Virus record (IMG/VR): IMGVR_UViG_3300024269_000017
DNA length: 40,877 nt
Source: a virus
Lineage: Duplodnaviria; Heunggongvirae; Uroviricota; Caudoviricetes
Strand: one strand, 5' to 3'
In this document: positions 1 to 40,877 of the stretch, piece by piece
How the letters are laid out: every line of letters begins with the position of its first letter
Numbering within the stretch: the first letter of the stretch is position 1
Notes under the pieces: generated by a model
What the model saw: only the letters and a program-made list of their open reading frames with translations
Databases searched by the model: none
What the model was told of the DNA's origin: nothing
Translations under genes and position numbers: made by a program

Positions 1-2
1 TA

Positions 3-674
3 AGAGAAAAAATTGAATATGAACGATCCATATGGTTAAAAAATATGGAAGAAGAGCAGCAAGCAATATTGCTTGAGACCCAAAAGGAGTTTGCAGAACA
101 GTTCGCCGCAAGCAATCAACAAAAACTCGCGGCCGCACGACAACTCACCGAACAAGTAATTCAGCTCAAGTCAACTGTTGCCTCTGCTGTCGAAATTGCA
201 AAACATAAGATGGAAGAAGAATCTGCCGCAGAATTTTATAAATTACAATTGCCGCAAGAAAGTTTAAATGATATTGAAGCACTTCGTTCTATTGAATCGC
301 TCTTGCATAATTCAGAAGCGATTAATAAAGTGATTTGGAAGATGTATTATGAAAAACCTTATACAGACTTGATTGGTCGTATTGGACTTACAAGTACTGT
401 TTGTGGCATTTATAAAATTACCAATATTGAAAATCAGATGACATATGTTGGTTAGGCTGTAAATATCGCAGACCGTTGGAAACAACATATTAAGCGTGGT
501 ATTGGTGCAGATGCTCCTACATAGAACAAACTTTACCCCGCAATGAAAAAATTTGGTCCAGAAAATTTTACTTTTGAAATTATTGAAAAGTGTTCTCGTG
601 ATAAACTCAATGAGCGAGAAGATTACTGGCAAGAGTTTTATAAAGCAAAAGAATTTGGATACAGTATAAAGTGA
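3..674 (+). CDS. Coiled-coil protein with C-terminal GIY-YIG endonuclease domain (5'-truncated; two in-frame TAG read as Gln)
   Basis: Frame is open from the window start. GIYKITNIENQMTYVG is followed by TAG 453-455, then AVNIADRWKQHIKRGIGADAPT, TAG 522-524, then NKLYPAMKKFGPENFTFEIIEKC...EREDYWQEFY to TGA 672-674. This gives a complete GIY-YIG domain. Confidence 0.85.
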
Positions 675-683
675 GGAAAGTAT

Positions 684-995
684 ATGTATAGAATTATTGA
701 TGGACGTGGTAGCGGTAAGACTAGCCGTTTGATGTTGCTCGCCAAGGAAAATGGAGCAACTCTTGTATGTAGTAATCCAAGAGCAATGGAAGCTAAGGCT
801 CATGCATATGGCATTGTTGGTATTGACTTTATGAGTTATGCTGATGCTATTGATCATATGCGACACCCAGATAGTCGATATACTGCCGAAAATAGACGAC
901 CTGCAATGGTTGTGGATGAAATTGAAGATTTTGTTCAGTGCGCTCTTGGTATGAATGGTCCGCTAATTGGCTATACATTAAGTAATGAGGATTAA
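684..995 (+). CDS. Small P-loop-like hypothetical protein (103 aa)
   Basis: GAGGA RBS; Walker A-like GRGSGKT and Walker B-like MVVDE. Confidence 0.7.
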   Translation: MYRIIDGRGSGKTSRLMLLAKENGATLVCSNPRAMEAKAHAYGIVGIDFMSYADAIDHMRHPDSRYTAENRRPAMVVDEIEDFVQCALGMNGPLIGYTLSNED

Positions 996-998
996 AAT

Positions 999-1997
999 AT
1001 GAAGTTTGCAGAAACAGATGTTTGGGGTTTTGAACACGCATTGCGTGGTATGAGAAACCCAAAGAATAGTTGGAAGCAATCTGATAGTTGGGAAATGCCG
1101 TTCGATGATCCGGAAGGTCCTGCGCGCGGTTTTTATTGGATTGGTCCCAAGGATATGAAGCTCGCTCAGACTCTTATTAAGGCTGGCCCTGAGCATCGTA
1201 AGTTTTTACGTCAGATTTTTGTATCTGTCGATATTACCGCTCCTCTTTATTGGTGGAAGGAATTTGACACCTATAAGGTTGGCACTGTTGCAAATTCCAC
1301 ATCTACTATGCACAAGTTAATGAGTAAGCCAATTACTCGTGAGTCTTTTGAAATTGATGATTTTTGTGAAGATTTAAGTGTTCAAAAAGTTGATCAGAGC
1401 GGAGTCACCGAAGCCGGTCATGAAGTTGGATATCTTGACCATTGGCATATGGAAATGTTTACTGATCATTTGATTGAACATCTTGAAGATATTCGACAGG
1501 ATTATATTCGTTGGCAAGAAGCCGCTAAACTTCCCACTGGCGATGAAGAGTGGCTTGATCATTGCGAAGAAATGCAATATCATTTATGGAAAGAGCTTGT
1601 CCGCTGGCTGCCCGAAGGCTGGCTGCAGACTCGTACTGTTACCATGAATTATGAAAATCTTCTTGCAATGTGTTCCAAGGGTCAGCGTCGTTTCCATAAA
1701 TTAAATGAATGGTCTGGTAAAGAAGATCCGAATCTTACCAGTTTTATTGCTTGGGCTCGCACTCTTCCATATGCACAGGAGTTTATCTTTATTGATGAAA
1801 TGTTCGTCCCAACTCCTGCAGAAGTTTGCGGAAAAGCGCTCCGCGAAATTTGTGGAAAACTCGCTGCGGCGCAAATGACAGAACAGGATTTCTCCGCTCT
1901 TGGTGTTACCGTTTTAAATCCAGATGGAACTTTCAAGTCTGTTTTTGAGATTTTCTCTGAACTTGCGAAGAAATTTGACAAAAATGAAATTTTTTGA
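999..1997 (+). CDS. Phage ThyX-like (flavin-dependent thymidylate synthase-like) protein with C-terminal extension
   Basis: GFEHALRGMRNPKNSW, HRKFLRQIFVSVDITAPLYWWKEFDTYKVG, STMHKL, RTVTMNYENL, RRFHKLNEW resemble a common Firmicute-phage ThyX-related family (recognised from memory). Confidence 0.6.
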   Translation: MKFAETDVWGFEHALRGMRNPKNSWKQSDSWEMPFDDPEGPARGFYWIGPKDMKLAQTLIKAGPEHRKFLRQIFVSVDITAPLYWWKEFDTYKVGTVANSTSTMHKLMSKPITRESFEIDDFCEDLSVQKVDQSGVTEAGHEVGYLDHWHMEMFTDHLIEHLEDIRQDYIRWQEAAKLPTGDEEWLDHCEEMQYHLWKELVRWLPEGWLQTRTVTMNYENLLAMCSKGQRRFHKLNEWSGKEDPNLTSFIAWARTLPYAQEFIFIDEMFVPTPAEVCGKALREICGKLAAAQMTEQDFSALGVTVLNPDGTFKSVFEIFSELAKKFDKNEIF

Positions 1998-2003
1998 TAT
2001 AAT
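1975..2003 (+). promoter_or_regulatory. Consensus sigma70/sigmaA promoter with extended -10
   Basis: TTGACA 1975-1980, 17-bp spacer, TG-A-TATAAT 1998-2003. Confidence 0.85.
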
Positions 2004-2056
2004 ATATATGTAAGGTTGATAAAGAACCGTCAAATAAATCAAAGGAGAAGAAAAAG

Positions 2057-2413
2057 ATGTCTAAACAGCAGGAATTTATTACTTGGGTCGAGGGAATGAT
2101 TTCCGAGAGTTCCATTGAACCCACCGATGGTGCTAAGGCTTATTGGGAGGCTCTCAAGAACGCTGATGTACCATCTGCCAAGCCTGCCTTTACCGACAAT
2201 GGTAAGCTAATTCTACAGCAACTCCAGCAGATGCCCGAGGGAATGTACAAGGCTCGAGACATTGCGGAAGCCCTGTTCATTGCTCCGAAGTCTGTTTCTG
2301 GCGCGATGCGTAAGCTCGTAACGGATGGATATGTTGAAAAGGTTGGCAAGGACCCTATTATGTATTCCATTACTGAAAAAGGTAAGAATGTTGATTTTGA
2401 AGGAGATAACTAA
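2057..2413 (+). CDS. Winged helix-turn-helix (MarR-like) DNA-binding protein
   Basis: KARDIAEALFIAPKSVSGAMRKLVTDGYVEKVGKDPIMYSITEKG; AAGGAG RBS; directly downstream of a promoter. Confidence 0.75.
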   Translation: MSKQQEFITWVEGMISESSIEPTDGAKAYWEALKNADVPSAKPAFTDNGKLILQQLQQMPEGMYKARDIAEALFIAPKSVSGAMRKLVTDGYVEKVGKDPIMYSITEKGKNVDFEGDN

Positions 2414-2416
2414 TTT

Positions 2417-3358
2417 ATGAAGAAGATGATTAATACTACTCACATTGAGGGTCTGGTGTATGACCACAAGCTGGAGAAGAAGGTAAGCGGCGATACTTCC
2501 AAGAATCCCGGTACCGAGTTTATCAACGGCATTCTGAACGTGGCTACTGACGACAAGGGTATGAATGTTGTGCCCGTTCATTTCTCCTATGTGACTGCTA
2601 CCACTTCTAAGGGTGGCACTAATAACACTTATAATGCGCTTGCTCGTATCATCGACGAGAATCCTTCTGTTGTGAAGGTTGGCCGCGATAATGCTATGAA
2701 GGTTCGCATTGATTCTGCGGTTGGTCTGAATGAGTTCTTCGCAGATCTGAAGGACGAGAAACCTGTTTGCGCGAAGCGTAACGAGGGTGGTTTCGTTCAC
2801 ATTGTGAATGAGATTGATGAGGACGAGAAGAAGCGTTCCTATTTTGAAACCGATATGCTGATCACTGGTGTCCGTGATGTTGAGGCTGATCCTGAGCGTA
2901 ATCTGCCTGCCAAGGTTGTTGTTATGGGATATGCATTCGACTTCCGTAATGCACTGCTTCCTGTTGAATATTCCGTTCTGAATGAGAATGGTATGAAGTA
3001 CTTCCAGAAGCTAGATTGCTCTCCTGCGAATCCTACCTTTACCAAGGTTTGGGGTCGTCAGATTTCTCAGACTATTAAGACTGAGATTACTGAAGAGTCT
3101 GCATTCGGTGAGGCTTCTGTTCGCATTCGTGAGACCACCAATCGTGATTTCGTAATTACTGGTACTTCCAAGGTTCCTTATATGTGGGATGATGATAGCA
3201 CCATCACCGCAATGGAAATGAAGAAGGCTCTGCAGGATCGTGAGATTTATCTTGCTGGCGTAAAGAAGCGTCAGGAGGACTACCAGAATTCCAAGACTAA
3301 CGGTGCGGCTGCTAAGACTGCTATGGCTAATACTGCTGCTTCCGGTTATAATTTCTAA
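2417..3358 (+). CDS. Probable single-stranded DNA-binding protein
   Basis: 313 aa, beta-rich, flexible tail ending in an aromatic residue (SGYNF); adjacent to a Sak4-like ATPase; function inferred from context. Confidence 0.5.
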   Translation: MKKMINTTHIEGLVYDHKLEKKVSGDTSKNPGTEFINGILNVATDDKGMNVVPVHFSYVTATTSKGGTNNTYNALARIIDENPSVVKVGRDNAMKVRIDSAVGLNEFFADLKDEKPVCAKRNEGGFVHIVNEIDEDEKKRSYFETDMLITGVRDVEADPERNLPAKVVVMGYAFDFRNALLPVEYSVLNENGMKYFQKLDCSPANPTFTKVWGRQISQTIKTEITEESAFGEASVRIRETTNRDFVITGTSKVPYMWDDDSTITAMEMKKALQDREIYLAGVKKRQEDYQNSKTNGAAAKTAMANTAASGYNF

Positions 3359-3377
3359 TTAAGGAGGAAGAAGTAAT

Positions 3378-4361
3378 ATGGCCAATGCTCTTACAATGAT
3401 TAAGCCACATGAGGTCTCTCGAGACCTCAGTGGTTACTCCGTTCTCTTCTATGGTACCCCTAAGTCTGGTAAGACTACCATTGCTTCTCATTTCCCCAAG
3501 TCCCTTGTATTTGCTTTCGAAAAGGGTTATTCCGCAATTCCCGGTATTATGGCTATTCCCGTTAATAGCTGGCGTGAGTTCCGTAGCTTCCTAATGGATC
3601 TGCGCGAAGATGAAACCAAGGAAATGTACAAGACTGTGGTTATGGATACCGCAGACATTGCTTGGGATTATTGCACTGATTATGTCTGTCAGCAGAATGG
3701 TGTATCCAAGATTGGCGACATTCCTTATGGCGGTGGTTATGCTCTTGCTCAGCGTGAGTTTGACACCTGTATTCGTAAGATTCTGCAGATGGATTATGGC
3801 CTCGTTCTGATCTCTCACTCTAAGGAAAAGACCTTGAAGGATGAACAAGGTAATGAGTACGATCAGATTATGCCCACTCTTGAAAATAAGGCTCGCCTAA
3901 TCTGTGAGCGTACCTGCGATATTATCGGTATGTGTCGTCCTGTTAAGGAAGCCGATGGTAGTGTTCAGACTCGTCTGTTCCTGCGCGAGACTCCTCGTTA
4001 TGTCGCTGGTTCTCGTTTCAAGTATATTGTGGATTCCATCCCCTTCACCTATGATAATCTTGTAAAGGCAATTACTGATGCTATCGAGAAGGAAGCTCAG
4101 GAAACTGGAAACAAGTACGTTACCGCAACTAAGGCAAACCTGCATATTGCACCTGAAGCTAAGACCTATGATTTCAAGGCCCTGATTGATGAATTCCAGA
4201 CTATCGTCGGTCAGCTTATGAGCAAGAGCCCGGCTAACCGTTCTAAGATTTCTGGCATCGTAGCCGAGTATCTGGGCGGCGAAAAGAAGGTTGGAGATTG
4301 CACCGAAGATGATGCACCTCAGCTTGACCTGATCCTTCAGGAGCTCCGCACTCTAGCCTAA
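3378..4361 (+). CDS. AAA_24/Sak4-like phage NTP-binding (recombination) protein
   Basis: VLFYGTPKSGKTT Walker A, VVMDT Walker B, GLVLISHSKEK; GGAGG RBS. Confidence 0.75.
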   Translation: MANALTMIKPHEVSRDLSGYSVLFYGTPKSGKTTIASHFPKSLVFAFEKGYSAIPGIMAIPVNSWREFRSFLMDLREDETKEMYKTVVMDTADIAWDYCTDYVCQQNGVSKIGDIPYGGGYALAQREFDTCIRKILQMDYGLVLISHSKEKTLKDEQGNEYDQIMPTLENKARLICERTCDIIGMCRPVKEADGSVQTRLFLRETPRYVAGSRFKYIVDSIPFTYDNLVKAITDAIEKEAQETGNKYVTATKANLHIAPEAKTYDFKALIDEFQTIVGQLMSKSPANRSKISGIVAEYLGGEKKVGDCTEDDAPQLDLILQELRTLA

Positions 4362-4375
4362 TCTCTCTCATATAC

Positions 4376-4410
4376 GAGCCACGGATGAAATACTCCGTGG
4401 CTTGACTTTT
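4376..4410 (+). terminator. Probable intrinsic terminator
   Basis: Stem GAGCCACGGA/TCCGTGGCTT followed by GACTTTT, just after the ATPase stop. Confidence 0.55.
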
Positions 4411-4430
4411 ATTAAAAAATATGATATAAT
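4402..4430 (+). promoter_or_regulatory. Sigma70-type promoter with extended -10
   Basis: TTGACT 4402-4407, 17 bp, TG-A-TATAAT 4425-4430. Confidence 0.8.
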
Positions 4431-4464
4431 ATATGTAGAAGGAATATAGAAAGGAGCGTCGGTG

Positions 4465-4983
4465 ATGGCACATGTAGTAAAATGCCCATATTGTGGCAAA
4501 TCCTTCGATAGAGATAAAATGTTAGATTTTGTGCAGGTTAATTCTCGTCGATATGCACATACCCAGTGTCATGCAGAACACCTCGCTCAAATGTCTCAAG
4601 AGGAGAAAGACTTGATGGCGCTTGAGGCATACATCAAGAAACTACTCAATTTGGATACGATAAATGCGCGAGTGCGGAAACAAATTACTGATTATCACAA
4701 CAATCAGAATTATTCTTATACAGGAATTCTGAAAGCATTGACTTATTTCTATGAAGTCAAAGGTAATTCCACAGAAAAAGCCAACGGTGGTATTGGTATT
4801 GTTCCATATGTATATCAAGATGCATTTAACTATTATTACCATATTTGGATGGCGAAACAAACCAATGAGGTAAAACCAATTGAGCAATATACCGCTCCTC
4901 CAAAGAGAGAAATTGTTATTCCTCGTCCAAAGAGAGTGGAAAAGAAAAGAAAATTATTTGCGTTTTTAGACGAGGAGGAGTAA
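4465..4983 (+). CDS. Zn-finger protein preceding helicase (possible helicase loader/replication accessory)
   Basis: CPYC...HTQC motif; AAGGAG RBS; immediately upstream of DnaB. Confidence 0.6.
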   Translation: MAHVVKCPYCGKSFDRDKMLDFVQVNSRRYAHTQCHAEHLAQMSQEEKDLMALEAYIKKLLNLDTINARVRKQITDYHNNQNYSYTGILKALTYFYEVKGNSTEKANGGIGIVPYVYQDAFNYYYHIWMAKQTNEVKPIEQYTAPPKREIVIPRPKRVEKKRKLFAFLDEEE

Positions 4984-4986
4984 CCA

Positions 4987-6534
4987 ATGGGTTCTAAATA
5001 TGTAGATAGCACAGCGATAATGCAAGTCATTGGTTGTGTATATAATGAACCTAAACTGCTCGACATGCAAGAAGCATATGTTGTAACTGAGGAAGATTTT
5101 CCAGAAGATTTCCATAAGATTGTTTATGGTACAATTTATAAGTTGCATGAGTCTGGCGTTAAGTCTATTACTCTTGAAGCAATCAATGACTTTCTAGATA
5201 CCAAGCCTAAGAAAAAGGCAATCTTTGACGTAAATAAAGGTAATGAGTATCTGCAAAAAGTGGGCGCAATTGCATCTACAACCACATTTAAATATTATTA
5301 TGATAGACTGAAGAAAATGACTCTTCTACGCGCATATGATAATTTTGGTTTGGATGTATCTTTCTTGTATGACCCTGACAATATTTTGGATTTGAAAAAG
5401 AAAGAAGCTCAAGAGGAATGGTTTGATAATGTATCACTCGAAACTATCGCTGATACTATTGATAGCAAAATCGCTACTATTAGGGAAGAGTACGCAGAAG
5501 GCGAGGGTCTTTATGGAGCGTCTTACCCTGCAGGCGATGGTATTGAAGAACTGATTCGACGTTTTGAAGAAGTGCCTGATGTTGGTGTTCCTCTATTTGG
5601 TAATTATATTAACACCATTACAAGAGGGGCAAGACTTGGCAAGTTTTATCTACGATCTGCTCCCACTGGCGTTGGTAAGACTCGTAGTATGATTGCCGAT
5701 GCATGTTTTATCGGCTGTAATCGTTTTTATGATGAAGAATTTGGATGGGTAAAGAATGGTCAAGCTTTGCCAACTTTGTTCATCGGCACTGAACAGGATA
5801 AAGATGAAATTCAAACAATGATGCTCGCATTTTTGTCTAACGTAAATGAAGAGCATATTCTGAATGGTCAGTATGATCCTGGCGAAAGAGATAGAGTATT
5901 TGAGGCAGCAAGAATCATTAAAGAGTCTCCGCTTTATATCGAAGAACTGCCAGAGTTTAATCTACAGGATGTTGAAAATGTAATCAAACGTAATCTGCGT
6001 GAAAGAGACATTCAGTATGTATTTCATGATTACATTCACACTAGTCTGAAAATCTTGGAAGAGATTAGTAAGAAAGCTGGCAAGGTTGCACTTCGTGAAG
6101 ATAATATCTTGTTTATGCTGTCTGCGCGCATTAAGGAGATCTGCGTGAAGCATAATGTTTTCATTATGTCTGCGACTCAATTAAATGGTGATTATCAGGA
6201 CGCGAAAACTCCTGACCAGAATCTTCTGCGTGGTGCAAAGGCTATCGCTGATAAGATTGACTATGGTTCTATTTTACTTCCTGTAAAAGAAGTTGATTTG
6301 GCATCTCTTGAGAATGTGCTTTCTCGCAATCCTAATTTTGGCACGCCAAATATCAAACTATCTATTTATAAGAATAGACGAGGTCGATATAAAGGAGTTA
6401 TTCTTTGGTGTAAGGCAGATTTGGGAACTTGCCGCATTCAGCCAGTATTTTTAACTGACTTTATGTATGAACTACAAACGATTGAAGATATAAAAGTGCT
6501 GACACAAGAGGAATCAGCATTTGAGGAGGATTAA
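4987..6534 (+). CDS. dnaB: Replicative DnaB-like helicase
   Basis: RSAPTGVGKTR Walker A, YVFHDYI, MSATQLN, IADKID, KNRRGR. Confidence 0.9.
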   Translation: MGSKYVDSTAIMQVIGCVYNEPKLLDMQEAYVVTEEDFPEDFHKIVYGTIYKLHESGVKSITLEAINDFLDTKPKKKAIFDVNKGNEYLQKVGAIASTTTFKYYYDRLKKMTLLRAYDNFGLDVSFLYDPDNILDLKKKEAQEEWFDNVSLETIADTIDSKIATIREEYAEGEGLYGASYPAGDGIEELIRRFEEVPDVGVPLFGNYINTITRGARLGKFYLRSAPTGVGKTRSMIADACFIGCNRFYDEEFGWVKNGQALPTLFIGTEQDKDEIQTMMLAFLSNVNEEHILNGQYDPGERDRVFEAARIIKESPLYIEELPEFNLQDVENVIKRNLRERDIQYVFHDYIHTSLKILEEISKKAGKVALREDNILFMLSARIKEICVKHNVFIMSATQLNGDYQDAKTPDQNLLRGAKAIADKIDYGSILLPVKEVDLASLENVLSRNPNFGTPNIKLSIYKNRRGRYKGVILWCKADLGTCRIQPVFLTDFMYELQTIEDIKVLTQEESAFEED

Positions 6535-6535
6535 T

Positions 6536-6718
6536 ATGGCTAATACTAATAAGGTTATTTGGGGACGTGAACTGGAATATGTGATGCCTCGTGGCATGTA
6601 TGAGGATCTGCGTGAGCAGGCTCCCAAGAATGTTAATACCAAGGATTGGGTCATGGACTATATCAATGATACTTTTGGTCTGCTCGGCACGGTGACGGAG
6701 ATTCGTATCGAAGGGTAA
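6536..6718 (+). CDS. Hypothetical protein (60 aa)
   Basis: GAGGAGG RBS upstream of ATG 6536; fills the dnaB-primase gap. Confidence 0.65.
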   Translation: MANTNKVIWGRELEYVMPRGMYEDLREQAPKNVNTKDWVMDYINDTFGLLGTVTEIRIEG

Positions 6719-6724
6719 AATTTT

Positions 6725-7825
6725 ATGATGAAATATGACAAGGATGAAATCAAAGGAAAATTAACCACCGATATGGTGTTTGATATTGTTGAAGAATTGG
6801 GCGGCGACCCTCGCAAAACAGATTTTGGTTTTATCTCTGCCACTATTTGTCATAATGAGCCGGGCGAGGGCTCTCACAAATTATATTATTATGAGAACAC
6901 CGCCCTATTTCGTTGTTATACTGGCTGTGACAGCTATTTTGATATATTCGAGTTAATTGCAAAAATAAAAGAAGTTCGTAGCTCAGAGGAATGGGGTCTA
7001 TATGACTCTGTTCGCTGGGTTGCTGGACGTTACGGCTGGGGTCCAACTGTCGAAGATGATGAGGACGTTCCAAATCTCGCAGACTGGAAGTTATTAGAAA
7101 AATATGATAAACTCCATACTGAGAAAAAGGAAAGTCGAAACATTCAATTACCAGAATACGATCAAACAATTCTAAAAAATCTTTCATATCCAAATATCGC
7201 CGATTGGACGGATGAGGGAATTACAAGAGAGGTTCAACTGGCTAATCTTATTGGATATTATCCATCAGGTGAACAAATTACGATTCCACATTTTGATATT
7301 AATGGACGTTTTGTTGGATTGCGCGGAAGATCTTTAGGACAAGATGATGCAGATCGTTTTGGTAAATATCGACCCCTAATAGTTGGTAAGGAAATGTATA
7401 ATCATTCTCTTGGCTTGAATCTGTATAATATCAATAATAGCGCTCCACATATCAAAGTAGCTAAAACTGCAATTGTGTTTGAAGGCGAAAAATCATGTCT
7501 TTTGTATCAATCTTATTTTGGACGAGAGAATGATATTTCTGTGGCCTGTTGTGGCTCTGCTGTCAGCTCAATCCAAATGTCAATTCTTCTAAATCTTGGT
7601 GTAAAAGAAATAGTAATTGCTTTTGATAGGCAGTTCCAAAAGAAGAATGATGAAGAGTTCAAACGCTTGGTAAAAAATTTAAAGGCTATAAAAGCACGAT
7701 ATGGACAGTATGCAACTATATCTTTTATGTTCGATACAGAAGATGTATTACCTTATAAAGCATCTCCCATTGACTGCGGGCCAACGGTATTTTTAGATAT
7801 GTTTAAGAAGAGGATTATTTTGTAA
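6725..7825 (+). CDS. dnaG: DNA primase (Zn-binding domain + TOPRIM)
   Basis: TICHN...SHKLYYY...FRCYTGC Zn domain; GLRGR; VFEGEKS and VIAFD TOPRIM motifs. Confidence 0.85.
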   Translation: MMKYDKDEIKGKLTTDMVFDIVEELGGDPRKTDFGFISATICHNEPGEGSHKLYYYENTALFRCYTGCDSYFDIFELIAKIKEVRSSEEWGLYDSVRWVAGRYGWGPTVEDDEDVPNLADWKLLEKYDKLHTEKKESRNIQLPEYDQTILKNLSYPNIADWTDEGITREVQLANLIGYYPSGEQITIPHFDINGRFVGLRGRSLGQDDADRFGKYRPLIVGKEMYNHSLGLNLYNINNSAPHIKVAKTAIVFEGEKSCLLYQSYFGRENDISVACCGSAVSSIQMSILLNLGVKEIVIAFDRQFQKKNDEEFKRLVKNLKAIKARYGQYATISFMFDTEDVLPYKASPIDCGPTVFLDMFKKRIIL

Positions 7826-9561
7826 TGAATTATAAATTAATAGCACCAAGAGATGATGAGCTTACTGCAATTGAGCAGGTGCTTGTAAATAGAGGGATTC
7901 CCTATAAAGATATTCGTTTATATTTGAATCTTAATGATTCAGTTATTCAAGACCCATATGGTCTTACCAACATTGAATTGGGCGCGAGACGATTGCTCCA
8001 AGCGATGTTGAGACAAGAGGAGATTTATGTTCAAGTCGATAGTGACTGCGATGGTTACACGTCTGCGGCGGTTCTTATTAATTACCTACATCGTGTGTTC
8101 CCTTCAATTGTGGAAAATAAAGTACGATATGGGTTGCATACGAAAAAGCATCACGGAATTGCGGTGGAAGATATTCCCAGTGGATGTACGTTGGTGGTGG
8201 CACCTGATTCGTCATCAAATGAAGCGGATATTCACAGAGAACTCAAAGCTAATGGAATCGATGTACTCGTCCTGGATCACCACCACGCAGAACCCGACGG
8301 ACAAGACCCAGCAATAATTGTTAATAACCAGATGTGCGACTATGATAATAAGTGTCTATCTGGTGTTGGTGTAGTCTATAAATTTTGTAAAGTTTTAGAT
8401 GATCTAATTGGTGTATCATATGCTGACGATTTCCTTGATTTGGTCGCTCTTGGAATGGTTGCTGATATGATGGATTTGCGTTCTTTTGAAACGAAGCGAT
8501 TGATTGATATTGGATGCACAGAAATTCATAATCCGTTCTTTGTCCATATGGCGAAAAAGAATGATTATTCTATGAAGAGTAAAATTAATCCATTTACAAT
8601 TTCATTTTATGTAGCTCCATTTATTAATGCAATCACTCGTAGTGGTAATGATGCAGAAAAGTTGCTGATCTTTGAATCTCTATTAGATCATCGAGCAATG
8701 CGATTAATTCCATCTGGTAATCGCAATCGTAAAGGATTAGAAGATTTACTTGTGGTTGAAGCAATCCGCGTTGCTGGTAATGTTAAAAAGCATCAGGATG
8801 ATGCAAAAGTTAAGGCACTTGATGATTTACGATTCCGCATTAATTCTGGAGAATGCGATTTTGGTATCTTGATTATCACTCTTGATAATCCTATTGATAC
8901 CAATCTTACTGGTTTGTTAGCAAACCAAATTATGGCTGAATATGGTAAACCAACTTTGATTTTAAACAAGAGGATAAACAATGAAACAGGAGAAATCACT
9001 TGGGAAGGTTCTGGCCGAGGCTTCATTACTCCTCATGTTAATGATTGGCGTGCTTATCTTGAACAATACGCTATGTATGCAGAAGGTCATGCGATGGCTT
9101 TCGGAGTTGGTTTTATCCCTGATCAGCTGACAGACTTTAAGCATTTAATGACCACTAGCCCAATGGATATTACAAAGTCTTATGATGTTGATTTTGTATT
9201 CCAAATGACTGATAATTTTGATGCCGACATTCTTGATGTTGCAAAATATGATGAAATGTGGGGTCAAGGTTTAACTCAGCCGATGGTGGCTATTAAAAAT
9301 ATTTCTTTGAAGAAAGACGACATTCTTCTGCAGGGTAAAGGCACATTAAAACTTAAACTTGGTAATCATCGTACTACATGCATTAAGTTTGGTGGAACCG
9401 ATATTTATAATGAATTACAGTCTTTGTTCCCGTCTGATGATGCTACAATTAAGCTCAATCTAATCGGCACCTGTGCTTTAAATGATTGGGGTGGAAGCAT
9501 TTCTCCCCAGCTAAAGCTGGTTGATTATGATGTGTCATATGTAGATACTTGGGGTTTTTAA
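7825..9561 (+). CDS. recJ: RecJ-like ssDNA exonuclease (DHH family)
   Basis: DSDCDGYTS, VLDHH, ALGMVADMM, GSGRG, GHAMAFG. Confidence 0.9.
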   Translation: MNYKLIAPRDDELTAIEQVLVNRGIPYKDIRLYLNLNDSVIQDPYGLTNIELGARRLLQAMLRQEEIYVQVDSDCDGYTSAAVLINYLHRVFPSIVENKVRYGLHTKKHHGIAVEDIPSGCTLVVAPDSSSNEADIHRELKANGIDVLVLDHHHAEPDGQDPAIIVNNQMCDYDNKCLSGVGVVYKFCKVLDDLIGVSYADDFLDLVALGMVADMMDLRSFETKRLIDIGCTEIHNPFFVHMAKKNDYSMKSKINPFTISFYVAPFINAITRSGNDAEKLLIFESLLDHRAMRLIPSGNRNRKGLEDLLVVEAIRVAGNVKKHQDDAKVKALDDLRFRINSGECDFGILIITLDNPIDTNLTGLLANQIMAEYGKPTLILNKRINNETGEITWEGSGRGFITPHVNDWRAYLEQYAMYAEGHAMAFGVGFIPDQLTDFKHLMTTSPMDITKSYDVDFVFQMTDNFDADILDVAKYDEMWGQGLTQPMVAIKNISLKKDDILLQGKGTLKLKLGNHRTTCIKFGGTDIYNELQSLFPSDDATIKLNLIGTCALNDWGGSISPQLKLVDYDVSYVDTWGF

Positions 9562-9562
9562 T

Positions 9563-9591
9563 TTGACAACTTCAAAAAGAAATGGTATAAT
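9563..9591 (+). promoter_or_regulatory. Consensus sigma70 promoter with extended -10
   Basis: TTGACA 9563-9568, 17 bp, TG-G-TATAAT 9586-9591. Confidence 0.85.
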
Positions 9592-9624
9592 ATAATTGTA
9601 GAAAATAGGAAAGTAGGAACTTAA

Positions 9625-10785
9625 ATGATACTGACTGCTAAGCAAGAAGAAGGTCTTAAGATTGCGGTCAAGCGTTATAAGGACCACGAACCTTATACTT
9701 GTATTGCTGGTTATGCCGGGACAGGTAAAAGCACACTTATTCGATTTATTATCAGTGCATTGAATATTGATCCTGATGATGTGTGTTATGTAGCCTATAC
9801 CGGCAAAGCCGCGCAGGTTTTGCGTTCAAAAGGATGCCCGAATGCAATGACCGCACATAGATTACTATATAAATCTGTACAAAAGGATGATGGAACATTT
9901 GTTCATTTTCCGAAGCGTCCATTATTTCCTTTTGCTCTAATTGTTGTAGATGAAATTTCCATGCTACCAAAACCAATGTGGGAACTTTTATTATCTCATC
10001 GAATTCATGTAATCGCTCTTGGTGATCCCGGTCAGCTTCCGCCTGTTATGGCTGAAAGTAATGGTGTGTTGGATACCCCGCATATTTTTCTGGATGAAGT
10101 TATGCGACAGGCTGCCGAAAGTGAGATTATCCGTTTAACAATGGATATTCGTGCAGGAAAAGGTTTGACTCCTATGTTGGGCCAAGAGGTAAGAATTGTA
10201 GGGCGTGAAGAACTCCTACAACCTGGTTTTCTTGCATGGGGAGATCAGATTATTTGCGGTAAAAATGAAACCCGCAATCAAATTAATAGAGTAATGCGAC
10301 AGATCAAAATGAATACTGAAGGAATTGAACCTTTAGTAGGAGACCGAATTATCTGTCTGCATAATGAATGGGAATGTATAAATCTAACTGGTGATGCTCT
10401 TGTAAATGGTTTGAGTGGCACAATTACTGATTTGAAATATACAAATGATAACCCATTTATGGAGAAAACTCCCATCATCGACTTCCAGCCTGATATTGAT
10501 GACAGTGACACCTTTAGAGGATTAGAAGTCGATTATAAGCTTTTCACTGAACATGTGCCGACTGTGAACAAAGAAACCTTCAAGAAAATTCCTAAGTTCT
10601 ATCGACCCAAGGAGTTTGATTATGGATATTGCATTACTTGCCATAAAGCGCAAGGTAGCGAATATGATAAGGTTATTGTTCTTGAGGAATACTTGAGAGG
10701 TGAAAGCAAAGATGGTCATTCTCGTTGGCTTTATACTGCTGCTACTCGCGCTGCCAAGAAATTAATTATTGTGAGGAATTATTAA
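9625..10785 (+). CDS. RecD/Dda-like SF1B helicase
   Basis: GYAGTGKST, VVDEISM, GDPGQLPPV, ITCHKAQGSEY, LYTAATRA. Confidence 0.9.
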   Translation: MILTAKQEEGLKIAVKRYKDHEPYTCIAGYAGTGKSTLIRFIISALNIDPDDVCYVAYTGKAAQVLRSKGCPNAMTAHRLLYKSVQKDDGTFVHFPKRPLFPFALIVVDEISMLPKPMWELLLSHRIHVIALGDPGQLPPVMAESNGVLDTPHIFLDEVMRQAAESEIIRLTMDIRAGKGLTPMLGQEVRIVGREELLQPGFLAWGDQIICGKNETRNQINRVMRQIKMNTEGIEPLVGDRIICLHNEWECINLTGDALVNGLSGTITDLKYTNDNPFMEKTPIIDFQPDIDDSDTFRGLEVDYKLFTEHVPTVNKETFKKIPKFYRPKEFDYGYCITCHKAQGSEYDKVIVLEEYLRGESKDGHSRWLYTAATRAAKKLIIVRNY

Positions 10786-11534
10786 TGATTATGATCGCCG
10801 GCCCATGCGCCGTGGAAACTGCGACTGACACTTATAAAATCGCAGAGGAATTAAGTAAATATGATAAAAAAATCATTCTGCGTGGCGGTTGCTGGAAACC
10901 CCGCACTAGACCAGATTCCTTCCAGGGGCTCGGAGAGGTCGGCGTTGATATGCTTGTTGCTGCGTATGAATTATATGGACTACAAGGGTGCTGTTTAGAG
11001 GTAATGAGTAAAAAACATTTGGATTATGTTATTAATCATTATCCAGAAAAAAACATTATTCTTCAAATTGGCTCTCGTAATATGCAAAATTTTGAACTAC
11101 TTAAATTAGTAAGTTCTTATTCTAAGGAATATGGTAATACAGTACTTCTAAAGCGAGGCTTTGGAAATACCGTTGATGAAATGTGTGGAGCGAGGGATTA
11201 TTTACAGCATGACAATGTTATCTTATGTGAGCGTGGTATTAGGACTCTGTCTGATGCTAGTCGTTTCACTTTGGATTTGTCCGCCATCCCTGTGTTACAG
11301 CAAAAAACTGGGTGTCGAGTTATCGTGGACCCATCCCACGCTGCTGGAGAGAGAAGTCTGGTATCCGGATTGGCACGGGCTGGTATCGCCGCAGGAGCAG
11401 ATGGCTTGGAAATTGAGGTAAAATCAATGTTTGCCAAGTGTCCGCGTAAATGCGATGAAGCACAAGCTCTCCCCATAGATGAATTTTATGTTTTAGCACA
11501 TGTGTGTGAAGATATTGACAAAATCTTAAAATAA
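10785..11534 (+). CDS. aroF: 3-deoxy-D-arabino-heptulosonate-7-phosphate (DAHP) synthase, type I-beta, no N-terminal regulatory domain (249 aa)
   Basis: IAGPCAVE, LRGGCWKPRT, FQGLG, QIGSRNMQNFELL, VLLKRG, ILCERGIRT, RFTLDL, IVDPSHAAG, GADGLEIE. Start placed at ATG 10785 (GAGGA RBS), not 10725. KPRT rather than KANRS argues against KDO8P synthase. Confidence 0.88.
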   Translation: MIMIAGPCAVETATDTYKIAEELSKYDKKIILRGGCWKPRTRPDSFQGLGEVGVDMLVAAYELYGLQGCCLEVMSKKHLDYVINHYPEKNIILQIGSRNMQNFELLKLVSSYSKEYGNTVLLKRGFGNTVDEMCGARDYLQHDNVILCERGIRTLSDASRFTLDLSAIPVLQQKTGCRVIVDPSHAAGERSLVSGLARAGIAAGADGLEIEVKSMFAKCPRKCDEAQALPIDEFYVLAHVCEDIDKILK

Positions 11535-11543
11535 TAATATAAG
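11515..11543 (+). promoter_or_regulatory. Probable sigma70 promoter
   Basis: TTGACA 11515-11520, 17 bp, TATAAG 11538-11543. Confidence 0.55.
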
Positions 11544-11554
11544 AGGTATATAGT

Positions 11555-12559
11555 ATGCAATATGCTGATAGCAAAAATTTATTTGACCAACTATCTGAAG
11601 ATTTTTCCAGAAAGTGTACAACAACTTCTCAGCCTATTAATTATCTAAAATTCTGTAATAACAATGGCCAAATTAATACTGATTTGGATATTCAGCGAGG
11701 TTACCAATGGGATGAAAAACGTCAGCAAGAGATGTGGAACAGTTTGCTGCTTAATGCTCATATTCCTGAATTCCATGCATTAATCCGCAATGATATTTAC
11801 GACATTATTGATGGTAAACAGCGACTATTAACGATCTTTAAAATCATCAATGATGAAATTCCTCTGAAATACAGCTATGCAGGTCCCGAGCTGCACTGGC
11901 TTTTTACTCAAGGAAAAAATAAAGATGCTCTTGTCCGACAGATTAATTTTTCTTGTTTACCAAAGGAGTTGCAATATCGTATTTATAATACTACGATTTT
12001 GATTACTACTTACTCTAATCTTGACAGAGATGAACAAATTATGCTCTTTAAAAAAATTAATAATGGTAAAGCATTAAGTGATTTTGCAAAAGGATTGTGC
12101 GAAAATTTCTTTATCCGCAAGGATGGTACTGCTGAAATGCTAAAGCATTCTGTGTTTAAAAATTCAGAATGGAAAGATGAAGAACAAGAGGCAATTGAGA
12201 AAGCGTTAGTTCGCTTTATGATTCTTAAGCATAAAAATATGGTAGTTTCTCTAGAACCCACAAAGATGATTAGTTACTATCCTGAATTTGATCGTGACGT
12301 ATTAAATTTGAGCGTTAAGCAAGTAAATGCTGTCTTAGATCGTATTCCCACTTTGCATAAAATTCTTAAATGCCGCGCTTGGGAATCTTATTTTCCAGCA
12401 TTTTTAATAGTAGTTGATCGTCATCCTGAGCTTACAGCAGAACAAATTGACACCATGCTTGTAAAAATTCGTTCTTGTACTGCTGGGCGCGGAGCTGATT
12501 TAAGAGCCAGTATTGTTGCTGAACGCATCGACACTGTAGAATCTTTAATTGACAATTAA
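11555..12559 (+). CDS. DUF262 (ParB-like/GmrS-type) domain protein
   Basis: IQRGYQW...WNSLL...IP...YDIIDGKQRLLTI is the DUF262 signature. Confidence 0.8.
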   Translation: MQYADSKNLFDQLSEDFSRKCTTTSQPINYLKFCNNNGQINTDLDIQRGYQWDEKRQQEMWNSLLLNAHIPEFHALIRNDIYDIIDGKQRLLTIFKIINDEIPLKYSYAGPELHWLFTQGKNKDALVRQINFSCLPKELQYRIYNTTILITTYSNLDRDEQIMLFKKINNGKALSDFAKGLCENFFIRKDGTAEMLKHSVFKNSEWKDEEQEAIEKALVRFMILKHKNMVVSLEPTKMISYYPEFDRDVLNLSVKQVNAVLDRIPTLHKILKCRAWESYFPAFLIVVDRHPELTAEQIDTMLVKIRSCTAGRGADLRASIVAERIDTVESLIDN

Positions 12560-12577
12560 ACAAAATTATGATATAAT
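12549..12577 (+). promoter_or_regulatory. Consensus sigma70 promoter with extended -10
   Basis: TTGACA 12549-12554, 17 bp, TG-A-TATAAT 12572-12577. Confidence 0.85.
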
Positions 12578-12610
12578 ATATACAGAAATGATAGAAAGAG
12601 GTTCTTGGAT

Positions 12611-15600
12611 ATGTTTTTTAACTGTCATAATCATACGATGTATTCAAACCTCAGACTTCTGGACTGTATCATCAAACCGAAAGACCTAATCGACCGTGCG
12701 ATCGAATTAGGCCTTTCTGGTATTGCGATTACCGACCATGAAGCACTGAGCGCTCATATGGAAGTAAACATGTATGCGAAGAAAATTCGTGAAAAGCATC
12801 CTAATTTTACTATTGCGCTCGGTAATGAGATTTATTTGACTGACACAAGAGAGAAAGGTCAGCCATACTATCACTTTATTTTGATTGCTAAAGATGCTAT
12901 TGGTCACAAAGGTTTGCGTGAGCTTAGCTCTAAGGCATGGTATAATTCTTATTTTGATCGAGGTATGGAGCGTGTTCCTCTGCTCAAGAGCGAGTTAGAA
13001 GAAATTATGACTCGATACAAAGGTCATATTATGGGTACTACTGCCTGTATGGGCGGTGAGCTGTCTAAACTGATTGTGGAATATCAGATTCTCAAAGAAA
13101 TGAATCAGCCCAATCAGGAAATATTTTATAAGATGCAGGATTTCATTCAGTTCTGCATGAGAGTATTTGGTCCAGATGATTTCTATATTGAATGTGCGCC
13201 ATCTACAATGAAAGATCAGATCATGGTCAATCGGTGTCTCGGTGAAATGGCACAACTTTATGGATTGAATTTGGTGCCGGCTACCGACTCTCATTATCTC
13301 AGTCCTGAAACAAGATTTGCGCATAAGGCATATTTGAACTCTAAGGGCGGAGATCGAGAAGTTGATAGCTTCTATGAATTTGCGCGTTTGATGGATGAAA
13401 AAGAAGTGAGAGAACTTCTACTTCATTCTTTTGAAGAAACTACTGTTGATATGATGATGCATATGACAGAAGATATGCGTCAGAAAATTGAGTGGTATTC
13501 TTTGGAAAAACCGCAGCAGATTCCTGTTGTAGAAGTTCCAACTAGAAACGCTGGCTTTCTTGGGTGGGGAATTTGGCAAGAATATCCCACGCTTTATGAT
13601 ATTAACCTTAATGGCAATGAACAAGAGCAATATTGGCTTGATTGTTGCATGGAAGCTTTGGTAAATAAAGGACTTGGTGAAGATGTCTACCTCGAAAGAC
13701 TCGAAATTGAAGCAGACGTTATTCGATATATTGGCAATCGTCTTGGGACTTGTTTGTTTGCCTACTTTAATACTTTCAAGCACTATATTGATTTGTTCTG
13801 GGAGTGTGGTAGCATCGTCGGTCCTGGCCGTGGATCTGCCACTGGTTTTCTGTCTAATTATCTCCTTGGTATTACTCAGCTAAATCCTATCAAGTGGAAT
13901 CTTCCTTGGTGGCGTTTCTTGAATAAAGAACGTGCGGAATTGCCTGATATTGATATCGACCTTGCTCCTTCCAAGCGAGCTGAAATCTTTCAGCGTATTC
14001 GTGAAGAACGTGGAGAAATGGGACTGATTCAGGTTATTACATTCGGTACTGAAGGTTCTAAGTCTGCAATCTTGACCGCCTGTCGTGGTTATAGAATGTT
14101 AGATGAAGATGGAATTGAAATGTTTCCTGATGGTATTGATGTTGACGTCGCTCAGTATATTGCATCTTTGATTCCATCCCATCGCGGTTTCCTTTGGAGC
14201 ATCAAGGATGTTGTATATGGCAATAAGGATGAAGATCGTCAGCCTATTGCCGCATTCAAGAGAGAAGTTGACAAGTATCCTGGACTTTTAGATATTATCT
14301 TTGCGATTGAAGGAATCGTGAAGCAGCGTGGTTGTCATGCATCTGGTGTCATTATGTATGAAGAGGATAAGATTTATGACACCGCGGCGATTATGAGAAC
14401 TCCTTCTGGTGATCTTGTAACCTGTTATGACCTTCACATGGCAGAGGCTGCTGGTGACACTAAATACGACTTCCTTGTAACCGAAGTTTCTGACAAAATC
14501 ATTAAGGCTCTTGAACTGATGCAAGAGGATGAAGTAATTGATCCTGATATGAGTTTGCGTCAGATGTATGAAGAGTTCTTGCATCCTGAGCATATTGATA
14601 CAACCGATCCCGAAATTTGGGAAGCACTTGCAGAGGGTAGCGTATTGGATGTATTCCAGTTCAGCGGTGGCGTTGGTTTGGCGATTGCAAAGAAGCTTCG
14701 TCCAACTGATCCTCTGGAAATGACCGCAGCGAATGCAATGATGAGACTTATGTCTGAAAAGGGTAAAGAGTCTCAGCAGGATAGATATGCTCGTATCAAG
14801 AGTCAAGGAATCAGAGTCTTCGATATGGAAATGAAAGAGCATAATCTGCCGAACAGCATGATTAAAGCAATGCATAAACATTGCGACAAGTATTATGGCT
14901 GTTGCGCAATTCAGGAACAGATGATGGAGATTCTGATGGATCCTGAGATTGCAAGTTTCAGTTTGAAAGAGGCAAATGATGCTCGTAAGATTGTTGCTAA
15001 GAAGCAAATGTCTCGTATTCCCGAGCTTAAAGGTAAGGTTTATGATGTAATGGATCAGCGACTCGCTGACTATGTGTGGGAAGTTGCGGTAGCTCCTCAG
15101 TTGGGTTATGCATTCTCCATGAATCACTCTCTGCCTTATTCTTTCGTCGGTATTCAGACAATTATCTTAGCACGAAAGTTTGATCCGATTTATTGGAACA
15201 CTGCATGTTTGATTGTAAACAGTGGTGCAACAGATGAAGATCTTGAAGGTACAACGAACTATGGAAAAATCGCAAAAGCCATTGGTGACATTCGAAGTGC
15301 AGGAATTGCAGTCTCCACGGCAGACATTAATAAATCTAAATATGGATTTTCTCCAGACGTTGGAGAGGGCACAATCACCTACGGACTTAAAGGTCTACTC
15401 AATGTTGGAGACGATGTCATCGCAGACATTATTGACAAACGCCCTTTCACTAGCTTCGGAGATTTCCTTGGCAGAGTCAAGTGCGGAAAACAGGCAGTAA
15501 TTTCTCTTATCAAGGGTGGCGCATTTGATAGCTTTGGTGAGCGTAAGCGCATTATGGCTGAATATTTGTGGTTGAACTGCGATAAGAAAAAGAGAATCAC

Positions 15601-16465
15601 ACTTCAGAATATGAATGGTTTGATTCAAAGAGGTCTGCTGCCTGATCATCTTAGTCTGCAGAGCAAGGTTTTTGAGTTTAATCGTTACTTGAAAAATGTA
15701 TGTAAGTTGACTGACGGTTATTATGTTCTGGATGATAGAGCGTATGGATTCATCGACAGATTCTTCCCTGATGTTCCTCTGGAAGTATTTGGTCCGACTT
15801 ATGCAATGAATCAGAAGTTGTGGGAAAAGGTATATCAACAGCAAATGGATTTTGTGCGTGAGTGGATGAAAGCTAATCAGGACGAAGTTCTATATCAGCT
15901 GAATAAGAACATTTTTGAGGAAGAGTGGAAGAAATATGCTTCTGGTAATTATTCTTCTTGGGAAATGGAAGCATTATGTTTCTATTATCATGAGCATGAG
16001 TTGAAGAACGTCAATCGCGCACGATATGGAATTAGCAATTTCTTCGATCTGCCAGAAGAGCCGATTATCGAAAAGACATTTAAGCGTGGCGGTATTGAAA
16101 TTCCGATTTATCGTTTGAATAGAATCTGCGGCACATGCATCGCTAAGAATAAAACAAAAGGTACAGTATCTCTGTTGACTCCTGAGGGTGTTGTCGAAGT
16201 TAAGTTTAGAAATGAATATTTCAGTTTGTTCGACAAGCAGATTTCTGTGCGTGGCGCTGATGGCGTAAAGCATGTTGTGGAAAAGTCTTGGTTCAATCGT
16301 GGTTCTATGATTATGGTAACTGGTATTCGCCGTGGTGATGATTTCATTCCGAAGAAATATGCAAGCACAGTTGGTCATCAGCTGTATAAGATTGAAAACA
16401 TCACTTCTAATGGTAGCCTGACTCTTAAAACGGAGCGCGCAAGCGGGGAGGCCGAAGAAGAATGA
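12611..16465 (+). CDS. dnaE: DNA polymerase III alpha subunit (family C)
   Basis: PHP motifs HNHTMYS and ITDH; GPGRGSA; PDIDID; HASG; GYAFSMNHS; ATG 12611 preferred over TTG 12605. Confidence 0.95.
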   Translation: MFFNCHNHTMYSNLRLLDCIIKPKDLIDRAIELGLSGIAITDHEALSAHMEVNMYAKKIREKHPNFTIALGNEIYLTDTREKGQPYYHFILIAKDAIGHKGLRELSSKAWYNSYFDRGMERVPLLKSELEEIMTRYKGHIMGTTACMGGELSKLIVEYQILKEMNQPNQEIFYKMQDFIQFCMRVFGPDDFYIECAPSTMKDQIMVNRCLGEMAQLYGLNLVPATDSHYLSPETRFAHKAYLNSKGGDREVDSFYEFARLMDEKEVRELLLHSFEETTVDMMMHMTEDMRQKIEWYSLEKPQQIPVVEVPTRNAGFLGWGIWQEYPTLYDINLNGNEQEQYWLDCCMEALVNKGLGEDVYLERLEIEADVIRYIGNRLGTCLFAYFNTFKHYIDLFWECGSIVGPGRGSATGFLSNYLLGITQLNPIKWNLPWWRFLNKERAELPDIDIDLAPSKRAEIFQRIREERGEMGLIQVITFGTEGSKSAILTACRGYRMLDEDGIEMFPDGIDVDVAQYIASLIPSHRGFLWSIKDVVYGNKDEDRQPIAAFKREVDKYPGLLDIIFAIEGIVKQRGCHASGVIMYEEDKIYDTAAIMRTPSGDLVTCYDLHMAEAAGDTKYDFLVTEVSDKIIKALELMQEDEVIDPDMSLRQMYEEFLHPEHIDTTDPEIWEALAEGSVLDVFQFSGGVGLAIAKKLRPTDPLEMTAANAMMRLMSEKGKESQQDRYARIKSQGIRVFDMEMKEHNLPNSMIKAMHKHCDKYYGCCAIQEQMMEILMDPEIASFSLKEANDARKIVAKKQMSRIPELKGKVYDVMDQRLADYVWEVAVAPQLGYAFSMNHSLPYSFVGIQTIILARKFDPIYWNTACLIVNSGATDEDLEGTTNYGKIAKAIGDIRSAGIAVSTADINKSKYGFSPDVGEGTITYGLKGLLNVGDDVIADIIDKRPFTSFGDFLGRVKCGKQAVISLIKGGAFDSFGERKRIMAEYLWLNCDKKKRITLQNMNGLIQRGLLPDHLSLQSKVFEFNRYLKNVCKLTDGYYVLDDRAYGFIDRFFPDVPLEVFGPTYAMNQKLWEKVYQQQMDFVREWMKANQDEVLYQLNKNIFEEEWKKYASGNYSSWEMEALCFYYHEHELKNVNRARYGISNFFDLPEEPIIEKTFKRGGIEIPIYRLNRICGTCIAKNKTKGTVSLLTPEGVVEVKFRNEYFSLFDKQISVRGADGVKHVVEKSWFNRGSMIMVTGIRRGDDFIPKKYASTVGHQLYKIENITSNGSLTLKTERASGEAEEE

Positions 16466-16686
16466 TGAACGAGAAAGTGATGAAGTGGCGATCGTCGCCA
16501 CTTCATCGTAAATGTATTTTTTGTAAACACTTAAAATTTATAACCATACCGGCTCATCTGCCATGTAATGATTACTATAAATGTGTTGCTAAAGACAAAT
16601 ATATTGATTATTGTTTGCCAGATATGACAAGAGCTCCAAGACCGTTTTGTAAATTATTTGAATTAAATACGGAGATAAAAGAATGA
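16462..16686 (+). CDS. Small Cys-rich hypothetical protein
   Basis: CIFC...C...C...C...C; ATGA overlaps with both neighbours. Confidence 0.65.
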   Translation: MMNEKVMKWRSSPLHRKCIFCKHLKFITIPAHLPCNDYYKCVAKDKYIDYCLPDMTRAPRPFCKLFELNTEIKE

Positions 16687-17279
16687 AATATATTGTAGCA
16701 CTTATTGGCAAGGCAGGAGCGGGAAAAGATACAATTGCTCAGGGCTTAGCTACACTCAATCCTGACTGGAATATGATTGTCTCTTGTACAACCCGCCCTC
16801 GTCGAGAAAATGAAGTTGAAGGTATCAACTATTATTATCTTACAAATGAGGAGTTTGCGCAGAAAGTACTGAATGGCGATATGCTTGAAGCTACTTATTT
16901 CAACGATTGGCATTATGGTACTATGGCTTCTTCTCTTCACGAAGGTGTAAACATTGGTGTTTTCAATCCTGAAGGCTACGATTGTCTTACAGAGATGGGC
17001 GGCGGAGAAATCAAAGTTATTGGCTTCTATATCAATAGCGATGATAAAACTCGTCTACTGCGCCAGCTTAATCGCGAAGAAAACCCTGATGTTCATGAGA
17101 TCGTCCGCCGCTTTAGCGCAGATGAAGAAGATTTTTATGATATTGATAACGATCCAGACTATCCTGTATATGTAATTCAAAATGGAAGAGATACTTCTCT
17201 ACCATATGTTGTACATGAAGTCAATAAAATCATTCACGCGGTTCTAGATATTGTGCCTCTTGTGGGCAGTCATGAATAA
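16683..17279 (+). CDS. gmk: Guanylate kinase-like protein
   Basis: GKAGAGKDT, VSCTTRPRRENEVEGINYYY, WHYGT. Confidence 0.88.
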   Translation: MKYIVALIGKAGAGKDTIAQGLATLNPDWNMIVSCTTRPRRENEVEGINYYYLTNEEFAQKVLNGDMLEATYFNDWHYGTMASSLHEGVNIGVFNPEGYDCLTEMGGGEIKVIGFYINSDDKTRLLRQLNREENPDVHEIVRRFSADEEDFYDIDNDPDYPVYVIQNGRDTSLPYVVHEVNKIIHAVLDIVPLVGSHE

Positions 17280-17342
17280 TTTATTGGGCGAAATTTTGAA
17301 ATATCATGTCTACCCTATTTTATAACTCAGGAGGTCAATGAA

Positions 17343-19544
17343 ATGTTAGTAACTAAACGTGATGGACGCCAAGTCCTTTTTAATGTTCAGAAAATTGAAA
17401 ACGCAATCGGCAAGGCATATTGGGACAAAGATTGGTCTCCCGACAAACCTAACCCACCATATGCTGGACATATTGCCGATAAAATTTCTCAGTCTAATCA
17501 AGACTATACTGTAGAACAGATTCAGGATCTTGTTGAACGAGAACTTATGGCTTGTGATCCTGATGTTGCAAAAGCATATATTCTATATCGTAATAAGCGT
17601 ACTCGTGCAAGAGAACAACAGAGCCGTATTATTAATGCGGTAAAGAGCCGTTTGGAAGCTCGTAATGTGCAGAATTCCAATGCCAATGTTGATGAACGCT
17701 CTTTCTCTGGTCGTGAAAAAGAATCTCAGTCTGATATTCACAAGATTATCGCTCTTGAAGATGGCAGCTATCTAAGTGAAGAAGTTGCAAATGCTCACAA
17801 AAACATGCTTCTTTATCAGCATGACTTAGAGAAGGCTCCTGTTGGAGAGCATAATTGTTTAAATATTGATTTCAAGAAACTATTCACCGAAGGTTTCGCA
17901 ACCCGCAATGGCGATATTCGTGTTCCTACATCCTATGCCACTGCTTGTCAACAAGTTGCTGTTATTTTCCAATGTCAGTCTCAAGTGCAGTTTGGTGGAG
18001 TCGGTAGCGTTCATATTGACTATGATCTTACTCCTTTTGTAAGAATGAGTTTTGCTAAGCACTTCCTTGATGGTATGGAATGGCTTTGCGACAATGGTGT
18101 AGAATATGATAAGGAAGAGCTTTTAAATCTTCCAATTGATGCGCCACTATATGATGAACAGCCAAAAGTAAAGAAATATGCTATGGCTATGTTGAAAAAG
18201 GAGATGCGTCAGAGTGCAGAAGCTCTCTACCACAACCTCAACTCCCTCGAATCCCGTGCGGGGTCTCAGGTCCCGTTTACCTCTATTAACTTCGGACGAG
18301 ACACCACTATCGAAGGAAGAATGGTTTCAGAGTCTATGCTCAGAGCTAGTCTCGCAGGAATCGGAAAATTCCACAGAACCGCTATCTTCCCAATTTCAAT
18401 TTTCCAGTATAAAACCGGAAACAATGCAAACCCTGCAGACCCAAACTATGACCTTAAGCAATTGGCATTGGAATCCCTCTCTAAACGAATTTATCCCAAC
18501 TTCTGTAACTGTGACTGGTCCCAGGCCCACGAAGATCTCTCCGATCCCGACACCTATTTCTCTACAATGGGATGCCGAACCATGCTTGGTTACGATAGAC
18601 ATGGACTTGGATATCGTAGAGTCGGACGAGGCAATAACGTTCCAAATACCATTATTCTCCCAAAGCTTGGAATTGAATACGGAATTGCTCTCGGAAAGCG
18701 CGATAAAGCAGATCTTGAAGGATTCTGGATGGCATTTGAAGACACTCTCAAACTCGCAGAGCAAGGACTCCTTGAAAGATTCGATGTAATGGTCAATCAA
18801 GCTGCAACAGCTGCACCATTTATGTATGAGAATGGAACTATTGCTGATGGTCAAAAGTGTAATATGAGTGTATATCAATCTCTAAAACATAATACGCTTG
18901 CGATTGGCTATATTGGTATTGCAGAAATGTGTGAAGCATTGTTTGGTGTCAATCATGCTCGCAGCAAGGAAGCTCATGCATTTGCTCTTTCTGTTGTGCA
19001 GCGCATTAATGAGTTTGCAAAAGAAGCAAGTGAACGTAATGATCTTAACTTCTCTTGCTATGCAACTCCTGCAGAAGGACTTTGTTCCACTGCTTTAAAA
19101 GCACTTCGTCGTCAGTATGGTATTCTACCTCGCATTACTGACAGAGAATTTATTACCAATAGTCATCATGTCCCGGTTTGGGAAGAAATTGGTATTTTTG
19201 AAAAATTGGAGTTGGAAGCTCCATTCTGTAAGTACCCAACAGGAGGATGTATCACATATGTTGAATTGGATGCAACGTTTGTTCAGAACACGAAAGCAAT
19301 CGAACAAATCATCGACTACGCGTTCAAAACGCTCGACATCCCATACCTCGCGTTCAACTTCCCAATCGACTCTTGCCTATCTTGCGGCTATCAAGGTGAA
19401 TTCAATGACCGCTGCCCTGAATGCGGTTCTACCAACATTCAACAGTTACGAAGAGTAACTGGTTATCTCACTACAGATTACCACAAGTTTAATGAAGGTA
19501 AGCAGGACGAAGTTTTACATAGATTTAAACATTCAAGAAAGTAA
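17343..19544 (+). CDS. nrdD: Anaerobic ribonucleoside-triphosphate reductase (class III)
   Basis: N-terminal ATP cone VTKRDGR; QSQVQFGG; TPAEGLC; CLSC...CPEC; glycyl-radical loop RRVTGYL. Confidence 0.95.
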   Translation: MLVTKRDGRQVLFNVQKIENAIGKAYWDKDWSPDKPNPPYAGHIADKISQSNQDYTVEQIQDLVERELMACDPDVAKAYILYRNKRTRAREQQSRIINAVKSRLEARNVQNSNANVDERSFSGREKESQSDIHKIIALEDGSYLSEEVANAHKNMLLYQHDLEKAPVGEHNCLNIDFKKLFTEGFATRNGDIRVPTSYATACQQVAVIFQCQSQVQFGGVGSVHIDYDLTPFVRMSFAKHFLDGMEWLCDNGVEYDKEELLNLPIDAPLYDEQPKVKKYAMAMLKKEMRQSAEALYHNLNSLESRAGSQVPFTSINFGRDTTIEGRMVSESMLRASLAGIGKFHRTAIFPISIFQYKTGNNANPADPNYDLKQLALESLSKRIYPNFCNCDWSQAHEDLSDPDTYFSTMGCRTMLGYDRHGLGYRRVGRGNNVPNTIILPKLGIEYGIALGKRDKADLEGFWMAFEDTLKLAEQGLLERFDVMVNQAATAAPFMYENGTIADGQKCNMSVYQSLKHNTLAIGYIGIAEMCEALFGVNHARSKEAHAFALSVVQRINEFAKEASERNDLNFSCYATPAEGLCSTALKALRRQYGILPRITDREFITNSHHVPVWEEIGIFEKLELEAPFCKYPTGGCITYVELDATFVQNTKAIEQIIDYAFKTLDIPYLAFNFPIDSCLSCGYQGEFNDRCPECGSTNIQQLRRVTGYLTTDYHKFNEGKQDEVLHRFKHSRK

Positions 19545-19563
19545 GAGGGTGGCGTCCTCTTTT
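19543..19563 (+). terminator. Weak hairpin between nrdD and nrdG
   Basis: AAGAGGG-TGGCG-TCCTCTT then TT; short stem. Confidence 0.3.
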
Positions 19564-19577
19564 AAAGGAGAAATAAT

Positions 19578-20060
19578 ATGCGATATGCTAACGTAATTTG
19601 GAATGACATTGTTGCCGGCGACGGTTTATGTGTGTCATTTTATACGCAAGGTTGTCCGCATCGGTGTCCGGGTTGTCATAACCCGGAGACCTGGGACTTT
19701 GAAGGAGGACAAGAATTCCCCGCATCCCTTTTGGACGACCTAATCCGAGGTCTTACCGCACAAGGTATTCAAAGACCCTTGTGCATCCTAGGCGGTGAAC
19801 CGCTTTGTCCCGAGAATATTTTTCTTACTACACTATTAATTCGTACAGTGCGGGACAAGCTACCAGATACGCCTATATATGTGTGGACTGGTTATCTTTA
19901 TGAAGATCTTCAAAAGATAGGTTCATCCCCACATTTATCATATATCCTTGATAACATTGACTATTTGATTGATGGCCCATATGATGCGACTAAGAGAAAT
20001 ATTACTCTTGGTTTGCGTGGTAGCGAGAATCAGAGAGTTTTCAAGTTTGACAGAAAATAA
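19578..20060 (+). CDS. nrdG: Anaerobic RNR activating radical SAM enzyme
   Basis: GCPHRCPGCHN, LGGEP, LIDGPY, LRGSENQR; directly follows nrdD. Confidence 0.95.
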   Translation: MRYANVIWNDIVAGDGLCVSFYTQGCPHRCPGCHNPETWDFEGGQEFPASLLDDLIRGLTAQGIQRPLCILGGEPLCPENIFLTTLLIRTVRDKLPDTPIYVWTGYLYEDLQKIGSSPHLSYILDNIDYLIDGPYDATKRNITLGLRGSENQRVFKFDRK

Positions 20061-20075
20061 ATTTTATGATATAAT
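20047..20075 (+). promoter_or_regulatory. Consensus sigma70 promoter with extended -10
   Basis: TTGACA 20047-20052, 17 bp, TG-A-TATAAT 20070-20075. Confidence 0.85.
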
Positions 20076-20105
20076 TGATATATCAAGAGAAAAAGGAGAA
20101 TTCTC

Positions 20106-20669
20106 ATGAAGGAAACACCTAATGCTATTTATATGGAGCCTGAAGAGTATGAGGCTTACTTAAAGGAGCAAGAGGAAAAGCAAGAAAAACTTAAGGCGTA
20201 TTATGAGTCCTTGAAAGAAGGTAATGATAATGTTGATGGTCCAAGTCTATATGAATTGAACCAGCAAATTATTGCAAAAATGCCTGCTCTGGACGGCGAC
20301 GGGGTGCGCGATTGCTCTGGGAAAATTTTAAAGTGGTTGGACACACATCCCGATCCTTATTATATGCTCCTATGTAATGAGCTTAGTTATTACACTTTAT
20401 TCCATATTACTTCTGCAAAGTATAATGCTGGCGGCAACTTGATGATTAGTCGAGGTGCAATGCGAGATTTAACAGATGAAATTCTTGATATTGTTGCTAA
20501 TCTTGGTGATGTACGCGTTATTGAAGAAGATAATAATGGAGCAATTTCTGTGTGGAGTTCTCTCAAGCCCGCACATTATGAAGCACTATCTGATGAAGCT
20601 AAAGCAGAAGCTGACATCGTACATTGTTTCTATTTATTCCCATATGGAAGGGGAGTCGTTGAAGTATGA
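20106..20669 (+). CDS. Hypothetical protein (187 aa)
   Basis: AAGGAG RBS, ORF downstream of a promoter. Confidence 0.75.
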   Translation: MKETPNAIYMEPEEYEAYLKEQEEKQEKLKAYYESLKEGNDNVDGPSLYELNQQIIAKMPALDGDGVRDCSGKILKWLDTHPDPYYMLLCNELSYYTLFHITSAKYNAGGNLMISRGAMRDLTDEILDIVANLGDVRVIEEDNNGAISVWSSLKPAHYEALSDEAKAEADIVHCFYLFPYGRGVVEV

Positions 20670-20926
20670 ACTCTGCATATTGGATGACTAATAAATTTAC
20701 AAATCATTCTTCTGTATTAATTCACACAAAAGAAAATACTGCAAGAGTAGATTTGTTTGGTGAGACTATTGAAGATCATATTATGTCTTTGGCAAATGTA
20801 ATTGCCTCATATGGTCTTACTACTGTTAAAACAGATAAAGAATATTTGGTGTTTGAAGCACCACTAAATGCTCTACTTGCACAAAATTATAATTATCAGA
20901 ATGGCGTAAAATTGGAGGAAGTCTAA
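20666..20926 (+). CDS. Hypothetical protein (86 aa)
   Basis: ATGA overlap with the upstream gene. Confidence 0.65.
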   Translation: MNSAYWMTNKFTNHSSVLIHTKENTARVDLFGETIEDHIMSLANVIASYGLTTVKTDKEYLVFEAPLNALLAQNYNYQNGVKLEEV

Positions 20927-20927
20927 G

Positions 20928-21158
20928 ATGAAGTATTTGCTGAATGTTGTTGAAACTTACCGTGTTGATACCGTAGAAGAGGCTCTGGCTATGCGCGATG
21001 AAATGGCCGCAGCTCATGAATATGAACTTCAGTCTTTCCAGTATACTACCAAGTTTAATAAAAAGACTGAAGAAGAGTATCAGGTTGTAAAAGCTAAGAA
21101 GGTTATCAATAGTGAAAAGGAACCCAATTGTGGGGTAATGGTGCGATATGAATATTGA
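20928..21158 (+). CDS. Hypothetical protein (76 aa)
   Basis: GGAGG RBS, tight packing. Confidence 0.7.
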   Translation: MKYLLNVVETYRVDTVEEALAMRDEMAAAHEYELQSFQYTTKFNKKTEEEYQVVKAKKVINSEKEPNCGVMVRYEY

Positions 21159-21738
21159 TGCGACTTTTGAAAAGATTAGTAAATATGCTGATGACAACTT
21201 GGTCGTCATCCCAACTCGCAAAACTGCCGAGTCAGCGGGGTACGACTTTTGTGCAGCAGAAGATACGATAATTCCTCCATTTGTTGAGATGGTCGAAGAT
21301 GCAATGCTTGAGGATATTAACTCTCGCAAAGCGCAGTATGCCGATGTAAAAGAGTTTATGGCAGCTGAATACCCTTATACTCTCGACAAGATTGCGGCGA
21401 TCACTAAGCAGTATGATGCTAAGGTCGCTCTTGTGCCAACTGGTATTAAGTGTAAGATTCCGGGTGGTTATTATCTTCAGCTAAGTGTACGTAGTTCTTT
21501 GCCGCTTAAGCACTGGTTGATTCTGGGTAATGGTGTTGGTATCATCGACGCGGATTATTATAATAACCCAGATAATGAAGGACATATTTATTTCCAGATC
21601 ATTAATCTGTTACCGGTTCCCATTAAGATTCAGAAGGGTGAATGCTTCGGTCAGGGTGTTCTTCTTCCTTATGGTGTTGCTACTGGTGACAATGTAACCG
21701 CTACTCGCGAGGGCGGATTCGGTTCTACCAATGGGTAA
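21148..21738 (+). CDS. dut: Trimeric dUTPase
   Basis: SAGYDF, VRSS, GIIDADYY, REGGFGST motifs. Confidence 0.92.
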   Translation: MNIDATFEKISKYADDNLVVIPTRKTAESAGYDFCAAEDTIIPPFVEMVEDAMLEDINSRKAQYADVKEFMAAEYPYTLDKIAAITKQYDAKVALVPTGIKCKIPGGYYLQLSVRSSLPLKHWLILGNGVGIIDADYYNNPDNEGHIYFQIINLLPVPIKIQKGECFGQGVLLPYGVATGDNVTATREGGFGSTNG

Positions 21739-22219
21739 GATTATATTAGCTTTAGATCAGGCCACTCGCGACAGCGGGTGGTCTATCTTTGATAATGGAG
21801 AACTGATCGACTTCGGCCACTGGAGTTTCTCCCACGACGACGTAGCAATGCGTATCCATAGGCTTTGCTAGGAAATTGAGAAGAAAATTGAGGAATATGA
21901 ACCAGAGCTCATCGCTATTGAAAATATTTAGCTACAGTAGAACGTAGAGATGTTTCAAAAGCTAGCTTGGGTTCAAGGTGCTTTAATGCGCACCTGCGTT
22001 GCAAAAGGAGTTCCATATTAGTTAGTTCGTCCGTCCGAGTGGCGTGCGGAATGTGCTTTCCTTAAAGGCAATGATAAACATAGAGATAATCAAAAAAAAG
22101 TTGCGCAAACCTGGGTAATGGAAACCTTCGGTAAGAAATGTACGCAAGATGAATCGGATGCGATTTGTATTGGTTATGCTCTATCTAAACAAGAGGATAA
22201 CAATTGGGATTTTGAATGA
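21731..22219 (+). CDS. ruvC: RuvC-like Holliday junction resolvase (162 aa; four in-frame TAG read as Gln); absent from the ORF track
   Basis: MGKIILALDQATRDSGWS...IAIEN...PSEWR...DESDAICIG. TAG at 21869, 21929, 21938 and 22019; ends TGA 22217-22219. Confidence 0.88.
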
Positions 22220-22284
22220 TTGGGCTAATTAGGTTCACTCTTTTCTCTTGATTTTTATAATCAGAGAAAGGGGATGACTTTTGC

Positions 22285-22806
22285 ATGGAGTATGATTTAT
22301 TTGATTATTTCCTCAAATGGCTCATTCCATTCGTCTGTTCAGGTCTCTTCGCGGCAATCGTTATTCCAGTATGGAACAGATATAAGCATGGACGCGACGC
22401 AGAATTAAAAGACAAATGGAATGTATATGCACAAGAAACCAAGAATGATATTGAAGCATTCAAAATCGAATCCAAAAAGAAAGACGTTGAATTAGAAAAG
22501 AAAATTGTCGACGTCTAGACTGCACTGCTTGATAAGATCGAACAAAATACCGCTGGTATACGTCAGGCGATTTTGCAGTCTCATTTAAGAGAATTGATTA
22601 TTGATGGTAAAATGTATCTAAAGAATGAATATATTACTCTTGAGCAATTGGCAGATTATGAGGAACGTTTCTTAACTTATAAGACACTAGGCGGTAACGG
22701 ACATGTGGATCCATGGATCGCTAAAATTCGTCAATTGCCTAATACTCCTCCGGAGCAAGTGGAAGAAACCGATTTTTCCGCACGCTCTAAATATCATCAT
22801 GTGTAA
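22285..22806 (+). CDS. Membrane-anchored coiled-coil protein of the ...Y..LGGNG family (often labelled holin/lysis accessory); one TAG read-through
   Basis: ORFs 22285-22518 and 22573-22806 are in one frame, joined by TAG 22516-22518; N-terminal hydrophobic helix; YKTLGGNG motif. Confidence 0.75.
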
Positions 22807-22856
22807 AAAAAAATAAGGGAGACTAGATATTTTATCTAGTCTCCCTATTTTTTTTT
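22805..22856. terminator. Bidirectional intrinsic terminator at the convergence of the two gene arms
   Basis: A-run, stem AGGGAGACTAGATA/TATCTAGTCTCCCT, T-run. Confidence 0.9.
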
Positions 22857-22985
22857 ATGTTATATCGTCAAAAATCTAATTCGTATTAAATAAAATTTCT
22901 TTGCCAAATGTAGCAATTAAATCAGCGACCATTTCTTCTTGTTCTATAGTCATATTGACATTATAACTAAACATAGCAGCATGAA
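22855..22985 (-). pseudogene. C-terminal remnant of a phage HExxH-type hypothetical gene
   Basis: Frame reads IVHAAMFSYNVNMTIEQEEMVADLIATFGKEILFNTN(TAG)IFDDIT-TAA. The N-terminal half and HE residues expected for this family (recalled, not searched) are absent, and there is no RBS. Confidence 0.4.
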
Positions 22986-23219
22986 CTATTGACCGTATTT
23001 CCTGCGGAAAGCCTAAAATTCAGTATCGAAGTCCTTACCTTGCTCGCGCATAAGGTTGCGGGCAATCTGTTCAATTTCTGCACTTCTATTGTTTTTGGCC
23101 AAGTTCAATAGATTTACTCCCATTGGAGTATTTTGCATACCCTGTAACAGATTCATCATTACTTGTTGCGGGTTCTAACCATTTTTAATCATACCGATAA
23201 TCTAGTTCATCTGAACCAT
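22950..23219 (-). CDS. Met/Gln/Asn-rich small hypothetical protein (TAG=Gln)
   Basis: GAGGAGG RBS; MVQMN*IIGMIKNG*NPQQVMMNLLQGMQNTPMGVNLLNLAKNNRSAEIEQIARNLMREQGKDFDTEF*AFRRKYGQ (* = TAG); exact C-terminus uncertain (TAG 22986-22988 or TGA 22950-22952). Confidence 0.75.
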
Positions 23220-23236
23220 TCGTGCTTCCCCTCCTC

Positions 23237-23614
23237 TCAAAACTGGGATGCAACATCATTTAGCTATTGTTTAGTCTCCTTCGGTGGGATAATCATTTGA
23301 TTCATTGCCATTTGAATTTGCTACATTGCCTATTCAAATTCTTCTCTAGTTATAAAATTTAAATTGGCTTCATTAGTAAGAGGAATATTTTTTAGTTCGT
23401 ATACATTCAGCGCAGCCGTTCCATCCATATTGATTTGTTTAGTGTAAATTCGCTTATTAGCTAAGTCTGGAAAGTAAAACACTGAACCATCGAAGTCAAT
23501 TGAGGCGCCTCTGACTTCATCGAGAGAGGAGACTGGTCTTCCCTTTAATGCCATAGAAACGGGTCGGGAAGCCGGCTATTGAGCCTAAAAATAATTTGGA
23601 TAAGTTGGATACAT
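23237..23614 (-). CDS. Conserved phage hypothetical protein (125 aa; five TAG=Gln)
   Basis: MYPTYPNYF*AQ*PASRPVSMALKGRPVSSLDEV...DFDGSVFYFPDLANKRIYTKQINMDG...EEFE*AM*QIQ...; GAGGG RBS; ends TGA. Confidence 0.8.
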
Positions 23615-23799
23615 TTTATCCCTCTTTTCTGGAAGTTGTCTCTATCACTTCCATTATATAATGAAAATGCCGATAGATCCGTTGGTCACATTTGTCTCGT
23701 GGTAACTATGAGGATTACCCCTCTGGATGAAGGGTGCATTAGAAGATGTAGTCACAGGCAAGCTCTCTGTCTCGCGTCAAGGACACTTCTAACAACGAC

Positions 23800-23828
23800 A
23801 AAAAAGGGAGACCTTTAAAGGTCTCCCT
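23800..23828 (-). terminator. Intrinsic terminator after the lysis genes
   Basis: GGGAGACC-TTTAAA-GGTCTCCC followed by a T-run on the - strand. Confidence 0.85.
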
Positions 23829-23833
23829 GTTAA

Positions 23834-24238
23834 TTAACTAGCAGCTGCAAGCTTATTTACTTGTACCTGGGCTTCAATCAAAGTAGTCAAGTACTGATCG
23901 AAATCTCCAAGGGCACTAGCAAGATACTCTTTAGCATCATCTGTAAGAATGGCTAAAACCGCACTCTTAGTCATTTCAAAAGCTTTCTTCTGTGCCTCAG
24001 GATCAAAAGCATTTTGACCCTTAAGAGCATCTACATATGTTTGAGTTGTGGTTAAAACGCAATCGGTTACAGTCTCCTGTAACATAAGCACATACTTATC
24101 ATGCTTATCATTATCAACACGATTAATCAACTCGTTGCTCTTAGCATTAATAAACTTAATAAAATAAGTGCTCAATACAACCAAGAGCGGAATGATTACT
24201 AGTTCAAAAATTTGTTGAGCCATTTCCATCCATTCCAT
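23834..24238 (-). CDS. Probable holin (single N-terminal TM, LL-H-like)
   Basis: Hydrophobic IFELVIIPLLVVLSTYFIKFI, then amphipathic helices; AAGGAGG RBS; downstream of endolysin. Confidence 0.65.
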   Translation of the reverse strand: MEWMEMAQQIFELVIIPLLVVLSTYFIKFINAKSNELINRVDNDKHDKYVLMLQETVTDCVLTTTQTYVDALKGQNAFDPEAQKKAFEMTKSAVLAILTDDAKEYLASALGDFDQYLTTLIEAQVQVNKLAAAS

Positions 24239-24250
24239 AAAAAGACCTCC

Positions 24251-24604
24251 TTATCCGCAAGACTCCTCATCAGTCTCAGGATCTTGACCTACTTGCTCAC
24301 GCAGTAGGGCTGTAATAAGTTTTCTTTGTGTGTCTAACTTAATTTCATTTTCAGCTTTTGCTTTATATGAATAAAAACCGGTCACTGTCGCACACTCAGC
24401 AAAGACCGCGGGAATTAGGTACATAAGCGCATCAATGTTATTAAAATACCACATTGCAATGCAAGAAAAGATGGTGATGGCAAGAGTGACAGCGCAAACT
24501 GCGATCACAAGAATTTTGCTGAAAGACCATTTCTTCTCCACCTTGGGAGAAAAAATGGTTTCAACATATTGAGTAGTCGCGCTTTTAATTCTGCGAGGAA
24601 TCAA
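24251..24604 (-). CDS. Two-TM membrane protein, probable holin/antiholin
   Basis: Two hydrophobic stretches, then FYSYKAKAEN and an acidic tail; TTG start abutting the endolysin stop. Confidence 0.6.
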   Translation of the reverse strand: MIPRRIKSATTQYVETIFSPKVEKKWSFSKILVIAVCAVTLAITIFSCIAMWYFNNIDALMYLIPAVFAECATVTGFYSYKAKAENEIKLDTQRKLITALLREQVGQDPETDEESCG

Positions 24605-26575
24605 TTAAGCAACCGCCTTTGCAAGAGCTTCCCAAGTCTTGGGACCGCAAATGCCATCGACCTTAATATTTACTTTCTTCTGGAATGCGCGAACTGCATT
24701 CACAGTTTTAGTGCCATAGTCACCATCAATACCATCTTTATTTTCGCCATAAGTACCAAGATCATATCCAAGTTTCTTCAAATTAGTTTGAAGAATTTTT
24801 ACATAATCATTTTCAGCGCCTTTACGGATTGTTGGATATTTACTGAAATCAAGAGAAGGAGTGATTACGTTTTCATTATCATCATCAGAATCATCCTTAC
24901 CTTGCGCAGCTTGAAGCTTTTTAAGAAGTTCTGCATCAACAATACCATCTGCCAAGATGCCATTATCACGTTCAAATTCTTTAACTGCAGTTGCGGTTTG
25001 AGAACCAAACTGACCATCAGCCTTATCTTCAAGTTCATATCCCAAATCCATTAAGATTTCCTGAAGTTCTTCAACATCAGCGCCAGTCATACCTTCTTTC
25101 AAAGGTAGACGCTCGCCAAGATCATAATCAGTCTTTTCGCCATCAAAAACAAGGAATGTATTCATAACATAACCATACTTGCCGTCAAAATAAGTTTTGC
25201 TCCAAGTTTCTTCACGCTCGTAAACATTAACCTTCTGGCCTTTAGGAATGCGAGCAAGAATGGACGCAGAGGTTGATTTGCCAGCACGCAAATTGAGTCT
25301 TCCAGAGACTGTAGTTACTACCGCAGTAGCAATAGGCTTAGGAGCTTCTACTTCTGGTTCTTCTGCTTTATATTCTCCAGATACGTATTTAATACCCGGA
25401 AATTCATACCAATCAGTCCAAGGACGTTTATTTAAATCGGTAATGATAATACCCTTAGCAAACCCATAAGCTTCAACAACTTTACCATTACCAATATAAT
25501 AGCCAACATGACCATCCTTGCGCACAGCAAGCCCAGGCACTTCTGGGATAGTTGCAATCTTACCATATTTTAAACCCTTGCTCTTGGCATAAGTGAACAT
25601 ACTATTTGCAGATTTATCAGGGCAGTTATTTCCATATTTACTCTTGAAGGTCTTATCAGTACCAATAGATTCGATAACACCTTCACCGCCATAAGTCCAA
25701 TTGTATCCTTTACCAAGTCCCACACAATCAGCAGAAACCATCTTCTTAGAAATGTGAGATTTATATGTAGCAGTACGATCACTACCATAATGAGAAGGAT
25801 ATTGATTAGTTTTACTCTTTAAAGTAGAAGTTGTACATTTATATACACAAGTGCCATACCAATATGGCTGGCCAACCATTGCTTTCAAAAATTCTACAAA
25901 ATGTAAGTTAGTATATTTTTCATATTGAGACATAACATTCCCTCCTTGGGGTTTACCTTCCGTCGTCCCGACGATAGGTTCGCTCGGTTGGGTTACCACT
26001 ACCTCGCCATAATTCTTGCGAATTTCTGTACCTGGATAGTAGAATGCCAAAATTTCATCATATTTAACACCAATAGAAGCTGCATACTTAGCGCCGGTTT
26101 GACTCATACCAACACCATGTCCATTCTTCTTGCCCTATGAGACGGCATAATCCCACGGGTCTTCTTGGGCGATTAAATATGCTCGCTTTCCGCCCCACTT
26201 TTCCTCACTTGAGTAGGTGCGGCCGCCGTTCATAGCACTGTAATGTGCATTTGTAACGATCTTGTTATTATAATAAAGAACTTCACCCTTCGTCTCTTCA
26301 ACTGCTTGATGTGCTCTTGCATATGAATTAGAGAAGCGTGAAGCGCGGAATGCCTAATCTGTTGAGGATTTGTCGCTAATAGATCCTTTACTCTAATAGC
26401 GATATAAAGCGAAAGTGCGGGCCGCAACAGCTTGAGCTTTACCTGCTTCAAGAGCAGCATTACCTACTTCTGCGGGAACCACACCTTTTAGATATTCTTC
26501 AATATCAATTTCAATTTCATCTTTACCATAATAGTCAAGATTTTCGGAGCGAGTAAGTTTTACTTTAATTAGCAT
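24605..26575 (-). CDS. Modular endolysin: SpoIID/LytB domain + NlpC/P60 peptidase + SH3 + two PG-binding domains (656 aa; three TAG=Gln)
   Basis: EEYLKGVVPAEVG, KAQAVAARTFA, GHGVGMSQTGA, EILAFYYPG (SpoIID); ADCVG and GHVGYYIG (NlpC/P60); LNLRAGKS...IPKG (SH3); two DG.FG/YG..T..AV..F repeats. TAGs at 26393, 26354 and 26135 join ORF 26393-26575 to ORF 24605-26107. Confidence 0.88.
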
Positions 26576-26589
26576 GCTTATTCCTCCTT

Positions 26590-26625
26590 AAAAAAAGAAG
26601 AGGGTTGTTTATTACAACCCTCTTT
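26590..26625 (-). terminator. Intrinsic terminator closing the radical SAM operon
   Basis: Stem AAGAGGGTTGT/ACAACCCTCTT, then a T-run on the - strand. Confidence 0.85.
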
Positions 26626-26628
26626 ACA

Positions 26629-26943
26629 TTATTCAACAATCTTCTTTAAGCGAAGATTTACTTCACGACGGTCAATTTCTTCATTCATGGTATCAAACAA
26701 AGTATCAATCTTGAAATTATCAACCACATCGTACAAGAGCTCACCGTTCTTATCAAAAACATGTACAGCCTTAATAGTGATACCAACATAAGACTTAATA
26801 TCTTCGATGGTGTCTGCAAGACTAGCTGCTGTGTTATCAAGGTAGCAGTTAAAATCATTGCCGAGCTCGCCATTTTCAATATGGCTATAATTTACGCTAC
26901 GAACGTCATAACGTGTTGCAGAATCGTTGAAACTAATAAACAT
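26629..26943 (-). CDS. Hypothetical protein (104 aa), last gene of the rSAM operon
   Basis: AAGGAGA RBS; acidic, no recognised motif. Confidence 0.75.
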   Translation of the reverse strand: MFISFNDSATRYDVRSVNYSHIENGELGNDFNCYLDNTAASLADTIEDIKSYVGITIKAVHVFDKNGELLYDVVDNFKIDTLFDTMNEEIDRREVNLRLKKIVE

Positions 26944-26959
26944 GTTTTATTCTCTCCTT

Positions 26960-27640
26960 TTAGTTTGCTGGTGGAGGTGGTGGAGGCGGGGGAGGATTAC
27001 ATCCACACTCCTCGGGTTTACTTCCATTCCAATCAGAGTTTTTTGGCCCTTCCTCAGGCTTTACTAAACCAAGCGCAGTTAAATAAGTTTGAGAAAGGCG
27101 AAGAGAAGCAGGACGAGACTGACGCCAAGATCTGAGTTCTTTAACAATGCTAGAAGAAGCTTGCATTAATTCAAGATAACCAGCGCCCATTTGTGCCAAT
27201 GTATATGTTGGCGCAAGAGTGTCTTGAATCAAACCAATGCGCTGGGCAATAGTCTGACTACGTTCATCTTCTGGACCATTAGACAATTTAAAGTCTAAAT
27301 AGTTACCAAATACAGAGCAATATTGATGAACAATCGCGCACCAGGCACTCATAAAATCATTCCAGGGAAGCTTATCCTCAGTAAGAATAAGAGTTGGAAA
27401 TTCATGTTCAATACGAATGAACATGTCTAAAGTGTCCTGAGAAATTGTAAATGCACCATCGTCCTCTCCCGGTTCCCAAGCTGTGATGGCATCAATTTGC
27501 TCCAATACTCTAATCATAATTAATGAAAGTTGCGGCTGAATGGCTGTTAAAATACGACCAATAGGACCCAAAGTATCAATTTCTTTCATCACATGATAGC
27601 GGGCCTCGCCATAAGAAAAATTACGAATTTCAGTTAACAT
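26960..27640 (-). CDS. Hypothetical protein (226 aa) with C-terminal ECGC and poly-Pro
   Basis: Overlaps the rSAM stop; ends KPEECGCNPPPPPPPPPAN. Confidence 0.8.
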   Translation of the reverse strand: MLTEIRNFSYGEARYHVMKEIDTLGPIGRILTAIQPQLSLIMIRVLEQIDAITAWEPGEDDGAFTISQDTLDMFIRIEHEFPTLILTEDKLPWNDFMSAWCAIVHQYCSVFGNYLDFKLSNGPEDERSQTIAQRIGLIQDTLAPTYTLAQMGAGYLELMQASSSIVKELRSWRQSRPASLRLSQTYLTALGLVKPEEGPKNSDWNGSKPEECGCNPPPPPPPPPAN

Positions 27641-29018
27641 TTAACTCCGTTACCTCCTCAAGATATTTGAATTGCACTTTCTTTTCTTCAGACAAATCTC
27701 TCCAAACTACACTCCACACCCCATGTTCTTGTAGCCATTTCATTTCAGTATAAATCATAGCATGAGCTACTGCACATACAGTAGGAATTGGAGTAATTAA
27801 ATTACGAGTGCATTCATATTGAGCACCAAGACAGGTGCCAGTACATAATTCATTAATAGGACATTGCGCACAATGCGGCAAAGATGCTTTATGCATAGAA
27901 TATGTTGAAATTAACAATTCCGGATTGATGCATTCAAATTTCAAAATTTCTTTTTCATCAGGCACCAATTTACCATAATACATATCTTCATATCCTGTGC
28001 GGTGACATGGATACATCATTAAGTCACTTACACGTAATGTAAATTGGCTTTGAATACCGCAGGTAAGACCACGTCCACAAGTTGTTAAAGGCTGACTAAA
28101 CATATTAAAACCATTTGCTTTAACTAACCAGCCTGCCATAGCATATGGATCTTTATTAATTTTATTTTCCCATACCCAATCAAGAACAAATCTCATAAAT
28201 TTACACAAAGACTGAACTTGATCATAATTCCATTCTTCATTGCGGACATGCAATAAATACAGGCTCTCCCATGGGATATTGTGTTTTTCCATCATTTCTT
28301 GGAACCACAAGAAATTTTGAGGCCATGCATCAATATTTCTACTATATACCATTGGATGCAAGCCACCATGAATCATATGAGAAAATTGAAATGCACGATC
28401 ATAGTACTCGTCATCTCGCACACCACCACCCAAATCCACATCTAGATCATGTAGATAAGGACGATTGTCTTCCATATATTTTCCATCAAAACTCGCACTA
28501 AGACCTAGAGTAATACCTATACTTTCGAATTTAGCATGAAGTTCTTTTACTCTTGCAGTTGCTTCTTCAGAACACACAAAAGTAAAATTAGTAGGAATTA
28601 CAATTTCAATTGGACGATATAAAGGATCTAAATCCTTAAAATGTTCATAAATAGTTTCTAATACTTTATATCCAACTTCTTGAGCTAATAATTCACCAGA
28701 GAAAATTTCAATGTTAGCGTTCCAATCATTATGAGTGTACCATTGTAAAATAGTTTTTAGATTTTCAATAGTACGCTCTTCGTTGAAACAATCTTCACTA
28801 AAAATCTTTTTGCGATGACGATGTAAATAACAATATCTACAACCTAAATTGCAACGCGGTGAAATAATTAACTCAATATTTTTCATTTTCTGATCTCTTG
28901 GGGTATCAATAGAGAAATCATCATAAAAATATTTCTCAATTACCCAAGCGCCCAATTCATGATTTTCTTTTTGATATTGAGACAAACCAGTATCATTTAC
29001 ATTGCAATGCTCGGCCAT
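27630..29018 (-). CDS. Radical SAM/SPASM domain protein (peptide/protein maturase type)
   Basis: CNLGCRYC; FSGEL; ASFDG; TCG...YPCHR; CAQCPINELCTGTC (CX2CX5CX3C)...TVC. Confidence 0.9.
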   Translation of the reverse strand: MAEHCNVNDTGLSQYQKENHELGAWVIEKYFYDDFSIDTPRDQKMKNIELIISPRCNLGCRYCYLHRHRKKIFSEDCFNEERTIENLKTILQWYTHNDWNANIEIFSGELLAQEVGYKVLETIYEHFKDLDPLYRPIEIVIPTNFTFVCSEEATARVKELHAKFESIGITLGLSASFDGKYMEDNRPYLHDLDVDLGGGVRDDEYYDRAFQFSHMIHGGLHPMVYSRNIDAWPQNFLWFQEMMEKHNIPWESLYLLHVRNEEWNYDQVQSLCKFMRFVLDWVWENKINKDPYAMAGWLVKANGFNMFSQPLTTCGRGLTCGIQSQFTLRVSDLMMYPCHRTGYEDMYYGKLVPDEKEILKFECINPELLISTYSMHKASLPHCAQCPINELCTGTCLGAQYECTRNLITPIPTVCAVAHAMIYTEMKWLQEHGVWSVVWRDLSEEKKVQFKYLEEVTELNVN

Positions 29019-30409
29019 GGTTTCATCGCTCCTCTATTTACTAAAATTTTATAATATCGCATCATTTCTTCCACAGCACCATTGCCTAATAAACGCAAAT
29101 AACTGCAAGGTACAATAGAAGGATTAGTTGTATAGTCTTCCTCAACGCCAATATGACAATATAATCCACAAGTCATCATAAACATTAATAAACGATCATC
29201 TTCATTATATGCATATTTACTGTTGATTTGTCCAGCGCAAGCCATTGTTACAGCCATTTGATCAAAGAAATATTTTCTAGACATAATATCGGCATGGAAA
29301 GACATAGAACCATAAGTGCGTTTCATCCAAACCTTATCATTAGTATTCATATTACATCCACTTTGCATTGCATGCTTAGTCTTCATTTTTTCATCAAGAG
29401 CTGCATTACGACAGAGACGATTACAAGTATAAATATTTCCTTCATGATCAATAGTAATATTATTCTTACTAGCGGAACAAGAATAAGAATTTTCTTGTGT
29501 CGCAATAGGATTGCCAGCTTCTGCTTGGAAAAATACTTCAGGTCCATTAAATAATTGACCAAAAAGAGGGCGACCATCATAGCAAGGTTTATCTTGTACA
29601 TTTACTCTCGGTAAAAAGCTAAGCCATTTTGCAAATGTCTCACCATCTTCTTGAGTATAATAGCCTGGGTCAACCAAAGTTGGGCAACCCGCAATTTGTA
29701 AACTAATATTTTTTTTACCTTCAATTAATTTATCGCATTCAACTTGTAAATCATTGAAGAATTTATAATACCAGTTAAATGAATCAATTCCTCTCTCATT
29801 CATAATTTTCATATAACTAACATCTAATGTAGCTTTAGTATTAATTACAAGAGAGAAATATTCCATATCTGCAGGACAACGAGTTAAAATTTCTTTCATA
29901 GTTTTAATTGTGCTCGCAGTCGCTCCAGGATGACGAGAATCATCATTAAATTCAGGTGGACCATCTAAAGACATTTGAAGATTAAAAGTGATTTTACGTT
30001 TGTGGTGAGTTGCATAAACCATCATTGGCAAGAAAAAATCTTCATAAATGCGATCGCCCAAAAGAGCATTAGTAGAAAACATTACATCTTTAGCATTTGG
30101 ATAATAGTCAAATAATGCTTCAAATGTTGCTCGCCAGTACTGACTATTAATTGTAGGTTCTGCGCCCCACAAACTTACATTTTCAATAGCATCACGGATG
30201 CCTGCGGTGACACGTTTAACATTTTCTACAAAAGTTCCATCTTCAAGTGCTTGACGAATATCTCTATTATAAGAAGCCATGCACTTTTTTTCTTTTTCAA
30301 TATAACAATATTTACATGCCATATTGCAATCTGATGACCAGTGTAGGCTGACGCTGGCTATATTAGCCAGCGCTTCGCCTAAATAATCAAGAGAAGGAAT
30401 TTGTTTCAT
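28997..30409 (-). CDS. Radical SAM protein with partial SPASM domain
   Basis: CNMACKYC; WGAEP; STN; SLDGPPEFNDDSR; CSAS...ITIDHEGNIYTC; CGLYC...PC; GAGGAG RBS. Confidence 0.9.
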   Translation of the reverse strand: MKQIPSLDYLGEALANIASVSLHWSSDCNMACKYCYIEKEKKCMASYNRDIRQALEDGTFVENVKRVTAGIRDAIENVSLWGAEPTINSQYWRATFEALFDYYPNAKDVMFSTNALLGDRIYEDFFLPMMVYATHHKRKITFNLQMSLDGPPEFNDDSRHPGATASTIKTMKEILTRCPADMEYFSLVINTKATLDVSYMKIMNERGIDSFNWYYKFFNDLQVECDKLIEGKKNISLQIAGCPTLVDPGYYTQEDGETFAKWLSFLPRVNVQDKPCYDGRPLFGQLFNGPEVFFQAEAGNPIATQENSYSCSASKNNITIDHEGNIYTCNRLCRNAALDEKMKTKHAMQSGCNMNTNDKVWMKRTYGSMSFHADIMSRKYFFDQMAVTMACAGQINSKYAYNEDDRLLMFMMTCGLYCHIGVEEDYTTNPSIVPCSYLRLLGNGAVEEMMRYYKILVNRGAMKPWPSIAM

Positions 30410-30430
30410 ATCTCCGTTTTCTCCTCTCGC

Positions 30431-31924
30431 TTAATTCGAGTAATTTCTTGAATAATAATTACTAGTATAATTACCAGTTTTATTGCCAGAATTATATGTA
30501 GAATAGTTACCAGACTTATAAGTGGTATGATAACCTGTCTTATAGCTAGTATAATCCGCGGTATCATAACTATGATTGGTGCCATTATGAGAACTCTTGG
30601 CGCCACTGTCATTAGAAGAATAATAACTTCCATGATGGGAGGTATAATCCGCGCTATCATAGCTATAATTACTCGTTTTATAAGTTGTATAATGCGTTTT
30701 TGCGCTTGCATTATAACCACCATGATTACTTGTGTAATCTGCACTATCGTGAGAATATTTTCCACCATAGTGAGTAGTATAATTTGCGCCTTTTGCAGAT
30801 GCATTATAAGTAGCAAAATTGCTGCCATTATATCCGGCATAATGAGTGTACTTTCCACTGTTATATCCAGTATAATCTCCACCATTAGCAGATGCGTAAT
30901 ATGAGCCTTTGTGCGTAGCATAGTTTGTGCTATGATAGGCATAATTACCACCATTGTGGACGGAATAATGTGCATTTGCTGTTGTATAATATCCGCCAAA
31001 ATTATTAGTATTATAAGAACTTAAGTGACCAACTTTTTCACTCTAATAATGTGTACTATTATGACCAGATTTATGTGTAATATAATATGTTTCATAATGA
31101 GCAGTATTTTGCCCAGTATAATGATTAACATAATAAGAAGTTTTTACTGTGGCATTATAATTAGTATAGTTTGCAGTATCATAAGTTACATAATGAGTAG
31201 TATAATATGTGGCATTATTTGAAGTATTGTAGCCTGCATAATGGCTATATTTTTGCGCACCATTATGTGTATCAAATTCAGTACTAAATTGATTACCAAA
31301 ATGATCTGGACAATGTGAAGTATTATAAATTTGATAGTGCGTAGTATAATAATTAGTATAATACGCTTTATGGTTACTACTATAATCCGCAGACTTATGA
31401 AGACGATTGCCCGTATAATAAGTTCCATGGAACTAATAATGAGCACTCTTATACGTTACATAATTTGTTGTATTATGTTCATAATTTCCACCAAAATAAG
31501 AATAATAATGAGTACCATTATGAGTAGTATAATAATCTGCATAATGATTCGTATAATAACTTGCATTATGACCATATCGATGACTGTTAAAATACTCAGT
31601 ATAATAAGAATTATGCCAAGCTGTCCAGTTATTAATATCATATCCGGTATAATAATTTACTAAATGCCCTGTATAATAAGCATCATTATATCCAGATTTA
31701 TGACCTGATTTATAAGATGAAAGATGCCCGTTATAATATGTACCTTTTTCACCATTGTGATGGGTAGCATAATGTCCACTATAATGTGAACTTAAATGTC
31801 CGCTCAAGTGCCCTGAATAATATGCAGGGCAATGAGCAGCTTCTTGGGCCTAAATTGCAGTTAATGGATTATTTAAGTCAGAAGGAATAATTTTATTTCC
31901 TTTGACTGCTGTTGAAGTCGCCAT
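30431..31924 (-). CDS. Tyr/His/Asn/Ser/Thr/Gly tetrapeptide-repeat protein B (497 aa; three TAG=Gln); mostly missed by the ORF track
   Basis: GGAGGA RBS, ATG 31924. MATSTAVKGNKIIPSDLNNPLTAI*AQEAAHCPAYYSGHLSGHLSSHYSG... is open (TAG at 31850, 31433, 31043 only) to ...YYSRNYSN-TAA 30431. About 90 Tyr by hand count. Confidence 0.85.
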
Positions 31925-31946
31925 TGTGGATTATTCCTCCTTTTTA

Positions 31947-33563
31947 TTAAGTTACAGTAACATTATGCGATTTATTACCAGCACGATAAGCGGTATAATT
32001 AGAAGTATTATAAGTGCCATAATTAGCAGTATAATAACCTGTCTTATAATTACTATGGTTACCACTATTATAACCACTCCAGTGAGAATTACGAGCAGCA
32101 TTTTGACCACTATTATAAGAGCTATCATGTCCACTCTTATTACCTGAATAATGACCACTATTATATCCGCTCCAGTGAGAACGCTGTGCAGTTAAATTAG
32201 AGTTATTATATGTTGCATAGTTACCGCTTAAATGACTTGTATAATAACCACTATTATAACCACTCCAATGATTATTATAAGTGGAATAATTTGAACCATT
32301 ATGACTGGTGTAATGACCACTTAAATGTCCTGTATAATTACCATTATTTTCAGAGCTTCTATGAGAAGTATATACAGTCTTATTATGATTAGTGTAATGC
32401 GTAGCATAATAACCACTTAAATGCCCTGTATAATCACCTGCATTGTGAGATACATAATGAGCTCTATAACCAGTTTGATATCCCATATTATGACTAGAAT
32501 ATCGTCCTGTATAATGAGTAGTATAATTATTACTATTATAAGTTGAATAATGATTATTTTTTCCTGTGTATTGAGCAGTATAATTAGAGCTTAAATAGCC
32601 AGAATTGTATCCAGTATAATTAGCTGCATCACGACTAGTGTATTGAGTACCATTATGCCCTGAATAATGCGTTTTTTGTCCTGCTTTATTTGTACTATTA
32701 TAGGTCGAATAATGAGTTGTATAATTAGTAGTTTTTGCTCCACTATTATAGGTGGAATAATGAGAGCTTCTGTGAGCATAATCATATGTTTCAAAATGAC
32801 TATCATAAGCAACAGCACGGTGAGATTTTGCTCCAATATGATAAGTGGTATATTGAGTACCGTAATAGCCAGTATAATGACTATTTTGATTAGTATAATG
32901 ACTATAATAATAATTATTATAATTAGTACTCTTATAAGAACTATCATGTGAACTATAATAACCACTATAATATTCTGCATTATGACTTTCAAATTCTGCC
33001 GCTCTATGATAAAAATGACTTTTTTCAGTAGTATTGCGAGTTGTATAATGAGTTGCATAATAAGTAGCATTTCTACCGCTGTAATGTGGAGCAAAATACG
33101 TATTATAATGAGCTTCACGATGAGCAGAATAATAAATACCACATGCTGCCCAGTTATCAAAATATTGCCAATTACTATGATGAGATCCATAGAAATCGGA
33201 ATTATGAGTTGTATAATAGCTACTATAATGACTACTCTTATAACTACTTTCTCTGCCGCTATAATATGTTGCATTATATGAAGTATATTGTGTTGCATAA
33301 ACCGTAGATTTATGCGCATTTAAATATCCTGCATTATAAGCGGCACAACCGTAATTGATAGAACCAGCTTGGCTATCAATAACATCCGATAATTCTTTAG
33401 GCGAATTATAATTTAATTTAGAATTATAAACTGCAATAGGATCATGTTGCCAATTATATTTGGCTAAACCCAATTTATCAGTTCTAAAATTATCAATTCG
33501 ATTTCGAACTAATAAATAATCAGAATATGCAGTTTTCTAACCCGTTGAAACTGGTACCGCCAT
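31947..33563 (-). CDS. Tyr/His/Asn/Ser/Thr/Gly tetrapeptide-repeat protein A (538 aa; one TAG=Gln at codon 9)
   Basis: AAGGAGGG RBS, ATG 33563. MAVPVSTG*KTAYSDYLLVRNRIDNFRTDKLGLAKY... is continuous with track ORF 31947-33473. About 90 Tyr by hand count. Confidence 0.88.
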
Positions 33564-33592
33564 TCGTTCGCCCTCCTTTATCTCTATAAAAT

Positions 33593-33621
33593 ATTATAAC
33601 AAAAATTTTTATCTATGTCAA
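33593..33621 (-). promoter_or_regulatory. Consensus sigma70 promoter driving the repeat-protein/rSAM operon
   Basis: On the - strand: TTGACA (33621-33616), 17 bp, TG-T-TATAAT (33598-33593). Confidence 0.85.
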
Positions 33622-33655
33622 AAAAAAATATGGCCGCAATTAAGCGGCCATATTT
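33621..33655 (-). terminator. Intrinsic terminator after the tail fibre gene
   Basis: AAATATGGCCGC/GCGGCCATATTT stem, with a T-run running into the promoter -35. Confidence 0.85.
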
Positions 33656-33843
33656 ACTATAAAATTTTAACATAAAGTTAAAATATATATATTCACATTT
33701 ACCGCAATCACCATGGGTTGCGTGATGTGGGATTTATCGGACAACATTCAAAATTTAATGTCTATGAAGTAATAGATAAATACCACCAAATCTGTTAAAC
33801 AGCAATTTTTCAATCAATTGGTGTGTATTTTATATAAAAATTA

Positions 33844-36800
33844 TTAACGAACTTTAATCCAGATTCGTCCATTTACTTCAACATTACCAGTGCCCCAAGT
33901 CTCATAATTAGGGATTTCAGAAACAGTGCCAACAATACGATCAGGATACATCATAATTTCTTCTCTTGTCATTAAACTAACAGTGCCATTCGGACCAGTA
34001 CATACTGCTGCACCAAGAGGATAAGAATTTCTATCTTCATAAGTATATGCTAAAGCACGTCCAGCAACCGCCAAAGGAGTTTTACATTCGTTTGTTTCAC
34101 CCATAGCAGAACCAAAAGTATCAGATACAATACTTGCCCCAGCCTACAGTCTCTCTGTTGAAATTTTCATTTCTCCAGAAATATCTTCTATTACCACTCG
34201 GCCTGGCTCAACTGTTTCTGCTTTTCTAAATTCAGCATAGTCATTCCAAACAGCATTATATACTTTAGTACCATAAATAGCTCCAGCAACACCAAGACCA
34301 CCAGATACTTTTAATGCACCAGAAGTAGTATTTGTTGCTGCGGTAGTATTTGTAATAGATACTACACCAGTAAATGTTTTAGTACCAGCAAAAGATTGTG
34401 TGCCGGTAGTTACAACGCCAGCTTGATTTGTTGCAGCATTAGGAACATATAATGTAGCAACGCCAGTGCCAGTAGCAATACTTAATCCACCAGTATAAGT
34501 CGGAGTATGATAATAGTTAGTGTTAGTATTTGGATTTGCTGGCATAGTTACCTTTAAGTCTACTCCAGCGACAGTACCAATAGTACTTGTTTGTCCCCAT
34601 GCTAAAGTAGGGCCGCTATTAGTTACCGCTTTCCAAGAAGGAGCGGCAGAAGAGCCACCACTTGTTAAAATCTAACCCGCAGTTCCTGTACCCAAAGAAG
34701 CAAGAGCAGAAGAACTTGATGCATATACTAATCCATATGCTGTCCAAGATGTTTTTCCAGTACCGCCGTGACCGACCCCTAAAGTGCCAGTAATACCAGG
34801 ACGTGGGCTCGCCGCAAATACGTTAGCCGCGGTAGTAGAGCCAAGATTAACCAACATGGATGGATTTGAAGTAATTCCAGTACCACCATAAGCTACAGCA
34901 AGAGCATTGGTTAATTGTAAAGTAGGAATGGAGGTTGTACCATAAAATGTTACATCTTTATTATCCATTCCAATTCGCATTGCATTATTAAAAGTTGCTT
35001 CTGTGCTGGTGTTAGTTCCAGAACCAGAGGTTTGAAGCACAAAATAATTTGCATTAGATGATCCAGTTCCTAAAACACCCGCACGCCATTCTGCCCCATA
35101 ATTGGTAGTTTGATGTTCCCAAATAATAAACTTATCAGTATCACCAGTTAAAATACGAATATCGTCATTAAAGGTTTTTGCACCAGCAAATGTTTGCGCG
35201 CCAGTGGTGACAACGCCTCCTTGCGTAGCATTTGCTGCATCAAGCGTAACAGTTCTATTTTTTCCTGCGACAGTAATAGATAAAGTTTCACCATTAGCTC
35301 CTGCAGTAGAACTAAAGTTGCTAAATAGTGAGCTCGCATCACAAGATGTTATTATACCACCGTTTAAATAAACTGGTACACTTGCACTACCAGCTGTTCC
35401 AGTTAATGCTTTAATTTCACCACTAGACATATAGACAGGCTGAGTAGTTGAACCAAGAGTGGAGGATGATGCTGTTAATGTACCAGCATTTAAGAAGATT
35501 GGTTTTGCGCTTGCACCAACACTGGCGCCAGAAGCCTTAATTATACCATCTTCCATATAAATTGGTTTAGTCGCGCTACCAATATCTGAGGTAGACGCTG
35601 TGATTGTACCACTATTTAAAAATACTGGATTATTAGATGCACCAACAGTAGAGGACGATGCTGTTAATGTACCAGCATTTAGATACATAGGAACAATACC
35701 AGATCCAACCGTAGAAGTGGATGCTGTTGCTGCACCATCTGCTGCGATATATACAGGCTTTACTCCAGAACCAATTGCAGTATCATTGGTATGAACTACA
35801 AACTGATATCCCGTAGTAGATGCTGCGACATTAGGTAAATTAAATACGTTACTATTCGCCGTACCAGAATCAATGCGAACGTCATAATCAGCAGTAGAAG
35901 CATTGGTCTTATGAAAGTCTAAATAACGACCAATTTCACTTACACCAGATCCATTAACAGTAACAAAACCATTGTTAAACCATGCGCCAGATTTTGGTAA
36001 AGTAATAGTAATAGTTTCATCCGCGCCCTTATTGGTATGACCATAAGTATCAACAGTAATCTGCGGAATGGCAAAAGAGGTTGCGGCTCCAGTTAATGTT
36101 GTAACAGTATTGCCGCTAGTATAACCACTACTTGGTCCCTTCTTAGCATGCTTTGCGTCATAGGTGACTCCGTTAGTTCCAGCAGTACCAGTTAAAACAA
36201 CAATATCATCATCTGTTGCTGTTGCACTAATATTAATCTATACATTCTTTTTAGTGACAGTAATTTTACCATTGGTATCTTGGCTAATAGTATCAATAAA
36301 AGCGGATGCATTACCTGATGTACCTGGGCTAGACACAGCAGTTTGAAGAACCTTGTAGCTACCTTCATCACCAAGCAATTCCCAGCGACTATTGTAACTA
36401 TTCCAAACATATTCTTTTGTGCCATAAATAACCACATCGCCAGCTAAACGATCATCGGGCCAAGTATATCCAGAAATTTTAGGATCAGTATTACTTTGAT
36501 TTGTGATAGCTACGGTAGCAACACCGATATAATGCATTGCATTTGTTAAACCAAGATTAATACGTAGCTGCTCGGCAGTAATTGAACCTCCAAGAGAAAC
36601 ACTTGTGCCTGCAATATTAACTGAAGAATTAACTAATTTATTATTAGCAATTGATCCCGCTAACATAGCATTGGTAACTTTACCAGTGCCAATAGTAGTA
36701 GTGATGTTCCAATCGGCACTTCCATTAGAAGAGCCTGTGCCACCTACGTCTCCACTTAAAGTAACTGCTCGTGATGCATTAAGTTTAGAAGCAGAAGTGG

Positions 36801-38178
36801 CATTACCACTGAATGTAGTTGCATATACAGTTCCTTGCGCATAAATATTCTTCCATCTAGCAGTATCTGTACCAAGACTATATGTATTATGTGCAGAAGG
36901 ATTAATATGTTGAGCAGTGGTAGTTCCACCAATTGTAGCACCACTCGCACCAATTTCTGCCTTTTTAGCAACAATAGTTTCACCAAATGTTGCACCACCA
37001 GTAACGGTTAATGCTTGTGTAGCATGATTACTACCAATAACTGCTGTTCCAGTACTTGTTAACTTTGCAGAAGCAGTAATATATGGAGCAGAAATAGTGC
37101 CTTCAGAACTAATATTTCCAACCGCTGCAATAGTAGAAGATGCACTTATAGCACCAGTAAAAGAAGATGTTTCAGTTACAGCAAGAGTGCTTTGTAATGT
37201 GGTTGCGCCAGTTGCTTTTAAAGTTCCATTAGCAACAATATTTTTTAAATTTGCAACGCCAGCTCCACTAACATAATATGTTGTACCACCAAAATATAAA
37301 GAAGTGCCTGACGCTACAGTTGTTTTATTATTTAAAGCTACTGTATTAGTAAAAGTAGTAGCTCCATTGAAAGCCGCAGTTCCAGAGGCGGTCAAATTAG
37401 AAGCAATAGCTACAGGAACCGCTGCGATGTTTAATGTATTTGTTGTGTCAGAAAGAGTTTGATAAATAATAAATTGAGAGGCTTTATTATCAAAGATACC
37501 TCTTGTTACAGAAGTTGCTTTCATTTGCCATCCATGAGAACTGTTTTTCACATTAACATAAGCATCTCCACTAGAAGTGTTGATTGTTAATGGACCAGTC
37601 ATCGTATCGCCATCAATATTCACATATAAATCATCTAAAGCAGCTTCACAGTTTGTTAAAAAATTATTAACTGTTAAAATCGGACTATTATTGTGATATA
37701 AATTGCTAGCATCACTTGTATATAAATACAACCCTCCAACTTGAGGATTTGTAGATTCTGCCAAACTTAAAATTGCCTTACCAGCGCTATCTTTAATAGC
37801 TTGCCCACTACTAAGAGTGACACCAGAAGACAGAACAGGGGAGGACTTAAAAGTCTTCACTCCATAAATTTCTTGAGCAACTAAGCTCAAAACACCAGAA
37901 TGGTCTGATGAAGCATATGGCAATTCTCTAATTGCCTCTTGACCACCAACTTCTAATTTAATACAGCTGGCTTTTTCATCGTCGCCATCTGCTTTCACAA
38001 AAGTGATTACAGGCGCACCTGTTAATAAATCTGCGTACTAAGCATTTAACGGCACTCTCTCTGTGGCAGTATCAATATAAAACTTACCATTATCAGGAGT
38101 AAAATAAGCATAACCTTCAGTTATTTTTTGATTACCTAAGCTTGCCGCAGGACCTTTAAAAATCTTAAAAAGAGCCAA
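33844..38178 (-). CDS. Long tail fibre / receptor-binding protein (1444 aa; four TAG=Gln)
   Basis: TTG 38178 with GGGAGG RBS (MALFKIFKGPAASLG...). One frame runs through TAGs at 38038, 36238, 34672 and 34144, joining four track ORFs. T/S/G/A-rich; EIGRYLDFH...DYDVRI and GTAG*ILTSGG fibre motifs. Confidence 0.85.
35340..35760 (-). repeat. Seven ~21-aa (63-bp) tandem repeats in the tail fibre
   Basis: Units xP(V/I/M)(Y/F)(L/M/I)xxGx(L/I/A)xA(S/L)xxx(V/L/I/A)Gxxx, e.g. VPMYLNAGTLTASSSTVGASN and KPIFLNAGTLTASSSTLGSTT. Confidence 0.8.
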
Positions 38179-38209
38179 TCTTCAGCCCTCCCCTGCTTAT
38201 TTATTATTC

Positions 38210-38803
38210 TTATGAAATATATAATTCATGCCAACGTACCGCTTTATCTTCTAAGATAGCAATACGGGCAAGTAATTCCTCAACGCCATCCACGCTTAAG
38301 TCCTCTTGTTCAGCACCCATTTCATTAGTTGGGAAACCTTTAAGAATATTTGCAGCACAGGCTTGAGTACTTAAATTATATACATAAATATCTTCTGCGG
38401 GATCAATAGTATAGAAACGAACAACGAATTTAATTGGACCCGCACTTTTGGTTGCCCCTTTTCCAAGTTTCCAACCAAAATAAATTTTATTAGGATCGGT
38501 AGTAGTGTCCATATCTAAGACAGGACAAATTCTTCCTTCCTTGCTTGCGTTTAAATATTCAATAACACAAGTCATTGTAGATAAGTCTACTGAATCAAAA
38601 TACCGATCAGCACAAAAATATACTGTATCCGCTTGGTGGTCATTTTCCACACCGAGGAAAGACTGGTACTCAGTAGGCAAAGTTAGCTTACGAGAGTTCC
38701 AGTCAATCTCGATAATGGGCTGAGCTAATTCAACATGATCAGCAAGCATAATGGTGGTATTTTGAATAGACTTTAACACCTTATCATAATTAGAAAAAGC
38801 CAT
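38210..38803 (-). CDS. Baseplate upper protein (BppU-like) domain protein
   Basis: IEIDWNSRKLTLP...GVENDHQADTVYF..DRYFDSVDL...GWKL...AGPIKFVVRFY. Confidence 0.55.
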   Translation of the reverse strand: MAFSNYDKVLKSIQNTTIMLADHVELAQPIIEIDWNSRKLTLPTEYQSFLGVENDHQADTVYFCADRYFDSVDLSTMTCVIEYLNASKEGRICPVLDMDTTTDPNKIYFGWKLGKGATKSAGPIKFVVRFYTIDPAEDIYVYNLSTQACAANILKGFPTNEMGAEQEDLSVDGVEELLARIAILEDKAVRWHELYIS

Positions 38804-38822
38804 TCAAAACTCCTCCATTTAA

Positions 38823-40592
38823 TTATTCTTCGTATTCAACAGTAACTTTTCCGTTACGATCTTTCTTTAAAGTAACCTTCTTAGATTCGGTAAGTTCACC
38901 GCTAACAACCATATTAGTACCATCAAATACCTTATGATAAATCTTACATCTGTAGCTATAAGAGTTATAGGTTGCATTTGCTGGCTGTTCCAAAACAGGA
39001 GTAATGGTGAGAGTGGTGTCAGATAGATTGCTGACACCAGTGGCTTTTTCTGTAACCTTGTCACAAGTCCAGCTAATTACCCATTCTTCTGGATGGATTG
39101 CAGATTTACTATCTAATGGGAAAATAGGCTCTGCAGTAATCTTAGAATCATTATAAGTCAACTTAACTTCAGTTGGCTTATCTGGCCAAGCGCGCAAAAC
39201 GCAAGGGGTGCCAACTGCCAATGGCTCAGACTTTGTATTGTTGCGATAATTAATTGCATGGCAAGAAACAATACCTTCTGTATCCTTTGGAGGAATATAA
39301 GTATTTCCGTCTACGCCATCAGTTACTTCTACATCGTCAAGAGTCCAAGTATACTTCACATCTGCAGGCTTATTGTAGCCAGTGACATCAAAGATTAACT
39401 TATTGGTATAAGTAGTTTGTCCTTCTTCTGCGGATGGAGTCTCACCCAAGGAATACATTTTAATTGGGAACTTACTAATATCACCATGCTTCAATTCTGC
39501 GGCAGCAGGAATTGTTGCGGTCTTAGTGTTAATCCAACGAGTACCGGAAGCTGCAGTCTTATTACCAATTTGTGCGAAATAAGTACCAGCAGTGGTAACT
39601 ACATATTCCTCATCTTCTTCTACAACATTCTCAAGAACGTCATAAAGTTGTTCTTTACCACGATACCAGCGATATACAACTTCACCGCCCTGATCCTTGT
39701 TTGGAGATTCGCCTTTAACAGCTAAACGAAGAATACCATCTGGGTACAATAGATTACCATCTTCATCCTTTAATTCGGCATAATCTTCATAACCCTCAAC
39801 ATCAGTACTAAGTTCATATTCAACGGTATTATCCAAATCAAGAACAATAGTAGGTGCAGCACCATCAAGAGAGTTAATTACACCAGAGTATACTGGACGA
39901 GTACGAATCAAGTTCTCCAAGTCAGTATCTAATTCGGCACCAACCACATCAAGATCAAGAGTACCCTTAATTGCGCAAGAGCTCTTCTGAGTAGCAACAC
40001 TATAAGTGATTGTTGCAGGATCGGTACCATAGTCAAGAGCGTAGAAACGAAGAGCAAATTCGATAGAGCCGCTCTGCTCAGTCATCTCATTAGTAATAAC
40101 CCAACCAAGAAGAACAAAGTCATGAGACTCGGTCTCACCAGTCTCAGCGTTAATTACAACTTCCTCTGAATAAACGTCAGTTAAAATAACAGGAGAGTTG
40201 CCCTGCTTTACCTTCTTGTTATTTGCATTGTACCACTGTACCACGCATAGAGTTTCATTTAAGTCCATTGCATCAAACCAACGAGGGACTTTAAAGAAAA
40301 TAATTTCAGCATTGGTATCGCCCTTAACACCAACACCAACATTTTTGAATTCGTTGGGTACGGTAATTGTACGGGCATCCATGTCAACTTCAAAAGGTGG
40401 CTCCTCTAATGGGAGACGATAAAACTTATTACTTAAGTTCTTACCATGCTCTCTTGCAACCTGTAAGGCGTTAAAATAAGTAGCTAATTCACCCTCTTGA
40501 AGAGAAACACCATATTGAGCTACATCAATCTGTAAATCATCAAAGAGTTTCTTATATTCTTCCTTGAATTTCTTAGTAATTACTACTTTCAT
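38823..40592 (-). CDS. Virion structural protein: BppU-like domain + Ig-like domains (589 aa)
   Basis: FEVDMDARTITVP...GVKGDTNAEIIFF..PRWFDAMDL...GWVIT...SGSIEFALRFY; YRWYRG, YTWTLD and YRCKI Ig-like strands. Confidence 0.6.
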   Translation of the reverse strand: MKVVITKKFKEEYKKLFDDLQIDVAQYGVSLQEGELATYFNALQVAREHGKNLSNKFYRLPLEEPPFEVDMDARTITVPNEFKNVGVGVKGDTNAEIIFFKVPRWFDAMDLNETLCVVQWYNANNKKVKQGNSPVILTDVYSEEVVINAETGETESHDFVLLGWVITNEMTEQSGSIEFALRFYALDYGTDPATITYSVATQKSSCAIKGTLDLDVVGAELDTDLENLIRTRPVYSGVINSLDGAAPTIVLDLDNTVEYELSTDVEGYEDYAELKDEDGNLLYPDGILRLAVKGESPNKDQGGEVVYRWYRGKEQLYDVLENVVEEDEEYVVTTAGTYFAQIGNKTAASGTRWINTKTATIPAAAELKHGDISKFPIKMYSLGETPSAEEGQTTYTNKLIFDVTGYNKPADVKYTWTLDDVEVTDGVDGNTYIPPKDTEGIVSCHAINYRNNTKSEPLAVGTPCVLRAWPDKPTEVKLTYNDSKITAEPIFPLDSKSAIHPEEWVISWTCDKVTEKATGVSNLSDTTLTITPVLEQPANATYNSYSYRCKIYHKVFDGTNMVVSGELTESKKVTLKKDRNGKVTVEYEE

Positions 40593-40597
40593 TAAGA

Positions 40598-40876
40598 TTA
40601 TTCCCCTTTCTCAATTTTAACCAATTGTTGGAATAATTCAACAATTTCAGTGTAATAGCTTTGAACTTGAGCACCAAGAGCCTGAGTTAAATAAATCTAA
40701 CGAGTAATTTCAAAATTAGTCGCTTTTAAATCAATAGTAAACTCAGAAGACAACCGATAATCTGATGTCCCTGGAGCCAAAGTCATAAGCTGAAGAGTCG
40801 TTTTTCCAGAAATTAAACGGACCGGTTGCCGCAAAGACACTCTGTAAATGTTGTAAGCTGTATCTGCGGCTGGCTG
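40598..40876 (-). CDS. 3' end of a structural-region gene (partial; TAG=Gln at 40697)
   Basis: QPAADTAYNIYRVSLRQPV...EITR*IYLTQALGAQV...KIEKGE-TAA; the frame is open only with TAG read-through. Confidence 0.65.
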
Positions 40877-40877
40877 C

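Follow-up and report, generated by a model that had tools for sequence, protein, structure and literature searches.

QhpD and QhpC serve the maturation of quinohemoprotein amine dehydrogenase. Cooperation between two radical SAM enzymes is known from thuricin CD, whose TrnC and TrnD form a complex with two precursors as its targets (PMC12093266), and from the HXS system, with HxsB and HxsC. The repeat protein matured by HxsB, HxsC and HxsD stays a protein, and HxsC binds the accessory protein HxsD; bacterial HxsA blocks the entry of phage DNA (PMC13128918). Cyclophanes based on His and Tyr are also known (PMC11499958).

The window analyzed here is a stretch of 40,877 nucleotides from a gut virus of the Caudoviricetes (IMG/VR record IMGVR_UViG_3300024269_000017). 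It carries a six-gene cassette (33655-26598, minus strand) which is probably a phage-borne RiPP-type maturation unit working at protein scale. The initial annotation recognized no described phage system of this form, and likewise no published description of the six-gene cassette was found. The cassette and its neighbors comprise:

33844-38178, minus strand: putative tail-fibre gene directly upstream, 1444 aa, four TAG codons
33626-33655, minus strand: terminator hairpin at the 5' end of the cassette, 12-bp stem with 6 G-C pairs, T-run
33593-33621, minus strand: promoter, TTGACA, 17-nt spacer, TATAAT (12/12 sigma-70 consensus), extended -10 TG
31947-33563, minus strand: gene A, 538 aa, one TAG (codon 9) read through
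30431-31924, minus strand: gene B, 497 aa, three TAG (codons 25, 164 and 294) read through
28997-30409, minus strand: rSAM1, radical SAM enzyme, 470 aa
27630-29018, minus strand: rSAM2, radical SAM enzyme, 462 aa
26960-27640, minus strand: unk1, 226 aa
26629-26943, minus strand: unk2, 104 aa
26598-26624, minus strand: intrinsic terminator at the 3' end of the cassette, 11-bp stem, T-run
24605-26575, minus strand: endolysin with SpoIID, SH3 and PG_binding domains (Pfam and PHROGs)
24251-24604, minus strand: gene between endolysin and holin
23834-24238, minus strand: holin (Pfam and PHROGs)

The cassette had been described as a self-contained unit of terminator, promoter and terminator, and every element was found at its place. 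The T-run of the first terminator extends into the -35 box of the promoter, and this hairpin is predicted to end the transcript of the putative tail-fibre gene. Over the window, promoter-like and terminator-like sites are not more common than in shuffled sequences, and the cassette sites alone stand out. The terminator-then-promoter layout is kept in loci L015, L016, L017 and L012, all with a 12/12 promoter; the score is 11/12 in L005 and 10/12 in L010. The promoter is kept although the A proteins share just 30–45% identity or so where this was measured, and it is absent from the deep lineages L004, L007 and L013. The acquisition of its own perfect-consensus promoter suggests that A and B are probably produced in large amounts.

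A strong Shine-Dalgarno sequence precedes both A and B, and both repeat proteins are present at the lengths first proposed when TAG is read through. Read-through is also required in the neighbors (four TAG in the 1444-aa protein, three in the lysin), and the 568-aa B homologue of locus L002 is a single open frame with zero TAG. Comparison with a 91%-identical relative gives a dN/dS of about 0.1 (0.09–0.11; 0.10 for gene A and 0.11 for gene B, with dS around 1.1), and the giant cores are under purifying selection. The dN/dS values and the TAG-free homologue establish that A and B are real genes.

The upstream 1444-aa protein may be a tail fibre, considering its size, its Gly/Thr/Ser/Ala-rich repeats and a C-terminal segment (WNDYAE...EPGxVV...GR) that recurs in the genes preceding the cassette in L007, L008 and L013; it has no significant family match in Pfam, PHROGs, PDB or deposited phages. 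The lysis genes (23834-26575, minus strand) are directly downstream. The cassette had been placed between a tail fibre and a lysin: Pfam and PHROGs bear out the endolysin and the holin, but the tail fibre stays putative.

At least 15 metagenomic loci carry the cassette, with enzyme identities as low as about 30%. Loci L002-L007, L010-L013 and L015-L017 keep the order [A][B]-rSAM1-rSAM2-unk1(-unk2) while rSAM1 identity falls from 91% to about 30%. The cassette is nearly always 3' of a large tail-fibre-like gene and 5' of lysins. In all full cassettes examined, the rSAM pair directly follows genes of the A/B type, and a B homologue is always present; L007 has a single 201-aa fusion of A and B. 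Locus L014, on a contig of a Saccharibacteria MAG, contains a Cys/Asp/Ser/Tyr-rich precursor, rSAM1, rSAM2, unk1, a third SPASM enzyme and a TPR protein, and has no tail fibre. This gene set suggests that the core of the system consists of a precursor, two rSAMs and unk1.

A and B could instead be common structural or decoration proteins, with the tail fibre, a cofactor or a nucleotide as the target of the rSAM pair. Consistent with this idea, the reduced variant seen in L008 and on the contig of P0072 has a lone, shortened rSAM1-like gene directly after the tail-fibre gene and neither A nor B, which suggests that this enzyme lineage may accept another substrate. However, adjacency is strict in about 15 loci, down to about 30% identity, and the precursor, both rSAMs and unk1 persist in L014 without the tail fibre. 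A leader, an invariant Cys and a hypervariable core are the signature of enzyme-recognized precursors. The enzymes do not resemble cofactor- or nucleotide-modifying rSAMs, a kinship that the initial annotation had considered: matches to such families never exceed the generic core. Unrelated neighbors are therefore a highly improbable explanation, and the synteny and architecture point to A and B as the probable substrates of the rSAM pair.

The profile of the A leader retrieves 83 relatives among 1.84 billion representatives. The A/B-related precursor-like family counts about 80 proteins with a median length of 127 aa (most have 80–165 aa) and a typical core of about 47 aa. A conserved N-terminal "leader" characterizes its members; it is followed by a hypervariable core of Ser, Thr, Asn, Tyr, His and Gly, with a near-invariant Cys where leader and core meet. 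The junction Cys, in the consensus (V/I)(N/D)TG-C-(S/T)(S/T)(N/H/Y)(N/Y/H)(S/T/A), is invariant in an alignment of 24 sequences and was seen in 79 of the 86 matches to the leader; the A homologue of L006 lacks a Cys at this aligned position. This single Cys, which had been overlooked, is the most conserved feature of the substrates. Where the enzymes are 81–82% identical, the A and B proteins of the loci compared share only 40–43% identity. Across the family, cores measure between 8 and 465 aa, and their composition goes from Asp/Ser-rich to Cys-rich (as in some short members, e.g., P0156, P0127 and P0089) to Tyr/His-rich. In the tree, short precursors occur in all deep branches, with stepwise growth from 269 to 441 to 538 aa in the A/B lineage. 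A and B are the extreme end of the precursor family, and the giant repeats are a lineage-specific expansion of ordinary precursors of about 100 residues. An rSAM pair lacking any repeat protein had been named as evidence against the proposal; the pair does occur without giant repeats, yet all full cassettes include a homologous precursor.

Protein A consists of a leader-like domain of about 72 aa, the junction Cys73 (33345-33347) and a 465-aa Tyr/His/Ser/Thr/Asn/Gly core; its second Cys is residue 141. Protein B has a leader of about 30 aa, a His-Cys-Pro junction (Cys32, 31829-31831) and a 465-aa core like that of A, with a second His-Cys-Pro at residues 204-206. The residues Y/H/S/T/N/G/A make up 82–83% of the cores, and I/L/V/M only about 3%; the GRAVY index is -1.3 and the pI 8.1–9.0. 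The cores have a clear period of four residues. Each core contains the triad [Y/H]-x-[S/T/G] 90 times, compared to 45–47 in shuffled sequences (z about 9.7), and the reverse triad [S/T]-x-[Y/H] is equally enriched, a symmetry that is expected from a plain four-residue period. In the giant cores, 89–93% of Tyr are conserved, and no core residues are better conserved than Tyr and His.

rSAM1 has the motif CX3CX2C (C28, C32, C35) and matches Pfam PF04055 (1.3e-7); 73 homologues were found. Just three Cys are conserved in its C-terminal part (C311, C329, C418), which suggests that its auxiliary domain is twitch-like or a degenerate SPASM. rSAM2 (CX3CX2C at C56, C60, C63) has a full seven-Cys SPASM motif (C320, C338, C383-x2-C386-x5-C392-x3-C396, C415). 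The rSAM and SPASM cysteines are invariant in the family alignments. The SPASM model TIGR04085 gives 21.8 bits with rSAM2 of the window (cut-off 27, E 1.9e-4) and is matched at E<=0.001 by 7/7 rSAM2 members, the best at 2.8e-7. The designation of both enzymes as rSAM/SPASM proteins thus holds for rSAM2, but the auxiliary domain of rSAM1 is reduced. hhalign aligns rSAM1 and rSAM2 with 93.5% probability over 282 columns, and rSAM2 appears to be a distant paralogue of rSAM1.

PapB is the best family for 27/27 rSAM1 and 7/7 rSAM2 members, and the best NCBIfam match of rSAM1 (49 bits for a cut-off of 340). In the PDB, the rSAM1 profile matches ChlB, anSME and CteB over the rSAM core only; the best match of rSAM2 is CteB (5wgg, 4.7e-9). 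Strong matches of both enzymes are limited to SPASM/twitch families that modify peptides or proteins, and the pair seems to resemble maturases of this kind, best those of the PapB/CteB thioether type; the nearest families (PapB, CteB, SCIFF and QhpD) are all thioether-forming. Neither enzyme reaches a curated family threshold (at most about 60 bits, for cut-offs of 340–855), HxsB and triceptide models included. For HxsB, triceptide and CXXX-repeat maturases, the families named at first for comparison, the pair is far below all cut-offs. With such scores, no chemistry can be read from the sequences of rSAM1 and rSAM2. No RRE-type recognition domain is visible in either enzyme, the N-terminal extensions being only about 25–55 aa long.

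unk1 is predicted to be all-alpha, with eight helices (AF2 pLDDT 81), and has no significant fold match in PDB or AFDB. Its C-terminal poly-Pro tail is confined to the lineage of the window. The unk1 profile also detects the gene in two loci outside its building set, L013 (2e-11) and the bacterial-context L014 (4e-9), and unk1 appears to be a conserved core member of the system. unk2, a predicted small beta-sandwich (AF2 pLDDT 88), is seen in phage cassettes only and was not detected in L011, L013 and L014. Its fold is marginally similar to those of Hcp and phage tail-tube/Dit-type proteins (TM 0.5–0.65, E 2e-3 to 5e-2).

In the maturation unit that we propose, A and B would be substrates made of an N-terminal recognition "leader" domain, a junction Cys and a hypervariable polar core. 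The two paralogous rSAMs probably cooperate, with the helical unk1 as a probable accessory, and both would install radical-mediated crosslinks. The likeliest would be a thioether (or a related link) from the junction Cys to an Asn, His or Tyr three to four positions downstream. In the lineage of the window, the core grew from about 50 to about 460 aa, and in such expanded forms further links might be made at the approximately 90 [Tyr/His]-x-[Ser/Thr/Gly] units of each protein. The many crosslinks along some 500 aa originally proposed are one possibility, but not the best-supported chemistry, since the nearest families form thioethers. The cores hold two Cys each in the window, so that a Cys-based crosslink could reach only a tiny part of the 465 aa and leaves the Tyr/His repeats unexplained.

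Modification might be confined to the junction motif (the Cys and the next three to five residues), as a thioether ring or an oxidized Cys, for instance. The Tyr/His-rich tail would then be a long unmodified low-complexity region, adhesive, metal-binding or condensate/gel-forming, whose expansion tunes length; FUS-type [G/S]Y[G/S] domains are condensate/gel-forming regions of low complexity. Indeed, conservation across the family is limited to the leader and the junction motif while core length and composition vary, Cys is the crosslink donor in the nearest enzyme families, and each window core has just one Cys beyond that of the junction. However, two enzymes and an accessory seem much for one site per substrate, and every core, short or long, keeps the S/T/N/Y/H/G alphabet. 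The twofold triad enrichment and the conservation of Tyr and His fit reaction sites or structural contacts. Modification at a single site is thus possible, although we doubt it.

As initially reported, no protease or transporter is recognizable in the operon. This suggests that the products of the proposed unit leave through the adjacent holin/endolysin lysis or join the virion near the tail fibre. Of their possible roles, a virion or host-surface function is only slightly more likely than action as a released free agent. In a more specific version of release, lysis would free a two-component modified peptide or protein, either a bacteriocin-like killer, a signal or a modifier of neighboring cell surfaces, and the giant forms would be multi-core polyprecursors. 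Two precursors with two rSAMs reproduce the thuricin CD layout (PMC12093266, PMC3132745), the median of 127 aa is typical of RiPP precursors, the adjoining lysis genes make an exporter unnecessary, and a bacterial-context version exists (L014). This version is nevertheless unlikely: there is no protease and no regular cleavage motif between repeat units, and membrane-active bacteriocins do not share the extreme polarity of the cores. Moreover, the module accompanies the tail-fibre gene at nearly all phage loci, and is co-transcribed with it in the deep lineages without their own promoter; the marginal tail-tube/Hcp-like fold of unk2 also argues against it.

Among known systems, PapB/PapA, CteB/SCIFF and thuricin CD (TrnC/TrnD, TrnA/TrnB) give the best sequence matches for both rSAMs. 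The maturation unit proposed here shares with ranthipeptide and sactipeptide systems precursors made of a leader and a core with a conserved Cys, and the seven-Cys SPASM of rSAM2; with thuricin CD it also shares the two precursors and two rSAM enzymes. It differs from them by its low scores, the absence of an RRE domain, a transporter and a protease, the three auxiliary-domain Cys of rSAM1, cores of up to 465 aa with one or two Cys, and its location in phages next to a tail-fibre-like gene.

HXS (HxsA-D, TIGR03976-03979) also has an adjacent rSAM pair, a small accessory and a His-x-Ser repeat protein that works as a protein (PMC13128918). By analogy, superinfection exclusion could be the role of the matured repeat proteins, which would keep out the DNA of other phages from a place within the infected cell or at its envelope. 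One core contains 20 His-x-Ser motifs (z 6.0) and the other 13 (z 3.7), and both are mildly basic. However, the HxsB model scores 25.6 bits compared to 370, and the HxsC, HxsD and HxsA models are unmatched. HxsA has five repeats, a peptidoglycan-binding domain and periplasmic export (PMC13128918), whereas the cassette has two substrates with about 90 repeat units each, and neither a signal peptide nor a peptidoglycan-binding domain. HXS systems are found at 99.7% in Pseudomonadota (PMC13128918), the cassette in a phage context. PADLOC detects no defence family, and the cassette lies among late/lysis genes. The TAG codons suggest that A and B are translated late, when exclusion would be of little use. 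This role is thus very unlikely.

Like the triceptide maturases (XyeB, GrrM/OscB, FxsB, YhhB and HaaB/HtkB), which are SPASM-type rSAMs acting on repeated aromatic-x-x motifs, the pair is associated with a twofold enriched [Tyr/His]-x-[Ser/Thr/Gly] motif. The matches are weak: YhhB is best (1.4e-11 among members), XyeB, FxsB and GrrM match marginally, and every score is far below its cut-off. Known triceptide substrates are short peptides with few motifs. QhpD is a SPASM rSAM that makes Cys thioethers in a protein-sized substrate which remains a protein. Its model, TIGR03906, is matched by 21/27 rSAM1 and 7/7 rSAM2 members, but weakly (best 1.4e-8, about 25 bits for a cut-off of 453); the cassette has no dehydrogenase partner genes and its substrates are unrelated. 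The CXXX-repeat system (TIGR04114/04115/04117) resembles the cassette in the four-residue period of its substrate and in the Cys-rich cores of some short family members. Yet TIGR04115 reaches 25.6 bits of 350, over the CX3CX2C stretch only, TIGR04114 is unmatched, and the repeated residue in A and B is Tyr/His/Asn, not Cys. Set beside rSAM substrates with Cys repeats, the Tyr/His-repeat form is a distinct variant.

The cassette forms a compact unit on the minus strand, spanning 33655-26598. The initial annotation had described it as self-contained (a terminator with a consensus promoter, A, B, two radical SAM enzymes, two unknown proteins and a closing terminator), and each of these elements could be located:

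33655-33626 (-), strong terminator hairpin, which opens the unit and immediately precedes the promoter
33621-33593 (-), promoter TTGACA-17 nt-TATAAT, 12/12, with an extended -10 TG
31947-33563 (-), gene A, 538 aa, TAG read through
30431-31924 (-), gene B, 497 aa, TAG read through
28997-30409 (-), rSAM1, radical SAM gene, 470 aa
27630-29018 (-), rSAM2, radical SAM gene, 462 aa
26960-27640 (-), unk1, 226 aa
26629-26943 (-), unk2, 104 aa
26624-26598 (-), closing terminator, end of the unit

Residue numbering assumes that TAG encodes Gln; two neighbouring genes (1444 and 656 aa) also need TAG as a sense codon. Downstream, the cassette is followed by genes for an endolysin and a holin. The Gly/Thr/Ser-rich 1444-aa protein encoded upstream is a tail fibre by inference only, because it is recognised by no library (Pfam, PHROGs and PDB gave no tail-fibre annotation). 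The window comes from an IMG/VR virus record of 168.7 kb, and near-identical DNA is present in animal faecal and gut metagenomes.

The terminator and the promoter upstream of A are kept in the related loci L015, L016, L017 and L012 (12/12 in each), L005 (11/12) and L010 (10/12), and the promoter persists despite diverged coding sequences. The derived clade therefore probably makes these proteins in bulk. The deep lineages L004, L007 and L013 lack this arrangement, and in these the cassette appears to be co-transcribed with the fibre gene.

Tyr, His, Ser, Thr, Asn, Gly and Ala make up 82-83% of the A and B cores. Tyr counts are 84 in A and 90 in B, and His counts 43 and 46; aliphatic residues amount to about 3%, and the GRAVY is -1.3. 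Autocorrelation reveals a 4-residue period. The [Y/H]-x-[S/T/G] triad occurs 90 times per core, compared to 45-47 times in shuffled sequences (z of about 9.7), and HxS triads are also enriched (20 in A, 13 in B). The reverse of the first triad is likewise enriched, and the pattern is therefore a 4-residue period rather than a directional motif. Tandem repeats in the DNA are weak, limited to short, diverged 12/24-nt arrays, so the repeats are not explained by recent slippage. The cores are under purifying selection: compared with L015, whose rSAM1 is 91% identical, dN/dS is 0.09-0.10, with synonymous sites that are saturated (dS about 1.1), and 89-93% of the Tyr are conserved. The 568-aa homologue of B in L002 is a plain open frame with zero TAG. 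Neither A nor B has a signal peptide or a peptidoglycan-binding domain, and no NCBIfam or Pfam model matched them.

The main new result is that A and B are, as judged from sequence comparisons, expanded members of a precursor family. A-type proteins have in common an N-terminal domain of about 70 aa; the domain common to B-type proteins is shorter (about 30 aa) and is weakly detected by the A profile. Each of these leaders terminates at a conserved Cys, with the junction consensus (V/I)(N/D)TG-C-(S/T)(S/T)(N/H/Y)(N/Y/H)(S/T/A) in A and His-Cys-Pro/Ser-x-(Y/H/N) in B. The A-leader profile matched 83 proteins among 1.84 billion representatives, mostly of 80-165 aa, and the junction Cys is found in 79 of 86 leader matches. 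The median length of the family is 127 aa, with a median core of 47 aa. In 33 of 79 sequences the residue before the junction Cys is Gly, which is not taken as a sign of cleavage. The cores are hypervariable, yet all are built from one set of residues (Ser, Asn, Thr, Tyr, Gly, His, at times Asp or Cys), and some short members have Cys-rich cores. Beyond the junction Cys, each 465-aa core of the window contains just one more Cys; A carries a second copy of the Cys motif at residue 141 and B a second His-Cys-Pro at 204-206. A conserved leader and a variable core are thus encoded beside modifying enzymes, the general arrangement of RiPP precursors and their maturases.

In the rSAM1 tree, all deep branches have short precursors, and A/B grow stepwise in the window's lineage, from 269/244 to 441/400 and then 538/497 aa. 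At an enzyme identity of 81-82%, A and B share just 40-43% identity with those of the window and are shorter by about 100 aa. A word-based homologue search with residues 1-130 of A against proteins of 295-942 aa gave no match. The A leader resembles a repeat of about 30 aa, with a consensus of about SWTDPTITANSTKIRKVHIDELRSAI, seen in the leader-profile matches P0121, P0136, P0142, P0150 and P0154; three copies of this type of repeat stand at the C-terminus of secreted beta-propeller or LamG-type proteins, and in some cases a Cys-rich tail comes after them. It is possible that the A leader is a widespread structural repeat or arose from one.

The 73 homologues of rSAM1 are metagenomic and carry no informative names. 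About 15 loci were examined, all of them metagenomic contigs, with rSAM1 identities from 91% down to about 30%. The gene order is constant: precursor gene(s), rSAM1, rSAM2 and unk1, then usually unk2 and lysins, and a fibre-like gene of 630-1440 aa usually precedes the cassette. Over this range the cassette is a conserved module; the initial annotation had proposed such a check of its neighbourhood in other phages. L007 encodes A and B as a fusion, one protein of 201 aa. The unk1 profile detected a homologue in two loci outside its build set. One of these, L014 (4174-11128 of the Saccharibacteria MAG contig CAYMTT010000003.1), is a version in a bacterial context, without a fibre gene. It encodes a precursor of 227 aa, whose N-terminal segment is hydrophobic and whose core is rich in Cys, Asp, Ser and Tyr, as well as proteins like rSAM1, rSAM2 and unk1, a third rSAM/SPASM enzyme and a 561-aa TPR protein. 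This fibre-free set indicates that the core of the system consists of the precursor, the two radical SAM enzymes and unk1; by the same comparison, phages added unk2 and the association with the fibre gene.

The endolysin of L017 (9731-11710) is 89% identical to that of the window (24605-26575), while the cassette genes are just 21-69% identical. This suggests that the cassette is exchanged, or diversifies fast relative to its flanks, like a host-range module. A reduced variant is seen in L008 (an IMG/VR contig, 1332-2689) and on the P0072 contig, with a single rSAM1-like gene directly after a tail-fibre gene. The encoded protein is shortened (349-356 aa) and retains every conserved Cys; next come a gene for a protein of some 100-115 aa and, after it, the lysis genes, and A, B, rSAM2 and unk1 are all absent. 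The substrate of this variant may be the fibre itself.

tblastn searches of the deposited phage genomes (INPHARED) with rSAM1 and with the fibre C-terminus gave no matches. With rSAM2, a Pseudomonas jumbo phage was matched in the generic radical SAM core alone, and this candidate was set aside, as its multi-rSAM cluster looks unrelated. In locus L018 (Pseudomonas phage pPa_SNUABM_DT01, MW735835.1, 47.7-60.1 kb), a jumbo phage region, seven radical SAM and two 2OG-Fe(II) oxygenase genes are annotated consecutively; these have just the generic core in common with the window's enzymes, and the cluster appears to be unrelated.

Both enzymes have the CX3CX2C and GGE-like SAM-binding motifs of the radical SAM superfamily, invariant in the alignments: C28/C32/C35 and WGAEP in rSAM1, C56/C60/C63 and SGE in rSAM2. 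rSAM1 scores 32.4 bits with PF04055 (cut-off 29.5) and rSAM2 24.9 bits, below the cut-off. When tested for the SPASM motif (C..G..C, CX2CX5CX3C, C), rSAM2 has the full set of seven Cys (C320, C338, C383, C386, C392, C396 and C415, all invariant); it scores 21.8 bits with TIGR04085 against a cut-off of 27, and seven of seven family members match this model at E<=0.001. rSAM1 retains only C311, C329 and C418 in its C-terminal region, which is the pattern of a twitch-like or degenerate SPASM domain. The two align over 282 columns with a probability of 93.5% in hhalign, including the first two auxiliary Cys, and are distant paralogues.

The top NCBIfam match of every family member is the PapB ranthipeptide maturase, followed by the anaerobic sulfatase maturase, SCIFF, QhpD, YhhB and other peptide maturases, but all these matches are at most 60 bits, against cut-offs of at least 340. 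The closest solved structures are CteB for rSAM2 and ChlB, anSME and CteB for rSAM1, over the radical SAM core only. PHROGs gave just the generic 'radical SAM domain' family phrog_1802 (1e-13 and 1e-15), and PADLOC nothing beyond weak matches to the viperin core. The similarities place the enzymes in the peptide/protein-modifying SPASM/twitch group, outside every curated family. Clustering with cofactor or nucleotide enzymes, which the initial annotation had named as evidence against its proposal, was not observed: the best matches are peptide and protein maturases.

No NCBIfam or Pfam model matched unk1 or unk2. unk1 is confidently modelled with eight helices (pLDDT 81); fold searches of PDB and AFDB returned nothing significant, there was no usable Atlas match, and a word-based search found 5 close relatives only. 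The C-terminus of unk1 (window 26960-27010) has a run of ten prolines, Asn-Pro10-Ala-Asn, which is kept in the four closest relatives and missing in more distant family members. The model of unk2 is a small beta-sandwich (pLDDT 88) that marginally resembles Hcp and proteins of the tail-tube/Dit type (TM 0.5-0.65, E 2e-3 to 5e-2), a hint that it might be tail-associated or a ring chaperone. A role of unk2 as an RRE/PqqD-like leader binder was dismissed, since the model is not a winged helix. The cassette encodes no recognisable protease, transporter or RRE domain, which agrees with the initial annotation as regards the first two. The Peptidase_C39_2 domains of the neighbouring lysins in L002 and L010 were considered as a leader protease and dismissed: they belong to peptidoglycan-binding lysins and are absent from the window.

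It is reasonably likely that this is a maturation cassette with A and B as its substrates. The leaders would be recognised by rSAM1 and rSAM2, together with unk1. By analogy with TrnC/TrnD and HxsB/HxsC, the two enzymes probably function as a pair, which would install radical crosslinks in A and B. The best-supported site is the junction Cys and, by similarity, the best-supported chemistry would be a thioether. Numerous crosslinks along the cores are doubtful; the Tyr/His repeat units could be additional sites, or an unmodified functional tail. The product would be released through the adjacent lysis genes, or incorporated in the virion. A virion or host-surface role has close to an even chance, and a free released agent is a real possibility that falls somewhat short of one. 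We regard as rather unlikely the most elaborate reading, in which, in a clade of large gut phages, the dedicated pair covalently cross-links ribosomally made 500-residue Tyr/His-rich polymers into a material that joins or coats the tail-fibre apparatus, with a length tuned by stepwise repeat expansion and a Tyr supply possibly supported by a phage DAHP synthase. If true, a 'protein-scale RiPP' would form a structure of the virion or of host contact.

At 10725-11534 (+) the window encodes a DAHP synthase, which catalyses the first step in making aromatic amino acids (Pfam 3e-45), with 225-249 bits for the NCBIfam type I-beta models versus about 52 bits for KDO8P synthase. A GmrSD_N gene (type IV restriction endonuclease N-terminal domain, E 4e-13) lies at 11555-12559 (+), between it and DNA polymerase III alpha. 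The DAHP synthase is found in the window phage and in G001, the phage genome of L005, which both have long Tyr-rich A/B, and is absent from the complete 139.6-kb genome G003, of the L007 phage, which has a short, Asp/Ser-rich precursor. The enzyme may help to meet the demand of about 180 Tyr per A+B pair, but in a comparison of three related phages this pattern could reflect plain phylogeny.

Nearly all known radical SAM/SPASM maturases come from bacterial peptide natural-product clusters, and cases in which the product remains a protein (QhpC, HxsA) are rare. Here, leader, core, paired enzymes and accessory protein are found in a new setting, the late region of large stop-codon-recoded gut phages, next to genes which decide host contact and lysis. 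The scale of the substrates is also new: they span about 80 to over 500 aa. For enzymology, both the enzymes and the precursors represent new families, with an unusual Tyr/His/Ser/Thr alphabet, and the natural range of substrate lengths would allow tests of processivity. For protein evolution, it is a clear example of a peptide precursor becoming a low-complexity protein under purifying selection.

The initial annotation recognised no described phage system of this form, and our literature search likewise found no account of one; radical SAM genes go unmentioned in a paper on phAss-1, a related phage group. The PapB-type and SCIFF (CteB) maturases are the nearest families (best E-value of about 1e-16 among the radical SAM family members), yet the window's enzymes are non-members, at 49.2 and 47.9 bits against the equivalog cut-offs of 340 for PapB (NF047865) and 425 for SCIFF (TIGR03974). 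Two known systems have a similar layout: in thuricin CD, the TrnC/TrnD complex acts on two precursors (PMC12093266), and in HXS systems, HxsB/HxsC together with HxsD mature a repeat protein (PMC13128918). HxsB (TIGR03978) scores 25.6 bits against 370, over the radical SAM core only, HxsC (TIGR03977) is unmatched, and no HxsA-type effector or HxsD is recognised here, although HxS triads are enriched. The A/B cores have the repeated aromatic-X-X of triceptide substrates, but this feature is non-specific, given the enriched reverse triad, and the triceptide maturase models score low (YhhB 24-30 bits against 445; XyeB, FxsB and GrrM at most 17 bits). CXXX-repeat systems have the period of 4 in common with A/B, but the repeated residue is here Tyr/His/Asn instead of Cys; TIGR04115 scores 25.6 bits against 350 and TIGR04114 is unmatched. 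The cassette thus belongs to none of the thuricin CD, HXS, PapB, CteB, triceptide and CXXX-repeat systems. It is a distinct, leader-bearing Tyr/His-repeat type, closest to thuricin CD and HXS by its layout, to PapB and CteB by its enzyme sequences, and to the triceptide and CXXX-repeat systems by its substrate logic.

Follow-up and report, generated by a model that had tools for sequence, protein, structure and literature searches.

Radical-SAM enzymes that mature peptides are known from small natural products of bacteria and from one bacterial defence effector. In the HXS system (HxsA-D; TIGR03976-03979; PMC13128918) two radical-SAM enzymes and a small helper mature a bacterial, periplasmic effector with five three-residue repeats and a peptidoglycan-binding domain. 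Targets of the CXXX-repeat systems (TIGR04114/04115/04117) have a period of four with Cys at position 1 and an rSAM/SPASM neighbour, and in the TvgA/TvgB poly-cyclopropylglycine system (PMC9062424) a radical-SAM enzyme acts repeatedly on the exact four-residue TVGG repeat of a short peptide accompanied by a peptidase and transporter. The substrates of the ranthipeptide synthases CteB (5WGG) and PapB (NF047865) are also short peptides, and the first auxiliary cluster of CteB has an open site that is bound by the substrate Cys (PMC6231123). Among virion proteins, S74 (PF13884) is a domain that cleaves itself and serves the oligomerisation of tail fibres (PMC12143355), the known examples of which have homotrimeric beta-rich folds.

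Here we describe a six-gene cassette encoding two repeat proteins, A and B, and two radical-SAM enzymes, rSAM1 and rSAM2, within a 40,877-nt stretch of DNA (the window) that is the terminal part of a 168.7-kb virus record. The cassette resembles the HXS, TvgB and CXXX systems in its combination of radical-SAM enzymes and repeats, but belongs to none of them. [quoted passage not shown] A and B differ from CXXX-repeat targets in that Cys is not at every fourth residue (0.4% of tails); they match no target model, and the enzyme model TIGR04115 gives 25.6 bits against a cut-off of 350. In contrast to TvgA, the units are degenerate and there are no export genes. CteB and PapB are the best sequence matches to the cassette enzymes, and rSAM2 shares with them a seven-Cys SPASM domain and an open auxiliary site, but the cassette enzymes have no evident N-terminal extension of RRE length, score 48-49 against 340 bits, and have a 500-residue pair as candidate substrate; ranthi- and sactipeptides have several donor Cys and their matching acceptors in a short core, whereas A and B have one conserved Cys per chain. 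The likeness to S74 tail fibres lies in genomic position and in the S74 start motif that closes the tail in two loci, whereas searches of Pfam, NCBIfam, PHROGs and PDB sequences with A, B and the head alignment gave no significant match. Literature searches found no paper describing an A/B-rSAM system, which we conclude is real, undescribed and probably a radical-SAM-matured two-chain virion fibre.

The cassette and its genomic setting

The minus-strand late genes of the window are intact open reading frames only when TAG is read as Gln; the standard code and TGA as Trp were both ruled out, A, B, the tail fibre and the endolysin being interrupted by TAG only. Late genes typically carry TAG codons in recoded phages (10.1101/2021.08.26.457843). 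A 91-nt tRNA with a CUA anticodon (genome positions 33636-33726), amid a cluster of 33 tRNAs, is likely a TAG suppressor. The genome also has a large gene of tape-measure type and an endolysin of Firmicutes type, the latter suggesting the host. Small genes on both strands at the convergence point (21148-23614, including a RuvC-like gene and a 125-aa gene after the holins) have several TAGs, and the plus-strand replication genes upstream of them have none. Outside the window, the minus strand at genome positions ~63000-73800 has few clear open reading frames and about 25 promoters close to the perfect sigma70 consensus, lying 60-900 nt from one another, an arrangement suggestive of an early array for host takeover or of a polymerase sponge.

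A and B lie between the tail-fibre gene and the lysis genes, within a unit that has its own promoter and the gene order A, B, rSAM1, rSAM2, a 226-aa accessory protein and a 104-aa protein. Upstream is a 1444-aa tail-fibre-like protein (33844..38178, on the minus strand like all window features below; TAG read as Gln) with an NDYAE-type C-terminal domain, which precedes the cassette in many unrelated viruses too. A terminator-like hairpin of 12 pairs with a T-run (33626..33655) ends the tail-fibre transcript, and a perfect sigma70-type promoter, TTGACA-17-TATAAT (33593..33621), stands 58 nt upstream of gene A; a matching site precedes A in the recoded relatives L002, L003, L006, L007, L009 and L190 (loci are given L numbers). 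The final gene of the unit, encoding the 104-aa protein (26629..26943), is present in a minority of loci. A terminator-like hairpin in the gap between cassette and endolysin (26598..26624) is a pattern match only, of a kind found at chance level over the region. The downstream endolysin (24605..26575; TAG read as Gln) has SpoIID, NlpC/P60-like, SH3 and peptidoglycan-binding domains; all three of its TAGs are within the N-terminal SpoIID domain, and without recoding a 500-aa open reading frame minus this domain still starts at 26107.

Both rSAM1 (470 aa; 28997..30409) and rSAM2 (462 aa; 27630..29018) have an intact CxxxCxxC motif, 97-100% conserved in both enzymes, and match PF04055, but fall far under every NCBIfam cut-off; PADLOC gave only weak viperin core matches. 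rSAM1 is a distant paralogue. Seven Cys of rSAM2 (320, 338, 383, 386, 392, 396 and 415) align with those of CteB as a full SPASM set, whereas rSAM1 has only three conserved C-terminal Cys (311, 329 and 418) and therefore probably one auxiliary cluster. The accessory protein (226 aa; 26960..27640) is confidently modelled as an all-helical bundle without strands, and as a candidate RRE (PqqD-like winged helix) it has no clear structural match; fold searches returned generic helical bundles only (best Z 9.3, rmsd 4.1, 136 aligned residues). Six loci have two copies, one after each enzyme, which suggests a subunit role.

Among 50%-identity clusters, 429 are related to rSAM1 at E up to 1e-30. We collected 116 distinct cassette loci, mostly viral, with only a handful of bacterial genome bins among the matches listed. 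Both enzymes are present in all 65 long loci and the accessory protein in 45 of the 65; a head-repeat gene was detected in 52, most of the others being a variant with a longer head. When the search was seeded with the repeat proteins five contigs were found, of which the fifth ends too early to tell; the four informative ones all carry both enzymes (two are new, two were already among the loci). This co-occurrence supports the link between the repeats and radical-SAM chemistry that a preliminary description of the sequence had drawn.

Register and residue rule of the repeat tails

Repeat protein A (538 aa; 31947..33563; one TAG, at codon 9, read as Gln) consists of two head modules (residues 1-72), an anchor Cys73 (33345..33347) that is invariant in the A alignment, and a tail whose 466 residues make up 119 units. 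Repeat protein B (497 aa; 30431..31924; three TAGs read as Gln, at codons 25, 164 and 294) has one head module (residues 1-31), an anchor Cys32 (31829..31831) that is at least 90% conserved, and a tail likewise of 466 residues and 119 units. The preliminary description proposed a four-residue register in both proteins over roughly 450 aa, with occasional three-residue slips, and this register is real and far beyond chance. In the autocorrelation check that it had suggested (residue identity against 1000 shuffles), z is 5.7, 6.6 and 6.8 at lags 4, 8 and 12 in A and 3.7, 8.8 and 4.2 in B, with negative values at lags 2, 6 and 10. The motif [YHN]x[ST][GASN] occurs 49 times in each protein where about 20 are expected, the tetrapeptides quoted as examples are present, and the measured span is 466 residues in each. 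There are 12 slips in A and 10 in B, and because of these the effective period is 3.9, not 4 (Fourier peak at 3.9 in A and 3.85-3.95 in B); in the C-terminal half of A they recur every 31 residues, forming a 31-residue (7x4+3) super-repeat, and slips sit at identical places in the window proteins and L002. In the DNA, in line with what had been noted, long exact repeats are absent and the arrays are short and imperfect (TRF scores of 77 or less, the longest exact repeat being 21 nt), and the suggestion of selection on the protein pattern is borne out by a dN/dS of 0.10-0.11 relative to L002, purifying for both genes.

The heads are composed of a 35-residue module, W...G..I.....E.R.N.D, present once in B, twice in A and in about three copies in single-gene lineages, and a nearly invariant Cys closes the head and sets the register. 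A shared leader motif G(Q/N)K....SD reported earlier is indeed part of this module but is not conserved as such. Repeat blocks were also said to begin at a lone Cys, which is correct for C73 of A and C32 of B, but C141 and C205 lie within the tails and keep to the register. Because Cys falls on the 'x' of the (Y/H/N)-x-(S/T)-G motif as first written, the natural frame is shifted from it by one residue. Head boundaries are those of seed HMMs, iterated head HMMs having drifted into the repeats. Structure prediction was another suggested check: AlphaFold2 (monomer, A alignment) predicts the head modules of A to be helical with pLDDT of about 80-90, and a low-confidence helix runs on into the tail (pLDDT 45-57). 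Fused longer forms of the head were sought and none was found, which is weak evidence.

In 31 slip-free tails (3714 residues), picked by an HMM trained on the same data, 99% of position-1 residues are D/N/Y/L/K/H/E/R/Q/C/F/W, with G, S and T absent and Ala at 0.1%. Position 2 is mainly S/T/A/G, position 3 G/T/S (Gly 27%, Thr 27%, Ser 20%, with interchange of Gly, Thr, Ser and Asp) and position 4 Y/V/D/H/N, and the positional bias persists with a fixed register and no filter. All 21 internal Cys of slip-free homologous tails are at position 1, and in the window, where there are two Cys per tail and one conserved Cys per chain, all four are confined to one phase of the register. Aromatic-x-S/T triads number 77 in A and 73 in B against 37 expected, or 0.63-0.66 per unit, but the median among 68 tails is 0.30 and the minimum 0.05, such that the window is the aromatic extreme; the figure falls to 0.05 per unit in the tails of L015 and L051, whose neighbours are the same two enzymes. 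Tail composition ranges from Asp-rich through Tyr/His-rich to Leu/Thr, with His at 0-16%, and about 10% of 2991 units are without any S/T, aromatic or Cys. The conserved rule of the tails is thus the Cys-anchored position-1 pattern and not aromatic content, and its basis may lie in structure alone, for instance in Asx caps and in large residues that face outward. This rule, the aromatic-free members, the A/B length matching and the S74 and Hint ends are new in the present analysis.

A proposed two-chain virion fibre

The tails of A and B vary from 28 to 466 aa across 49 loci, and their lengths are correlated (Spearman 0.91), with 21 pairs within four residues of each other against 2.8 when shuffled, although about 20 of the 49 differ by more than 10%. 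Independent contrasts on the enzyme tree give r=0.73, with 41 of 47 of the same sign. In the window the tails measured from the anchor Cys match exactly, at 466/466 residues and 119/119 units, and slips are shared at units 75, 91, 99 and 107. Tail identity within a locus equals the unit-shuffled control or is slightly above it, and heads cluster by type across viruses (10 label changes against about 30 shuffled, with a few A/B labels mis-assigned by the labelling rule); by these sequence comparisons the tails are therefore not recent duplicates of each other. The length match is most simply read as two chains that lie alongside each other throughout. When A and B are compared unit by unit, covariation is weak (z up to 3.4, spread over more than one offset). 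Complex prediction for the A and B pair of L013, a natural table-11 homologue, scored 0.29 against a mark of 0.32, which gives no verdict and does not count as evidence here.

Several homologues have ends that are suggestive of a virion role. Tails in L016 and L228 end in an S74 start motif, the remainder of PF13884 in L016 being a nearby open reading frame (E 1e-7), and four loci have a B protein with a Hint-like domain at its end. L016 and L228 have a split S74 chaperone (L016:9596-9853; L228:8779-10510), in which the cleavage motif is on the repeat protein and the rest is a separate gene. Of the 65 long loci, 28 have a tail-fibre NDYAE C-terminal domain near the cassette, which in many cases stops just short of it. 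The TAG codons in A and B are a further sign of a virion role, being typical of late genes. The window itself has the tail-module position, and the S74 and Hint ends are found only in homologues. Together with the length match these ends point to a co-linear A/B virion fibre, and the 'leader' would therefore probably be a structural head that is retained.

We propose, with a probability of about 0.6, that A and B form one thin virion fibre of paired tails, matured by the two radical-SAM enzymes. The helical head modules of the two chains would dock them together and onto the phage tail, and the repeat tails would run parallel, side by side and unit for unit, which would account for their matched lengths, with positions 2-3 (S/T/G/A) forming a tight chain-to-chain face; were it helical, the rod would measure about 60-68 nm. 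The strict co-occurrence suggests that the enzymes, each probably paired with a helical accessory subunit, mature the two chains ahead of assembly or as it proceeds. At the conserved anchor Cys we lean slightly towards a thioether of the CteB/PapB type, since it fits the open auxiliary-cluster site in CteB-type SPASM domains. The beta-carbons of Asp, Asn, Tyr, Lys and Arg are radical sites in PapB, NxxcB, dynobactin, streptide and darobactin chemistry. Because the position-1 residue set matches these sites, an iterative chemistry fits as well, and we tentatively suggest repeated H-abstraction at the position-1 C-beta, giving either an alpha,beta-unsaturated residue or a cross-link whose partner is a hydroxyl or an atom of the backbone, and stiffening a tail that may otherwise be poorly structured. 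That most of the A/B units (100+) are radical-modified at unactivated carbons without cysteine, in widespread two-chain virus fibres of up to about 470 residues per chain, is a more doubtful extension; if true, the fibre would be an enzyme-made structural polymer with its length set by gene length. If such maturases do build a virion fibre, this would add a new stage to the assembly of viruses, one found in hundreds of sequence clusters. Direct tests can start from the position-1 rule and the length-matched pair, the chemistry should be accessible in short natural members, whose tails have 40-90 aa (84/84 in L013 and 40/40 in L200), and sequence-tolerant, highly iterative enzymes would interest peptide chemists. 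Against a strict two-chain rod are the single-gene lineages with a three-module head and units of 3, 5, 7 or 9 residues, and against the fibre is the host-type consensus promoter of the unit, which lies outside the structural transcript. S74 chaperones normally serve trimers, which bears on the stoichiometry.

A simpler virion fibre, in which the enzymes act only on the anchor Cys or the head junction, or assist assembly, and the repeat is an unmodified small-residue zipper or turn spiral, is a less probable explanation but one to be taken seriously. The units devoid of S/T, aromatic or Cys and the wide variation in composition around a solely invariant anchor Cys favour it, as does the low-confidence helix predicted into the tail, and a period of 3.9-4.0 is geometrically possible for a tight right-handed supercoil. 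However, Ala, the best helix former, is nearly excluded from position 1, chains rich in S/T/G/N/Y/H are poor helix formers unaided, and both enzymes are kept in all long loci. The preliminary description favoured instead a cyclophane at each aromatic-x-S/T triad, cross-linked as in triceptides. This would suit the window, where such triads are at twice the chance level and three-residue x-S/T-H slips resemble His-Xaa-Ser, and there are weak matches to ChlB and cyclophane-synthase models; but homologues that are near aromatic-free keep orthologous enzymes, scores are 13-30 bits against cut-offs of 310-450 (XyeB/GrrM/FxsB/YhhB/AmcB) and the best structural relative is CteB, so that as the mechanism of the family it is very improbable.

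We give equally little credence to one enzyme being a processive epimerase that places D-Ser or D-allo-Thr at position 3, in a repeating L/D turn helix as in proteusins. Such chemistry is independent of the side chain and suits both the variable composition and the interchange at position 3, but small residues at one face give the same pattern, the nearest relatives are of the thioether type, and, if every conserved Cys is a cluster ligand, neither enzyme is left with one that could donate H. Least probable is a role outside the virion, be it as an effector that modifies the host or excludes superinfection in the manner of HXS, or as a source of numerous small peptides. The architecture does parallel HXS (two rSAM, small helper, repeat effector; PMC13128918) and the consensus promoter is the unit's own, but no signal peptide, peptidoglycan-binding domain, protease or transporter was seen for the A/B system, TAG codons would truncate A and B before the code switch, and the length matching, S74/Hint ends and tail-gene position would be left unexplained. 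Two further alternatives had been offered earlier: a His-rich metal sponge is unlikely given the range of His content across the family, and an amyloid-like fibre came closest, although the fibre that we favour is a length-matched A/B virion fibre and not amyloid.

Distribution and variant lineages

Sequence clusters of the family derive from gut, sediment and other habitats. It is absent from the cultured phages searched, which gave only distant Campylobacter and Pseudomonas rSAMs in other contexts. TAG-bearing substrates with TAG-free enzymes are seen here and in L002, L003, L006, L190, L040 and L092, but TAG-gating of substrates alone was rejected as a family rule, many recoded relatives having TAG in their enzymes (185 TAG against 715 CAA/CAG in the enzymes of recoded relatives). 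L017, L024 and related environmental contigs carry the cassette in GC-rich viruses, and it is therefore not limited to recoded gut phages.

Among the variants, L019, L023, L028, L232, L243, L245, L241 and L040 are single-gene lineages with a three-module head and the same enzymes, in which the units are of 5 (x-x-S-N-G), 7, 9 or 10 residues. We also note that a viral contig, L080, encodes a His-Xaa-Ser-like repeat protein (L080:4071-4838) about 2 kb upstream of the enzyme pair.
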